In this document: positions 1 through 64,000 of the stretch, piece by piece
Layout: every line of letters begins with the position of its first letter
Position numbering within the stretch: the stretch's first letter is position 1
Origin: Macrostomum hystrix
Taxonomy: Eukaryota > Animalia > Platyhelminthes
Direction: 5' to 3'
DNA: 64,000 nt
NCBI GenBank assembly: GCA_950097015.1
Contig: CATNEN010000039.1
Location: forward strand, 7,192,001-7,256,000
The notes under the pieces: generated by a model
What the model was told of the DNA's origin: nothing
Databases searched by the model: none
Seen by the model: the letters and a program-made list of their open reading frames with translations, nothing else
Made by a program: the position numbers and the translations under genes

Positions 1-545
1 CTGACTGGATAGAACTGGTCTGGCTTCTAAGAAACTGATTTGATAGAACTGGTCTGGTTTCTAAGAAACTGATTAGATAGAACTGGTCTGGTTTCTAAGA
101 AACTGATTAGATAGAACTGGTCTGGTTTCTAAGAAACTGATTAGATAGAACTGGTCTGGTTTCTAAGAAACTGATTGGATAGAACTGGTCTGGCTTCTAA
201 GAAACTGATTAGATAGAACTGGTCTGGCTTCTAAGAAACTGATTAGATAGAACTGGTCTGGTTTCTAAGAAACTGATTAGATAGAACTGGTCTGGTTTCT
301 AAGAAACTGATTAGATAGAACTGGTCTGGCTTCTAAGAAACTGATTAGACAGAACTGGTCTGGTTTCTAAGAAACTGATTGGATAGAACTGGTCTGGTTT
401 CTAAGAAACTGATTAGATAGAACTGGTCTGGTTTCTAAGAAACTGATCGGATAGAACTGGTCAGGTTTCTAAGAAACTGATAGAATAGAACTGGTCTGGT
501 TTCTAAGAAACTGGTTGGATGAATTAGTCTGGTTTCTAAGAAACA
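1..545. repeat. 34-bp minisatellite (GATAGAACTGGTCTGGTTTCTAAGAAACTGATTA), truncated by the window start
   Basis: About 16 tandem copies with period 34 (units start at 8, 42, ...). Confidence 0.95.
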
Positions 546-978
546 GATTTCTAATCTGGTATGATTTCTAATGCCAGATCATGTTTAAAAAGTTACAGAG
601 CTACTGCAATTTGCTAGTAAGATTACTGAGCAGCTCACAAGTTTACCTGAGCTCTGTTTTACTGTCGGCTACGCACAAGTCCGGTTTTCTGAAGACAGCG
701 AGAACTCGTATTGATTTTTGTGCGAAACTTGAGAATGTCCTCTCTGCTCCAATAAAACTGGATTACTGCCTATACCGATTGGTGTAAGAAAAGTTGAGCA
801 TAGTTATAAAAATACAGCACTCTCACACACACTGCCGCATGTACTCGTGGATAGGTGCAACAGCTGGCTGCCGGGTGTTGGAATATGCAGTTCCGCTGCC
901 CTAGATCTCCTTTGAAACCCGCATAGAAATAGGCATTTGCTTGTGAGGGGAGCCCATATTGATGCTTCCAATCGCCCC

Positions 979-3900
979 ATGGACATGCTAAGCTCAAGGC
1001 CAAGCACCAATGAATCGGCTGACCGGCCTGGACTGTCAGCCCAGGCGCTGCAAGAGACTCGCGTGGACATTGACCGCAGCCTTCCCTCCTGCCTGGTGGC
1101 CCTGGGTCGGGACGCCTTTCCTGTACTGCTGGCTGACGATAGAGTAGTGATCGCAGCCTCCAGGTACGGCCGGGGTCGGCTTGTGCACTTTGGTCACGAA
1201 GCATTTCTGACGGGATCGGCGGGATGCACCGGCTGGGACTCGGTGCTCCGGCCTTGCCTGGACTGGGCCCTCCGGCTGCCGCTGGCGGACGAAAGATCCG
1301 ACGGCAATGGCAATGGCGCCGAAATCTCGATTGGCACCGACGCCAGCCTTGATGAGAGTCACGCGTTCGCTGTGGAGCGGTACGAGCCTACTCTACCCTG
1401 CCACTCTACCCTGCCACTATACCCTGCCACTCTACCCTGCCACTCTACCCTGCCACTCTACCCTGCCACTCTACCCTGCCACTCTACCCTGCCACTCTAC
1501 CCTGCCACTCTACCCTGCCACTCTACCCTGCCACTCTACCCTGCCACTCTACCCTGCCACTCTACCCTGCCACTCTACCCTACCACTCTAACCTACCACT
1601 CTACCCTACCAATCTACTCTGCCACTCTACCCTGCCACTCTACTTGTCCCACTCTACTTGTCCCACTCTACTTGTCCCAATCTACCCAGCCCCACTCCAC
1701 TTGTCCCACTCTACCTGTCTGTTGTTGTTGACTGTGTTCTTCAGTCTTCACCCCCCAACCGCCAACACCCGCAGCTTCAAGCTGATGAGGCTGTCTCGCT
1801 CGGACTTGTCCATCAACCGCTGCCGTGTGTTCCTGACGCTGTCCTACAGCGACGCTGACGCTGAGCGCCTCGTGAGCTTCGTGGCCTCCGGTGGCTGCGT
1901 GCTGAGCGGCGGCCAGGCCTGGCACTGGAGCTACTCCAATGCGGGAAAGTCGGCCCTGCGGCATTACCCCGGCAACGCCTGGCTCTGCCCGATGGGCCTC
2001 GGCGTCACCGCCGATGTGGCTGAGGGATGCGACCGGCTCCGGCCAGCCGACTCCGACGCGCCCGGCCTTGTCACCATGCTGACGGACGGTGTCGGTGCGA
2101 CCGACGCTTTGAAGTTCGCTGGCGATCGAGTCTTTGTCAGCGACACGATCGGCCTGGCCGGCTTCGAGGCAGCCTGGGAGGCGCTGCTGACAACCCGCGT
2201 CTCATCCGGACACTTCAAAGCCTGGATTGACGTGCTGCGCAGTCAGCAGCGGTCCGACCGCACCATCCTGCTAGGCCAGGCCCCGTCATTGACCGATGCC
2301 CGCCCCGGCGGCCACCTGGCCTCGGCTCTGTTGGCCCACGGCCGCTACGCCTTCCCAGTGTTCGTCAGCGAATCCGGCTGCCCAGTTGTGGTCGCCACCA
2401 GGTTTGGCCGGGGTCGGGTCGTGCAGTTCGGGCACGAAGCCTATCTAGACGGCTGCCACGGCTTGGAGGCGCTGCTGCTCGGCTGCCTCGACTGGAGCCG
2501 CGGCTGCGGCGACGCAAGCGACGGCGATGTTGTCGTCATCGGAACCGATCTGGATTTGGCAGAGGGCCACGCGTTCAAACGGTTAGACGGGTGCGTGCCT
2601 GTTCTAGCGTGTGCTATAGACTCCTGTATATCTAACAGGTTACTGCAAATCTAACATGTTCCTGCATATCTAACATATTCCTGCATATCTAACAGACTCC
2701 TGCATATCTAACATATTTCTGTATATCTAACATATTCCTGCATATCTAACATATTCCTGCATATCTAACAGATAATGGTTTATCTATATAAGTTATGACT
2801 CAGTAGACTTTGCAGGAGGTCAATTGGTGTTATAGTCAGACAAGGTTTACTTAATTTTGTTTAACAGAGGTCTTAGTTAATTACCGATATCGAAGCTTAT
2901 TTAGCAGCATGGAACCCGCAGCTTCAAGCTGATGAGGCTGTCTCGCTCGGACCTGTCCATCGCCCGCTGCTGTGTGTTCCTGACGCTGTCCTACAGCGAC
3001 GCTGACGCTGAGCGCCTCGTGAGCTTCGTGGCCTCCGGTGGCTGCGTGCTGAGCGGCGGCCAGGCCTGGCACTGGAGCTACTCCAATGCGGGAAAGTCCG
3101 CCCTGCGGCATTACCCCGGCAACGCCTGGCTCTGCCCGATGGGCCTCGGCGTCACCGCCGATGTGGCTGAGGGATGCGACCGGCTCCGGCCAGCCGACTC
3201 CGACGCGCCCGGCCTTGTCACCATGCTGACGGACGGTGTCGGTGCGACCGACGCTTTGAAGTTCGCTGGCGATCGAGTCTTTGTCAGCGACACGATCGGC
3301 CTGGCCGGCTTCGAGGCAGCCTGGCAGGCGCTGCGGTCAAGATCAAAAGCAGCGGATAAAGACCGGCTGGACCAGGGCCTGTGGCTGGCGCCTCTGCTGC
3401 TCAGGGAGCATGCCAGTGTGAGTGCCAACCCAATTATATGCAGCCTCTAGCTACACATTTAGCTGACTGTGTATATTTTGGCCTTCAGCAACAGGGGTGG
3501 GGCTGGGGAGGGGCAGAAAAGCGTGGTCAGGGCGACAACTTCTCCAGCCAATCAGAGCGGGGTTTGCAGGGTTTGGCTAGACTGCCAAATTTTTTTATAT
3601 GGAACCTTTGAGAAATTACGGATCGGCATGGTTTCAGGGTCCGATTCCTGGTAGAATAAAGACCTGATCAGTGAGAAATGCGGCCCAGGCATACAGTAAA
3701 TACGAATGACTCGTAAGAAACAAATTACCTGTACTTTACACAAATCTTATTAGTGGGGAAGAACAATTTGTCAGCGCTAATTAAAATTCCTTATTTACAT
3801 TCAGCATCGCATTAAGTTTGTGGACTCGCGACAAGGTGAAAATCAGCGACCTTATTTTTCTGCGCTTTAAAAACCAATACGCAGAGTACGTGACATAACA

Positions 3901-6900
3901 ATGATCTGTAAGTAGAGTAAGTGCTGAGGCGCGATGATACAATTTCTTTAGAACTGCTGCCACGAATCGGATATGTTAAATTTCCTGAGGACTATTGCAG
4001 GATCAAGATAAGCTTTTCATCATTTTATTTCCTTACTTTGATCGAACGACATTGCGACACTCCTTGCTCATGAGTACGACTGACTATACTTTGAATGAGT
4101 CAGTTCTGGGTATACCCACAAGCTTTATATAAATTGTGGTGGGCGTTGCAGCCGGCAGCAGTCCCAGGCGGCGCAGTACCGTCTTCGGTCTGGCCTCGGT
4201 CAGCAGATTAGATAATAAAACTACGTGGCTACTCGCACTGGTGCTCCGGGTAAAAGAGTCCGGATCATCGGATCGTTCCTGTGACAAATACGAAAGCTTT
4301 GAGTCGACGTTTGCCTGTACAGCAAAAAATACTGCTCACTCAGAAGTCTTGAATAATTCGAGTCAAATTGCCCGGATCATTGCCAGTGTCCGGATCTACA
4401 TTATACGGATCAGAGTTGATTTCAGTGTCAAGTCCTGGATCTTTGTCCTGATCACTTTGGCCCGCAAATAGGAAATAATCAGGGTGTCAAAGGTAGATTC
4501 TGGTGAAATTCCCGTAAAATGTTCAACCGGAGCAGAGTTGATTCCTGGAAAAATTCCAGGAAAGTTCTGACTTCCGGACCAAAGTGATCCGGGCAATAAT
4601 CCGGGACTTCACTCAGAAATCAACTCTGATCCGGGAAATCAACCCAGATCCTACCTTTGTCACCCAGATCATTTCCAATAAAAGAATTCCGTTTTCCTTT
4701 GTCACCCGGGGCTTCACTTGGAAATTACCTCCGATTCGGAAAGGGTAATACGAGTAAGGACGGGCCAGAGGGTGAGAGCTGAAAAGGATGGGTGAGGAAA
4801 GAGAGACGAGCAGCTAGCCAATCAGAGACGAAAGAGAGGAAAGAGAAGTGAAGGTTAACTAAGAAGTTGAACAGACAGAGGTAGAGAGGAGAAAGTACAG
4901 TTAGAGGGCGCTCAAGCGTAAACAAACACAGAGAGATGGGAGACTGCCCGGGCAGGGGCCGCAGGGGGAGGGAGGGACTGAGGCAGAGCATTCCACAGCC
5001 TCCCCACATCATAACCCGCAGTCGCCGAGTGGCACTCTTTTGTACCGCAGTCCGCTGGCCGAGTTATTTCCCGGCGATGTTGTCGGCCTAACCGACGCCG
5101 AAGCCGTCTCCGTTTCGCCGATCGACGCCGTTATTGACGCCAGCTACTCGGGGCTGCATGGCAGCTTCATGTACTCGGCACCCGAAGCTCCGGTTTGGCG
5201 CGCCACCGGAGCCTACGCGCCTCCTGGCCGACTCGTTGTGCTCGAAGCACCGATGTCTATCGCTAAAAAGGGCCTACAGATGCTGATTGGGTGCCACACT
5301 GATCTGGTGCCGGCGGGGAAGGCGCGACCGCCACGAATTCACATCCAATTCCCCATTGAAGACTCCATTACCAAGGGGTTTAATGTATACGGCGGTATTG
5401 TCTACGTGCTGGTGAGGTTGTGCGAAAGTGCCTGCACTTTACGCATATCAGCAATTGCTTTTGGACGCACCACTGCTTGTTTTTGCTTGATGTTTAGAGG
5501 TTCGGTCACGTGACCCAGAGGTCTAGAGTTGGAATCTTACCCAGAGAACTTGAGTTGTAAAATCTAGAAAAGGTGCGGCAGCCCCCAAGTCCATGGACTG
5601 AACAGCTGTACACAGCACTTTGATTCGGCGCGCAGTAACTGCGGCTTTGCGAATGGCTGTGCATCTTGCTGAACTTGATTTGTTTTTGTGAGCGTGTAGT
5701 AACGGGAATAAACTGTTTGGGATTGACTGCTCCATTAATAATGTACCCATAGATAGGCTAAAAATAGACTTGGAATTCCCTAATCGGTCCATTTTAGATA
5801 GAATAAAAAATGTACAGTTAGTATGATGTACAGCCGCACTGACTGAAAGAAGCATCTGAGGAATACGGCTACGTCATCAATGTACGTTATTCAGGTTTAC
5901 TAAAAATAGGCTTGGAATTCCCTGACCGGTCTATTTTTAGATTCCACCGGGCAGCAGTCTGGGTAAACAGGAGATTCGCCTCCAAGGCTGCGTGAGATAT
6001 CCGCTTTACCGTCTGAGCGGTGACGAAGATGAAGATGCAGCCTGCGCGGAGGCAGCGGAGGCTCAGTCAGTGGATTCGCTGTGTCTATCGGATCTGCGAA
6101 CAACTCGAGCCCCGATGTTCGAATTATGCGTGCCCGGCCAGCTGGTGATTTCGGCGCCAACGGACATTGGCCGGCGCTGGCTGCTGGCACCGGGGCCAAT
6201 CGGTTTGCGCCGGTTGGCGCTCCTGTGGCGCCGCGTGATGCGCGCCATCAACGAATTCCACTGGGTGAGCGTCGTCAGCAGCGGCGAGCGACCCAGGGAG
6301 GAAAGAATCGTTCTGGACAAGGCGATTTCCGCTGGTGAGGGGCAGGCTAGCAAACTTCCCACTTGTTATTTTTACTTCCCAATTTTACGCTCGCGCACTC
6401 ACTTCCCGCTAAAAAATTGGGATGTTTCTTAGGGTGATTCCAGTAGGAATCTGCGGTGTTTCCAGAAAAAGAAACAGCCGAACGCTGGAAGCATACCAAT
6501 CGGATGATTCCATGCTTGTAATCTGCCCAACTGGGCGGTTTCTCGGTGCTTCTTGGTGGCGAAATGGAATCAACCGAAGAATCCTCCAGTTCGGAAGATT
6601 CCATGTTCAGAAACCGCCGAGGAATCGACCGTAAAGAATTCTCTGGTTGTCCCATGGGCCACTGGTTCGGTTGATTTTTCGGCGGTTTCCGCATAATTTA
6701 CGATCACATCGGCTGCTTCCTGGGTGATTTCTTTAACTCTTGCGAGATAGGGGGATTTCGATAGATTCCACTCCTATTTTACACAAAAAACCCGCCGAAG
6801 AAGCAGCCGAATTTTTTACAGGGTTGTTGTACTTTCTCCTCTCTCCCTCTGTCTGTTCAACTTCTTAGCTAACCTTCACTTCTCTTTCCTTTCCCTCGTC

Positions 6901-8708
6901 TCTGATTGGCCAGCTGCTCGTCTCTCTTTCCTGACCCCCTTTTTCAGCTCTTACCCTTCTACCCCCTCCTTATCTCTTGGTTTATATATTTCATTCTCGG
7001 CCCAAAAGGCTTCTGCCTACCGCTTTTAAATTCGTTCAGTGCCGTGGCGAAACTTACTGCGAAGACTCAATTTATTTAAAGAAGTCGCCATACCAACCGC
7101 ATAGCAACGAGATGATAGCATTTATGACAGGTTCATTATTATACACCAGCCTGCCCCCCTCCCATCAAGGCTCGATGCACTCAGGCTATCCCATTATGGG
7201 ATATTTGGAATACGACGAGTGCCTGTTGTCGGCTGACAAGATGACAAGCCGGGGCTCCTGGGGCCCAGTGCACGAACTATGCCACAATCACCAGTGGCGC
7301 CAGCGGGAGTTCACGGGCACTGTGGAGGCATCCAACAATGTGCCAAATGTGTTCGTGCACGAGACGGTGAGAGGGCCGGGTTTTCGATGGAACTGCCCGC
7401 TCTGGGGATGGGTTGGGAAGTATGAGGAATGGTTTGGGAAGTGTGGGGAATATATTGGGAAGTGTGGGATGGGTTGGGATGTGTTGGATGGGTTGGGAAG
7501 TCTGAGGAATAGGTTGGGAAGTGTGGGATGGGTTGGGAAGTGTGGGGGATGGGTTGGGAAGTGTGGGGGATGGGTTGGGAAGTGTGGGGATTTTTTTGGG
7601 AAGTGTTGGATGGGTTGGGAAGAGTGAGATTTATTGGGAAGTCTGAGGAATGGGTTGGGAAGTGTGGGATGGGTTGGGAAGTGTGGGATGGGTTGGGAAG
7701 TCTGAGGAATGGGTTGGGAAGTGTGGGGAATGGGTTAGGAAGTGTGGGGAATGGGTTGGGATGTGTAGGGAATGGGTTGGAAAGTGTGGGATGGGTTTGG
7801 GATGTGTGGCGAATGGGTTGGGAAGTGTGGGGAATTGATTGGGAAGTGTGGGATGGGTTGGGAAGTGTGGGGAATTGATTGGGAAGTGTGGGATGGGTTT
7901 GGGAAGTGTGGGGAATGGGTTGGGAAGTGTGGGGGATGGATTGGGAAGTGTGGGATGGGTTTGGGAAGTGTGGGGAATGGGTTGGGAAGTGTGGGGGATG
8001 GATTTGGAAGTGTGGGGAATAGGTTGGGAAGTGTGGGATGGGTTTGGGAAGTGTGGGGAATGGACTGGGAAGTGTGGGCAATGGACTGGGACTGGGAAGT
8101 GTGGGCAATGGACTGGGACTGGGAAGTGTGGGCAATGGACTGGGACTGGGAAGTGTGGGCAATGGACTGGGAAGTGTGGGCAATGGACTGGGACTGGGAA
8201 GTGTGGGCAATGGACTGGGATGCTTAAGCAACGGATTGGGATGTGTGGGATTTGGAATTTGGAAAGTAACCGCTTTTGACTTTCTGCCCTCAATTTCCAA
8301 CCTTCCGTGCAGGTCCTTGGCATTCCTCGATCAAGTATACCCGACATCGCACCAGAGCTGCGCCTGTCTCGGCGCCAGGCCTACCTGGCGGGCGGCAAGA
8401 GCTTCTCGACCGAGTGGAACGTCTGGCTGGCCTTGGACACGTTTCTGCAGCTGCAGGAGGCCTTCGGGTGGGAACCGTTTAAGGCTTTGAATTGCCAGTA
8501 TAGGGACAATGCAAACTCGCAAGAAGTGGATGGAGGCGACAATCAGACGAAAATCGACACCTACGTGAAGCTGTTCTCTCGCCAGGTGTCGCTGGACCTG
8601 ACGCCATTCTTCGAGGCCTGGGGCGTACCGGTGTCCACGTCGGCGACAGCCGCTCTGATTGACCTACCGAAGTGGACCGACCACCCCTTGGCCGGCATTA
8701 AACAGTAG
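979..8708 (+). CDS. TCAF: TRPM8 channel-associated factor-like / M60-like (enhancin family) zinc metallopeptidase, 7 exons
   Basis: Exons 979-1379, 1775-2581, 2922-3417, 5022-5411, 5941-6334, 7170-7366, 8313-8708; all GT-AG with compatible phases. Motifs ASRYGRGRLVHFGHE, GGQAWHWS, WRATGAYAPPG, IGCHTD, ISAG|SMHSGYPI, WGPVHELCHNHQ (HExxH) with downstream E (TVEASNN), LQLQEAFGWEPF and DLTPFFEAWG. The start codon is tentative. Confidence 0.88.
1390..1715. repeat. 13-bp minisatellite (CCACTCTACCCTG) in TCAF intron 1
   Basis: Tandem copies; explains the LPCHSTLPLYPAT pseudo-ORFs. Confidence 0.95.
2620..2770. repeat. ~19-bp minisatellite (TGCATATCTAACATATTCC) in TCAF intron 2
   Basis: About 7 degenerate tandem copies. 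Confidence 0.85.
4405..4670. mobile_element. Fold-back / MITE-like palindromic element
   Basis: Inverted repeat pairs at ~4405-4460 / ~4580-4632, and GGGTGTCAAAGGTAGATTCTGG (~4482) / CCAGATCCTACCTTTGTCACCC (~4665). Confidence 0.55.
4740..4960 (-). mobile_element. Dispersed CT-rich repeat (family C), copy lacking the SL-like end
   Basis: Reverse complement of the element at 6830-7076 and 16885-17197 (TCTGTCTGTTCAACTTCTTAG...CTGATTGGC...CAGCTCT). Confidence 0.75.
6406..6822. mobile_element. MITE-like element with short terminal inverted repeats
   Basis: Left end CCCGCTAAAAAATT, right end AATTTTTTACAGGG; internal inverted ATCGGCTGCTTC / GAAGCAGCCGA. Confidence 0.5.
6830..7076 (+). mobile_element. 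Dispersed repeat family C ending in a spliced-leader-like sequence
   Basis: Homologous to 16885-17197; ends GCCGT..CTTACTGCGAAGACTCAATTTATT. Confidence 0.7.
7400..8220. repeat. G-rich ~19-27-bp minisatellite (GGGAAGTGTGGGATGGGTT) in TCAF intron 6
   Basis: Dozens of variant tandem units containing GGG tracts. Confidence 0.95.
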
Positions 8709-11397
8709 TATTGTGCACGGCATGATGAATATAATTCGTTTTGCAGCTTTGATGCAGCATTTTGGGCTGCAATACTTCATGGTGTGGTAAAGACTGACCG
8801 CTAATATTGAGAGGAACCTCTATAATATAGATTAGGCTTCTTGACTTGACTTCGTTTTTTGTTTTTGCTTTGTTTTGCATTATCATTGGTAGGTCCGTCA
8901 TATAAAAGTTTGATGGATTACTAAATACTGATATTTAGTTCGTATATGTCTAATAATATCTAACAATTTTCCCATTATGTTGAGTATAGTTTATTTGGCG
9001 CTTAGTTGTCCCTGGCAGCCATACAACAAGATAAGCCCAATGAAACATTTGATCTGCTTAAAATATTTTAAAGATAAAAAAAATAAACTAGACTTGGTAT
9101 ACTCATTGTCTTTATTTTATTCACAAATCCTCAAAAGCCAAATTTATTCTTAAAGAGCGCAGATTCTCAATTTTGTGAACGGTTTGTAAACTTTTCGTAA
9201 AATAAGTTTCAGTTGAAGTGGAGTAAAGCATTAAAGTATTGAGAATAGTTTTAATGTTTTAAATGCTATCACGCTCGTATGCTTGAGGCTTCGTAAGAAG
9301 ATATGTGCATATTATTGTACTCGAGTCGTCCTCGGCTCGAACTCGTATATTTGGTTCAAACCAAACCAGTCTTCGCCATGCCGGTTAAATGCACATGTTA
9401 TAGTATGCTATATATGTGTTAATATGTTATCTTTAAAAACTAATTATAGAAACCACAGAACATACCACAGAACTCAATATAGCAACCTCAATAAGTTCTG
9501 TGAATACCAACCTCTATTTCAAGGACCACTAGAAGATTGTTCTAGAACTTCTAGTGGTCCTTGCTCTATTTCTGCCTTTTGTAACGGTTTGTCAGTAAAT
9601 TACGTTAGTCTTCGACGTAGCTTAGATAAACAGTATCATGTACATATTTATTTTTAAAATCTTCAAAAAATGTTGAACCTTTTAATTAATTAAAAAACTT
9701 TTAAATAAGTGTTTACTAGCTATAAAATAAATTTATATGCATAGTTTCGCATTTATTGCTGGTTCGATTTCTACAAAACGGACAATAAAAAAATCGTGTA
9801 GCTAAATGGATGGGCAGACTAACAATTTTAAGAGTGTGATGTCCCTATGATCATAGCTTTTGCCAGTTTGTAAATATACTAAATTACCTAAATATATACT
9901 AAGATGCCTTGAATTAATATACTTCATCTTAATCAAATGCTCCGTATGCTTAAAAAACTCAATTGTTCTTGTCTGAATCGAATTTTTTATCGAACTTTAT
10001 CTAGCTATTAAGTAAAATGTTGATAGTCTGGCATTTATTTCATTTGTTTGCTATTTCAGTATATAATACAAACTGTTCATGTTTATTTAAACACATACAG
10101 CCAGTTTAGTTAGTCACTAACGCGATATATTGCAACCCCCAATGGCATAGTCATTTAGTCAACAGTCATAGTTTAAGTTACTAGTCGACTTAATTAGAAA
10201 GCCACTTGCGAGCAGTTTGTCAGCAGCTGATTACACAAAAAAATTGTTATGTTTTTATATTCTATTCCCATTAATACATTTATTAACTGATTAATAAAAT
10301 AATAGAAAACTGTGGCATCAACAATGGAGTCTACAAGGGGCATTAACAAAAGAAAGACCACATGGCCCATGGGTTATTTCAAATGCCCAAATTTTATGAA
10401 TCTAAAAAACTTAATTGAACTAAATTTAAATACATTTATTAAATTTATATCAATTTAAAGAACATGAAAATTGGCTAAAATTTTCAACTGTATTTTATGA
10501 AACAGCTTCTAGAATCACAAGTATCAGTATTGTGAAAATATTAGGCCTAAACATATAATTTTGGGGTATCTATCTAGTGACAAAAACACCAATATACTTT
10601 TTCTGCTTAAGAAATTTTGTCCTGTATAACCATGTATGCTATTTTCGTTGCTTACAATATATGCTAGGCCCTAGGGTTATTTTATAATATTTAATATCCC
10701 ACTGAATGCCACCAAAGTTGTCCTAGTGCTAATTATTATTCTAACTTTACTTTCACAATGTTGTTGTATTTCTTATTGTTAATATTCTACAAAAGTTGTT
10801 TTTATAGAGGTATTTGAATATATTAATTTCAATATTTTCTTAGAATTAATCTCTGAGAATGGATTTTATATATTTAAAAGAATTTATTTTAAAAGCATAT
10901 TTAGTTATTCTGAGTATTTTGTTTAATTATTCTGAGTATCACATTTAATTAGTCTAGGTAGCGTATTTAGTTACTCTGGCCGATTACTTTATTGTATGTA
11001 TGTATTTCTGAATAAAGGTTTTCTGAAGAGCATTACCAATGATCTCAAGTGAACAGCAATACTTTCTTCTTCTCTCTCTCTTGAATCTTTCTTAGTATTT
11101 GTCTCTGTATGTTTTATAAAGAATGATTCAAGAACACAATTCTGAGTATTGTATACAAACTTTGTTTCAAACTGTATTGAACAAGGTTAGTTTTTTTCCC
11201 TGGGTTTCACTCCCATATTTATACTAACTTTATATCGTTTCAAACAAAAAAATTACTGGGCATTCAAACAAACTATTTACAAATTTATGCAGTTTACACG
11301 TATTAAAACAATATATGAAAAAAAGTATTGGAATTTCAATTTTACTATATTTGGTCTGCATCAAATATAGTATTGATTATATTGCATATTTTTTAAT

Positions 11398-11704
11398 AAT
11401 AATAATAATAATAATTGATTACACCTGCCCCAATAGGGTCAGATGTGCAGCCGACAGCACAGCCGCAGCTAATGCGCGGCGCATCTGAAGGCTGCGTACA
11501 GCTGTTCAGTCCATTGACTGGGGGGATGCCACACCCACCTTCAATTATCCCAGCTAATGCTGGTACCCATTTAACAGCTGGGTGAACTGAAGCAATGCAG
11601 AGTTAAGTGTCTTGCTAAAGGACACAAATGGTTCCAGTGGAGTCGGGAATCGAACCCCCGACCTTCAAGTCGTGAGTCCGACGCCCACTAGGCTACAACC
11701 TCCC
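11398..11704 (-). mobile_element. tRNA-derived SINE family A (CORE-SINE-like)
   Basis: On the minus strand: A box TAGCCTAGTGG, B box GGTTCGATTCC, CORE-like GCAAGACACTTAACTCTGCATTGCTTCAGTTCACCCAGCTGTTAAATGGG and (TTA)n tail. Homologous copies at 47941 and 62462. Confidence 0.88.
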
Positions 11705-11737
11705 TAAGACGGCTCTTACTGCGAAGACTCAATTTAT
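11705..11737 (+). other. Spliced-leader (SL) exon-like fragment
   Basis: TAAGACGGCTCTTACTGCGAAGACTCAATTTAT; 23 nt are identical to 7053-7075. It matches my recollection of the Macrostomum SL (...ACGGTCTCTTACTGCGAAGACTCAATTTATTGCATG) without the 3' end. Confidence 0.7.
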
Positions 11738-12299
11738 ATTTTTTAATTAACCAATAATTGTATCACCACAGGTTTAATATACAGAGCAATGTCAGTTGTT
11801 CTTGTCACTAGGGTCTTTTGAAAAAATTGCTGAATAGCCCGAAATTGATGACATTGTAACTTTAAAATATGTTGTAGGTGGCTCCAACTGCAAGAGACTG
11901 TTGCAAAGCAGGCACACCTGAAAAGTGACTTGCACAGCCTGTTCAAGCTAGCCTGGCAAAAAACAACTGGCCTGTCCTTTAGTGAGGCTAATCCAGTCCC
12001 ACTGTCCACTGTCCCTAGGGTCCCGGCCAATCACAACACCTGGGACCCGCCATGATTGAGCCAGATTTAGGTAGATAAATGTTACGAATACTAGCGCTGA
12101 TACTGCCATCACTAAGTACTACTATAGCTCCGAATGAAACAACTTATACTACTATGAACACTATTATTACTACTGTTTAGTATTAGTAACGTTTCAACAT
12201 ATCTCGCTTTCAGAATCCAGTTGTAAAGTAGGATTATAATTTTAGCGATTGACTTAAGCAACCAAATCGCTTGTGACAGCCGACTCCTACAAGACAGTC

Positions 12300-15200
12300 A
12301 TGGGCAACACGCTGCCAGTGGAGATGTGTACAACCTTCGACATGGAGGAGTTGAAACGGCTTGGCAAGCGCTTCAAAAAGTTGGACATCGACGGCTCGGG
12401 CAGCCTGTCTGTTGACGAGTTCATGTCCCTGCCAGAGTTGCAGCAGAACCCGCTGGTGCAGCGTGTTATCGACATTTTCGACACTGATCAGAATGGCGAG
12501 GTGGATTTTAAAGAATTCATAGACGGTGTATCGCAGTTCTCTGTGCGCGGCAACAAAGAGGCCAAACTCCGATTCGCCTTCCAAATCTACGACATTGACA
12601 AAGATGGCTACATCAGCAACGGGGAACTCTTTCAGGTAGGTCACGACCCATTGATCCCTGGGTATTCCCAGACCTGACCCATCCTTGTGTATTTAAGTAG
12701 GTCCTGACCCATCCTTGTGTGTTTAAGTAGGTGCTGACCCATCCTTGTGTGTTTAAGTAGGTCCTGATCCATCCTTGTGTGCTTCATTAGTCCTGACCCA
12801 TCCTTGTGTGTTTAAGTAGGTCCTGACCCATCCTTGTGTGTTAAAGTAGGTCCTAAACCATCATTGTTTGTTTAAGTAGGTCCTGACCCATCCTTGTGTG
12901 TTTAAGTAGGTCCTGACCCATCCTTGTGTGCTTCAGTAGGTCCTGACCCATCCATGTGTGTTTAAGTAGGTCCTGACCCATCCTTGTGTGTTTAAGTAGG
13001 TCCTGACCCATCCATGTGTGTTTAAGTAGGTCCTGACCCATCCTTGTGTGCTTCAGTAGGTCCTGACCCATCCTTGTGTGCTTCAGTAGGTCCTGACCCA
13101 TCCTTGTGTGTTTAAGTAGGTCCTGATCCATCCTTGTGTGTTTAAGTAGGTCCTGACCCATCCTTGTGTGTTTAAGTAGGTCCTGACCCATCCTTGTGTG
13201 CTTCAGTAGGTCCTGACCCATCCATGTGTGTTTAAGTAGGTCCTGACCCATCCTTGTGTGTTTAAGTAGGTCCTGACCCATCCATGTGTGTTTAAGTAGG
13301 TCCTGACCCATCCTTGTGTGCTTCAGTAGGTCCTGACCCATCCTTGTGTGCTTCAGTAGGTCCTGACCCATCCTTGTTTGTTAAAGTAGGTCCTAAACCA
13401 TCATTGTTTGTTTAAGTAGGTCCTAAACCATCATTGTTTGTTTAAGTAGGTCCTGACCCATCCTTGTGTGTTTAAGTAGGTCCTGACCCATCCTTGTGTG
13501 CTTCAGTAGGTCCTGACCCATCCTTGTTTGTTAAAGTAGGTCATAAACCATCATTGTTTGTTTAAGTAGGTCCTGATCCATCATTGTGTGTTTAAGTAGG
13601 TCCTGACCCATCCTTGTGTGCTTCAGTAGGTCCTGACCCATCCTTGTTTGTTAAAGTAGGTCCTAAACCATCATTGTTTGTTTAAGTAGGTCCTGACCCA
13701 TCCTTGTGTGTTTAAGTAGGTCCTGACCCATCCTTGTGTGTTTAAGTAGGTCCTGACCCATCCTTGTGTGCTTCAGTAGGTCCTGACCCATCCTTGTGTG
13801 TTAAAGTAGGTCCTGACCCATCCTTGTGTGCTTCAGTAGGTCCTGACCCATCCTTGTGTGCTTCAGTAGGTCCTGACCCATCCTTGTTTGTTAAAGTAGG
13901 TCCTAAACCATCATTGTGTGTTTAAGTAGGTCCTGACCCATCCATGTGTGTTTAAGTAGGTCCTGACCCATCCTTGTGTGCTTCAGTAGGTCCTGACCCA
14001 TCCTTGTGTGCTTCAGTAGGTCCTGACCCATCCTTGTGTGTTTAAGTAGGTCCTGATCCATCCTTGTGTGTTTAAGTAGGTCCTGACCCAGACCCATCCT
14101 TGTTTGTTAAAGTAGGTCCTAAACCATCATTGTTTGTTTAAGTAGGTCCTGATCCATCATTGTGTGTTTAAGTAGGTCCTGACCCATCCTTGTTTGTTAA
14201 AGTAGGTCCTAAACCATCATTGTTTGTTTAAGTAGGTCCTGACCCATCCTTGTGTGTTTAAGTAGGTCCTGACCCATCCTTGTGTGTTTAAGTAGGTCCT
14301 GACCCATCCTTGTGTGCTTCAGTAGGTCCTGACCCATCCTTGTGTGTTAAAGTAGGTCCTGACCCATCCTTGTGTGCTTCAGTAGGTCCTGACCCATCCT
14401 TGTGTGCTTCAGTAGGTCCTGACCCATCCTTGTGTGCTTCAGTAGGTCCTGACCCATCCTTGTGTGTTTAAGTAGGTCCTGATCCATCCTTGTGTGTTTA
14501 AGTAGGTCCTGACCCAGACCCATCCTTGTTTGTTAAAGTGGGTCCTAAACCATCATTGTTTGTTTAAGTAGGTCCTGATCCATCATTGTGTGTTTAAGTA
14601 GGTCCTGACCCATCCTTGTGTGCTTCAGTAGGTCCTGACCCATCCTTGTGTGCTTCAGTAGGTCCTGACCCATCCTTGTTTGCTTCAGTAGGTCCTGACC
14701 CATCCTTGTGTTTAAGTAGGTCCTGACCCATCCTTGTGTGCTTCAGTAGTTCCTGACCCATCCTTGTGTGCTTCAGTAGGTCCTGACCCATCCATGTGTG
14801 TTTAAGTAGGTCCTGACCCATCCTTGTGTGCTTCAGTAGATCCTGACCCATCCTTGTGTGCTTCAGTAGGTCCTGACCCATCCTTGTGTGCTTCAGTAGG
14901 TCCTGACCCATCCTTGTGTGCTTCAGTAGGTCCTTACCCATCCATGTGTGTTTAAGTAGGTCCTGACCCATCCTTGTGTGCTTCAGTAGATCCTGACCCA
15001 TCCTTGTGTGCTTCAGTAGGTCCTGACCCATCCTTGTGTGCTTCAATAGTTCCTGACTAAATTTTAAATTTAGTGCTCCTCTTGACATTTCAGTCTTGGT
15101 AAAGTAAGTTAGAGTAGACAAAACTGCTTCACTTTCATCCTTATTCATCAGGTATTCTTTTGATGCCTGAAAGCTTCTTAATATGATTTTTGTTTCAAGA

Positions 15201-15464
15201 CTTTTTCGAGACTGAATCTTGAAATACTATACCAATTAGTCTACAAAAAATAATTTCAGATTTCAATGCATTCGCAACCCCCTCCGCATTCAGGTGCTGA
15301 AGATGATGGTGGGAAACAATCTAAAGGACACCCAGCTGCAGCAGATAGTCGACAAGACCATCATCTTTGCCGACAAGGACGGCGATGGCAAGATTTCGTT
15401 TGAAGAGTTTTGCGACGTCGTCAGCGGCCTCGACGTTCACAAGAAGATGGTTGTCGATGTTTGA
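12300..15464 (+). CDS. PPP3R1: Calcineurin regulatory subunit B (4 EF-hands, N-myristoylation MGN)
   Basis: Exons 12300-12635 and 15294-15464 (phase 0): MGN...[40 protein letters not shown]...YISNGELFQ|[38 protein letters not shown]...HKKMVVDV*. Confidence 0.97.
12636..15057. repeat. 30-bp minisatellite (GTAGGTCCTGACCCATCCTTGTGTGTTTAA) filling the calcineurin B intron
   Basis: About 80 tandem copies starting at the donor site. Confidence 0.97.
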
Positions 15465-16057
15465 GACGGCGAGACAGCAAAGTCAGGCTGACAGACTGTT
15501 TGTGACAGAGTGGCTTTATTTACTTGTCGTTCTTTCCTACGCTTTTTCTGTTCCTTCGTGTGAATTAATTATCTACCTTGGAGGGATTCGGTGGCACGCA
15601 ATGTGCACGGCGATGACATAAGCTGATGTAGGCATCTATTTATAGGTTTTTCCTTTCTTTTGTTTTCTGCAAGCTGTCTGTGTTGCCATAATAGCATTGT
15701 TTATTTGTTTATTTATTTGTTTGTTTGTTCGTTTGTTTATTAATCGAAACAACGATGCATCTCTATTCTTCTTTACAACGCGTTTAACATTTCTGCGAAT
15801 ATTTTCTGTGATTTGCGAGTTCCTTGTTTCCTATTGTTATACAAATATTCCTGTCACCTACCTGCTTTCAGTGTTGTTTTTTGCTTTTTTTTGTTTTTTG
15901 CCAGAGAGACTTCTGTCCCAATAGTCATTGTGTTATAATGCGAGCTAGAAGTACTGCGTGCGTACAGGTGTGCGTGGCTGAAATCTCATTCTATTGCGTG
16001 GCCAGTCATAACACTGAATCACTACACTTGGCTTTAGTCATAACTTATTTGTTGTTA

Positions 16058-16320
16058 GACAGGGTGTCCACCTGCTAGCCAGGGTGTCCGCTCGTTAGTT
16101 GGGTTGTCCACCTGTTCGACAGGGTGTCCAGTGTCCACCTGTTCTGCAAGTTGTCCACCTGTTTTACAGGGTGTCCACCGGCTAGTTTGGGCATCCACCC
16201 GCTAGACAGGGTGTCCACCTGTTCTGCAGGCTGTCCACCTGTTTTACAGGGTGTCCACCTGTTCGACAGGGTGTCCACCCGCTAGCTAGGTTGTCCACCT
16301 GTTAGCAAGAGTGTCCCCTG
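16058..16320. repeat. ~21-bp degenerate tandem repeat (CAGGGTGTCCACCTGTT..)
   Basis: About 12 copies of the GTGTCCACC core. Confidence 0.85.
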
Positions 16321-16884
16321 ATTTATTGGGCATTGTATTTGTTGGAGAAGTCACTAACTTTGATTGAAGTGGAGCGCAGCACAAGGTGTTGTTAGCAGGG
16401 TCACGAGTTTTTTGTTTTACGAAAAAGTTTTTTAAACAATTTTCTAGCTTTAATGCTATTTGCTCTAGCCCCCGTGTTCATGCATTGTATGGTAGTATAA
16501 ATTATGAATAAAGTTCATTTCTACTCAAATGTACAAAGGCCCACAAACACACTCACCCGGATCTTGTCTCAGATTGCTGCTAGTTTAAAATGAATTCCTC
16601 TTTTTTCCTTTGTTCTGTCTGCCAGCTTATTTTACTATTGCAAATATATACAATAAATCTAGGCAATCTTTTGTCCATTTCTTAAGACTCGCTACGTCCA
16701 TTTTGTAAATCGATAAATTCGTCTGTAAACTTCTATTTTTTAATTTCTATCGAATTAAAATATTTTACATGCCTAGTTCAGTTTTAATTTTAAGTGGCCA
16801 GCGGGGCCCCATTAACTTCGGGCGCAGTCGTACATGAATTCCCAGGGGTCAATGGAACGGGCAGAGTGCCCGCAGCCGCAGCCC

Positions 16885-17197
16885 CTTCTCTCTGTGCTTG
16901 TTTACGCTCGCGCGCCCACTTATTTTACTTTCTCCTCTCTCCCTCTGTCTGTTCAACTTCTTAGCTAACGTTCACTTCTCTTTCCTCTCCTTCGTCTCTG
17001 ATTGGCTAGCTGCGCTCTCTTTCCTCACCCATCCTTTTCAGCTCTTACCCTCTGGCTCGTCCTCACTCGTGTTACCCTTCCGCCCCCTCCTTATCTCTTT
17101 GTTTATACGAGTATAATTGATTATCGGCCTCGGCCTGCACTTTTCGGTTGGTCCAGCGCCGTAAACACTGGCTATTACAGCGCAGAATAAATTTATT
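16885..17197 (+). mobile_element. Dispersed repeat family C ending in a degenerate SL-like sequence
   Basis: Homologous to 6830-7076 and to 4740-4960 (reverse complement); ends CCGTAAACACTGGCTATTACAGCGCAGAATAAATTTATT. Confidence 0.7.
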
Positions 17198-18022
17198 TTT
17201 ACAAGTCACTACACTATAATCAATGAGATAAAAAGATGAGCGGCGACAATCAACACAAAGGAAGCCGCTGAAAGTTTATCTGGAATGGAATGTGGTAAGA
17301 GAGACTAAATAAAACTTGTCACTTCCACGAAGTCCCTCTTGCTTGAAAATTCATTTCCCAGATTTTTTAGTTGCTTAGACATTTTCCCTATACGATTTTT
17401 TTAAATCCCTTACTTGACTAGCAATTAAAAAAATTCGAACCCTTTTTGAAGTGCAAGAAGTAATGCTAAAGTGCGAGTAATTGTGAATTCAGCAGTGCTG
17501 GAGACGTTGCGTTTATGAGGCTGTTAGTCAAGAAAGTTTGAAATATTTAGATATGGTAGAAAATGAAAATATGCTTTTATTTAGCTTTTTTCGTTTCACG
17601 CACGCTAATTTCTCTTAAGATTTTGAAATTCACTTTTGCAATTTCTTCAACGAACGTTGTGGACCAATTCCGCTTTCATTAATCAAAAATTTCCTGTCAA
17701 AATATTAAATTGAATGTCCGCCTAATACTAGCTTAGTTATGGAGAAAACATTTATGAAAAAAGAAGAAAAGCTATCCATCCAGCATGCACTACTTACAGT
17801 AGACTCTACTGAGGCTTGGTTAAAATTTTCGCTCGTTTGCAGGTGAAGCATTCGTACGTTGAAGTAGGACACGTAAGCTGTAGGGAGGAGGTAGGTAGTT
17901 ATAATGAAGACAGGAAGGTTGAGCAGAAGACAAGTAGTTTAGGAGAGGTGGTTCTGGTACAGAGAGCGCAGGCATGTTGGAGTTGGGCAGGTAGATTTTG
18001 AGAAGGTTAAGTAAGTTTTTAG

Positions 18023-18270
18023 TGGGACAGGTGGGTCGGAGTGGGACAGGTGGAGTGGGACAGGTGGGGTGGGACAAGTGGGTCGGAGTAGGACAGGTGG
18101 AGTAGGACAGGTGGAGTGGGACAGGTGGAGTGGGACAGGTGGAGTGGGACAGGTGGAGTGGGACAGGTGGAGTGGGACAGGTGGAGTTGGACAGGTGGAG
18201 TAGGACAGGTGGAGTAGGACAGGTGGAGTAGGACAGGTGGAGTGGGACAGGTCGAGTGGGACAGGTGGAG
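18023..18270. repeat. 14-bp minisatellite (GGGACAGGTGGAGT)
   Basis: About 17 tandem copies. Confidence 0.95.
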
Positions 18271-18568
18271 TGTTAGAGTGGTAGGTTATTTAGAATTTTT
18301 AGTTAGAAGACTTGCTGCTCAGATACTTTTAACGAGGAATGAGCTAAATTCATCATAAAATAAAATGCAGTTTTTTTAACCCAGCTCAAAATGCAGTTGA
18401 CCGCCCACATGAAAAATGTATATGTGAAAACAGAGTTACGGCAATTAATTTAATTTACCAGCAGCTTTTTTCGGGCAATATTGATGCACACGATGGCAGC
18501 GCGAAGCCAATATACTCGTATATATTGTTTAGTCTGGGGATGACAGGCGATGTGAAATTTATTCTGCA

Positions 18569-21458
18569 ATGGCTACTATCCTGTTCGCCCTTGTGGTGGC
18601 TGCCTGCACCTCCGCAGTTGATTGCGCCAGAGCTGTGGATTTTGCCTACATCGGCTGCTTCAATGACGCTTTCACACCCAACAGAGACCTGACTGGCCTG
18701 CTCGGTGTGAGCAACCTCGGCGGCGTTCCCGTGGAAGCCGAAGCCGTGGTCAATAGCCTGAGCCAGTCGCACGAGTTCTGCAGCGGTATCTGCTCACTTG
18801 GCGGCTTCCAGTACATGGGTCTGCAGCACAGCACCTACTGCTTCTGCGGCAATTCTTACGGACGACACGGGGCAGCCAGCGAAAGCGCCTGCAGCATGAA
18901 CTGCCAGGCCAACAATGCCCAGAAGTGCGGCAACAATTTTATCAACTCCGTGTTCATTCTCTCCTATCCCAGTGAGAGTGTTTTGTGTTTCTTCCGAACT
19001 CCAATGAACTGCAACAATAATGATTTCAGTATCTTTAGCCGTAAAATCGAAGCAAGAATCGTAGCAAAAAATGTCAGTATCCAAAGAATCGTCTTCAGAA
19101 TAATTATAAGTGCCGTCAATTTAGCTAGAATTGCTGCAAGAATCGCATCTAAAACATTTCAGAAACGTAGCTGGAATCGCAGCAGGAATTATAAGCAGTT
19201 CAGAAACGTAGCTGGTATCGCGGAAGGAATTAGAAGCCTTTCAGAAACGTAGCTGGAATCGCAGCAGGAATTATAAGCAGTTCAGAAACGTAGCTGGTAT
19301 CGCGGAAGGAATTAGAAGCCTTTCAGAAACGTAGCTGGAATCGCAGCAGGAATTATAAGCAGTTCAGAAACGTAGCTGGTATCGCGGAAGGAATTAGAAG
19401 CATTTCAGAAACGTAGCTGGAATCGCAGCAGGAATTATAAGCAGTTCAGAAACGTAGCTGGAATCGCGGAAGGAATTAGAAGCCTTTCAGAAACGTAGCT
19501 GGAATCGCGGAAGGAATTAGAAGCATTTCAGAAACGTAGCTGGAATCGCAGAAGGAATAAGAAGCCTTTCAGAAACGTAGCTGGAATCGCAGAAGGAATT
19601 AGAAGCCTTTCAGAAACGTAGCTGGAATCGCAGAAGGAATTAGAAGCCTTTCATAAACGTAGCTGGAATCGCAGAAGGAATTAGAAGCCTTTCATAAACG
19701 TAGCTGGAATCGCAGAAGGAATTAGAAGCCTTTCATAAACGTAGCTGGAATCGCAGAAGGAATTAGAAGCCTTTCAAAAACGTAGCTGGAATCGCAGCAG
19801 GAATAAGAAGCCCTCCAGAAACGTTGCTGGAATCGCAGCAGGAATAAGAAGCCTTCCAGAAACGTTGCTGGAATCGCAGAAGGAATTAGAAGCCTTTCAG
19901 AAACGTTGCTGGAATCGCAGAAGGAATTAGAAGCCTTTCAGAAACGTAGCTGGAATCGCAGCAGGAATAAGAAGCCTTTCAGAAACGTTGCTGGAATCGC
20001 AGAAGGAATTAGAAGCCTTTCAGAAACGTTGCTGGAATCGCAGAAGGAATTAGAAGCCTTTCAGAAACGTAGCTGGAATCGCAGCAGGAATAAGAAGCCT
20101 TCCAGAAACGTTGCTGGAATCGCAGAAGGAATTAGAAGCCTTTCAGAAACGTTGCTGGAATCGCAGAAGGAATTAGAAACCTTTCAGAAACGTACCTGGA
20201 ATCGCAGCAGGAATAAGAAGCCTTCCAGAAACGTTGCTGGAATCGCAGAAGGAATTAGAAGCCTTTCAGAAACGTTGCTGGAATCGCAGAAGGAATTAGA
20301 AGCCTTTCAGAAACGTAGCTGGAATCGCAGCAGGAATAAGAAGCCTTTCAGAAACGTTGCTGGAATCGCAGCAGGAATAAGAAGCCTTCCAGAAACGTTG
20401 CTGGAATCGCAGCAGGAATAAGAAGCCTTCCAGAAACGTTGCTGGAATCGCAGAAGGAATTAGAAGCCTTTCAGAAACGTTGCTGGAATCGCAGAAGGAA
20501 TTAGAAGCCTTTCAGAAACGTACCTGGAATCGCAGCAGGAATAAGAAGCCTTTCAGAAACGTTGCTGGAATCGCAGAAGGAATTAGAAGCCTTTCAGAAA
20601 CGTTGCTGGAATCGCAGAAGGAATTAGAAGCCTTTCAGAAACGTAGCTGGAATCGCAGCAGGAATAAGAAGCCTTTCAGAAACGTTGCTGGAATCGCAGC
20701 AGGAATAAGAAGCCTTCCAGAAACGTTGCTGGAATCGCAGCAGGAATAAGAAGCCTTCCAGAAACGTTGCTGGAATCGCAGAAGGAATTAGAAGCCTTTC
20801 AGAAACGTTGCTGGAATCGCAGAAGGAATTAGAAGCCTTTCAGAAACGTACCTGGAATCGCAGCAGGAATAAGAAGCCTTTCAGAAACGTTGCTGGAATC
20901 GCAGAAGGAATTAGAAGCCTTTCAGAAACGTTGCTGGAATCGCAGAAGGAATTAGAAGCCTTTCAGAAACGTAGCTGGAATCGCAGCAGGAATAAGAAGC
21001 CTTTCAGAAACGTTGCTGGAATCGCAGAAGGAATTAGAAGCCTTTCAGAAACGTTGCTGGAATCGCAGCAGGAATTAGAAGCCTTTCAGAAACGTTGCTG
21101 GAATCGCAGAAGAAATTAGAAGCCTTTCAGAAACGTAGCTGGAATCGTATTAGAAAAGGATAAAGCTGGAGCCAAGTTAGAAAAATAGTTAATTAACCCT
21201 TTCTCACTTTTCACTGCAGACAAAAACTTCATGATCCGCTTGCCCATGACTAGCCTGAGGGTGGTGTCGACCCAGCCAACTTTCTGGATCCTTGTCGCCG
21301 ACAACAAATTCAATTGCGCTGCTCGGTGCACCGCTTTAAGCTCCAACTGTCAGGCGATGATTTTCTCTCGGCAGCTGCAGCAGTGCTACCTGCTGAAGTT
21401 TGCGTATCCACCTGTCAGCCTTGGCGGGGTCGCTGGGGACTACTTCCTTCGTGGCTGA
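18569..21458 (+). CDS. Secreted WSC-domain protein with a C-terminal PAN/Apple-like module
   Basis: Exons 18569-18971 and 21220-21458 (phase 1). Signal peptide MATILFALVVAACTSA; WSC motifs YIGCFND, CSGIC..GFQYMGLQ.STYCFCGN, C.MNC..N..QKCG; PAN-like CAARC....NCQAMIF.....CYL. Confidence 0.85.
19140..21150. repeat. 41-bp minisatellite in the WSC gene intron
   Basis: AGAAACGTAGCTGGAATCGCAGAAGGAATTAGAAGCCTTTC, about 48 copies. Confidence 0.97.
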
Positions 21459-21514
21459 GTCTAGAAACCTTAAATATCGACAAAACCTTTTTGACTTTAT
21501 TCGGAAAAGCGCTA

Positions 21515-21830
21515 TTTTTACTGCGGCTGTACTATGCGTCATCTTGGATGTTTTCTAAAAATAGCTCACATTACTTTTTTAACTGTGGCTATACTATGCG
21601 TCATCGTGGATTGTTTCAAAAATAGCGTACAAAACTTTTTAACTGTGGCTATACTATGCGTCATCTTGGATTGTTTCTAAAAATAGCTCACATTACTTTT
21701 TTAACTGTGGCTATACTATGCGTCATCTTGGATTGTTTCTAAAAATAGCTCATTTTAGGCTTATTTCTAAAAATAGCCCTCAGTGGCCTAACACCTTTTT
21801 CGCGACGGCTATAATATGCGTCATTCTAGC
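21515..21830. repeat. ~61-bp tandem repeat downstream of the WSC gene
   Basis: About 5 copies of TTTTAACTGTGGCTATACTATGCGTCATCTTGGATTGTTTCTAAAAATAGC. Confidence 0.85.
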
Positions 21831-22604
21831 TAAAAAATGACATCACTGAATATATTAAGAAAAGCATGAACAAAAACATTATCTCAATTAATGTGTCATG
21901 TACTATATAGCCGTGCAAATATACTTAATGGTTCATTCTTATTATCACCGCATGGCGTATAAAAATGCTGTCATACAAAAGCAAAGTGCATCAAAGGCTA
22001 ATTCGTAGAAATCGAAGGAGTTGCATCAGCAAATACAAGCAAATTGTCAGTTATAATACGACAAACGGCACATAATTATAAGTAACATTTGCTACTGACC
22101 CGAGTTCGGCTTGCTGCCAAGAACCCCCATGACAAAAGTCGGATCATCTTGTGACACTAATTGGACACGTTTTTGTGCCAATTATTGAAGTGCCGTGTTT
22201 TCTGTGCGTCGTGGCGGAGAGATAAAAATTCACTGTAAAAATTAAATTTACGTGCAATTAGCGATGGCAGCTACTAATAGTAGAAACGAGTTGTTTTGCA
22301 TTGAGTGAAATTCTATAGAAAAGATTGTGTCCTGTGAGTCACAAAACAGTGGAATTAGCGCAATAAGGAAAAATAGTTTAAGCTAAGCAATATTCATTCG
22401 ATGATTAACTGACAACTCACTGATATTTTAGGAAACGTAGAAAAACAATAAATGTTACAATTAAAAAATTCGATGAAGAAAGACACACGTGGATATTTGC
22501 GGCCTAACTTGATGAAATCATAGATCAGTTCTTTAATTATGCTATATCGAGTTAAAATAAATAACTAGAAATAATGTCTGATGACTGTGGTAAACAAAAG
22601 ACAG

Positions 22605-23805
22605 ACAGAAGTAGACAGGAGATGGGGTAGGGGTAGAACGGAGAAAGGAGAGAGTAGACAATAAGGGAGAGGTAGACAGGAGATGGCGGAGAGGTAGACA
22701 GGAAATGGGAGAGAGGTAGACAGGAAATGGGAGAGAGGTAGACAGGAAATGGGAGAGAGGTAGACAGGAAATGGGAGAGAGGTAGACAGGAGATAAGAGA
22801 GAGGTAGACAGGAGATGGGAGAGAGTTAGACAGGAGATGGGAGAGAGGTAGACAGGAGATGGGAGAGAGGTAGACAGGAAATGGGAGAGAGGTAGACAGG
22901 AAATGGGAGAGAAGTAGACAGGAAAGGGGAGAGAGGTAGACAGGAAATGGGAGAGAGGTAGACAGGAAATGGGAGAGAGGTAGACAGGAAATGGGAGAGA
23001 GGTAGACAGGAGATAAGAGAGAGGTAGACAGGAGATGGGAGAGAGTTAGACAGGAGATGGGAGAGAGGTAGACAGGAGATGGGAGAGAGGTAGACAGGAA
23101 ATGGGAGAGAGGTAGACAGGAAATGGGAGAGAAGTAGACAGGAAAGGGGAGAGAGGTAGACAGGAAATGGGAGAGAGGTAGACAGTAAATGGGAGAGAGG
23201 TAGACAGGAGATGGGAGAGAGGTAGACAGGAGATGGGGGAGAGGTAGACAGGAGATGGGAGAGAGGTAGACAGGAAATGGGAGAGAAGTAGACAGGAAAG
23301 GGGAGAGAGGTAGACAGGAAATGGGAGAGAGGTAGACAGGAAATGGGAGAGAAGTAGACAGGAAAGGGGAGAGAGGTAGACAGGAAATGGGAGAGAGGTA
23401 GACAGGAGATGGGAGAGAGGTAGACAGGAGATGGGGGAGAGGTAGACAGGAGATGGGAGAGAGGTAGACAGGAAATGGGAGAGAAGTAGACAGGAAAGGG
23501 GAGAGAGGTAGACAGGAAATGGGAGAGAGGTAGACAGTAAATGGGAGAGAGGTAGACAGGAGATGGGAGAGAGGTAGACAGGAGATGGGAGAGAGGTAGA
23601 CAGGAGATGGGAGAGAGGTAGACAGGAGATGGGAGAGAGGTAGACAGGAGATGGGAGAGAGGTAGACAGGAGATGGGAGAGAGGTAGACAGGAGATGGGA
23701 GAGAGGTAGACAGGAGATGGGGGAGAGGTAGACAGGAGATAGGAGAGAGGTAGACAGGAGATGGGAGAGAGGTACACAGGGAATTGGGGAGAAGTAGACA
23801 GGAGA
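22605..23805. repeat. 22-bp purine-rich minisatellite (GAGAGGTAGACAGGAGATGGGA)
   Basis: About 54 tandem copies. Confidence 0.95.
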
Positions 23806-23954
23806 CTGTATAAAATCGCATTATAAGAAATTATTATGTTGCATTTGTTAAACCAGATCAGCCAAAAAGTTTGAATTCAACGCATGGCGATCGATAACAA
23901 TTTAACCGATAAGCTATTATACGAAAAGCAAGTAAATTTTTTAAATCAGCAAAA

Positions 23955-26900
23955 TCATAACCTTAGACTTGTTTGACTTGCAAAAATCGACACCGAAATC
24001 AATGTGAAAACTGTCGAAAAATTCGACCAGCTGGTTGCTTGGCTCAAACTCGTCTGCCCATCTTCTCCGGCCAGGTGCGACTGCAGGTGCACGCCTTAAA
24101 ATAAGAGAATAGAGTTTGGGACACCGTTTTTAGCATAAAACCATGAACGCAGATCCAATGATGCTGCGGAACAAAACAAAAGTTGGAATGCACGTTAACG
24201 CGTAACAACCACCACACATCGTGTAACACCCCGCTGAACTTCTGGTACCCTGGACGTTCTCCTGACACCCTAAGACTCTCCTGACACCCTACAGACTCTC
24301 CTGACACCCTACAGACTCTCCTGACACCCTACAGACTCTCCTGACACCCTACAGACTCTCCTGACACCCTACAGACTCTCCTGACACCCTACAGACTCTC
24401 CTGACACCCTACAGACTTTCCTGACACCCTAAAGACTCTCCTGACACCCTACAGACTCTCCTGACACCCTACAGACTTTCCTGACACCCTAAAGACTCTC
24501 CTGACACCCTACAGACTCTCCTGACACCCTACAGACTCTCCTGACACCCTACAGACTCTCCTAACACCCTACAGACTCTCCTGACTTTCCTGACACATTA
24601 GAGACTCTCCTGACACATTACAGACTGTCCTGACACCCTACAGACTGTCCTGACACCCTACAGACTCTCCTGACACTCTAAGACTCTCCTGTCACATCAC
24701 ATACTCTCCTGACACCCTACTGACTCTCCTGTCACCCTACAGTCACATCTGTAACCTGAACGACTCTCTTGAAACCTGACAGACTCTCCTGACACCCTAC
24801 AGACTCTCCTGACACCCTAAGACTTTCCTGACACCCTACAGACTCTCCTGACACCCTACAGACTCTCCTGACACCCTACTGACTCTCCTGTCACCCTACA
24901 GTCACATCTGTAACCTGACCGACTCTCTTGAAACCTGACAGACTCTCCTGACACCCTAAAGACTCTCCTGACACCATGCAGACCTTTCTGACACACTACA
25001 GTCTCTTTTGACACCCTACAGACTCTCCTGACACCCTACAGACTCTCCTGACACCCTACAGACTCTCCTGACACCCTACAGACTCTCCTGACACCCTAAG
25101 ACTCTCCTGTCACCCTACAGTCACATCTGTAACCTGACCGACTCTCTTGAAACCTGACAGACTCTCCTGACACCCTACAGACTCTCCTGTCACCCTACAG
25201 TCACATCTGTAACCTGACCGACTCTCTTGAAACCTGACAGACTCTCCTGACACCCTACAGACTCTCCTGACACCCTACAGACTCTGCTGACACCCTACAG
25301 ACTCTCCTGACACCCTACAGACTTTCCTGACACCTTACAGACTCTCCTGACACCCTAAGACTTTCCTGACACCCTACAGACTCTCCTGACACTCTAAGAC
25401 TCTCCTGTCACATTACTGACTCTCCTGACACCCTACTGACTCTCCTGTCACCCTACAGTCACATCTGTAACCTGACCGACTCTCTTGAAACCTGACAGAC
25501 TCTCCTGACACCATGCAGACCTTTCTGACACACTACAGTCTCTTTTGACACCCTACAGACTCTCCTGACACCCTACTGACTCTCCTGACACCCTACAGAC
25601 TCTCCTGACACCCTACTGACTCTCCTGTCACCCTACAGTCACATCTGTAACCTGACCGACTCTCTTGAAACCTGACAGACTCTCCTGACACCCTAAAGAC
25701 TCTCCTGACACCCTGCAGACCTTTCTGACACACTACAGTCTCTTTTGACACCTTTCAGACTCTTCTGAAACCATACTGTCACTTCTAACATCTCTTCAAG
25801 GCAGACTCACTGGAGTACTTCTCAAAGAAGTAATTAGCGAAGAAGCCGGTGGCCGAATAGCGGCTGTTGCTGACGAAGACCAGCCTTAGGCAGGCGGCCT
25901 GTCGCTCGATCCGGTACCGGCGCTGCCTGGTGTTGGATAGATCGCCGCAGAGTCTGGCCAGAGCCGGCAGGCCCGGCCTGTCGCACTCCTCCACGTGAAC
26001 GAAGTCGCTCTCGCTGTCAGGGCAGCTGCGGCAGAATTTTCGGAAATTTTTTGATTAAGCTGTTCAGATCCCCCTCTATTTGAGATACCTTTCGCTTCCC
26101 AAATCCAATTTTGCCTCAGATCCCATTCTTTCTCAGATCCCGAATATTCTCGGATCCCATCCTGTCTCAGATCCCATTCTGTCTCAGATCCCATCCTATC
26201 TCAGATCCCATTCTGTCTCAGATCCCATCCTATCTCAGATCCCATCCTATCTCAGATCCCATCTTATCTCAGATCCCATCTTATCTCAGATCCCATCTTA
26301 TCTCAGATCCCATCTTATCTCAGATCCCATCTTGTCTCAGATCCCATCTTGTCTCAGATCCCATCCTATCTCAGATCCCATCTTATCTCAGATCCCATCT
26401 TATCTCAGATCCCATCTTGTCTCAGATCCCATCTTGTCTCAGATCCCATCTTGTCTCAGATCCCATCCTATCTCAGATCCCATCCTATCTCAGATCCCAT
26501 CCTATCTCAGATCCCATCTTATCTCAGATCCCATCCTATCTCAGATCCCATCTTGTCTCAGATCCCAATTCGTCACAAAAATCCTAATTCGTCACGGACT
26601 TCAGGTTGTCAAGATCCCTATTTGCATCAAGTTCCAATTTGTCTCCAAAGAATTTCAAGGACTCCGCCTACCTGTCGGACATTGTCTCGGTGCTGAAGTC
26701 GCTAAATTCAATCCGGATTCGCTCCTGAGGCCTCGAGTAGAAAATGTATTCGCAGTGGAGCCGCTCGGGATACTCGAAAGGGAAGTTCGGGCTGGAGAAG
26801 CTGCCCGCTGAGCGCTGCCTGCTGTAGAAGCTGAAGTGGCAGCCCAACTCGCTGTTCTGATTCTTGTAGGTGCCCAGCACTGCGAAGTCTGAAGAGGGGA

Positions 26901-29900
26901 ATTTGAGCATTGTGAGAACTCGAGACTATTGGGATCTTGAGCATTTTTGAGAACTCGAGACTATTGGGATCTTGAGCATTTTGAGAACTCGAGACTATTG
27001 GGATCTTGAGCATTTTGAGAACTCGAGACTATTGGGATCTTGAGCATTTTGAGAACTCGAGACTATTGGGATCTTGAGCATTTTGAGAACTCGAGACTAT
27101 TGGGATCTTGAGCATTTTGAGAACTCGAGACTATTGGGATCTTGAGCATTTTGAGAACTCGAGACTATTGGGATCTTGAGCATTTTTGAGAACTCGAGAC
27201 TATTGGGATCTTGAGCATTTTTGAGAACTCGAGACTATTGGGATCTTGAGCATTTTTGAGAACTCGAGACTATTGGGATCTTGAGCATTTTTGAGAACTC
27301 GAGACTATTGGGATCTTGAGCATTTTGAGAACTCGAGACTATTGGGATCTTGAGCATTTTGAGAACTCGAGACTATTGGGATCTTGAGCATTTTGAGAAC
27401 TCGAGACTATTGGGATCTTGAGCATTTTGAGAACTCGAGACTATTGGGATCTTGAGCATTTTGAGAACTCGAGACTATTGGGATCTTGAGCATTTTGAGA
27501 ACTCGAGACTATTGGGATCTTGAGCATTTTTGAGAACTCGAGACTATTGGGATCTTGAGCATTTTGAGAACTCGAGACTATTGGGATCTTGAGCATTTTG
27601 AGATCTCAGGGCCATAGGGGATCATCGTAGCCAATCTGACTCACCCTGCACGAACTTGTAGGCAAACTCCAGTCCCATCTGAGGCGTGCTGACTGGCTTC
27701 TTTGCCTGAAACTCGAGCTGCAGCTTGGGACCGGAGCGGCCGTCGCCGCCTCCGCCGCCGCTCATGATCCGGATTGGTCGCTCAGGCTGCACGCTGCAGT
27801 GGGTCTCTTCCACGGATTCGTCCCTGATCCCCAATCCGCCACTGGATCTATCGTCGGCGACGTACCTGGTGACGATCACCCGGTCCCGATCGGCGCATCG
27901 ACTTAAAAACGGCTGCTTCAGCACCACCTGCTGCTGCTGGGTGGTCGGTGGCAAAGCGGTTAACGCCTTTGCCTTTCGCACCTTTCCCACCAAGGCCCCT
28001 GAGCTCGATTCCGCGGCTAGGCCACATTTATTTGGGGCGCAGCCGCGGAGAGAAGGCTTTGGGGCTTGTCGTGCAATTTACGCCTTAGAGGGCCAACCTC
28101 CATGGCGCAGTGAGAGTGTACACTGCCTGACGATGAGAAAGTCAGGGCAGATGTACACACCTGCGTGAGCGTGTGCCAGCGTACAGTATCTGTGTGCGTG
28201 TGTGCTCAGGGGTCAGTGGGATGGGCAGAATTGCCTCCTCGCTGGCTTCGGATCAACTGTAACCAAATGATGTGCCATTGCCCACAGCCCTCCTGCAAAT
28301 ATCATTAGTACGAGTATTACCACCTGCTGCTGCTCAGAGGGCCGGGCTGAATCGTGCTTGAGCACAGCCAGCTGTCGGATCTCTAGAACAATGCGCTCGG
28401 TTCGATTCGCCCGACCTCGCAGCAGCCAGCGGCAGCGGCCGCCAGGATAGCCGAACGGGAAGCTGGGAGCTCGAACGATTCCGAAGGCCGACTGGCCGCT
28501 GTCGATGATAACCGGCTCCTCGGGACATTGCGTCACAGTCGGCGGCTCCAGGCTTGGCGGCGCTGACACAGGCTGCGATGACGCCGGAGTCGACGGCAGC
28601 TCGTGAGGCTCAGGCTGCTGATTCTGCTGGTGCCGCCGGAAGAACTGGTAGCTGCCACTGAAGCCGCGCTCACCGGGCGAGGTGACCCCGTTGGAGTGGA
28701 ACAGCATGGCCACCCGGCCGCTGACGGACCAGAAATCGTCCGGCGCACGATCGACTCCACAGCGAATGACGACTGTTGGCGAGGCGGAGGCGGCCAAGTC
28801 GAAGGCTTCCGCATCGTCGGTGCCGTCATGAATGTCAAGCCGGTCGCCGCGGTAGTTGGAGCCGCAGCTGGAATAAGGAAGTGGATTGGGGAATGATTGG
28901 GAAGTGGATTGGGGAAGAATCGGGAATAGGATGGGGGAAGAATCGGGAAGTGGATTGGGGAAGAATTGGGAAGAGGATTGGGGAAGAATCAGGAAGTGGA
29001 TTGAGGAATAATTGGTAATAGGATGGGGGAAGAATCGGGAAGTGGATTGGGGAATAATTGGGAAGTGGATTGGGGAATAATTGGGAATTGGATTTGGGAA
29101 TGATCGGGAAGTGGATTGGGGAAGAATTGGGAAGTGGATTGGGGAAGAATTGGGAAGAAGATTGGGGAATAATCGGGAAATGGATTGAGGAATAATTGGG
29201 AAGAGGATGGGGGAAGAATCGGGAAGTGGATTGGGGAAGAATCGGGAAGTGGATTGGGGAAGAATCGGGAAGTGGATTGGGGAAGAATCGGGAAGTGGAT
29301 TGGGGAAGAATCGGGAAGTGGATTGGGGAATAGTTGGGAAAAAGATTGGGGAAGAATCGGAAAGTGGATTGAGGAATAATCTGGAAGGGATTGGGGAATA
29401 ATTTGGAAGAGGATTGGGGAAGAATCGGGAAGTGGATTAAGGAATAATTGGGAAGAGGATGGGGGAAGAATCGGGAAGTGGTTTGGAGAATAATTGGGAA
29501 GTGGATTGAGGAATAATTGGGAAGAGAATGGGGAAAGAATCGGGAAGTGGATTGGGGAAGAATCGGGAAGTGGATTAAGGAATAATTGGGAAGAGGATGG
29601 GGGAAGAATCGGGAAGTGGTTTGGAGAATAATTGGGAAGTGGATTGAAGAATAATTGGGATGAGAATGGGGAAAGAATCGGGAAGTGAATTGGGGAAGAA
29701 TCGGGAAGTGGATTGAGGAATAATCTGGAAGGGATTGGGGAATAATTGGGAAGAGGATTGGGGAAGAATCGGGAAGTGGATTGAGGAATAATTGGGAAGA
29801 GAATGGGGGAAGAATCGGGAGTGGATTGGGGAAGAATCGGGAAGTGGATTGGGGAAGAAACGGGAAGTGGATTGGGGAAGACAGTTGGGGAGGAATGAAT

Positions 29901-32900
29901 CGGAGAGAATATCAAGAAGCAGTGTGTACCGCTCGCCGGCTGCGAGAGTTTCCAGCTGGAATGTCTCGAAGCTGATGCGCAGGGCCTCTCCCGGCTCGCC
30001 CAAGAATCGGTACTCGACTCGAGTCCTCTGGGGATAAACGGATGGGAAATTCTCGCTGCTGAACGAGCCCTGCTTGGCCTGACTGCTGAGAAAATCCTTT
30101 CGAAGCTGCACATTGGGCTGATCCGGAGACACAAACGATGGGTTTGTGTGCGAATCTGGGATAATTTAGGGAGATGTTGCTGACATAAACGAAGAAACTG
30201 TTTAGTAGCAAAAACTTTATGGAATATTCAAGTACAATGGCGCTAATACGAGTAAGAACCATCGCTTAACTAAGAATAATAAGATTTCTAAGAAAAAAGG
30301 AATTTCTAAAACACGCTTGATTTCAAAGAATCAAAGGATTTTTGGAATCTAAGAATCAGGAGCTTTCTAAGTAGGAGGAATTTCAAATAGTTAAAGATTT
30401 CTTGGAACCGTTAGATTTCTAAGAATCGTCAGTTTTTAAGAATCGTTCGATTTTAACGAACCGTTAGATATCTAAGAATCATTAGATTTCTAAGAATCTT
30501 TAGCTTTCGAAGAGTCGTTAGATTTCTAAGAAACGTTAGACTTTAAAAAATAGTTCGATTTCTAAGAATCGTTAAACTTCTAAGAATCGTTTGATTTCTA
30601 TGAATCTTTAGATTTCGAAGTATCGTCTGATTTCTAAGAATGGTTAAACTTCTATGAATCTTTAGATTTCTTAGAATCGTGGGACAGCGCAGATTTCACC
30701 CACCGCCTCCTGCGGCGCCGTCCACTCCGATGCCTTCAAGCGCTGAGCGGCCCCTCTCCAGCGGCTCAGTCGGGGTCAGCTTGTGCCGCGCCACAAACGC
30801 GTAACGCCCAGCGAACCCGGAGCCGGTGACGGCGTCGGAGTTGGCCACGAACTTAACCAGGAGGAAGGCGTCGGCGCTCACCACGGAGGCCGAGTCTGCC
30901 GAGGCGCAGTAGCTGGAGAAGTGGGCCAGCACTACGCTGGCCTCGCCGAATTCACTCTCGGTCTGGTACACCAGCAGGTGGTCCCGTCTGGCTGCGGTCA
31001 GCAGGCGGCAGGCCGTTTCGTTTCTGCCGCCACCGGCCTGCAGGCTGATGTCGCGCAGGTCCAGCCGGATTCGCTCGCCTTCGGCCGCACGGAAGTAGTA
31101 GCGGCATTGGTCGCCGGGCTTGTAGTTCTGCGGATGAGCTGGCGAGAAGAACTGACCGGACTTGCCGGCTGCCGGATCCGAGCTGCGGAATTCGCGGTCG
31201 CATGGAGCTCCGGGCAGCGGCCGCCCGCTGGACTGGAACTGGGCTGCGGAATTCGGAGAGAGAGAATGCCCTGGCAAGTGGATCGAAAGTGGAGCCCCTT
31301 AAAAGGGCCGTTTTATTACTTGCTGTATTTTCCTTATATAAATAGAATGTTATGATTACAACCAGCCCAGTTTCTCCTCAGTCTGTAGACCACTCGATTT
31401 TGTCATCAGTTCCTCAAACATTTGAGTTCGCCATCAGTCATTTGAGTTTGTCATCAGTCATTTGAGTTTGTCATCAGTCATTTGAGTTTGTCATCAGTCA
31501 TTTGAGTTTGTCATCAGTCATTTGAGTTTGTCATCAGTCATTTGAGTTTTTCATCAGTCATTTGAGTTTGTCATCAGTCATTTGAGTTTGTCATCAGTCA
31601 TTTGAGTTTGTCATCAGTTATTTGAGTTTGTCATCAGTCATTTGAGTTTGTCATCAGTCATTTGAGTTTGTCATCAGTCATTTGAGTTTGTCATCAGTCA
31701 TTTGAGTTTGTCATCAGTCATTTGAGTTTGTCATCAGTCATTTGAGTTTGTCATCAGTCATTTGAGTTTGTCATCAGTCATTTGAGTTTGTCATCAGTCA
31801 TTTGAGTTTGTCATCAGTCATTTGAGTTTGTAATCAGTCATTTGTCATCCTACAGTTTCTTACTCATTTGAGGGATAATTAATTCGCTATACCTAACAGA
31901 AGATAAATATTAAAAATTCAGATTTTCCCAGGATTTTGCAGATCGGAGCTGGGATCTTTTACAAAAAGCCAATTAGAAACGGAGACATCTCTATGGGTGA
32001 TTATTGTGTCGAAAAAATCTAGAAACGAGCACATTCCACTTTCATATTATCCGAATTCATTCATTTAAATGCTAATTTGCGAATTTGATTAATCCTAAAT
32101 CCCAGCTTTCTTATTTTCCGCCGATATAAGGGGGGGTCTACTTTTCTGAATTCATTGGCTTTTGAGTACTGATGTAGTCCTATTGGCAGCCAGCATTGTC
32201 TGATCCGTGAAAGCCCCCTGTACAAGCCTAGGAACCACAATAGTCAGTTAATTAATTATTCATTAATTAGTTTAATAAATAATGTTTAATATAATTTTTC
32301 ACTACAGTAAACTCCACCTTAGCAGTCTTATCAGGTTTGCTAGTGATGCTGTCAGTTTCAGTAAGCGAATCTTCAGATATTTATTGCGACTGTCATATGA
32401 ACTTTATCTAACTAATTCCTAAATGATTGCTCATTAAAGCCTTTACACGCTCAGTCTCTGCAATTATTGTTCTGGGGATTTCTTGTATTGGGGATTCCCA
32501 CTTTTGGGAATTCTCAAAATTACTGACTAATGACCTTGTCGTGGGAATTTCCAGTCACGGGGATTCCTTGTATTGGGGATTCCCACTTTTGGGAATTCTC
32601 AAAATGACTGACACATTATGACCTTTTCGTGGGGGTTTCCTAGTCATAGAGATTTCTTGTATTGGGGATTTCCACTTTTGGGAATTCTCAAAATGACTGA
32701 CAAATGACCTTGTCGTGAGAATTTCCAGTCACGGGGATTCCTTGTTTTGGGGATTCCCACTTTTGGGAATTCTCAAAATGACTGACACATGACTTGTCGT
32801 GGGGGTTTCCTAGTCATAGAGATTTCTTGTATTGGGGATTTCCACTTTTGGGAATTCTCAAAATGACTGACAAATGACCTTGTCGTGGGAATTTCCAGTC

Positions 32901-35900
32901 ACGGGGATTCCTTGTATTGGGGATTCCCACTTTTGGGAATTCTCAAAATGACTGACACATTATGACCTTTTCGTGGGGGTTTCCTAGTCATAGAGATTTC
33001 TTGTATTGGGGATTTCCACTTTTGGGAATTCTCAAAATGACTGACAAATGACTTGTCGTGGGAATTTCCAGTCACGGGGATTCCTTGTATTGGGGATTCC
33101 CACTTTTGGGAATTCTCAAAATGACTGACAAATGACCTTGTCGTGGGAATTCCTTATCGTGGGGATTCCCAGTCTGTGGATTCCCAGTCTGGGGATTCCC
33201 AATCTTGGGGATTCCTAATATTGGGGATTCCCAGTGTTGATAATTCTCAGTGGTAACGATTAAATTTTAGGGATTTCAAGGGATATTGTGCATATCTTGT
33301 TGACTTGCTAACCAGGTGACTCCGATAGGAAGAAATAAGAATTTTTGCTCTAGGTTTCATGCCAGTTAAATGGATATCAAGTTCTCAAAATATTCAGCGA
33401 GTTCTCAAGCTAACAAATCAATCCCAATTGTCCATGGCTCAAATAGGAACGATGCTCCACTAAGCTCAACTGCTTCTGTGCCGATAGCTCTACTAGTCTG
33501 CTAATGCATTTGGACCAGTAATGAAGCAATGACATTCTAATCCCAGATACATTTGGGGTTACTGCTTCCATTTCTTTCTTAATCCTCAGCATCGCGTGCT
33601 TTTTAGCTCTCCCTAGATTAGAAAGTGGAATTAGAAGGTAAGTACGTTGGGGCTATTTTCCCAAAGATGGAGCTGACGAATTTGGGCTAAATTCTAAACC
33701 ATGTGTATGAATTCCACTTTTCACAAAATAAATAATTTCAACATCAGCTCTCAATGCATCTCTACATCACCCTTCTTATCGAATCCCAACTACTGAATTT
33801 CCCCATCCCATCAATACTCTTCCCACATCCCATCAATACTCTTCCCACATCCCATCAACACTCTTCCCACATCCCATCAATTCTCTTCCCACGTCCCATC
33901 AATAGTCTTCCCACATCCCATCAATACTCCTCCCACATCCCATCAATACTCTTCCGACATCCCATCAATAGTCTTCCCACATCCCATCAATACTCCTCCC
34001 ACGTCCCATCAATAGTCTTCCCACATCCCATCAATAATCTTCCCACATCCCGTCAATACTCTTCCCACGTCCCATCAATAGTCTTCCCACATCCCATCAA
34101 CACTCTTCCCACATCCCATCAACACTCTTCCCACATCCCACCAATACTCTTGCCACATCCCATCAACACTCTTCCCACATCCCATCAACACTCTTCCCAC
34201 ATCCCGTCAATACTCTTCCCACATCCCATCAACACTCTTCCCACATCCCATCATACTGCCTCAAAATCCCATCCCATCATACCGCCTCAAAATCCCATCC
34301 CATCATACTACCTCAAAATACCATCCCATCATACCGCCTCAAAATCCCATCCCATCATACCGCCTCAAAATCCCATCAATACTCTTCCGACATCCCATCA
34401 ATAATCTTCCCACATCCCATCAACACTCTTCCCACATCCCATCAATACTCTTCCCACATCCCATCAACACTCTTCCCACATCCCATCATCACTCTTCCCA
34501 CATCCCATCAATACTCTTCCCACATCCCATCAATACTCTTCCCACATACCGTCAATACTCTTCCCACATCCCGTCAATACTCTTCCCACATCCCATATCA
34601 ATACTCTTCCCACATCCCATCAACACTCTTCCCACATCCCATCAACACTCTTCCCACATCCCATCAATACTCTTCCCACATCCCATCAACACTCTTCCCA
34701 CATCCCATCAATACTCTTCCCACATCCCATCAATACTCTTCCCACATCCCATCAATACTCTTCCCACATCCCATCAATACTCTTCCCACATCCCATATCA
34801 ATACTCTTTCCACATCCCATCAACACTCTTCCCACATCCCATCAACACTCTTCCCACATCCCATCAACACTCTTCCCACATCCCATCAACACTCTTCCCA
34901 CATCCCATCATACCGCCTCAAATCACAACGCTCCCAAAGTCCAACAGCAGACCTCTCTTCTCAAAGCTGAAGCCGCCGCGGAAGCCGCGGAAGCGGTTGA
35001 CACTGGCGGCAGTCTGGTACGGCCAGCTCATTCTGGAGTGCATCTCCAGCATCAGAATGCTGCCAGACGAGTAGAAGGTGCTCTGCGGCGCCCCGCTGCC
35101 GCACATCTGGTAGTTCGATGGGTCCTCGGAGTTGAGCTCAGCTTTAGAAGAGTCTAGATAGAGTTTCACATAGTCCTGGCAGCTGGAAGGTTACAGAGGC
35201 CAGTCTGACAGGTTATTTACAATGGAAACACCACGGAGTTATTTCAAATACCCACTGCCCACTTCCCAGTGGCTCCCAAGCCGAATGACCGATTTTCGTA
35301 AAAGTCCACCACGTGGATAAAACTGGTTATTTAGTGAGTCTAACTGGTTATTTAGTGAGTCTAACTGGTTATTTAGTGAGCCTAACTGGTTATTTAGTGA
35401 GTCTAACTGGTTATTAAGTGAGTCTAACTGGTTATTTAGTGAGTCTAACTGGTTATTTAGTGAGTCTAACTGGTTATTTAGTGAGTCTAACTGGTTATTT
35501 AGTGAGTCTAACTGGTTATTTAGTGAGTCTAACTGGTTATTTAGTGAGTCTAACTGGTTATTTAGTGAGTCTAACTGGTTATTTAGTGAGTCTAACTGGT
35601 TATTTAGTGAGTCTAACTGGTTATTTAGTGAGTCTAACAGGTTACTTAGTGAGTCTAACTGGTTATTTAGTGAGTCTAACTGGTTATTTAGTGAGTCTAA
35701 CTGGTTATTTAGTGAGTCTAACTGGTTATTTAGTGAGTCTAACTGGTTTTTTAGTGAGTCTAACTGGTTATACTGGTTATTTAGCGAGTCTAACTGGTTA
35801 TACTGGTTATTTAGTGAGTCTAACTGGTTATTTAGTGAGTCTAACTGGTTATTTAGTGAGTCTAACTGGTTATTTAGTGAGTCTAACTGGTTATACTGGT

Positions 35901-38900
35901 TATTTAGCGAGTCTAACTGGTTATACTGGTTATTTAGCGAGTCTAACTGGTTATTTAGCGAGTCTAACTGGTTATTTAGTGAGCCTAACTGGTTATTTAG
36001 TGAGTCTAACTGGTTATTTAGTGAGTCTAACTGGTTATTTAGTGAGTCTAACTGGTTATTTAGTGAGTCTAACTGGTTATACTGGTTATTTAGCGAGTCT
36101 AACTGGTTATACTGGTTATTTAGCGAGTCTAACTGGTTATACTGGTTATTTAGCGAGTCTAACTGGTTATTTAGTGAGTCTAACTGGTTATTTAGTGAGT
36201 CTAACTGGTTATTTAGTGAGTCTAACTGGTTATACTGGTTATTTAGCGAGTCTAACTGGTTATACTGGTTATTTAGCGAGTCTAACTGGTTATTTAGTGA
36301 GTCTAACTGGTTATTTAGTGAGTCTAACTGGTTATTTAGCGAGTCTAACTGGTTATTTAGCGAGTCTAACTGGTTATTTAGTGAGTCTAACTGGTTATTT
36401 AGTGAGTCTAACTGGTTATTTAGTGAGCCTAACTGGTTATTTAGTGAGTCTAACTGGTTATTTAGTGAGTCTAACTGGTTATACTGGTTATTTAGTGAGT
36501 CTAACTGGTTATTTAGCGAGTCTAACTGGTTATACTGGTTATTTAGTGAGTCTAACTGGTTATTTAGTGAGTCTAACTGGTTATTTAGTGAGTCTAACAG
36601 GTTATTTAGTGAGTCTAACAGGTAATTTAGTGAGTCTAACTGGTTATTTAGTGAGTCTAACTGGTTATTTAGTGAGTCTAACTGGTTATTTAGTGAGTCT
36701 AACTGGTTATTTAGTGAGTCTAACAGGTTATTTAGTGAGTCTAACTGGTTATTTAGTGAGTCTAACTGGTTATTTAGTGAGTCTAACTGGTTATTTAGTG
36801 AGTCTAACTGGTTATTTAGTGAGTCTAACTGGTTATTTAGTGAGTCTAACAGGTTATTTAGTGAGTCTAACTGGTTATTTAGTGAGCCTAACTGGTTATT
36901 TAGTGAGTCTAACTGGTTATTTAGTGAGTCTAACAGGTTATTTAGTGAGTCTAACAGGTTATTTAGTGAGTCTAACTGGTTATTTAGTGAGTCTAACAGG
37001 TTATTTAGTGAGTCTAACTGGTTATTTAGTGAGTCTAACTGGTTATACTGGTTATTTAGTGAGTCTAACTGGTTATTTAGTGAGTCTAACTGGTTATTTA
37101 GTGAGTCTAACAGGTTATTTAGTGAGTCTAACTGGTTATTTAGTGAGTCTAACTGGTTATTTAGTGAGTCTAACTGGTTATTTAGTGAGTCTAACTGGTT
37201 ATTTAGTGAGTCTAACTGGTTATTTAGTGAGTCTAACTGGTTATTTAGTGAGTCTAACAGCTATCAAACAGCTTTAGTGTTTTTTTCAAGAAAGTGCTCA
37301 AAGTGGTCGAGTAACTTTGATAGACTCAAATATACTTTGAGAAGAATTCTTAATTAACATGGCTAAGAAGGTATAAGCTAGAAAAAGTGCAATCTTAATC
37401 AGATAATCCAGTCGTGTTAATCCGAGAAGCCTGCTGTATAGCTGCTGGCTTTTACGTTTCAATTAACTCTTATCCGATTCTTTCAGCGGTGTGAATAAGT
37501 TTTCCCGCTGCAGACCGGCTATTAATTATACTCGCAGAATCTAGAGAAATTTCCACATTTGCCTCAGATTTACCAAGCTCAGGTGAGCAGATATCAGGGC
37601 TTCGTTTAACACGCTCGTTCAAAATGGCTTCGTTTCAGACTGAGGGAGAGACTGAATGAGAGTCTGAAAGAGAGACTGAATGAGAGACTGAATGAGAGAC
37701 TGAATGAGAGACTGAATGAGAGACTGAATGAGAGACTGAATGAGAGACTGAATGAGAGACTGAATGAGAGACTGAATGAGAGACTGAATGAGAGACTGAA
37801 TGAGAGTCTGAATGAGAGACTGAATGAGAGACTGAATGAGAGTCTGAATGAGAGACTGAATGAGAGTCTGAATGAGAGACTGAATGAGAGACTGAATGAG
37901 AGTCTGAATGAGAGACTGAATGAGAGACTGAATGAGAGACTGAATGAGAGTCTGAATGAGAGACTGAATGAGAGACTGAATGAGAGTCTGAATGAGAGAC
38001 TGAATGAGAGTCTGAATGAGAGACTGAATGAGAGACTGAATGAGAGACTGAATGAGAGACTGAATGAGAGACTGAATGAGAGACTGAATGAGAGACTGAA
38101 TGAGAGACTGAATGAGAGACTGAATGAGAGTCTGAATGAGAGACTGAATGAGAGACTGAATGAGAGTCTGAATGAGAGACTGAATGAGAGTCTGAATGAG
38201 AGACTGAATGAGAGACTGAATGAGAGACTGAATGAGAGACTGAATGAGAGACTGAATGAGAGACTGAATGAGAGACTGAATGAGAGTCTGAATGAGAGAC
38301 TGAATGAGAGACTGAATGAGAGACTGAATGAGAGACTGAATGAGAGACTGAATGAGAGACTGAATGAGAGACTGAATGAGAGTCTGAATGAGAGACTGAA
38401 TGAGAGACTGAATGAGAGTCTGAATGAGAGACTGAATGAGAGACTGAATGAGAGACTGAATGAGAGACTGAATGAGAGACTGAATGAGAGTCTGAATGAG
38501 AGACTGAATGAGAGACTGAATGAGAGACTGAATGAGAGTCTGAATGAGAGACTGAATGAGAGACTGAATGAGAGACTGAATGAGAGACTGAATGAGAGAC
38601 TGAATGAGAGACTGAATGAGAGTCTGAATGAGAGACTGAATGAGAGACTGAATGAGAGTCTGAATGAGAGACTGAATGAGAGACTGAATGAGAGACTGAA
38701 TGAGAGACTGAATGAGAGACTGAATGAGAGTCTGAATGAGAGACTGAATGAGAGACTGAATGAGAGACTGAATGAGAGTCTGAATGAGAGACTGAATGAG
38801 AGACTGAATGAGAGACTGAATGAGAGACTGAATGAGAGACTGAATGAGAGACTGAATGAGAGACTGAATGAGAGACTGAATGAGAGACTGAATGAGAGTC

Positions 38901-39567
38901 TGAATGAGAGACTGAATGAGAGACTGAATGAGAGACTGAATGAGAGACTGAATGAGAGTCTGAATGAGAGACTGAATGAGAGTCTGAATGAGAGACTGAA
39001 TGAGAGTCTGAATGAGAGTCTGAATGAGAGACTGAATGAGAGTCTGAATGAGAGTCTGAATGAGAGACTGAATGAGAGTCTGAATGAGAGACTGAATGAG
39101 AGACTGAATGAGAGTCTGAATGAGAGACTGAATGAGAGACTGAATGAGAGACTGAATGAGAGACTGAATGAGAGACTGAATGAGAGACTGAATGAGAGAC
39201 TGAATGAGAGACTGAATGAGAGTCTGAATGAGAGACTGAATGAGAGACTGAATGAGAGTCTGAATGAGAGACTGAATGAGAGACTGAATGAGAGACTGAA
39301 TGAGAGACTGAATGAGAGACTGAATGAGAGACTGAATGAGAGACTGAATTTAAAAGACTGAAGAGGCTGAGGCCCCAACCCACCGGTCATTGATTGTTGG
39401 CTTCATGTCAAACTCTTGAAATTTGATTTTGACAATTTCGTCCAGCTGCGCAGTGAACACGAAGATGAGGCACTGAATCTCCATCGGGTAGGGCGTTGGG
39501 AACTGCGGCGACTGAAACATGCCGGACTTCCTCAGCTCGGAGCTGTGAAATGCAAAGCAGTGACAAC
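23955..39567 (-). CDS. Multi-CUB-domain extracellular protein (about 5 CUB domains; cubilin / suppressor-of-lurcher-like); 5' exon not located
   Basis: Phase-compatible exons 39567-39384, 35182-34953, 31243-30704, 30155-29930, 28867-28324, 27927-27645, 26888-26672, 26025-25811, plus a tentative last exon 24094-23955 (hydrophobic, GPI-signal-like tail). CUB motifs: GMFQSPQFPTPYP..C, GQFFSPAHPQNY..C.Y.F, GSFSSENFPSVYP, GIVRAPSFPFGYP..C.W, GSFSSPNFPFEYP..C.Y.F, GF.G.Y.F. Confidence 0.8.
24258..25770. repeat. 20-bp minisatellite (CTGACACCCTACAGACTCTC) with higher-order variants
   Basis: Tandem copies with recurring variant blocks. Confidence 0.95.
26115..26570. repeat. 17-bp minisatellite (TCTCAGATCCCATCTTA)
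   Basis: About 26 tandem copies, intronic. Confidence 0.95.
26903..27602. repeat. 34/35-bp minisatellite (GAGAACTCGAGACTATTGGGATCTTGAGCATTTT)
   Basis: About 20 near-identical copies filling an intron. Confidence 0.95.
27939..28318 (+). mobile_element. tRNA-derived SINE family B, full length, with a 16-bp TSD; forms an intron of the CUB gene
   Basis: A box TGGCAAAGCGG, B-box-like GAGCTCGATTCC, AT-rich tail; flanked by the perfect direct repeat ACCACCTGCTGCTGCT (27923-27938 and 28319-28334). Homologues at ~52195-52325, 56550-56810 and 62765-63125. Confidence 0.88.
28875..29880. repeat. ~23-bp G-rich minisatellite (GGGAAGTGGATTGGGGAAGAATC)
   Basis: Tandem variant units filling a CUB-gene intron. 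Confidence 0.95.
30280..30680. repeat. Degenerate ~18-bp repeat (GATTTCTAAGAATCGTTA)
   Basis: Old, diverged tandem array. Confidence 0.75.
31420..31845. repeat. 20-bp minisatellite (TTTGAGTTTGTCATCAGTCA)
   Basis: About 21 near-perfect copies. Confidence 0.97.
32470..33230. repeat. ~70-bp tandem repeat with dimeric structure
   Basis: Recurring TTGTATTGGGGATTCCCACTTTTGGGAATTCTCAAAATGACTGAC units. Confidence 0.9.
33800..34915. repeat. 22-bp minisatellite (CCCACATCCCATCAATACTCTT)
   Basis: About 48 tandem copies. Confidence 0.95.
35320..37260. repeat. 21-bp minisatellite (AACTGGTTATTTAGTGAGTCT) with a 30-bp insertion variant
   Basis: About 88 copies; source of the spurious (SLTGYLV)n ORF. Confidence 0.97.
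37636..39348. repeat. 12-bp minisatellite (ACTGAATGAGAG / TCTGAATGAGAG)
   Basis: About 140 copies with a single biallelic A/T site. Confidence 0.97.
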
Positions 39568-39634
39568 CTGCGGGATGAGATTGTGAGGCCGCTTGACAGG
39601 ATTGCATATTTCCTCTCAAATCCTACACTGCATG

Positions 39635-42600
39635 AACCCAGAGAGGATCAGATCCCATACCGAACTCAAAGAGGATCAGATCCCATACTGAACTCAGAGA
39701 GAATCAGATCCCACACTGAACTCAGAGAGGATCAGATCCCATACTGAACTCAGAGAGGATCAGATCCCACACTGAACTCAGAGAGGATCAGATCCCATAC
39801 TGAACTCAGAGAGGATCAGATCCCACACTGAACTCAGAGAGGATCAGATCCCATACCGAACTCAGAGAGGATCAGATCCCATACTGAACTCAGAGAGGAT
39901 CAGATCCCATACTGAACTCAGAGAGGATCAGAGTCCATACTGAACACAGAGAGGATCAGATCCCATACTGAACACAGAGAGGATCAGATCCCACACTGAA
40001 CTCAGAGAGGATCAGATCTCATACTGAACTCAGAGAGGATCAGATCTCATACTGAACTCAGAGAGGATCAGATCCCATACTGAACTCAGAGAGGATCAGA
40101 TCCCATACTGAACTCAGAGAGGATCAGATCTCATACCGAACTCAGGGAGGATCAGATCCCATACCGAACTCAAAGAGGATCAGATCTCATACTGAACTCA
40201 GAGAGGATCAGATCCCATACTGAACTCAGAGAGGATCAGATCCCATACTGAACTCAGAGAGGATCAGATCCCATACTGAACTCAGAGAGGATCAAATCTC
40301 ATACTGAACTCAGAGAGGATCAGATCCCATACTGAACTCAGAGAGGATCAGAGTCCATACTGAACTCAGAGAGGATCAGATCCCATACTGAACTCAGAGA
40401 GGATCAGATCCCACACTGAACTCAGAGAGGATCAGATCCCATACCGAACTCAGAGAGGATCAGATCCCATACTGAACTCAGAGAGGATCAGATCCCATAC
40501 TGAACTCAGAGAGGATCAGATCTCATACTGAACTCAGAGAGGATCAGATCTCATACTGAACTCAGAGAGGATCAGATCTCATACTGAACTCAGAGAGGAT
40601 CAGATCCCATACCGAACTCAGAGAGGATCAGATCTCATACTGAACTCAGAGAGGATCAGATCTCATACTGAACTCAGAGAGGATCAGATCTCATACTGAA
40701 CTCAGAGAGGATCAGATCCCATACTGAACTCAGAGAGGATCAGAGTCCATACTGAACTCAGAGAGGATCAGATCCCATACTGAACTCAGAGAGGATCAGA
40801 TCCCACACTGAACTCAGAGAGGATCAGATCCCATACCGAACTCAGAGAGGATCAGATCCCATACTGAACTCAGAGAGGATCAGATCCCATACTGAACTCA
40901 GAGAGGATCAGATCCCATACTGAACTCAGAGAGGATCAGATCTCATACTGAACTCAGAGAGGATCAGATCTCATACTGAACTCAGAGAGGATCAGATCTC
41001 ATACTGAACTCAGAGAGGATCAGATCCCATACCGAACTCAGAGAGGATCAGATCTCATACTGAACTCAGAGAGGATCAGATCTCATACTGAACTCAGAGA
41101 GGATCAGATCTCATACTGAACTCAGAGAGGATCAGATCCCATACTGAACTCAGAGAGGATCAGAGTCCATACTGAACTCAGAGAGGATCAGATCCCATAC
41201 TGAACTCAGAGAGGATCAGATCCCACACTGAACTCAGAGAGGATCAGATCCCATACCGAACTCAGAGAGGATCAGATCCCATACTGAACTCAGAGAGGAT
41301 CAGATCCCATACTGAACTCAGAGAGGATCAGAGTCCATACTGAACTCAGAGAGGATCAGATCTCATACCGAACTCAGGGAGGATCAGATCCCATACCGAA
41401 CTCAAAGAGGATCAGATCTCATACTGAACTCAGAGAGGATCAGATCCCATACTGAACTCAGAGAGGATCAGATCCCATACTGAACACAGAGAGGATCAGA
41501 TCCCACACTGAACTCAGAGAGGATCAGATCTCATACTGAACTCAGAGAGGATCAGATCTCATACTGAACTCAGAGAGGATCAGATCCCATACTGAACTCA
41601 GAGAGGATCAGATCCCATACTGAACTCAGAGAGGATCAGATCTCATACCGAACTCAGGGAGGATCAGATCCCATACCGAACTCAAAGAGGATCAGATCTC
41701 ATACTGAACTCAGAGAGGATCAGATCCCATACTGAACTCAGAGAGGATCAGATCCCATACTGAACTCAGAGAGGATCAGATCCCATACTGAACTCAGAGA
41801 GGATCAGATCTCATACCGAACTCAGGGAGGATCAGATCCCATACCGAACTCAAAGAGGATCAGATCTCATACTGAACTCAGAGAGGATCAGATCCCATAC
41901 TGAACTCAGAGAGGATCAGATCCCATACTGAACTCAGAGAGGATCAGATCCCATACTGAACTCAGAGAGGATCAGATCTCATACCGAACTCAGGGAGGAT
42001 CAGATCCCATACCGAACTCAAAGAGGATCAGATCTCATACTGAACTCAGAGAGGATCAGATCTCATACTGAACTCAGAGAGGATCAGATCTCATACTGAA
42101 CTCAGAGAGGATCAGATCCCATACCGAACTCAGAGAGGATCAGATCTCATACTGAACTCAGAGAGGATCAGATCTCATACTGAACTCAGAGAGGATCAGA
42201 TCTCATACTGAACTCAGAGAGGATCAGATCCCATACTGAACTCAGAGAGGATCAGAGTCCATACTGAACTCAGAGAGGATCAGATCCCATACTGAACTCA
42301 GAGAGGATCAGATCCCACACTGAACTCAGAGAGGATCAGATCCCATACCGAACTCAGAGAGGATCAGATCCCATACTGAACTCAGAGAGGATCAGATCCC
42401 ATACTGAACTCAGAGAGGATCAGATCCCATACTGAACTCAGAGAGGATCAGATCTCATACTGAACTCAGAGAGGATCAGATCTCATACTGAACTCAGAGA
42501 GGATCAGATCTCATACTGAACTCAGAGAGGATCAGATCCCATACCGAACTCAGAGAGGATCAGATCTCATACTGAACTCAGAGAGGATCAGATCTCATAC

Positions 42601-43530
42601 TGAACTCAGAGAGGATCAGATCTCATACTGAACTCAGAGAGGATCAGATCCCATACTGAACTCAGAGAGGATCAGAGTCCATACTGAACTCAGAGAGGAT
42701 CAGATCCCATACTGAACTCAGAGAGGATCAGATCCCACACTGAACTCAGAGAGGATCAGATCCCATACCGAACTCAGAGAGGATCAGATCCCATACTGAA
42801 CTCAGAGAGGATCAGATCCCATACTGAACTCAGAGAGGATCAGAGTCCATACTGAACTCAGAGAGGATCAGATCTCATACCGAACTCAGGGAGGATCAGA
42901 TCCCATACCGAACTCAAAGAGGATCAGATCTCATACTGAACTCAGAGAGGATCAGATCCCATACTGAACTCAGAGAGGATCAGATCCCATACTGAACTCA
43001 GAGAGGATCAGATCCCATACTGAACTCAGAGAGGATCAGATCCCATACCGAACTCAGAGAGGATCAGATCTCATACTGAACTCAGAGAGGATCAGATCCC
43101 ATACTGAACTCAGAGAGGATCAGATCTCATACTGAACTCAGAGAGGATCAGATCCCACACTGAACTCAGAGAGGATCAGATCCCATACTGAACTCAGAGA
43201 GGATCAGATCCCATACTGAACTCAGAGAGGATCAGATCTCATACTGAACTCAGAGAGGATCAGATCTCATACTGAACTCAGAGAGGATCAGATCTCATAC
43301 TGAACTCAGAGAGGATCAGATCCCATACCGAACTCAGAGAGGATCAGATCTCATACTGAACTCAGAGAGGATCAGATCTCATACTGAACTCAGAGAGGAT
43401 CAGATCTCATACTGAACTCAGAGAGGATCAGATCTCATACTGAACTCAGAGAGGATCAGATCCCATACTGAACTCAGAGAGGATCAGATCCCATACTGAA
43501 CTCAGAGAGGATCAGATCCCATACTCAACT
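39635..43530. repeat. 28-bp minisatellite (GAACTCAGAGAGGATCAGATCCCATACT) with a 420-bp higher-order repeat
   Basis: About 139 copies; the variant pattern recurs at 420-bp spacing (40801/41221, 42301/42721). Confidence 0.97.
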
Positions 43531-45299
43531 CATAAAGTAGATAAAGTAGATAGACTACATAAAGTAGAAAGTTAAACCCCAGTTCCATTGCTTATTTACG
43601 CAGCTAAAGCGGTCTTGGATTATCTCGCGGATTTGCAGAACAATCAAATCAACTTAAACCAAACTCAGCCAACACTGTCAGGGGCATGAGGACTCAACTA
43701 CCTTTCTAAAGCTGAGCTGAACAGGTCAAGTGGACAAAAGTGCGGTGAGCACACGGTTGCACTGAGATGCGTGACTCGATGTCGCATTTTGGCCCCTACT
43801 CAAAGCCTGCTCATCAAACACTGTGGCAATGGGTTAAAGTGTTTGTCAGACCGTGCAGTAATTAGGGGATGAGAAGCTGCCAGCAATGGGTCTATCGCTG
43901 GTTAATTGAGCTGCAAACTGAGCGGAAAGTGAATTAAAATTGCGCGAAAAAAATAGATCAGCCAATTAATAAGCAGTGGTTGGGGCATCTTTTCTGTTGA
44001 CAATTAAAAATCTAATGGAGACTATTAGGAATGGAATTTAATTGAGTTAATAATTTCGCAATGAAATTCATCTACTCTATTAGGTGGGTGCTGTACGATT
44101 CCTCCATTGTCAATTTTTAACACATTAAAAACTTTTCCGTTGAAAAATTTCAAATACAGTTGAAAAACTTTTCCTGTGGTGATTTGCATGTCGCTATCAC
44201 AGCTTTGAAATTTCTGGCCCTCACAAAAGCTTATAGAAGCAGCAAAAAATATTGTGGTGCCACTGGATGATAGTTGAGTATGAATTAAGGAGCAGTGACT
44301 GCTCTATGCATTGTACTCTAGCTGGGTCTCTGCTGTTCTCTGTTATGAACTCTGTGTACTATTTTCTCTGTACAATGTACTGTGTTCTGTGTACAGTGTA
44401 CTATGCTCTGTGTACAATATACTGATGTATGTGTTCTGTGTACAGTGTACTATGCTCTGTGTACATAATATACTGATGTATGTGTTCTGTGTGCCGTGCA
44501 CTATCTTCTGTGTACAATGTACTGTTGTCTGTGTACAATGTACTCTGTTCTGTGAACAGTGCCCTACGTTTTGTGTACAATTTACTGTTATCCGTGTTCT
44601 GTGTTCTGTGTGAGCAATTTGTAGCCCAGTCGAAAAATCCTCAAACTTCTAACCGAGAGGCCGGGATCGGCAATCTGGGCGGGTTTGCCGACTTCCCCAG
44701 TCCATGGACTGAGCAACTGTAGCGCCTAAAAGCTCGGACTGTTATTCGCACTGTTGAAGCTGACAGCTGTCAAACCAGCTCAGTGACAATCTCGAAAAAG
44801 CTGTTCGAAAATGTTTGCCAACGCAATTGGCTCAGCGCATTAGCCGCTAGCCCCGGACCATTCATCTGGAAATTCTCGCACGACGTGAACAGACAGTTGG
44901 ATAGACGGAATAGAAAATGCATTCTATTGAAAAATTCATGCATAATGCAGGGACTGGGGGGGCTGCCGCGGAGGCGACGTCAAAGCATCGCCTGGCACCT
45001 CAGCAGAGGCAACATAATGTAATAAGAGGCGGTGTTGGCAGCTGCACCGCTCCTCACTTTTGGGACTGACGCGAAAATTCTACATCGCTAGATAAGAGCA
45101 ACCGAGACCAGTAAGTTCACAGAACGGGGACTGGCTTAAGTTGAAAAAAAATGAAATTAATGCACTCAGTGCTGTGACAGACTGACAGCCGTAAAATAAT
45201 CCTATAATAATAGCTGATCAAACTGCTCTGAACTTCATTCCTGCTGCCTACCTTAGTTGACAATGTCCTCATGTCCCCGTCTACGAGTACTTTGATCTC

Positions 45300-45630
45300 G
45301 TCTCACTGTCTACATCCATCTCGTCTCACTGCCTACTTCCATCTCATCTCACAGCCTACTTCCATCTCACAGCCTACTTCCATCTCACAGCCTACTTCCA
45401 TCTCATCTCACAGCCTACTTCCATCTCATCTCACAGCCTACTTCCATCTCATCTCACAGCCTACTTCCATCTCATCTCACAGCCTACTTCCATCTCATCT
45501 CACAGCCTACTTCCATCTCATCTAACAGCCTACTTCCATCTCACAGCCTACTTCCATCTCATCTCACAGCCTTTTTCCATCACATCTCACAGCATACTTC
45601 CATCTCATCTCACAGCCTACTTCCATCTCA
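45300..45630. repeat. 18/23-bp minisatellite (TCTCATCTCACAGCCTACTTCCA)
   Basis: About 15 tandem copies. Confidence 0.9.
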
Positions 45631-46514
45631 CTGCCGTAGGCTCATCGCTGTGATAATGTCAATGCTTTCAAATACTTGTTCTCATTCTCTGCGCGCACAT
45701 TTTTGTGCTTACTAATCAAGAACCCTAGTCCTAGTCCTTAGTAGAATGTGTTACCATTTAACCAGTGATTTCTGTCCCAACGGATTTATTAATTCATCTC
45801 ATTGCCCCTCGATTCAAACTCTGTGGCAGCAATTATTGATTTGCTTTTAAGAGACATGCAATAGACACATTGCCCGGACTCAAACACGCGATGGCCCGAG
45901 TCCCCCAGTCGGATTGTAATTCAATTTCTGGCAATCCCCACCCACCATGCAGGATGCCTTTAGCTAGCCAACTGAATTCCAATCGCTACAGCTTTGCACT
46001 TTTATCAAGGTCAGTCAGACTGAAAGTTGATATGCCCCGATAGTCCTTAAAGACAGGCTTCAAGAGTGCAAATGCTGACAGATTAAGAAGGTAATCACTA
46101 ACCTGGTTGAACACCATCGACAGTTCTTGTCAATCCGATAGCCGCTAACAGGCTCAGTGTAATCAGACCGCGGGTGCCACAGGTAGTCATTGGGCACCGG
46201 TCAGAAATGTTTTTTTGTTAAAATAAAATTCAAACTCGTTTGTTTGACTGAGGTTCTAAAATTTTTCGCAGCGTCCTGTCCTAACTCCTGTATCGCATGC
46301 CCAGTTATAAACCTATCTGCCGGACTACCTATCGGCAGCCAATCAGAAAGATGGGGCGAATAGCCCCGTCCATGTTTTTTAATGCTGGACGCACAGTGAG
46401 GATATGAGAGAATGGGAAGAGACTGAGAGTGGCTGCAGTGGCATTTTGTCAGATAGGGACAAAGAATCGATGCCAAAACCTTGGCACGAGTATGATGCGT
46501 TGTATGACTATGAG

Positions 46515-47112
46515 ACAGACTCAGGAAAAGACTCAGGTAGAGACTCAGGTAGCGACTCAGGTAGAGACTCAGGTAGAGACTCTGGTTGAGACACAGGTAG
46601 AGAATCAGGTAGAGACTCAGGTAGCGACTCAGGTAGAGACTCAGGTAGAGACTCTGGTTGAGACACAGGTAGAGAATCAGGTAGAGACTCAGGTAGAGAC
46701 TCAGGTAGAGACTCAGGTAGCGACTCAGGTAGCGACTCAGGTAGCGACTCAGGTAGAGACTCTGGTTGAGACACAGGTAGAGACTCAGGTAGAGAATCAG
46801 ATGGCGACTCAGGTAGAGACTCAGGTGGAGACTCAGGTGGAGACTCAGGTAGAGACTCAGATGGAGACTCAGGTAGAGACTCAGGTGGAGACTCAGGTAG
46901 AGACTCAGATGGAGAATCAGGTAGAGACTCAGGTAGAGACTCAGGTAGAGACTCAGGTAGAGACTCAGATGGAGACTCAGGTAGAGACTCAGGTAGAGAC
47001 TCAGGTAGAGAATCAGGTAGAGACTCAGGTAGAGACTCAGGTAGAGACTCAGGTAGAGACTCAGATGGCGACTCAGGTAGAGACACAGGTGGAGACTCAG
47101 GTAGAGACTCAG
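46515..47112. repeat. 12-bp minisatellite (GTAGAGACTCAG)
   Basis: About 50 copies; source of the spurious VETQ / ESLP ORFs. Confidence 0.95.
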
Positions 47113-47940
47113 GAAGAAGCGCTGAGTACATAAGCTTGACTGGTTTAGAAACTTCGGCAAATGACTGCCGATAAAATCAGCCAATCTCTTAGCAATGGTT
47201 TAGTGGTATGGGATCGGAAACAAGACGGGGAAGAGATCAAGGTCAAGTTCAGTGACAGACAGGTTAGCGAATTTCCGAAAATTAATTGTCATACAGTCGT
47301 GTTTTAGCGGCAATAGCACAGACATCTAGAACATGGCTCACAAATATTATCTGTTAAGTAGCATCGGAGTGGAACTAATAATGGGCTTAATAGTGGAAGG
47401 GATTAACAGGCAGCCGATAGTGCTGCCAAATATGGGGACAAACTTTAAGAGCCGCTGTCTAGTTTGGGAACTGGCCGAACTCATGCTCAAGCCATGAGCT
47501 ATAGCCCAATTATGGACAGTGGGTCAAGGCTGGTTGAGATGAATTATGAGCACAGTGCTCAGTATGGATAGTGGAACAATAGCCAACCCTATCATTCTAG
47601 GAACAATGGGTCACTCTATGGGGGGATGAGGTTTTTATCTGAGTCATCTGGAAACACATAGCATGCGGCCTATACCATTTGGGAATTGGGGAGGCTGAGG
47701 AAAATATCCCTACATAGCCGTGGGCGAGACAGTTGCGGCAATAATGCCTGATTGTGAGTCAATAGGCTAGTTTATTTAATTATTTTCAATGAGAAAAGAC
47801 GCACGCAATGCGCCGTGGCCCATCGCGAGCTGTGGCTTTGCTTTCGACGTTCGACGCCGACTGGCAGGCCTGTAGATTCGAACTCAGAACTTCGAACCTT
47901 GGTGCGAGAGGCAGACGCGTTAACTCCTAATTTATGAATT

Positions 47941-48205
47941 GGGGAGGTTGTGGCCTAGTGTTTAGAGCGTCGGACTCACGAAGGTCGGGGGTTCGATAGC
48001 CAACTCCACTGGAGCAATTTTTGTGCTTTTTGCAAGACACCTAACTCTGTATGGGTTCAGTTCACCCAGCTGTTAAATTGGTAAAAGCATTAGCTTGGGT
48101 AATTGAGGGTGGGTGTGGCGTCCCCCCAGTCCATGGACTGAACAGCCGTACGCAGCCTTCAGATGCGCCGCGCAATTGCTGCGGCTGTGCTGTTGGGGAA
48201 TAATA
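47941..48205 (+). mobile_element. tRNA-derived SINE family A
   Basis: GGGGAGGTTGTGGCCTAGTG...GGTTCGATAGC head, CORE-like body and CAGTCCATGGACTG palindrome; homologous to 11398-11704. Confidence 0.85.
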
Positions 48206-48329
48206 GACGGACGGACGCTCCTTATCTAGCAAAGGGAATCGAAATCATAGACTTGTGAGCAGAGGGCCAAGTAGATCCCACCGAGCAGTTTCATCGGGAG
48301 GGGTCAAACTTCGCTTCGTCACACGCGTG

Positions 48330-49140
48330 GCGGCTGGTGCGACGCACCGCATGAGACGGGGGACGGTGGGCCGCTGGGGCGGAGCGACACCTCAGACGGG
48401 GCAGAGAGTGAAATGAGCGGGCGGGGCTGACCAATCACGCGCCGACCCGGCCAAGCGATATCGGCTTGCTGCAGCCGCATAGAACTGGGTGGGTGCGGCA
48501 CCCGCGGCAGTCTGAGAAGCATCAGCCAATCAGAGAACTCCAAATTGGCGAGGACTAGCCGGACTAGTCGGAGAGGCGGGGTCGGGAGGAAAACGCACTT
48601 TAGACGGGACTAGACAGGAGCGCAAAATAAAACAACGTCGACCCGCTGTCAATACAAGAGCTGGTAAATTTTTTTAATTAAACCTTAGTTACGGTAGAAA
48701 GCAGGATAACTCCCACGCACAATCATAAAAGGAACGGTTTGGTCAGATGCATAAATCATCATCTATTTGCGACTGGATGAGCTGATTCAATTAGTTAATT
48801 AAAATTGGCTCGCTTTATTTAACTGATGAAAACTGCATGACCTAAACTTATAGAATGCCAATTAACTTTCATAATCTAAGCCATTGATAGCAGGGCATAA
48901 ATGACACAGTGGCAGACCTCGCAGTTGGAGGGTGAGAGAAAATCTCTGAGACAGGGGCGGAAGCCCATTTAGTCTTTGTTAGCTGCGTTGATTTTGATTC
49001 CGATGCGCCCTGATTGGCTGTGTTGCCCTGTCTGGCCCTCGCCTCGGGCTGCCCTTCCCCCAGCTGCGCCGTGATTGGCCAGTGGGTGGCTGGGTTGGGG
49101 TGGTGGGTGGGGGTCGTGGGGCGGGTGTGGGTGCCCACCC
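48330..49140. promoter_or_regulatory. GC/CpG-rich promoter-like region with CCAAT and GC boxes
   Basis: Several GGGCGG boxes; CCAATC at ~48431 and ~48526; ATTGG at ~49013 and ~49074. Possibly the CUB gene promoter. Confidence 0.4.
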
Positions 49141-49911
49141 CGGCCTCAGATGAGCCGTGGCATTATAAATGCCCTTGATTCCTTTTCCTTCACTCCACGA
49201 CAACGTGGGCCCCGAAAAGGCGCCGAAAGACATTATTACAGCGAGTACCATTGCAACCATTGGGGAACTAAGGCCAGGTATTAGCAAGGGGCGCTTTAAA
49301 TCGTATCCTCATCGTACGCTGTTCGCCAGCTCGTGTGTCCCGACGCCTTGCTGAAGGTAGTCAACACCGCAGCGTCCCCTACGCGTGTGCCGGCCCCCAA
49401 AGACTGCACGAGTAACGTACTTCGTATATACGTATTCCTCTTCTTTCGTAGTCCTCGGTGCCGGCCATGTGGGTGCGACCCGACGCCCCAGACTTAGGGA
49501 AAGGTGCGAAAACTCGCGTCCCGACGCAGGCCATCACGGGCCCGTGTAGCACTACCATTTGTACCCTACACAAGTCTATTTCAAGACACAATTAAATATT
49601 TTCGTGTTACCTTGTTAGTCATTTCTTGCTAGTTAGATTTGGCAGACTCACCAGCTGCTCATTTGAAAATGAACGGATCCTACGATAATGAGCCTTTTAA
49701 GACTGAATTCCATTGCCTGACCGTTCGGTTCGAAGGCTCTCGAAAGTAAAAATAAATGTTGCAATCGCGTCAACGTAGGCCTTGAGATGTTTTAAATATA
49801 AATTAGAGTAGAAATGAGATCCAATCTAGCAAAGTGAGAAGCTGTATTAAAACCGTCACCGCTAGAGCGCATTGGTTTGAACTACAATTGTGAAGCATTG
49901 TCTCAAACACA

Positions 49912-51028
49912 TCAGGCCACCGAGAAGGTCATCTCCAGCACGTCGTCGATGCCCGCGCGAATCACATCGCCGGCCTTGACTGGCCCGACACCCGACGGCG
50001 TACCGGTCAGGAGGATGTCGCCGGGCTCCACGGAGATCCTGGCTGCCACGAAGGCCAGCAGGCGGGGCACGGGGAACAGCATCTGGCTCAGCTGGCCGCT
50101 CTGGCGCTCCTGCTCGTTGACGCGAAGCCACAGCCGGGTGTGGGGCCCGATGGAACTGGGCTGCAGTGGGGGGTCCTGGGCGCTGATAGGACAGGAGGTG
50201 TCAAAGCATTTGGCCAGCGTCCATGGCAGGCCGGAGAGTCTCAGCTTCTTCTGCGATTGAGGCGGGTGGCGACGTGAATACCTCCGATTGTACAGTATGT
50301 GAATACCTCCGATTGTACAGTATGTGAATACCCCTGATTGTACTGTATGTGAATACCTCCGATTGTACAGTAGGTGAATACCCCTGATTGTAGAGTAGGT
50401 GAATACCCCTGATTGTACTGTATGTGAATACCTCCGATTGTACAGTAGGTGAATACCCCTGATTGTAGAGTAGGTGAATACCCCTGATTGTACTGTATGT
50501 GAATACCTCCGATTGTACAGTAGGTGAATACCCCTGATTGTACAGTATGTGAATAACCCTGATTGTACAGTATGTGAATAACCCTGATTGTACAGTATGT
50601 GAATAACCCTGATTGTACAGTATGTGAATAACCCTGATTGTACAGTATGTGAATAACCCTGATTGTACAGTATGTGAATAACCCTGATTGTACAGTATGT
50701 GAATACCCCTGAGTGTCAGTGACTGCCCACCAGCAGGTGCATGTCAGTCATGTCCAAGCACAGTGTAGCCAGCCACAGCGGCCATGGCCTCCTCATCGGT
50801 CACAGCCGGTCCAGACAGCCGCTTGCCGATGATAACGGCCAGCTCGACTTCGTGATGAATCTCGCTGGTGTTGGGCGGCAGCCGGATGGGCCCGCTGCCC
50901 TCCAGCAGCAGCGAGGAGGCTGGCTTCATGAAGATGATGGGCTCTGATGGCTGCTGACTGGCCGGCACGTGACCAACAAAGTTGATGCCGGCGCCGATGA
51001 TTTGACGACAGCGACGAGCGATGCCCGG
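49912..51028 (-). pseudogene. FAHD1: FAHD1-like tandem duplicate with a 2-nt frameshift (pseudogene or assembly error)
   Basis: Exons 51028-50731 (298 nt; 2 nt missing at ~50762 relative to the neighbouring copy) and 50250-49912. Motifs FMKP, HHEVELAVIIG, LPWTLAKCFD, GDILLTGTPSGVG. No start exon of its own was found. Confidence 0.72.
50275..50710. repeat. 25-bp minisatellite (GTGAATACCCCTGATTGTACAGTAT)
   Basis: About 17 copies filling the intron of the FAHD1 duplicate. Confidence 0.95.
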
Positions 51029-51079
51029 CTGAAACCAAAATTGAACAGAATCGAAACGAAAAAACTCCACGAGACGAGC

Positions 51080-51595
51080 AGGTATCTGGGCAAGCGGGTT
51101 GTGACTGTCTTCTGTCCCTGTAGCAGCAATGCTGTCTGCTGGTATCTGGGCAAGCGGGTTGTGACTGTCTTCTGTCCCTGTAGCAGCAATGCTGTCTGCT
51201 GGTATCTGGGCAAGCGGGTTGTGACTGTCTTCTGTCCCTGTAGCAGCAATGCTGTCTGCTGGTATCTGGACAAGCGGGTTGTGACTGTCTTCTGTCCCTG
51301 TAGCAGCAATGCTGTCTGCTGGTATCTGGGCAAGCGGGTTGTGACTGTCTTCTGTCCTTGTAGCAGCAATGCTGTCTGCTGGTATCTGGGCAAGCGGGTT
51401 GTGACTGTCTTCTGTCCCTGTAGCAGCAATGCTGTCTGCTGGTATCTGGGCAAGCGGGTTGTGACTGTCTTCTGTCCCTGTAGCAGCAATGCTGTCTGCT
51501 GGTATCTGGGCAAGCGGGTTGTGACTGTCTTCTGTCCCTGTAGCAGCAATGCTGTCTGCTGGTATCTGGGCAAGCGGGTTGTGACTGTCTTCTGC
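51080..51595. repeat. 60-bp near-perfect tandem repeat
   Basis: About 8.6 copies, GGTATCTGGGCAAGCGGGTTGTGACTG... Confidence 0.97.
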
Positions 51596-51826
51596 CACCG
51601 AAGCATTGGATTTTGTTATCCCAAAATAACAAACAAAGTCGGTAGCAAATTCATTGATAGTTCAGAAGTTTAAAAGAATCGTTGACAGCTAAAGTCCATT
51701 CGAATCAACAAATAATAGTGTATTTATATTGCACCGAAATCAATGCAAAAGTCAGAGCTAGACCTGTGACTGAGCGGATAAAATCAAGGATTCAAGTCAG
51801 GAATCATCGAGGCCATATCAAAGCCA

Positions 51827-53625
51827 TCAGGCCACAGAGAAGGTCATCTCCAGCACGTCGTCGATGCCCGCGCGAATCACATCGCCGGCCTTGACTGGCC
51901 CGACACCCGACGGCGTACCGGTCAGGAGGATGTCGCCGGGCTCCACGGAGATCCTGGCTGCCACGAAGGCCAGCAGGCGGGGCACGGGGAACAGCATCTG
52001 GCTCAGCTGGCCGCTCTGGCGCTCCTGCTCGTTGACGCGAAGCCACAGCCGGGTGTGGGGCCCGATGGAACTGGGCTGCAGTGGGGGGTCCTGGGCGCTG
52101 ATTGGACAGGAAGTATCGAAGCACTTGGCCAGCGTCCAGGGCAGGCCGGCCGACTTCAAACGGTCCTGCGGAGTTTGTCGAGTTCGAGGCAGGTAGTAAT
52201 GATAATACTTGCAGGCAGGAGGCTGCGGGCACTGCCACAGAAATTCTACATATTTAACTCACCGCTGAGAATAAATACAAGCCCCAAGCCATTCTCTCCG
52301 CGGCTGCGCCAAAAATTAATGCGGCTCACCAGTCTATTAGTGCGTGAGTCTGGCACCACCAGTCAACCAGCTCACCTGCATGAGTCTGTCAGTCATGTCC
52401 AAGCACAGAGTGTAGCCAGCCACAGCGGCCATGGCCTCCTCATCGGTCACAGCCGGTCCAGACAGCCGCTTGCCGATGATAACGGCCAGCTCGACTTCGT
52501 GATGAATCTCGCTGGTGTTGGGCGGCAGCCGGATGGGCCCGCTGCCCTCCAGCAGCAGCGAGGAGGCCGGCTTCATGAAGATGACCGGCTCGCTAGGCAC
52601 CCGATTGCCAAGCTCGGCGGCATGTTCGGCGTAGTTTCTGCCCACCGCAATGATCTTGCGGCACGAGCGAATTATGCTGGCCTGCAAGTTGGCGCAAGGA
52701 CATATATAGGCCTGCTTAAGTGCAATCTTGGAGCGGTGCGGCTGACTTGTGCGAGGAAGAGTTTTATGGGTGAGTATACAGTGAGAGTGGTTGGGTGTTT
52801 TGTGATTTGTGGATGGAATGCGCTTTGTAGGCGAGTGTACATCGGGAGTAGTCACTTGTGCATTGAAGCCTTCTATGGTCGAGTGTACATCGGGTGGGGT
52901 GAGTCACTTGTGCATTGAAGCATTCTATGGTCGAGTGTACATCGGGAGTGGGGTGGAGGACTTGTGCATTGAAGCATTCTATGGTCGAGTGTACATCGGG
53001 AGTGGGGTGGAGGACTTGTGCATTGAAGCATTCTATGGTCGAGTGTACATATGGAGTGGGGTGGAGGACTTGTGCATTGAAGCACTCTATGGTCGAGTGT
53101 ACATCGGGAGTGGGGTGGGGGACTTGTGCATTGAAGCATTGTACTTTCGAGTGTACAGTGGGAATGGGGTGGGTGAAGTCTGGCTTCAACGGAGTTATTA
53201 ATTGGCTTCAGATAAAGTACACTGTGAAGACTATAATGGATACAAAAAAGCAGAAACGGATAAAAAACCAAATAATTCTGAAATTCTCGCACGCAAAATA
53301 TCAATAATCACTCTGTTGACTGATTCATGATTGATTCGTTAGTGCCATTTTGCGACAATATACTCGACTTAAATTCCATTTTATATTTGTTGCAGTTAAT
53401 GGAAATTTTATATACTATCAGAAGACACAGGTAGCATTGAAAATTCATGAGTTAATGACTGATTTAACAATTTAACATTGGCGACAGTGAAACAACAAGC
53501 AGGATTATTAAGTACAAGGAGCAGTCAGTCGCTAGCAAGAATCTGGAGGCAATTCTACTAATCACATGTAGTGAGGCTACTTATTAAGTAGTATGCAGAT
53601 TTATACATATTTTGTTACGTACCAT
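51827..53625 (-). CDS. FAHD1: Fumarylacetoacetate hydrolase domain-containing protein 1 (acylpyruvase / oxaloacetate decarboxylase)
   Basis: Exons 52681-52376 and 52165-51827, plus a putative ATG-only coding exon at 53625-53623 (ATG|GTACGT). Motifs KIIAVGRNYAEH..E, FMKP, HHEVELAVIIG, GYTLCLDMT, GLPWTLAKCFD, EPGDILLTGTPSGVG. Confidence 0.9.
52195..52325 (-). mobile_element. SINE family B fragment inside the FAHD1 intron
   Basis: Reverse complement contains GGCGCAGCCGCGGAGAGAATGGCTTGGGGCTTGT and CAGTGCCCGCAGCCTCCTGC plus a TAT tail. Confidence 0.7.
52830..53175. repeat. ~60-bp tandem repeat
   Basis: About 6 copies of ACTTGTGCATTGAAGCATTCTATGGTCGAGTGTACATCGGGAGTGGGG. Confidence 0.9.
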
Positions 53626-53879
53626 GAAGAGTGGAAAGTTTTGCCAAAAACAGATGAGATTTGAAGACTGAGTAATGGGAGCGATCAACTCGAGTACCAG
53701 TAAAATTGCCACTTTTTTGCCATTTGGCGACTGGGAAAAATACACATATTTTAACAAGTAATACGTTGAGAGTATTGTGTTGCTGGTGTGAAATCAAGAT
53801 GGTGGATGGGTTTTGGTTTATGTGGAGTGGGGTTGGTGCAAAATGCACATTTAGAAAATTGGGATTGGCTCAATACGAG

Positions 53880-54190
53880 CGAATGCACATTAAAAGTGCA
53901 GGATTGGCCTGAAGCTCTAATGTACATCAAAGAAGTGAGGATAGACAAGAGTAAATTGCATTAGAGGAGTGAGGTTGGCCAAGCGGGAATGTAATTTATA
54001 GGAGTAAGGTTGTCAAAAGCGTGAATGTACATTAGGGAGAGGAGTGAGGTTGGCCAAGTGTGAATGTACATTAGAGAGAGGAGTGAGGTTGGCCAAGTGT
54101 GAATGTACATTAGAGAGAGGAGTGAGGTTGGGCAGGCGAGAATGTACATTTAAAGAGTGGGGTTGGTCTGAAAGTTGAATGTACATTCGA
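53880..54190. repeat. ~39-bp degenerate tandem repeat
   Basis: Recurring GAATGTACATTAGAGAGAGGAGTGAGGTTGGCCAAG. Confidence 0.8.
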
Positions 54191-54333
54191 AGAGTGAGCT
54201 AAATTAAGAACACATGTGTAAGAGACATTTACGATTTTCACGAACGAATTTGGAATAAGCCTCAAAGAATACAAATAGGTGAGTTTGGAAGAAGTTTCAA
54301 AATTTCAGAGTCGGTTTATGCGCAGACAGTTGA

Positions 54334-57300
54334 TCACCGTTTCTTCTTGGCCACCGTGGAGGAAAACTGCGCCCTCAGGCCGTTCATCTCGTCCTCCTTG
54401 CGCTCCAGCTGACGGTTGAGCTCGCTGACGTGATCGGAGATGGCGGCCAGCTGCTCCTCGTAGTTGCGCCGCGTCGTCTCAAACTCTTCGCGGCACTGGA
54501 AAGCGGCGTCTTTGAGTCCCGCCGCCTCGTTTAGAGCCAGCAGAAGGCGCTGATTGGCTGTCTTGGCGGACAGCTGGGCGTGCATGAGGCGCGAGTCCAG
54601 GCGCTGCAGGGCCGCCTCGGATTCGGCGCATTTGGTTTCTAAGAAAGCCGCCCGCAGCTGGGCCACGGCTGCCAAGGATGAGTCATCGTCTGCGATTGAC
54701 GCAAATGCGGGACTTGACTGCTGCTGCTGCTGCTGCTCCGGAGTCTGAGGCGGGGTTGGCTGCAGCGCGGACGTTGTTGGAGGCGATGGAGACGACTGCT
54801 TGGTGCCCATGCGAGTTGACATCATCTGGACAGTTAAGTTATGGCAGCAAGGTAGAGAAAGGACAGGGAGGGTTGTGTGATAATAATATTCTTGGGGGGT
54901 TGTGGACACTGGCTCAAACCTGAGCACACATAGGCTCATGGCTACCTATGCAGGTTTGGGCCTCGCCGCGGATTCGAGCTCAGGGGCCTTGGTGCGAGAG
55001 CCCGGTCAGAGTAAGGGTTGAGAGAAGAGGTAGAGCTGGCAATGCTAACCTGAGCCTCCAGCATCCATCGCTCCCGGTCCTTCTCCAGCTGGGCAATGCG
55101 AGCCTGCTGACTGCTCAGCCGGGACTCCATCAGCGCCAGCTGGTCCTGCTTCCGCTGAAGCTCCTCGCGCAGCCCGGCCAGCTCTGCGGCGACGGCGGCT
55201 TTCGCAGCTTCATCGGCTTCAGCAGCGGTGGGCGAGGCGGACACTGTTGTGTTTGCTGATTGTGACGGCGGCGACGGCGACAATGAGCGGGCGTTAGTAA
55301 CATTATTACCGCCGGCAGAGGACAATGTTGCAGAGGAGAACATCAGGCGGGAGGCGATCAGGTCACAGTGCTCGCTCACCTGCAGGAAAATGTCAGGGCA
55401 AATGACATTTGACAGATAATGACATTTGACAGATAATGACATTTGACAGATAATGACATTTGACAGATAATGACATTTGACAGATAATGACATTTGACAG
55501 ATAATGACATTTGATAGATAATGACATTTGACAGATAATGACATTTGACAGATAATGACATTTGACAGATAATGACATTTGATAGATAATGACATTTGAT
55601 AGATAATGACATTTGATAGATAATGATATTTGATAGATAATGACATTTGATAGATAATGACATCTGACAGATAATGGAAGTTGAAATAACATTTGACAGG
55701 TAATGGCAGATAATCACAATTTGAAATCTGACATAATGAAATTTTTCTGACAATACGCTCGTATGACATTTGACAGCAGGTGACAATTGGCATCAATTGC
55801 CAGTTGATAGTCCCGTGTCGCTAGCTCACGCCAAATGCCAAACGCAAAGTACAAGTGTACCCACCTGAGCAGCCAGAAGGTCGGCTTTGGCTAGCAGGGC
55901 GGCAGCCGCGGTGAGGCAGGCCCTGTTCCCGGACCCGATTTCGTCAGCTACTCGCAGAGCCGCCTCAGCGTTGGCTTTTCTTTCGCAGGCGTCGAACACT
56001 CGTCGGCAGGCCGTGGCCAAGTCACCGAAGCGCCGTTTGACACAGTCGGCCAGCTGACTGCGCGATGCCATAGCCGGCGAGGACTCCGCAGTCTTGTCTA
56101 ATCTGGCCAAGGCGCGCAGAGCGTCGGGCAAGTCGGCAGTCAGGCTGCGGCAGAGGTCGGCATTCACGGACTGCAGCTCAGGGGACAGGTGCTCGGCGGA
56201 CACGGCGGCAAACAGCGGCTCGGCCAGGTCAGCCAGACGGTCTGCCAGCAGCGGGCAGAGGTGCAGCAGCGCCAGCAGCTGTGTGTCGGTGGCCAGCTCG
56301 GGCCTATCGGCTGGCAGCTCCGAGCACAGGGCTCGAGCCGCGGCAACGCAGGCCCGCAGCTGCCGGCTGGCCGGCTCAGTCCAGCTGCCGGCTGAGCGGA
56401 GGCGGGCCTCGGTGTGCAGATGAAGGTCGACCAGCGATTTCAGCGCCCTGACCAGGTTGGGAGTGTGGCTGCGAGTCCACTCGGACCAGCGGCGTGCGAT
56501 CTGGAGCGGGCGGGCGGAATCGCATTTAGCTCATTGCTTTATCAGATATCCACTGAATGAGAGAGGTCAGGAGTTCGAATCGCATTTATTTGGGGCGCTG
56601 CCGCGAAGAGAAGGCTTGGGGGGCTTGTCGTGCAATTTACGCCCTTGACGCCTGCGTACAGTATCTGTGTGCGTGTGTGCTCACGAGTCAGCGAAATCGA
56701 ATGTGGAGGCAGGAGGCAGAATTGCCTCCTCGCTGGCTTCAGGTCAAGTATCACCAAATGATGTGCCACTGCCCGCAGCTCTCCTGCAAAAAGTTATTAT
56801 TTATTATACAGCTGGGGTAGAAGATTGAATGGGATCTCCCGCATCTGTCCACGGACTGAAATTCTGTACACAGTCTTTGCAAGCTGCGGCAGGCTGGCTT
56901 GGGCAATGCGGATAATCGAGATTTTTACAATTAACAAATATAACGAAGAACAAGGAGTTTCAATTCCAAGGTCCATTTCATACCTGAGCCTCCTCCGAGT
57001 CCCTGAGCAGTCCGGACAGCAGCTCAGCGTCGCGTCTGAGTCCCGCAGACTCGTCTAGCGCCTCGGCAAGCGCCTTGGCCGCTGACTCCGACCTAGCCGC
57101 AGCCGCAGCAGCTTCCGCCGCCAGCCGGTCGCACTCGGCTCTGGCCAGCCGGCGAGCCTCGGCGGCTTCGCTCAGGGCGGCATCGCGGGCCGCCTTTGCC
57201 AACGCCGCGGCTTCCTCAGCCGCCGACAGCTCATCGGCCTGGCGCTCCGCAGCGGCTTTGGCGGCTTCTTGGCGCGTCAGCAGCTCCTGGTGCAGGCGGG

Positions 57301-58280
57301 CGTTCTCCTCGATCTTGCGCTGCAGCTCCTCCTCCAGGACTGGATCGCCGGCTGCTGATTCGAAGAGAAGGAGGCAGAATAATTACTGACAATAGCCTGC
57401 TGATACTACTGCTCATACTACTGACGATTGGAGCAATAATTACTGACAATAGCCTGCTGATACTACTGCTCATACTACTGACGATTGGAGCTCACCACGA
57501 TAATTACATCTCTATTATCCCGTACTCAAATCACAATCACTCAAATTTATTCTATACCCTACTCAAACTACTAGTCCCTACCCGAATTACTATTCCCAAT
57601 TCAAACCAATAATGTCTAGTATCCCCTACTCAAATGTATACTATACCCTACTCAAATGTATACTACACCCTACTCAAATGAATACTATACCCTACTCAAA
57701 CTACTAACCCCTACTCAAATTAATATTCCCTACTCAAATTAATATTCCCTACTCAAATTACCATCCCCAACTCAAATGTTTACTATCCCCTACTCAAATG
57801 TATACTATACCCTACTCAAACTACTAACCCCTACTCAAATCACTAGCTTTATACTCAAATCTTTCCTCTTAACACAGGCGCCATTTCCTCACCCCCAGGT
57901 CTGTGCTTGGATCCGCCACCGCCGCCACCGTGCTGATGCTGCAGCCGCCGCAGAGCCTCCAGTGACTCCTGCAGCTGGTCAACCCGTGCCTGCAGCTGCC
58001 GATTGAGCAGCCCAAGCGAGTCGGCTTCAACCTCGCGCTTTCTCAGCGTCTGCTTAGCCGTATTCAATTCCTCGGTGAGCTGAGCACTTCGCTTCTGCTC
58101 TTCCAGTACGCCGCTCTTCAGCACAATGACCTGCTGGCGGGCCTTGCTGTACTCGATGGCCAGCCGTTGGTAGCGCTCCTGAGTGGCGCTGCCGCTGGGA
58201 CTCGGGCTGGCACTGCTGGGGCCAGGGCTGAGGCCCGGAGTGCCAGTCAGGTGATTCTGGCGCTGCTGCTGCTGACTCAT
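54334..58280 (-). CDS. PPP1R21: Protein phosphatase 1 regulatory subunit 21 (KLRAQ / FERRY subunit), ~738 aa
   Basis: Exons 58280-57893, 57354-56984, 56500-55865, 55379-55050, 54825-54334 with compatible phases. N-terminal RYQRLAIEYSKARQQVIVLKSGVLEEQ and EEELQRKIEENARLH; C-terminal ETTRRNYEEQLAAISDH (TTKRSYEDQ-type motif). Confidence 0.9.
55400..55780. repeat. 17-bp minisatellite (GACATTTGACAGATAAT)
   Basis: Tandem copies abutting an acceptor in PPP1R21. Confidence 0.93.
56550..56810 (+). mobile_element. SINE family B, internally deleted copy in a PPP1R21 intron
   Basis: GAGTTCGAATC B box, CATTTATTTGGGGCGC..AGAAGGCTTGGGG..GTCGTGCAATTTACGCC, GTACAGTATCTGTGTGCGTGTGTGCTCA and TTA tail. Confidence 0.8.
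57378..57845. repeat. 60-bp duplication followed by a degenerate CCCTACTCAAA array (PPP1R21 intron 1)
   Basis: Two copies of AATAATTACTGACAATAGCCTGCTG..., then repeated TACCCTACTCAAA. Confidence 0.8.
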
Positions 58281-58459
58281 TTGGACCCAGCTCTGATACT
58301 GGCTAGAATACTGAGACCCGACTCTTCAGTGCTGAAAGTTTTTTTGGAAAAAATTGAAACTTTATGGAACGAAATGTCATTAAAGCAGAGATTTTAATAA
58401 GGCAACACTTAACAAAGCAAGTGAGCAATTATTAACTTTAAATTTTAATTAGGCAAATT

Positions 58460-59220
58460 TTCCGAAACTCTACAGAACCGAAAAATCCCGAATCTTCACA
58501 GAACCGAAAAATTCCGAAACTCCACAGAAGCGGAAAATCCCGAAACTCTAAAGAACCAAAAAATCACAAAATTCAACAGAACCGAAAAAACGAAACTTCA
58601 CCGAAAAAAAGCAAACAAAACCCCACAGAACCGAAAAATCTCGAAACTCAACCGAAGCCGAAAATCCCGAAACTTCACAGAGACGAAAAATCCCGAAACC
58701 CCACAGAACCAAAAAATCCCGAAACCCCACAGAACTAAAAAATCCCGAAACCCCACAGAACCGAAAAATCCCGAAACTCTAAGAACCGAAAAATTCCGAA
58801 ACTCCACAGAAGCGGAAAATCCCGAAACTCTAAGAACCGAAAATTCCCGAATCTTCACAGAACCGAAAAATTCCGAAACTCCACAGAAGCGGAAAATCCC
58901 GAAACTCCAAAGAACCAAAAAATCACTAAACTCAACAGAACCGAAAAAAACGAAACTTCACCGAACAAAAAAGCAACTAAAACTCCACAAAAAAAATCCC
59001 GAAACCCCACAGAACCGAAAAATCCCGAAACCCCACGGAACCGAAAAATCCCGAAACCCCACAGAACCGAAAAATCCCGAAACTCTAAAGAACCGAAAAA
59101 TCCCGAAACTCTAAAGAACCGAAAAATCCCGGAACTCTAAAGAACCGAAAAATGCCGAAACTCAACAGAACTGAAAAATCCCGAAACTCAACAGAACCGA
59201 AATAAAAAGCCGAAACACCC
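58460..59220. repeat. ~27-bp degenerate minisatellite (CACAGAACCGAAAAATCCCGAAAC)
   Basis: About 27 copies between the APP-like gene and PPP1R21. Confidence 0.9.
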
Positions 59221-60413
59221 CAGGAAGAAAATAAACTACCTGAAACACCCGCGAGATTTATATACGTAAAGCCGTGGAGGGCTTTAGCCATCCGAAAATA
59301 AAACGAAATGAATGAGCCTCAATTATTGCAAGAATAAATCTAGAATTCCAAATTATTTCGGAAAAATTGTAACTCAAATAAATATAGAACACTCGAATGA
59401 TCACTTGTTGGAGATATCTTGTGAGGTATGTGTAAACTTCTTGTGGGGTATGTATATTTTTTGTTAAAATTTAGAAGATTTTTTATCGTCATAGTTTCAC
59501 ATTCCTGATCAAACATTTAAAATAACCTGATGAAATATAGTGACAGAACGATGGGGTTTTGATTCTGTTTAAAACTTTGTTAGTTCATAATTTTAACAAA
59601 ATTTAAAAGATTTCGTTGCAACCAGTAATAAAATGAACAACATGCTCGACAAAAAAATCAAAATTGTCTTATTTTTTTCGAGAAATTCGTGTAGCAAATA
59701 AACTGGGCAAAAAGGTGCTAAGTTTAATGTTGTCCGTAGTATTAATTGATAGTCATATTTACATGATGTGTTAATAAAATAAACAGGAAATTTTGCATAG
59801 CCGTGTTCACAAACAATTAATAAAAAGTTTAATTTGTTAGCTCAGTGGAATTTTTTGAATCGCATTCTGTGCATATACTACTACACGGAAGAGTAGTAAA
59901 TAAGTATTAACTAATTATCAATAAAGCGTGCTAATATAAGAATATAAGACAGAATTATAAACGCGAACACTAGATACATGAGTTTGCTAGTTTATTTGAA
60001 GCTGCGATCTAAAAAGCAGAGAATAAAAGCTGTTTAAAATGGTAAACAGAAAAAGCATAAAACCAATTGTGCAGATATGATAAGATTATTGAAAAAAAGT
60101 GATAATAAAAAATTAAATTTAGACGTAAAACGCGTACTACACTACTGATCTAAAAAAGAGTACAACGTCGAGTAGTATAGTTACAAAATCTTACTCAATG
60201 GACCCTTAGGGGCGTTTTCATAAAAATGTTGCTTCTTGAATATATTTAAACACTTGAAATTGTTAATAAAAAAACAAACAGACAGCTGTTCAGAGGAACG
60301 CAAACAGAAAAACAAGCAATAACGGAAAAAACACAAACTAAAATTGTCTTTTTTTCTCAGAAACGAAATTCTTTCGCCATTGTCTAAAGAATCCTCACAA
60401 CTGCTCAGCGGAA

Positions 60414-63400
60414 TCACTTCTCCTCGTAGAATTTGTAGGTGGGATTCTCGTATCCGTTCACCTGCATGCTGGCCAGGTGGGCATCGCCAAGGTAGGCCTT
60501 CTCCGGATGCAGAGTGGGATAGCTGTACGGGGCGTCGCAGCATCGCCTAGCCGAGGTTGGCTCATCGTCGTCAACTAGGGACAGCTTGTAGCCCTTGCCT
60601 GACTTGACATTGGCGCCGTAGACGGTGCGACAGATACGCACGGTGACAAAGATGACAACCAGGGTTAGTAGGAAGGCCAGCGAGCAGAAAATGACGACAA
60701 AGATTAGAGACTGATTCGGATGGCGCCTCTGAGTTTGCTGCTCGGCCGAGGTTGATTCGTAGGACACAGGCGAAGCTTCTTCCTGACGGTGCTTGTCGTT
60801 GATGTGGCGAACGGCATCCGGATCAATCTCTAGGTCGTGCTGGCGCGGATGCTGGCGCGGGCTGGAGGCGGGCAGCGCGTGGACGCGGAACTGTTTGACA
60901 ATGCGAGAGCTCCGCTCATGGTAGAGACGCAGCAGGTTGTCGAAGCGCTCATCAAGCCTGGAAGGTAAGACAGAGAAAACTATGATTTTATTATGTGGAA
61001 TCCTGTCAGCAGGAGTGACTAATGGATAGCCAGAACTGTCAGTAGGAGTGACTCATGGATAGCCAGAACTGTCAGTAGGAGTGACTCATGGATAGCCAGA
61101 ACTGTCAGTAGGAGTGACTAATGGATAGCCAGAACTGTCAGCTGGAGTGACTAATGGATAGCCAGAACTGTCAGCAGGAGTGACTAATGGATAGCCAGAA
61201 CTGTCAGCAGGAGTGACTAATGGATAGCCAGAACTGTCAGCAGGAGTGACTAATGGATAGCCAGAACTGTCAGCAGGAGTGACTAATGGATAGCCAGAAC
61301 TGTCAGCAGGAGTGACTAATGGATAGCCAGAACTGTCAGCAGGAGTGACTAATGGATAGCCAGAACTGTCAGCAGGAGTGACTAATGGATAGCCAGAACT
61401 GTCAGCAGGAGTGACTCATGGATAGCCAGAACTGTCAGCAGGAGTGACTCATGGATAGCCAGAACTGTCAGCAGGAGTGACTAATGGATAGCCAGAACTG
61501 TCAGCAGGAGTGACTAATGGATAGCCAGAACTGTCAGCTGGAGTGACTAATGGATAGCCAGAACTGTCAGCAGGAGTGACTCATGGATAGCCAGAACTGT
61601 CAGCAGGAGTGACTCATGGATAGCCAGAACTGTCAGCAGGAGTGACTCATGGATAGCCAGAACTGTCAGCAGGAGTGACTAATGGATAGCCAGAACTGTC
61701 AGCAGGAGTGACTAATGGATAGCCAGAACTGTCAGCAGGAGTGACTAATGGATAGCCAGAACTGTCAGCAGGAGTGACTCATGGATAGCCAGAACTGTCA
61801 GCAGGAGTGACTCATGGATAGCCAGAACTGTCAGCAGGAGTGACTAATGGATAGCCAGAACTGTCAGCAGGAGTCACTCATGGATAGCCAGAACTGTCAG
61901 TAGGAGTGACTCATGGATAGCCAGAACTGTCAGCAGGAGTCACTCATGGATAGCCAGAACTGTCAGCAGGAGTGACTCATGGATAGCCAGAACTGTCTTC
62001 AAGGGAGACTCATGGATATGGAGAGAAGAGATAGAAGCAATCTCGCAAGTAAACGGCGGGAGTAGCTGTTACTGAGAATAACACTATCCGACGCCTCGTC
62101 ATCTAAGCAGTAGCTAACCCCTATGAGCTTACTTCGGTGGGTAGGAATTGTCCGAGGCGCTGCTGGCGGTAGCCTCAGCCAGCTTTTTGTCGGCCTTGGC
62201 CAGGACAGACTCGTAGCGGGCGAGCTCGGCTGACACCACAGACAGGTCCAGCAGGCGGCGGAGGCCGGCGTCGGCGCCGGCGTCGTTCAAATCGGAGCGC
62301 AGAGCCGCGGCATGACGGCGCAGAGTGGCCAGGTGGGAGTTGCTGAGGTGCGCCGATAGGCGATCGGCCCGGTTGGCCAGGCGGACAATCTGGGGTGGTC
62401 ATAGGTACACGCTTGACACAACTTGGCGACAATTTTGAGGAAACAGTCCAACCGTTACAGCAGTGGTTGTAGCCTAGTGGTTAGACTTCAGCGTCGGGTT
62501 CATGACTAGAAGGCCCGGGGTTCGATTCCCGACTTTACTGGAACAGGTTATAATCTTCAGCAAGACACTTAACTTTGCTTTGCTTCAGTTCACCCGCTGT
62601 TAAGTGGGTACCAGAATCAGTTAGGGTAATAAAGGGTGGGTGTGGCGTCCCCCCAGTCCATGGACTGAACAGCGGTATGCAGCCTTCAGATGTACTCCAT
62701 TATTATTATTAATAATTAGTAGCCCAGAGACTTCCTAGGAGAGATCTAATCTCGAAGCCCAAAAAATATTTGCAGGAGGCTGCGGGCAATGGCACATCAT
62801 CACAGCAATGGCACTTCCCGCAGCCAGCGAGGAAGTGATTTTGCCCATTTCGCTGACTCCTGAGCACACACGCACACAGATACTGCACGCAGGCACACAA
62901 ACACACAGGTGTGTACATCTGCCCTGACTTTCTCATCGTCAGGCAGTGTACACTCTCACTGTGCCTTGGAGGTTGGCCCTCATAGGCGTAGATTCTACAA
63001 CAAGCCCCCAAGCCTTCTCTCAGCGGCTGCGCGCCACATGAATATTGTCCTCTCCGCGGAATCGAGCTCAGGGACCTTGGCGCGAGAGGTAAACGCGTTG
63101 CAAGCGCTCTGCCACTGACCCCCAACCTTAGCCCAAAGAAAACCGTTTGTGTCCTTTGGCAAGATTGTTTCAGTACACCTAGCATCAGCTGGGCTAGAAA
63201 TTTCGTTGAGTGTGGCGGCCACAGTCACCAGTCCACGGACTGGAGGCCCCTCGAATAGGTGTGCCTCTGCCACTGGCTTGCTGTAATTCCTACCGATCAA
63301 TTCCATTCCCTAGATTTTTCCACGCACCTCTCGCGTGATCAGGCTGGCCAGCCTTGAAAAGTATTTCTTGGCGGCCTTGGCGTTGCCCTCGGCGATGGAA

Positions 63401-64000
63401 TCAGCAAATAGGCGCTTGACCTGGTTCAGCTTGCCAACCAGCAGCAGGTTGATGCGCTGCTGGTGCACGGAGTCCAGCTGGTCGTGCTCGGCCTCTTCCT
63501 CGCGCTGGACGGACAGGAAAGAGCGATTGAACTGTTTTTCAACCTCGGCTAGGAGACGCTGGGCGCTGTCTGGGTCGCGCGAAGACAGGCCGAGAATGCG
63601 CGACTCGGCCTCCTGCAGCTCCTTCACCATGGCGCCTTCGCGAACAGCCTGCGGGATTGGTGGGCGGCTGAGGTTGTGGGTCTGGGAATGCTTTGAATAG
63701 TTTAGGGATAAATATGAGGGTCTGGGATTTTTAGGGGATAAAAATGAGGACCTGCAAAAATTAGTGGAAATATTTGAGGAGCTTGTGTTCTTAGGATAAA
63801 TCTTTGATTTTAGACTAAAGAAAATTATATTAAGGGTGGGAAAATATTTATATTGAAAGCCCGAGCCCCTACCTGATGATGCCGCAGGCCCCGCTTGGCG
63901 TCCAAGAAGCGCTCGTGTTCTGAGTGACCAGGCTCGGTGGGGACCGCCAGGTAGCGCTGGTAGCGGGCCTCGTCAGCGTCTTTGCCAAGGCCGAGCAGAT
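60414..64000 (-). CDS. APP: Amyloid precursor protein-like (APP/APLP/APL-1), 3' part: E2 domain, transmembrane helix, cytoplasmic tail
   Basis: Exons >64000-63873, 63648-63328, 62389-62133, 60957-60414. E2-like YQRYL...EHERFLDAKRGL..H and EHDQLDSVHQQRI; TM LIFVVIFCSLAFLLTLVVIFVTV; C-terminus HLASMQVNGYENPTYKFYE*. Confidence 0.92.
61003..62020. repeat. 33-bp minisatellite (CTGTCAGCAGGAGTGACTAATGGATAGCCAGAA)
   Basis: About 30 copies in the last APP intron. Confidence 0.97.
62462..62715 (+). mobile_element. tRNA-derived SINE family A
   Basis: TAGCCTAGTGG A box, GGTTCGATTCC B box, CORE-like body and (TTA)n tail. Confidence 0.85.
62765..63125 (-). mobile_element. tRNA-derived SINE family B, full length
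   Basis: Reverse complement aligns along 27939-28318, including an identical 43-nt hairpin. Confidence 0.85.

Follow-up and report, generated by a model that had tools for sequence, protein, structure and literature searches.

An old SINE insertion in coding exon 5 of a multi-CUB gene of the flatworm Macrostomum hystrix, probably spliced as a gained intron

That an inserted element can give rise to an intron is already known, from the SINE intron of rice CatA, from Alu 'intronization' and from introners. The origin of new spliceosomal introns in animals is still poorly documented, and there are very few known loci at which a SINE has made an intron in a coding region; rice CatA reportedly carries such a SINE-derived intron, the splicing of which is said to be documented.

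Alu intronization has been described in the last exons of human genes, where four cases were found, confined to 3′ UTRs (Sela et al. 2007, PMC2394776). These introns are alternative (retained or spliced) and their splice sites lie inside the Alu, often after mutation (PMC2394776). Introners are transposon families that make introns on insertion (PMC9860276, PMC12130899; reviewed in PMC11282704); those derived from non-LTR retrotransposons account for about 5% of the classified families (PMC12130899), and a survey of 3,325 genomes found introner families in just two animal groups (PMC9860276). In the AGGT-duplication model of intron gain, which PMC2394776 mentions, a duplicated AG^GT stretch (the caret marks a splice boundary throughout) provides both intron boundaries.

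The locus described here has a readable history, since the element is present together with a duplication holding both candidate splice sites, the gene is intact and its paralogues are uninterrupted. If spliced, it would offer animals a clean case of a SINE-made intron.

A SINE within a formerly continuous exon

The minus strand of the window (the whole 64,000-nt stretch of contig CATNEN010000039.1 that was analysed) contains a multi-CUB gene with the following exons:

39586-39380, 35181-34957, 31247-30753 and about 30150-29935, minus strand: exons 1-4, all open
28324..28867, minus strand: upstream part of exon 5 (5a), encoding CUB3 (second half), a linker and CUB4 (first half)
27645..27927, minus strand: downstream part of exon 5 (5b), encoding the second half of CUB4, with donor G^GTGAGT (GT 27644-27643)
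26889-26683 and 26030-25788, minus strand: exons 6 and 7, encoding the last CUB domain, intact

The introns between the upstream exons consist almost wholly of minisatellite arrays. The upstream part of exon 5 is homologous to the Macrostomum lignano proteins P0001, P0003 and P0007, and exons 6 and 7 share 44-61% identity with M. lignano family members. Exons 3, 4 and 6 match PF00431 (E 6e-8 to 1e-5). Neither half of the interrupted domain gave a Pfam match when searched alone; its assignment as CUB in the preliminary description is nonetheless borne out by paralogue C1, in which the homologous, uninterrupted domain matches PF00431 (E 2.2e-7, profile positions 6-64) across the insertion site.

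The two parts of exon 5 are separated by a SINE in antisense orientation to the gene, with these features:

27939..28318, plus strand: SINE copy of 380 bp; head with A-box-like and B-box-like motifs, 3′ end a decayed (ATT)n tail
28319..28334, minus strand: upstream duplication copy; the first 11 nt are the exon end (..E Q Q Q), the last 5 nt, GTGGT, the candidate intron start
27923..27938, minus strand: downstream duplication copy; four tandem in-frame AGs, then GTGGT (= Val-Val..)

The duplication is perfect (16/16 bp; AGCAGCAGCAGGTGGT in gene sense), and for both copies similarity ends at the outer edges. With both the direct repeat and a dispersed-repeat copy between its halves seen, the antisense exonic insertion with a 16-bp target-site duplication stands as first reported. 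The interruption measures 396 nt (28323..27928), that is, the SINE and one duplication copy, with coding sequence abutting it on both sides.

An own-genome search with the SINE returned 2,921 first-look candidates. A 24-mer conserved in the core was counted 2,196 times on both strands of the 220-Mb genome (control matches, 0), which puts the family at no fewer than 2,196 copies. Its members are about 360-380 bp long, with (ATT)n tails and their own duplications of 7-17 bp; in 32 copies these are exact over 8-17 bp and T/A-rich at the start. Duplications of variable length together with a simple-repeat 3′ tail are the signature of target-primed reverse transcription. As a dispersed, short, multi-copy family with variable duplications and a simple-repeat tail, the element is a SINE. 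What speaks for its earlier description as tRNA-derived is a pair of motifs in the head of the family consensus, one A-box-like (TGGCAGAGCGG) and one B-box-like (GTTCGATTCC); ARAGORN found no tRNA in the window, the consensus or 30 copies, and Rfam gave no tRNA match. BLAST of the SINE against a phage collection returned no match. Rather than the four copies first counted, the window holds this one full copy, one near-full copy and three fragments:

62766-63123: near-full family copy, 81% identity
56583-56790, 54959-55000 and 52277-52325: family fragments

The exon was once continuous, because three paralogues in the same genome (C8, C1 and C25), examined for the empty exon as had been suggested, have its homologue as a single open frame. 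In each, the acceptor region at its start and the ..SFVQ/R^G donor at its end are the same, and P0001, P0003 and P0007 of M. lignano are likewise continuous at the insertion position. The polarity of the change is thus from an uninterrupted to an interrupted exon. Taken together, the duplication, the family anatomy and the three uninterrupted paralogous exons establish that a retroposon inserted into a formerly continuous coding exon. No support was found for the alternative that the SINE landed inside an intron already present at this position; every other intron of the gene is long and repeat-filled. Coding sequence begins directly at either side of the duplicated interval, leaving room for no other intronic DNA, and all three paralogues are intronless at this point, so we rejected this reading as extremely improbable.

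Candidate splice signals

The interruption and its edges contain the following signals:

GT at 28323-28322, minus strand: candidate donor 1, CAG^GTGGTA (28318..28323)
GT at 28320-28319, minus strand: candidate donor 2, GTG^GTAATA, 3 nt downstream and in frame
28213..28215, minus strand: first in-frame stop if the SINE is retained, where the open frame 29436..28216 ends
27963-27959, minus strand: branch-point-like TTAAC, from the antisense SINE head
27958-27939, minus strand: pyrimidine tract (70%), from the antisense SINE head, ending at the first AG

The stop encountered on retention agrees with the preliminary description, as do the correctly placed GT and AG of the duplication and the TTAAC and C-rich tract given by the antisense head. 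The acceptor region reads CCCAG^CAG^CAG^CAG^, providing four tandem CAG acceptors at 3-nt spacing (AG at 27938-37, 27935-34, 27932-31 and 27929-28), the first AG lying 23 nt after the branch A of TTAAC; both TTAAC and the pyrimidine stretch are kept in the family consensus. The six other donors of the gene are GTGGGT (twice), GTCTGC, GTACAC, GTGAGT and GTAGGC, and its other acceptors are all YCAG^. At the motif level, CAG^GTGGTA and CACCCAG^ resemble this pattern. The candidate donor GTGGTA has no G at +5 and is weak by general metazoan standards.

We propose that an old, LINE-mobilised SINE in exon 5, within a variable loop of CUB4, is probably spliced as a gained intron. The SINE inserted antisense into the loop of this fourth CUB domain and left a 16-bp target-site duplication with CAG^GT inside it. 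Its upstream copy would supply the donor CAG^GTGGTA, or GTG^GTAATA with use of the first bases of the antisense tail, whilst the downstream copy would supply the acceptor AG; directly in front of that AG, the antisense SINE head would provide TTAAC as branch site and the C-rich pyrimidine tract. From such a transcript the spliceosome would excise the SINE as an intron, and the product would be the ancestral protein or a version whose loop is longer by at most three Gln and one Val.

All site combinations are in frame, because the spacing is 3 nt between the donors and also along the row of four CAGs; the two donors and four acceptors give eight in-frame products, with 0-3 extra Gln and 0-1 extra Val. 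Excising 28323..27928 joins ...ARPSEQQQ to VVLKQPFLSRCAD... in frame, a joining read from two separate frames. The 'exact restoration' claimed earlier is accordingly correct for the sites then chosen, but is one of eight in-frame outcomes; as to 'clean' splicing, the AG that had been selected is preceded, 9 nt upstream, by the first AG past the pyrimidine tract. The sites used, like splicing itself, we infer from these signals and from the state of the gene.

Age of the insertion and integrity of the gene

In 349 sites the SINE copy has nine strictly private and about nine rarely shared substitutions, a private change of 2.6-5.7%; the age estimate presumes that these changes postdate the insertion. 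The copy differs from the consensus by 8.7%, the family median being 3.8% (rank 51 of 58), its tail has 6 changes in 21 nt, and it contains a private 9-bp tandem duplication at 27979-27987. Neither the best-scoring matches in the genome nor the other 57 copies in the comparison included a source copy above 90% identity. It differs from the consensus at 26 points, of which about 6 are subfamily variants that predate the insertion, because they are common to at least eight other copies. Judged by its sequence (the private change, the private 9-bp duplication, the decayed tail and the lack of a source copy above 90% identity), the insertion is old.

Were it young, and copied from an already diverged source element, the intact gene would be uninformative on splicing either way. 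The perfect duplication fits such a recent event, being somewhat unexpected of an old, neutral one (P about 0.1-0.4 at 2.6-7.4% per site), and the shared subfamily variants do indeed predate the insertion; however, no candidate source came to light among those matches and copies, the 9-bp duplication and nine of the substitutions are private, and so decayed a tail should hamper the retroposition of a source RNA that carried it. We consider a young insertion improbable.

The eight homology-supported coding segments of the gene (2,385 nt) contain no stops and no frameshifts, and comparison with M. lignano relatives shows conservation of the cysteines and core CUB motifs in exons 5b-7. Under neutral decay at 2.6-7.4% divergence, the probability of escaping every stop falls from about 0.13 to 0.003, the figure for 2.6% being an extrapolation from simulations at 3.7-7.4%. 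The probability of escaping every frameshift does not exceed 2e-4, based on the SINE family rate of 0.139 frameshifting indels per substitution; this rate comes from alignments of SINE copies, and alignment error may have inflated it. Intactness has a neutral probability of about 1e-4 or less for the whole gene, and a joint one below about 0.04 for just the 729 nt that follow the SINE. Because the insertion is old and yet all eight coding segments are intact, the best reading is that the SINE is removed from the mRNA by splicing, which we regard as reasonably probable.

It is rather unlikely that the SINE instead disrupts the gene, being spliced inefficiently or not at all, so that the premature stop at 28215-28213 leaves a pseudogene or a product truncated after CUB3. 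The one public run found (X1, type unknown) is in keeping with disruption in that a query with the repeat-free part, 27615-28860, gave no spliced read and no contig at either junction; it did give one 280-nt contig within the upstream exon part (28351-28630), together with a SINE pile-up from other copies. Queries of transcript-derived proteins with exons 5a, 5b and 7 came back blank, a result that the length window of the search makes little informative. The weak candidate donor points the same way, and the three paralogues could cover the function of the gene. In M. lignano the SINE-bearing paralogue has no evident orthologue; its top public match is 36% identical, and the gene could therefore be lineage-specific or dispensable. 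Merely disruptive exonic insertions do occur in this family, because the young copies L006 and L061 sit in long ORFs and have duplications without splice sites. Weighing against disruption are the age of the insertion, the low neutral probabilities given above, with intact coding sequence extending past the stop, and the conserved cysteines and CUB motifs beyond it.

Other family copies and comparison with known systems

The genome scan for further SINE introns proposed in the preliminary description was made on a sample of 66 family copies and gave one further candidate. Four copies of the sample lie in long ORFs; two of them, the multi-CUB copy and L020, have AG^GT duplications in gene sense, and the remaining two lie in transposase-like ORFs and lack usable splice sites. 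L020 is the sole other insertion of the sample into a host-type coding ORF. Were copies to survive at random, some 4% of duplications would be expected to carry AG^GT in each orientation, on the basis of 32 duplications. Copies L006, L009, L010, L026 and L061 were rejected as introns, their flanking ORFs being transposase-like or repeat-derived, or their duplications lacking AG..GT.

Tentatively, and with more doubt than confidence, the SINE may be a retroposon-type introner whose exonic insertions persist, in either orientation, if the duplication carries AG^GT. The head of an antisense copy would give the acceptor context (TTAAC and the C-rich tract), and in a sense copy the (ATT)n tail would give a U-rich tract in the same role. 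If so, the SINE would have added several coding-region introns, including those of the CUB gene and the lectin-like gene that holds L020. Repetition by the same SINE would mean that ordinary LINE-driven retroposons can generate introns in a metazoan.

If spliced, the locus is like rice CatA in being a single-locus event in which a SINE in a coding exon is treated as a new intron. Rice CatA differs in concerning a plant, another SINE and documented splicing, whereas in the flatworm splicing is inferred and both sites would come from the duplication. With Alu intronization it shares an exonic SINE that would activate a new pair of 5′ and 3′ splice sites, and a pyrimidine tract given by the antisense SINE; unlike the Alu cases, it lies inside a domain-coding exon and has its candidate sites in the duplication.

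The resemblance to introners lies in a candidate intron composed of the element and one duplication copy, in a duplication that would give a splice site, and in a multi-copy family. Introner families, however, comprise many near-identical introns in unrelated genes, and are mostly DNA transposons of protists, algae and fungi. The flatworm SINE offers one locus and one candidate in 66 copies, most of its copies are non-exonic, and the element has no dedicated splice sites. As in the AGGT model, a duplicated AG^GT would bound the new intron and the reading frame would be restored; here the duplication is a by-product of retroposition rather than a segmental tandem duplication, and the body of the intron would be the element itself.

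A SINE within exon 5 of the multi-CUB gene

Three Macrostomum lignano proteins, aligned to the window by tblastn, served together with Pfam to model the multi-CUB gene, whose exon boundaries were set by phase and GT..AG. Its closest matches among public proteins come without exception from M. lignano, where they are entered as 'CUB domain-containing protein / cubilin' (PAA57028.1, PAA71232.1 and others). Exon 5 is split by a SINE, and its parts upstream and downstream of the element are hereafter denoted 5a and 5b.

Exons (tblastn/Pfam) and minisatellite arrays of the multi-CUB gene
39586-39380, minus strand, exon 1
35181-34957, minus strand, exon 2
31247-30753, minus strand, exon 3
about 30150-29935, minus strand, exon 4
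28867-28324 and 27927-27645, minus strand, exon 5, SINE-split
26889-26683, minus strand, exon 6
26030-25788, minus strand, exon 7
37637-39349, 35321-37258, 33799-34910, 32477-33147, 31419-31844, 30395-30680, minisatellite arrays
28877-29881, 26903-27607, 26115-26567, 24258-25776, 22607-23805, further minisatellite arrays

On the minus strand, the upstream edge of the insertion (28335-28311) reads ...TCTGAG CAG CAG CAG|GTGGTAATACTCG... and the downstream edge (27950-27916) ...CCACCGACCACCC AG CAG CAG CAG|GTG GTG CTG AAG.... The 16-mer AGCAGCAGCAGGTGGT is present twice, at 28334..28319 and 27938..27923, with no further similarity at either outer edge; the 380 bp between the copies (27939-28318) are one copy of a dispersed repeat, sense on the plus strand and thus antisense to the gene. 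This confirms the preliminary description of a SINE inserted, with a flanking direct repeat, in a coding exon. The candidate intron, 28323..27928, spans 396 nt, the element plus one duplication copy; if it is retained, the reading frame runs into a stop at 28215-28213, as had been predicted.

The ordinary introns of the gene each consist almost wholly of their own minisatellite array (periods of 12-34 bp, one of 85/174 bp; 16-143 copies; window 22607-39349), and the arrays, which often begin no more than a few tens of bases from the splice sites, give rise to spurious long ORFs. Of the interruptions of the gene, the SINE interval alone lacks such an array.

Searched alone, neither half of the interrupted domain is significant in Pfam. 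The uninterrupted homologous domain of the paralogue on contig C1 matches PF00431 (E 2.2e-7, profile positions 6-64) across the insertion site, which upholds the assignment as a CUB domain. The site lies in a variable loop, with the ..ERIVLEIRQL.. strand on one side and the conserved Cys-x-x-D-R-V on the other.

Each part of exon 5 was queried separately against the genome, and three paralogues were found.

Paralogues of the exon 5 region
C8:3101224-3101721, single open frame over the homologous exon
C1:26737904-26738548, single open frame over the homologous exon
C25:3877816-3878259, single open frame over the homologous exon

The empty exon sought in paralogues is continuous in all three, without an intron at the place of the SINE; they share exon limits, from an acceptor region ..C..Y.GD(R/K)L.. 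to a donor ..SFVQ/R|G (3/3). The M. lignano proteins are likewise uninterrupted there. Together with the duplication, these continuous homologues settle the polarity, in that the SINE went into an exon, and rule out that it fell into an older intron. The three paralogues can each be paired clearly with an M. lignano protein (P0001, P0003 and P0007), the pairs being roughly 85% identical as judged by eye; the protein matches mark the genome as that of a Macrostomum-like flatworm, and this level of identity sets it apart from M. lignano. No clear M. lignano counterpart was found for the window's own paralogue (25788-39586), whose best public match reaches 36% identity; M. lignano may have lost this gene or lack an annotation of it, or the gene may evolve fast.

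Candidate splice signals, age and gene integrity

The six ordinary donors of the gene are GTGGGT (twice), GTCTGC, GTACAC, GTGAGT and GTAGGC, and in its six ordinary acceptors a C/T-rich tract always precedes a final YCAG|. Two of these donors have GTGG in common with the candidate, CAG|GTGGTA, and a second candidate donor, GTG|GTAATA, lies 3 nt downstream of the first. The antisense SINE head supplies TTAAC (27963-27959), followed by a tract of 70% pyrimidines (27958-27939) that leads directly into CCCAG|CAG|CAG|CAG|GTG. The first AG (27938-27937), 23 nt past the branch A, most closely resembles the gene's other acceptors; that chosen in the preliminary description (27929-27928) is the fourth. 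Every candidate pairing is in frame, giving the ancestral ..EQQQVVLK.. or adding to it no more than three Gln and one Val, in a loop whose length already varies among paralogues. Exact restoration of the exon is therefore possible but not required.

The L001 copy, that under study, was compared with 57 others over 349 sites. Nine of its substitutions are strictly private and about 9 more are common to only 1-3 copies (2.6-5.7%), a further 6 or so differences being subfamily variants found in at least 8 copies; its distance from the consensus is 8.7%, the median being 3.8%, which places it at rank 51 of 58. It also has a 9-bp tandem duplication of its own, private to this copy (27979-27987), and a tail changed at 6 of 21 positions. 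None of the best genome matches is more than 90% identical to it, so that no source or sibling survives among them. Judged from these features of its sequence, the insertion is old. The perfect 16-bp duplication would have a probability of about 0.1-0.4 were all 32 nt neutral, and is mildly unexpected; it is less so under constraint on the exon end, GT, AG and Val codons.

Had the insertion killed the gene, decay would be expected for as long as that of the SINE itself. When the coding segments supported by homology (2,385 nt) were mutated in silico at 3.7-7.4%, all frames remained free of stops in 5% of trials at 3.7% and 0.3% at 7.4%; the share extrapolates to about 13% at 2.6% divergence. 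In the SINE family, 847 substitutions are accompanied by 130 indel events, of which 118 shift the frame; this rate predicts 8.6-19 frameshifts in the gene, and hence a probability of at most 2e-4 of none. Taken by themselves, the 729 nt beyond the premature stop would be as intact as observed with a joint probability of less than about 0.04. Provided that the private changes are post-insertional and the SINE-derived rates are valid for exons, the gene, including exons 5b-7, has most likely been kept under selection; from this we infer that the SINE must leave the mRNA, and we consider its removal by splicing, as an intron, moderately likely. The proposal of a new intron is partly supported.

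One sequencing run of unknown type was compared over the repeat-free 27615-28860. Within that stretch it yielded a single contig of 280 nt, an exact match to 28351-28630 in exon 5a, with neither exon 5b coverage nor a junction-spanning joint; the SINE drew a heavy pile-up from other copies. Exons 5a, 5b and 7, used as queries in protein searches restricted by length window, returned no match.

The SINE family and its insertions in open frames

A search of the same genome (220 Mb, 42 contigs, the window being C39:7192001-7256000) gave 2,921 first-look candidates, and a conserved 24-mer was counted 2,196 times over the two strands (reversed control, 0). In thirty copies aligned with their flanks, a sharply defined 5′ end (GGGGGTCGGTGGCAGAGCGGTTAACGCG...) is followed by a body of ~350 bp and then by an (ATT)n tail; the flanking direct repeats differ copy by copy. 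Such copy-specific duplications and tail are the signature of LINE-driven target-primed reverse transcription and justify the label 'SINE'. The derivation from a tRNA stated earlier finds A-box-like and B-box-like motifs in its favour, but neither ARAGORN nor Rfam recognises a tRNA in the element. Where four family copies had been reported for the window, it holds, besides the copy in exon 5, one near-full copy (62766-63123, 81%) and fragments.

Exact duplications at 32 copies measure 8-17 bp (median 12.5) and start T/A-rich (position 1 T or A in 29/32, position 2 A or T in 28/32), consistent with microhomology to the (ATT)n tail, with a preference of the endonuclease, or with both. A TAAGG start was seen in several of these 32 loci (L001-L074), and targets resembling TAAG|GT would make insertions in sense prone to bring splice sites. 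At the antisense 3′ end (28293-28310, minus strand), TACTAATGATATTTGCAG|G forms a near-consensus branch site and acceptor only ~30 nt past the candidate donor; the family consensus there is, antisense, (TAA)nTTGCAG|G, such that antisense intronic copies could be exonised at this place.

Long open frames run in phase over the empty site at 4 of 66 sampled copies (30 from the own-genome search and 36 taken in genome order from the 24-mer list), namely L001 and three others.

Other family copies in open frames
C3:6005261-6005613, within about 6005247-6005623 (L020:1487-1863), sense to the gene, in a single-exon PAN + lectin-like gene
L006:1488-1876, in a transposase-like ORF, 239+98 codons in phase
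L061:1810-2203, in a transposase-like ORF, 371+236 codons in phase

The L020 gene belongs to a family of at least 150 members, of which the closest paralogue (on C10) has both flanks in one open frame; open-frame lengths suggest that the remaining members listed are likewise uninterrupted. Its duplication, TAAG|GTACG (possibly 13 bp, TAAGGTACGGTTG), offers AAG|GTACGG in the 5′ copy and (ATT)nTAAG| in the 3′ copy, between flanks open in phase for 169 and 82 codons. L020 may be a second SINE-made intron, or equally a pseudogene of a very large family. The duplications at L006 and L061 lack a usable AG..GT, so both insertions simply disrupt their ORFs; the copy at L061, with 97% identity to a consensus-like copy, is young. 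AGGT occurs, in either orientation, in only 5/32 duplications, and its presence in gene sense at both insertions into host-type genes (L001 and L020; roughly 0.006 by chance) is suggestive. Two loci are insufficient to make intron generation a property of the family.

Introners are transposon families whose insertion, with a duplication-derived splice site, creates an intron; they are mainly DNA transposons, about 5% being derived from non-LTR retrotransposons, and are rare in animals (PMC9860276, PMC12130899, PMC11282704). A passage of PMC2394776 describes a coding-region intron of rice catalase A gained by SINE insertion, and alternative introns made by Alu insertions are reported for human 3′ UTRs (PMC2394776). 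In its anatomy, as read from the DNA, the L001 locus resembles the rice SINE, the Alu introns and the introners, and would be a candidate further case of a kind of intron making already known.
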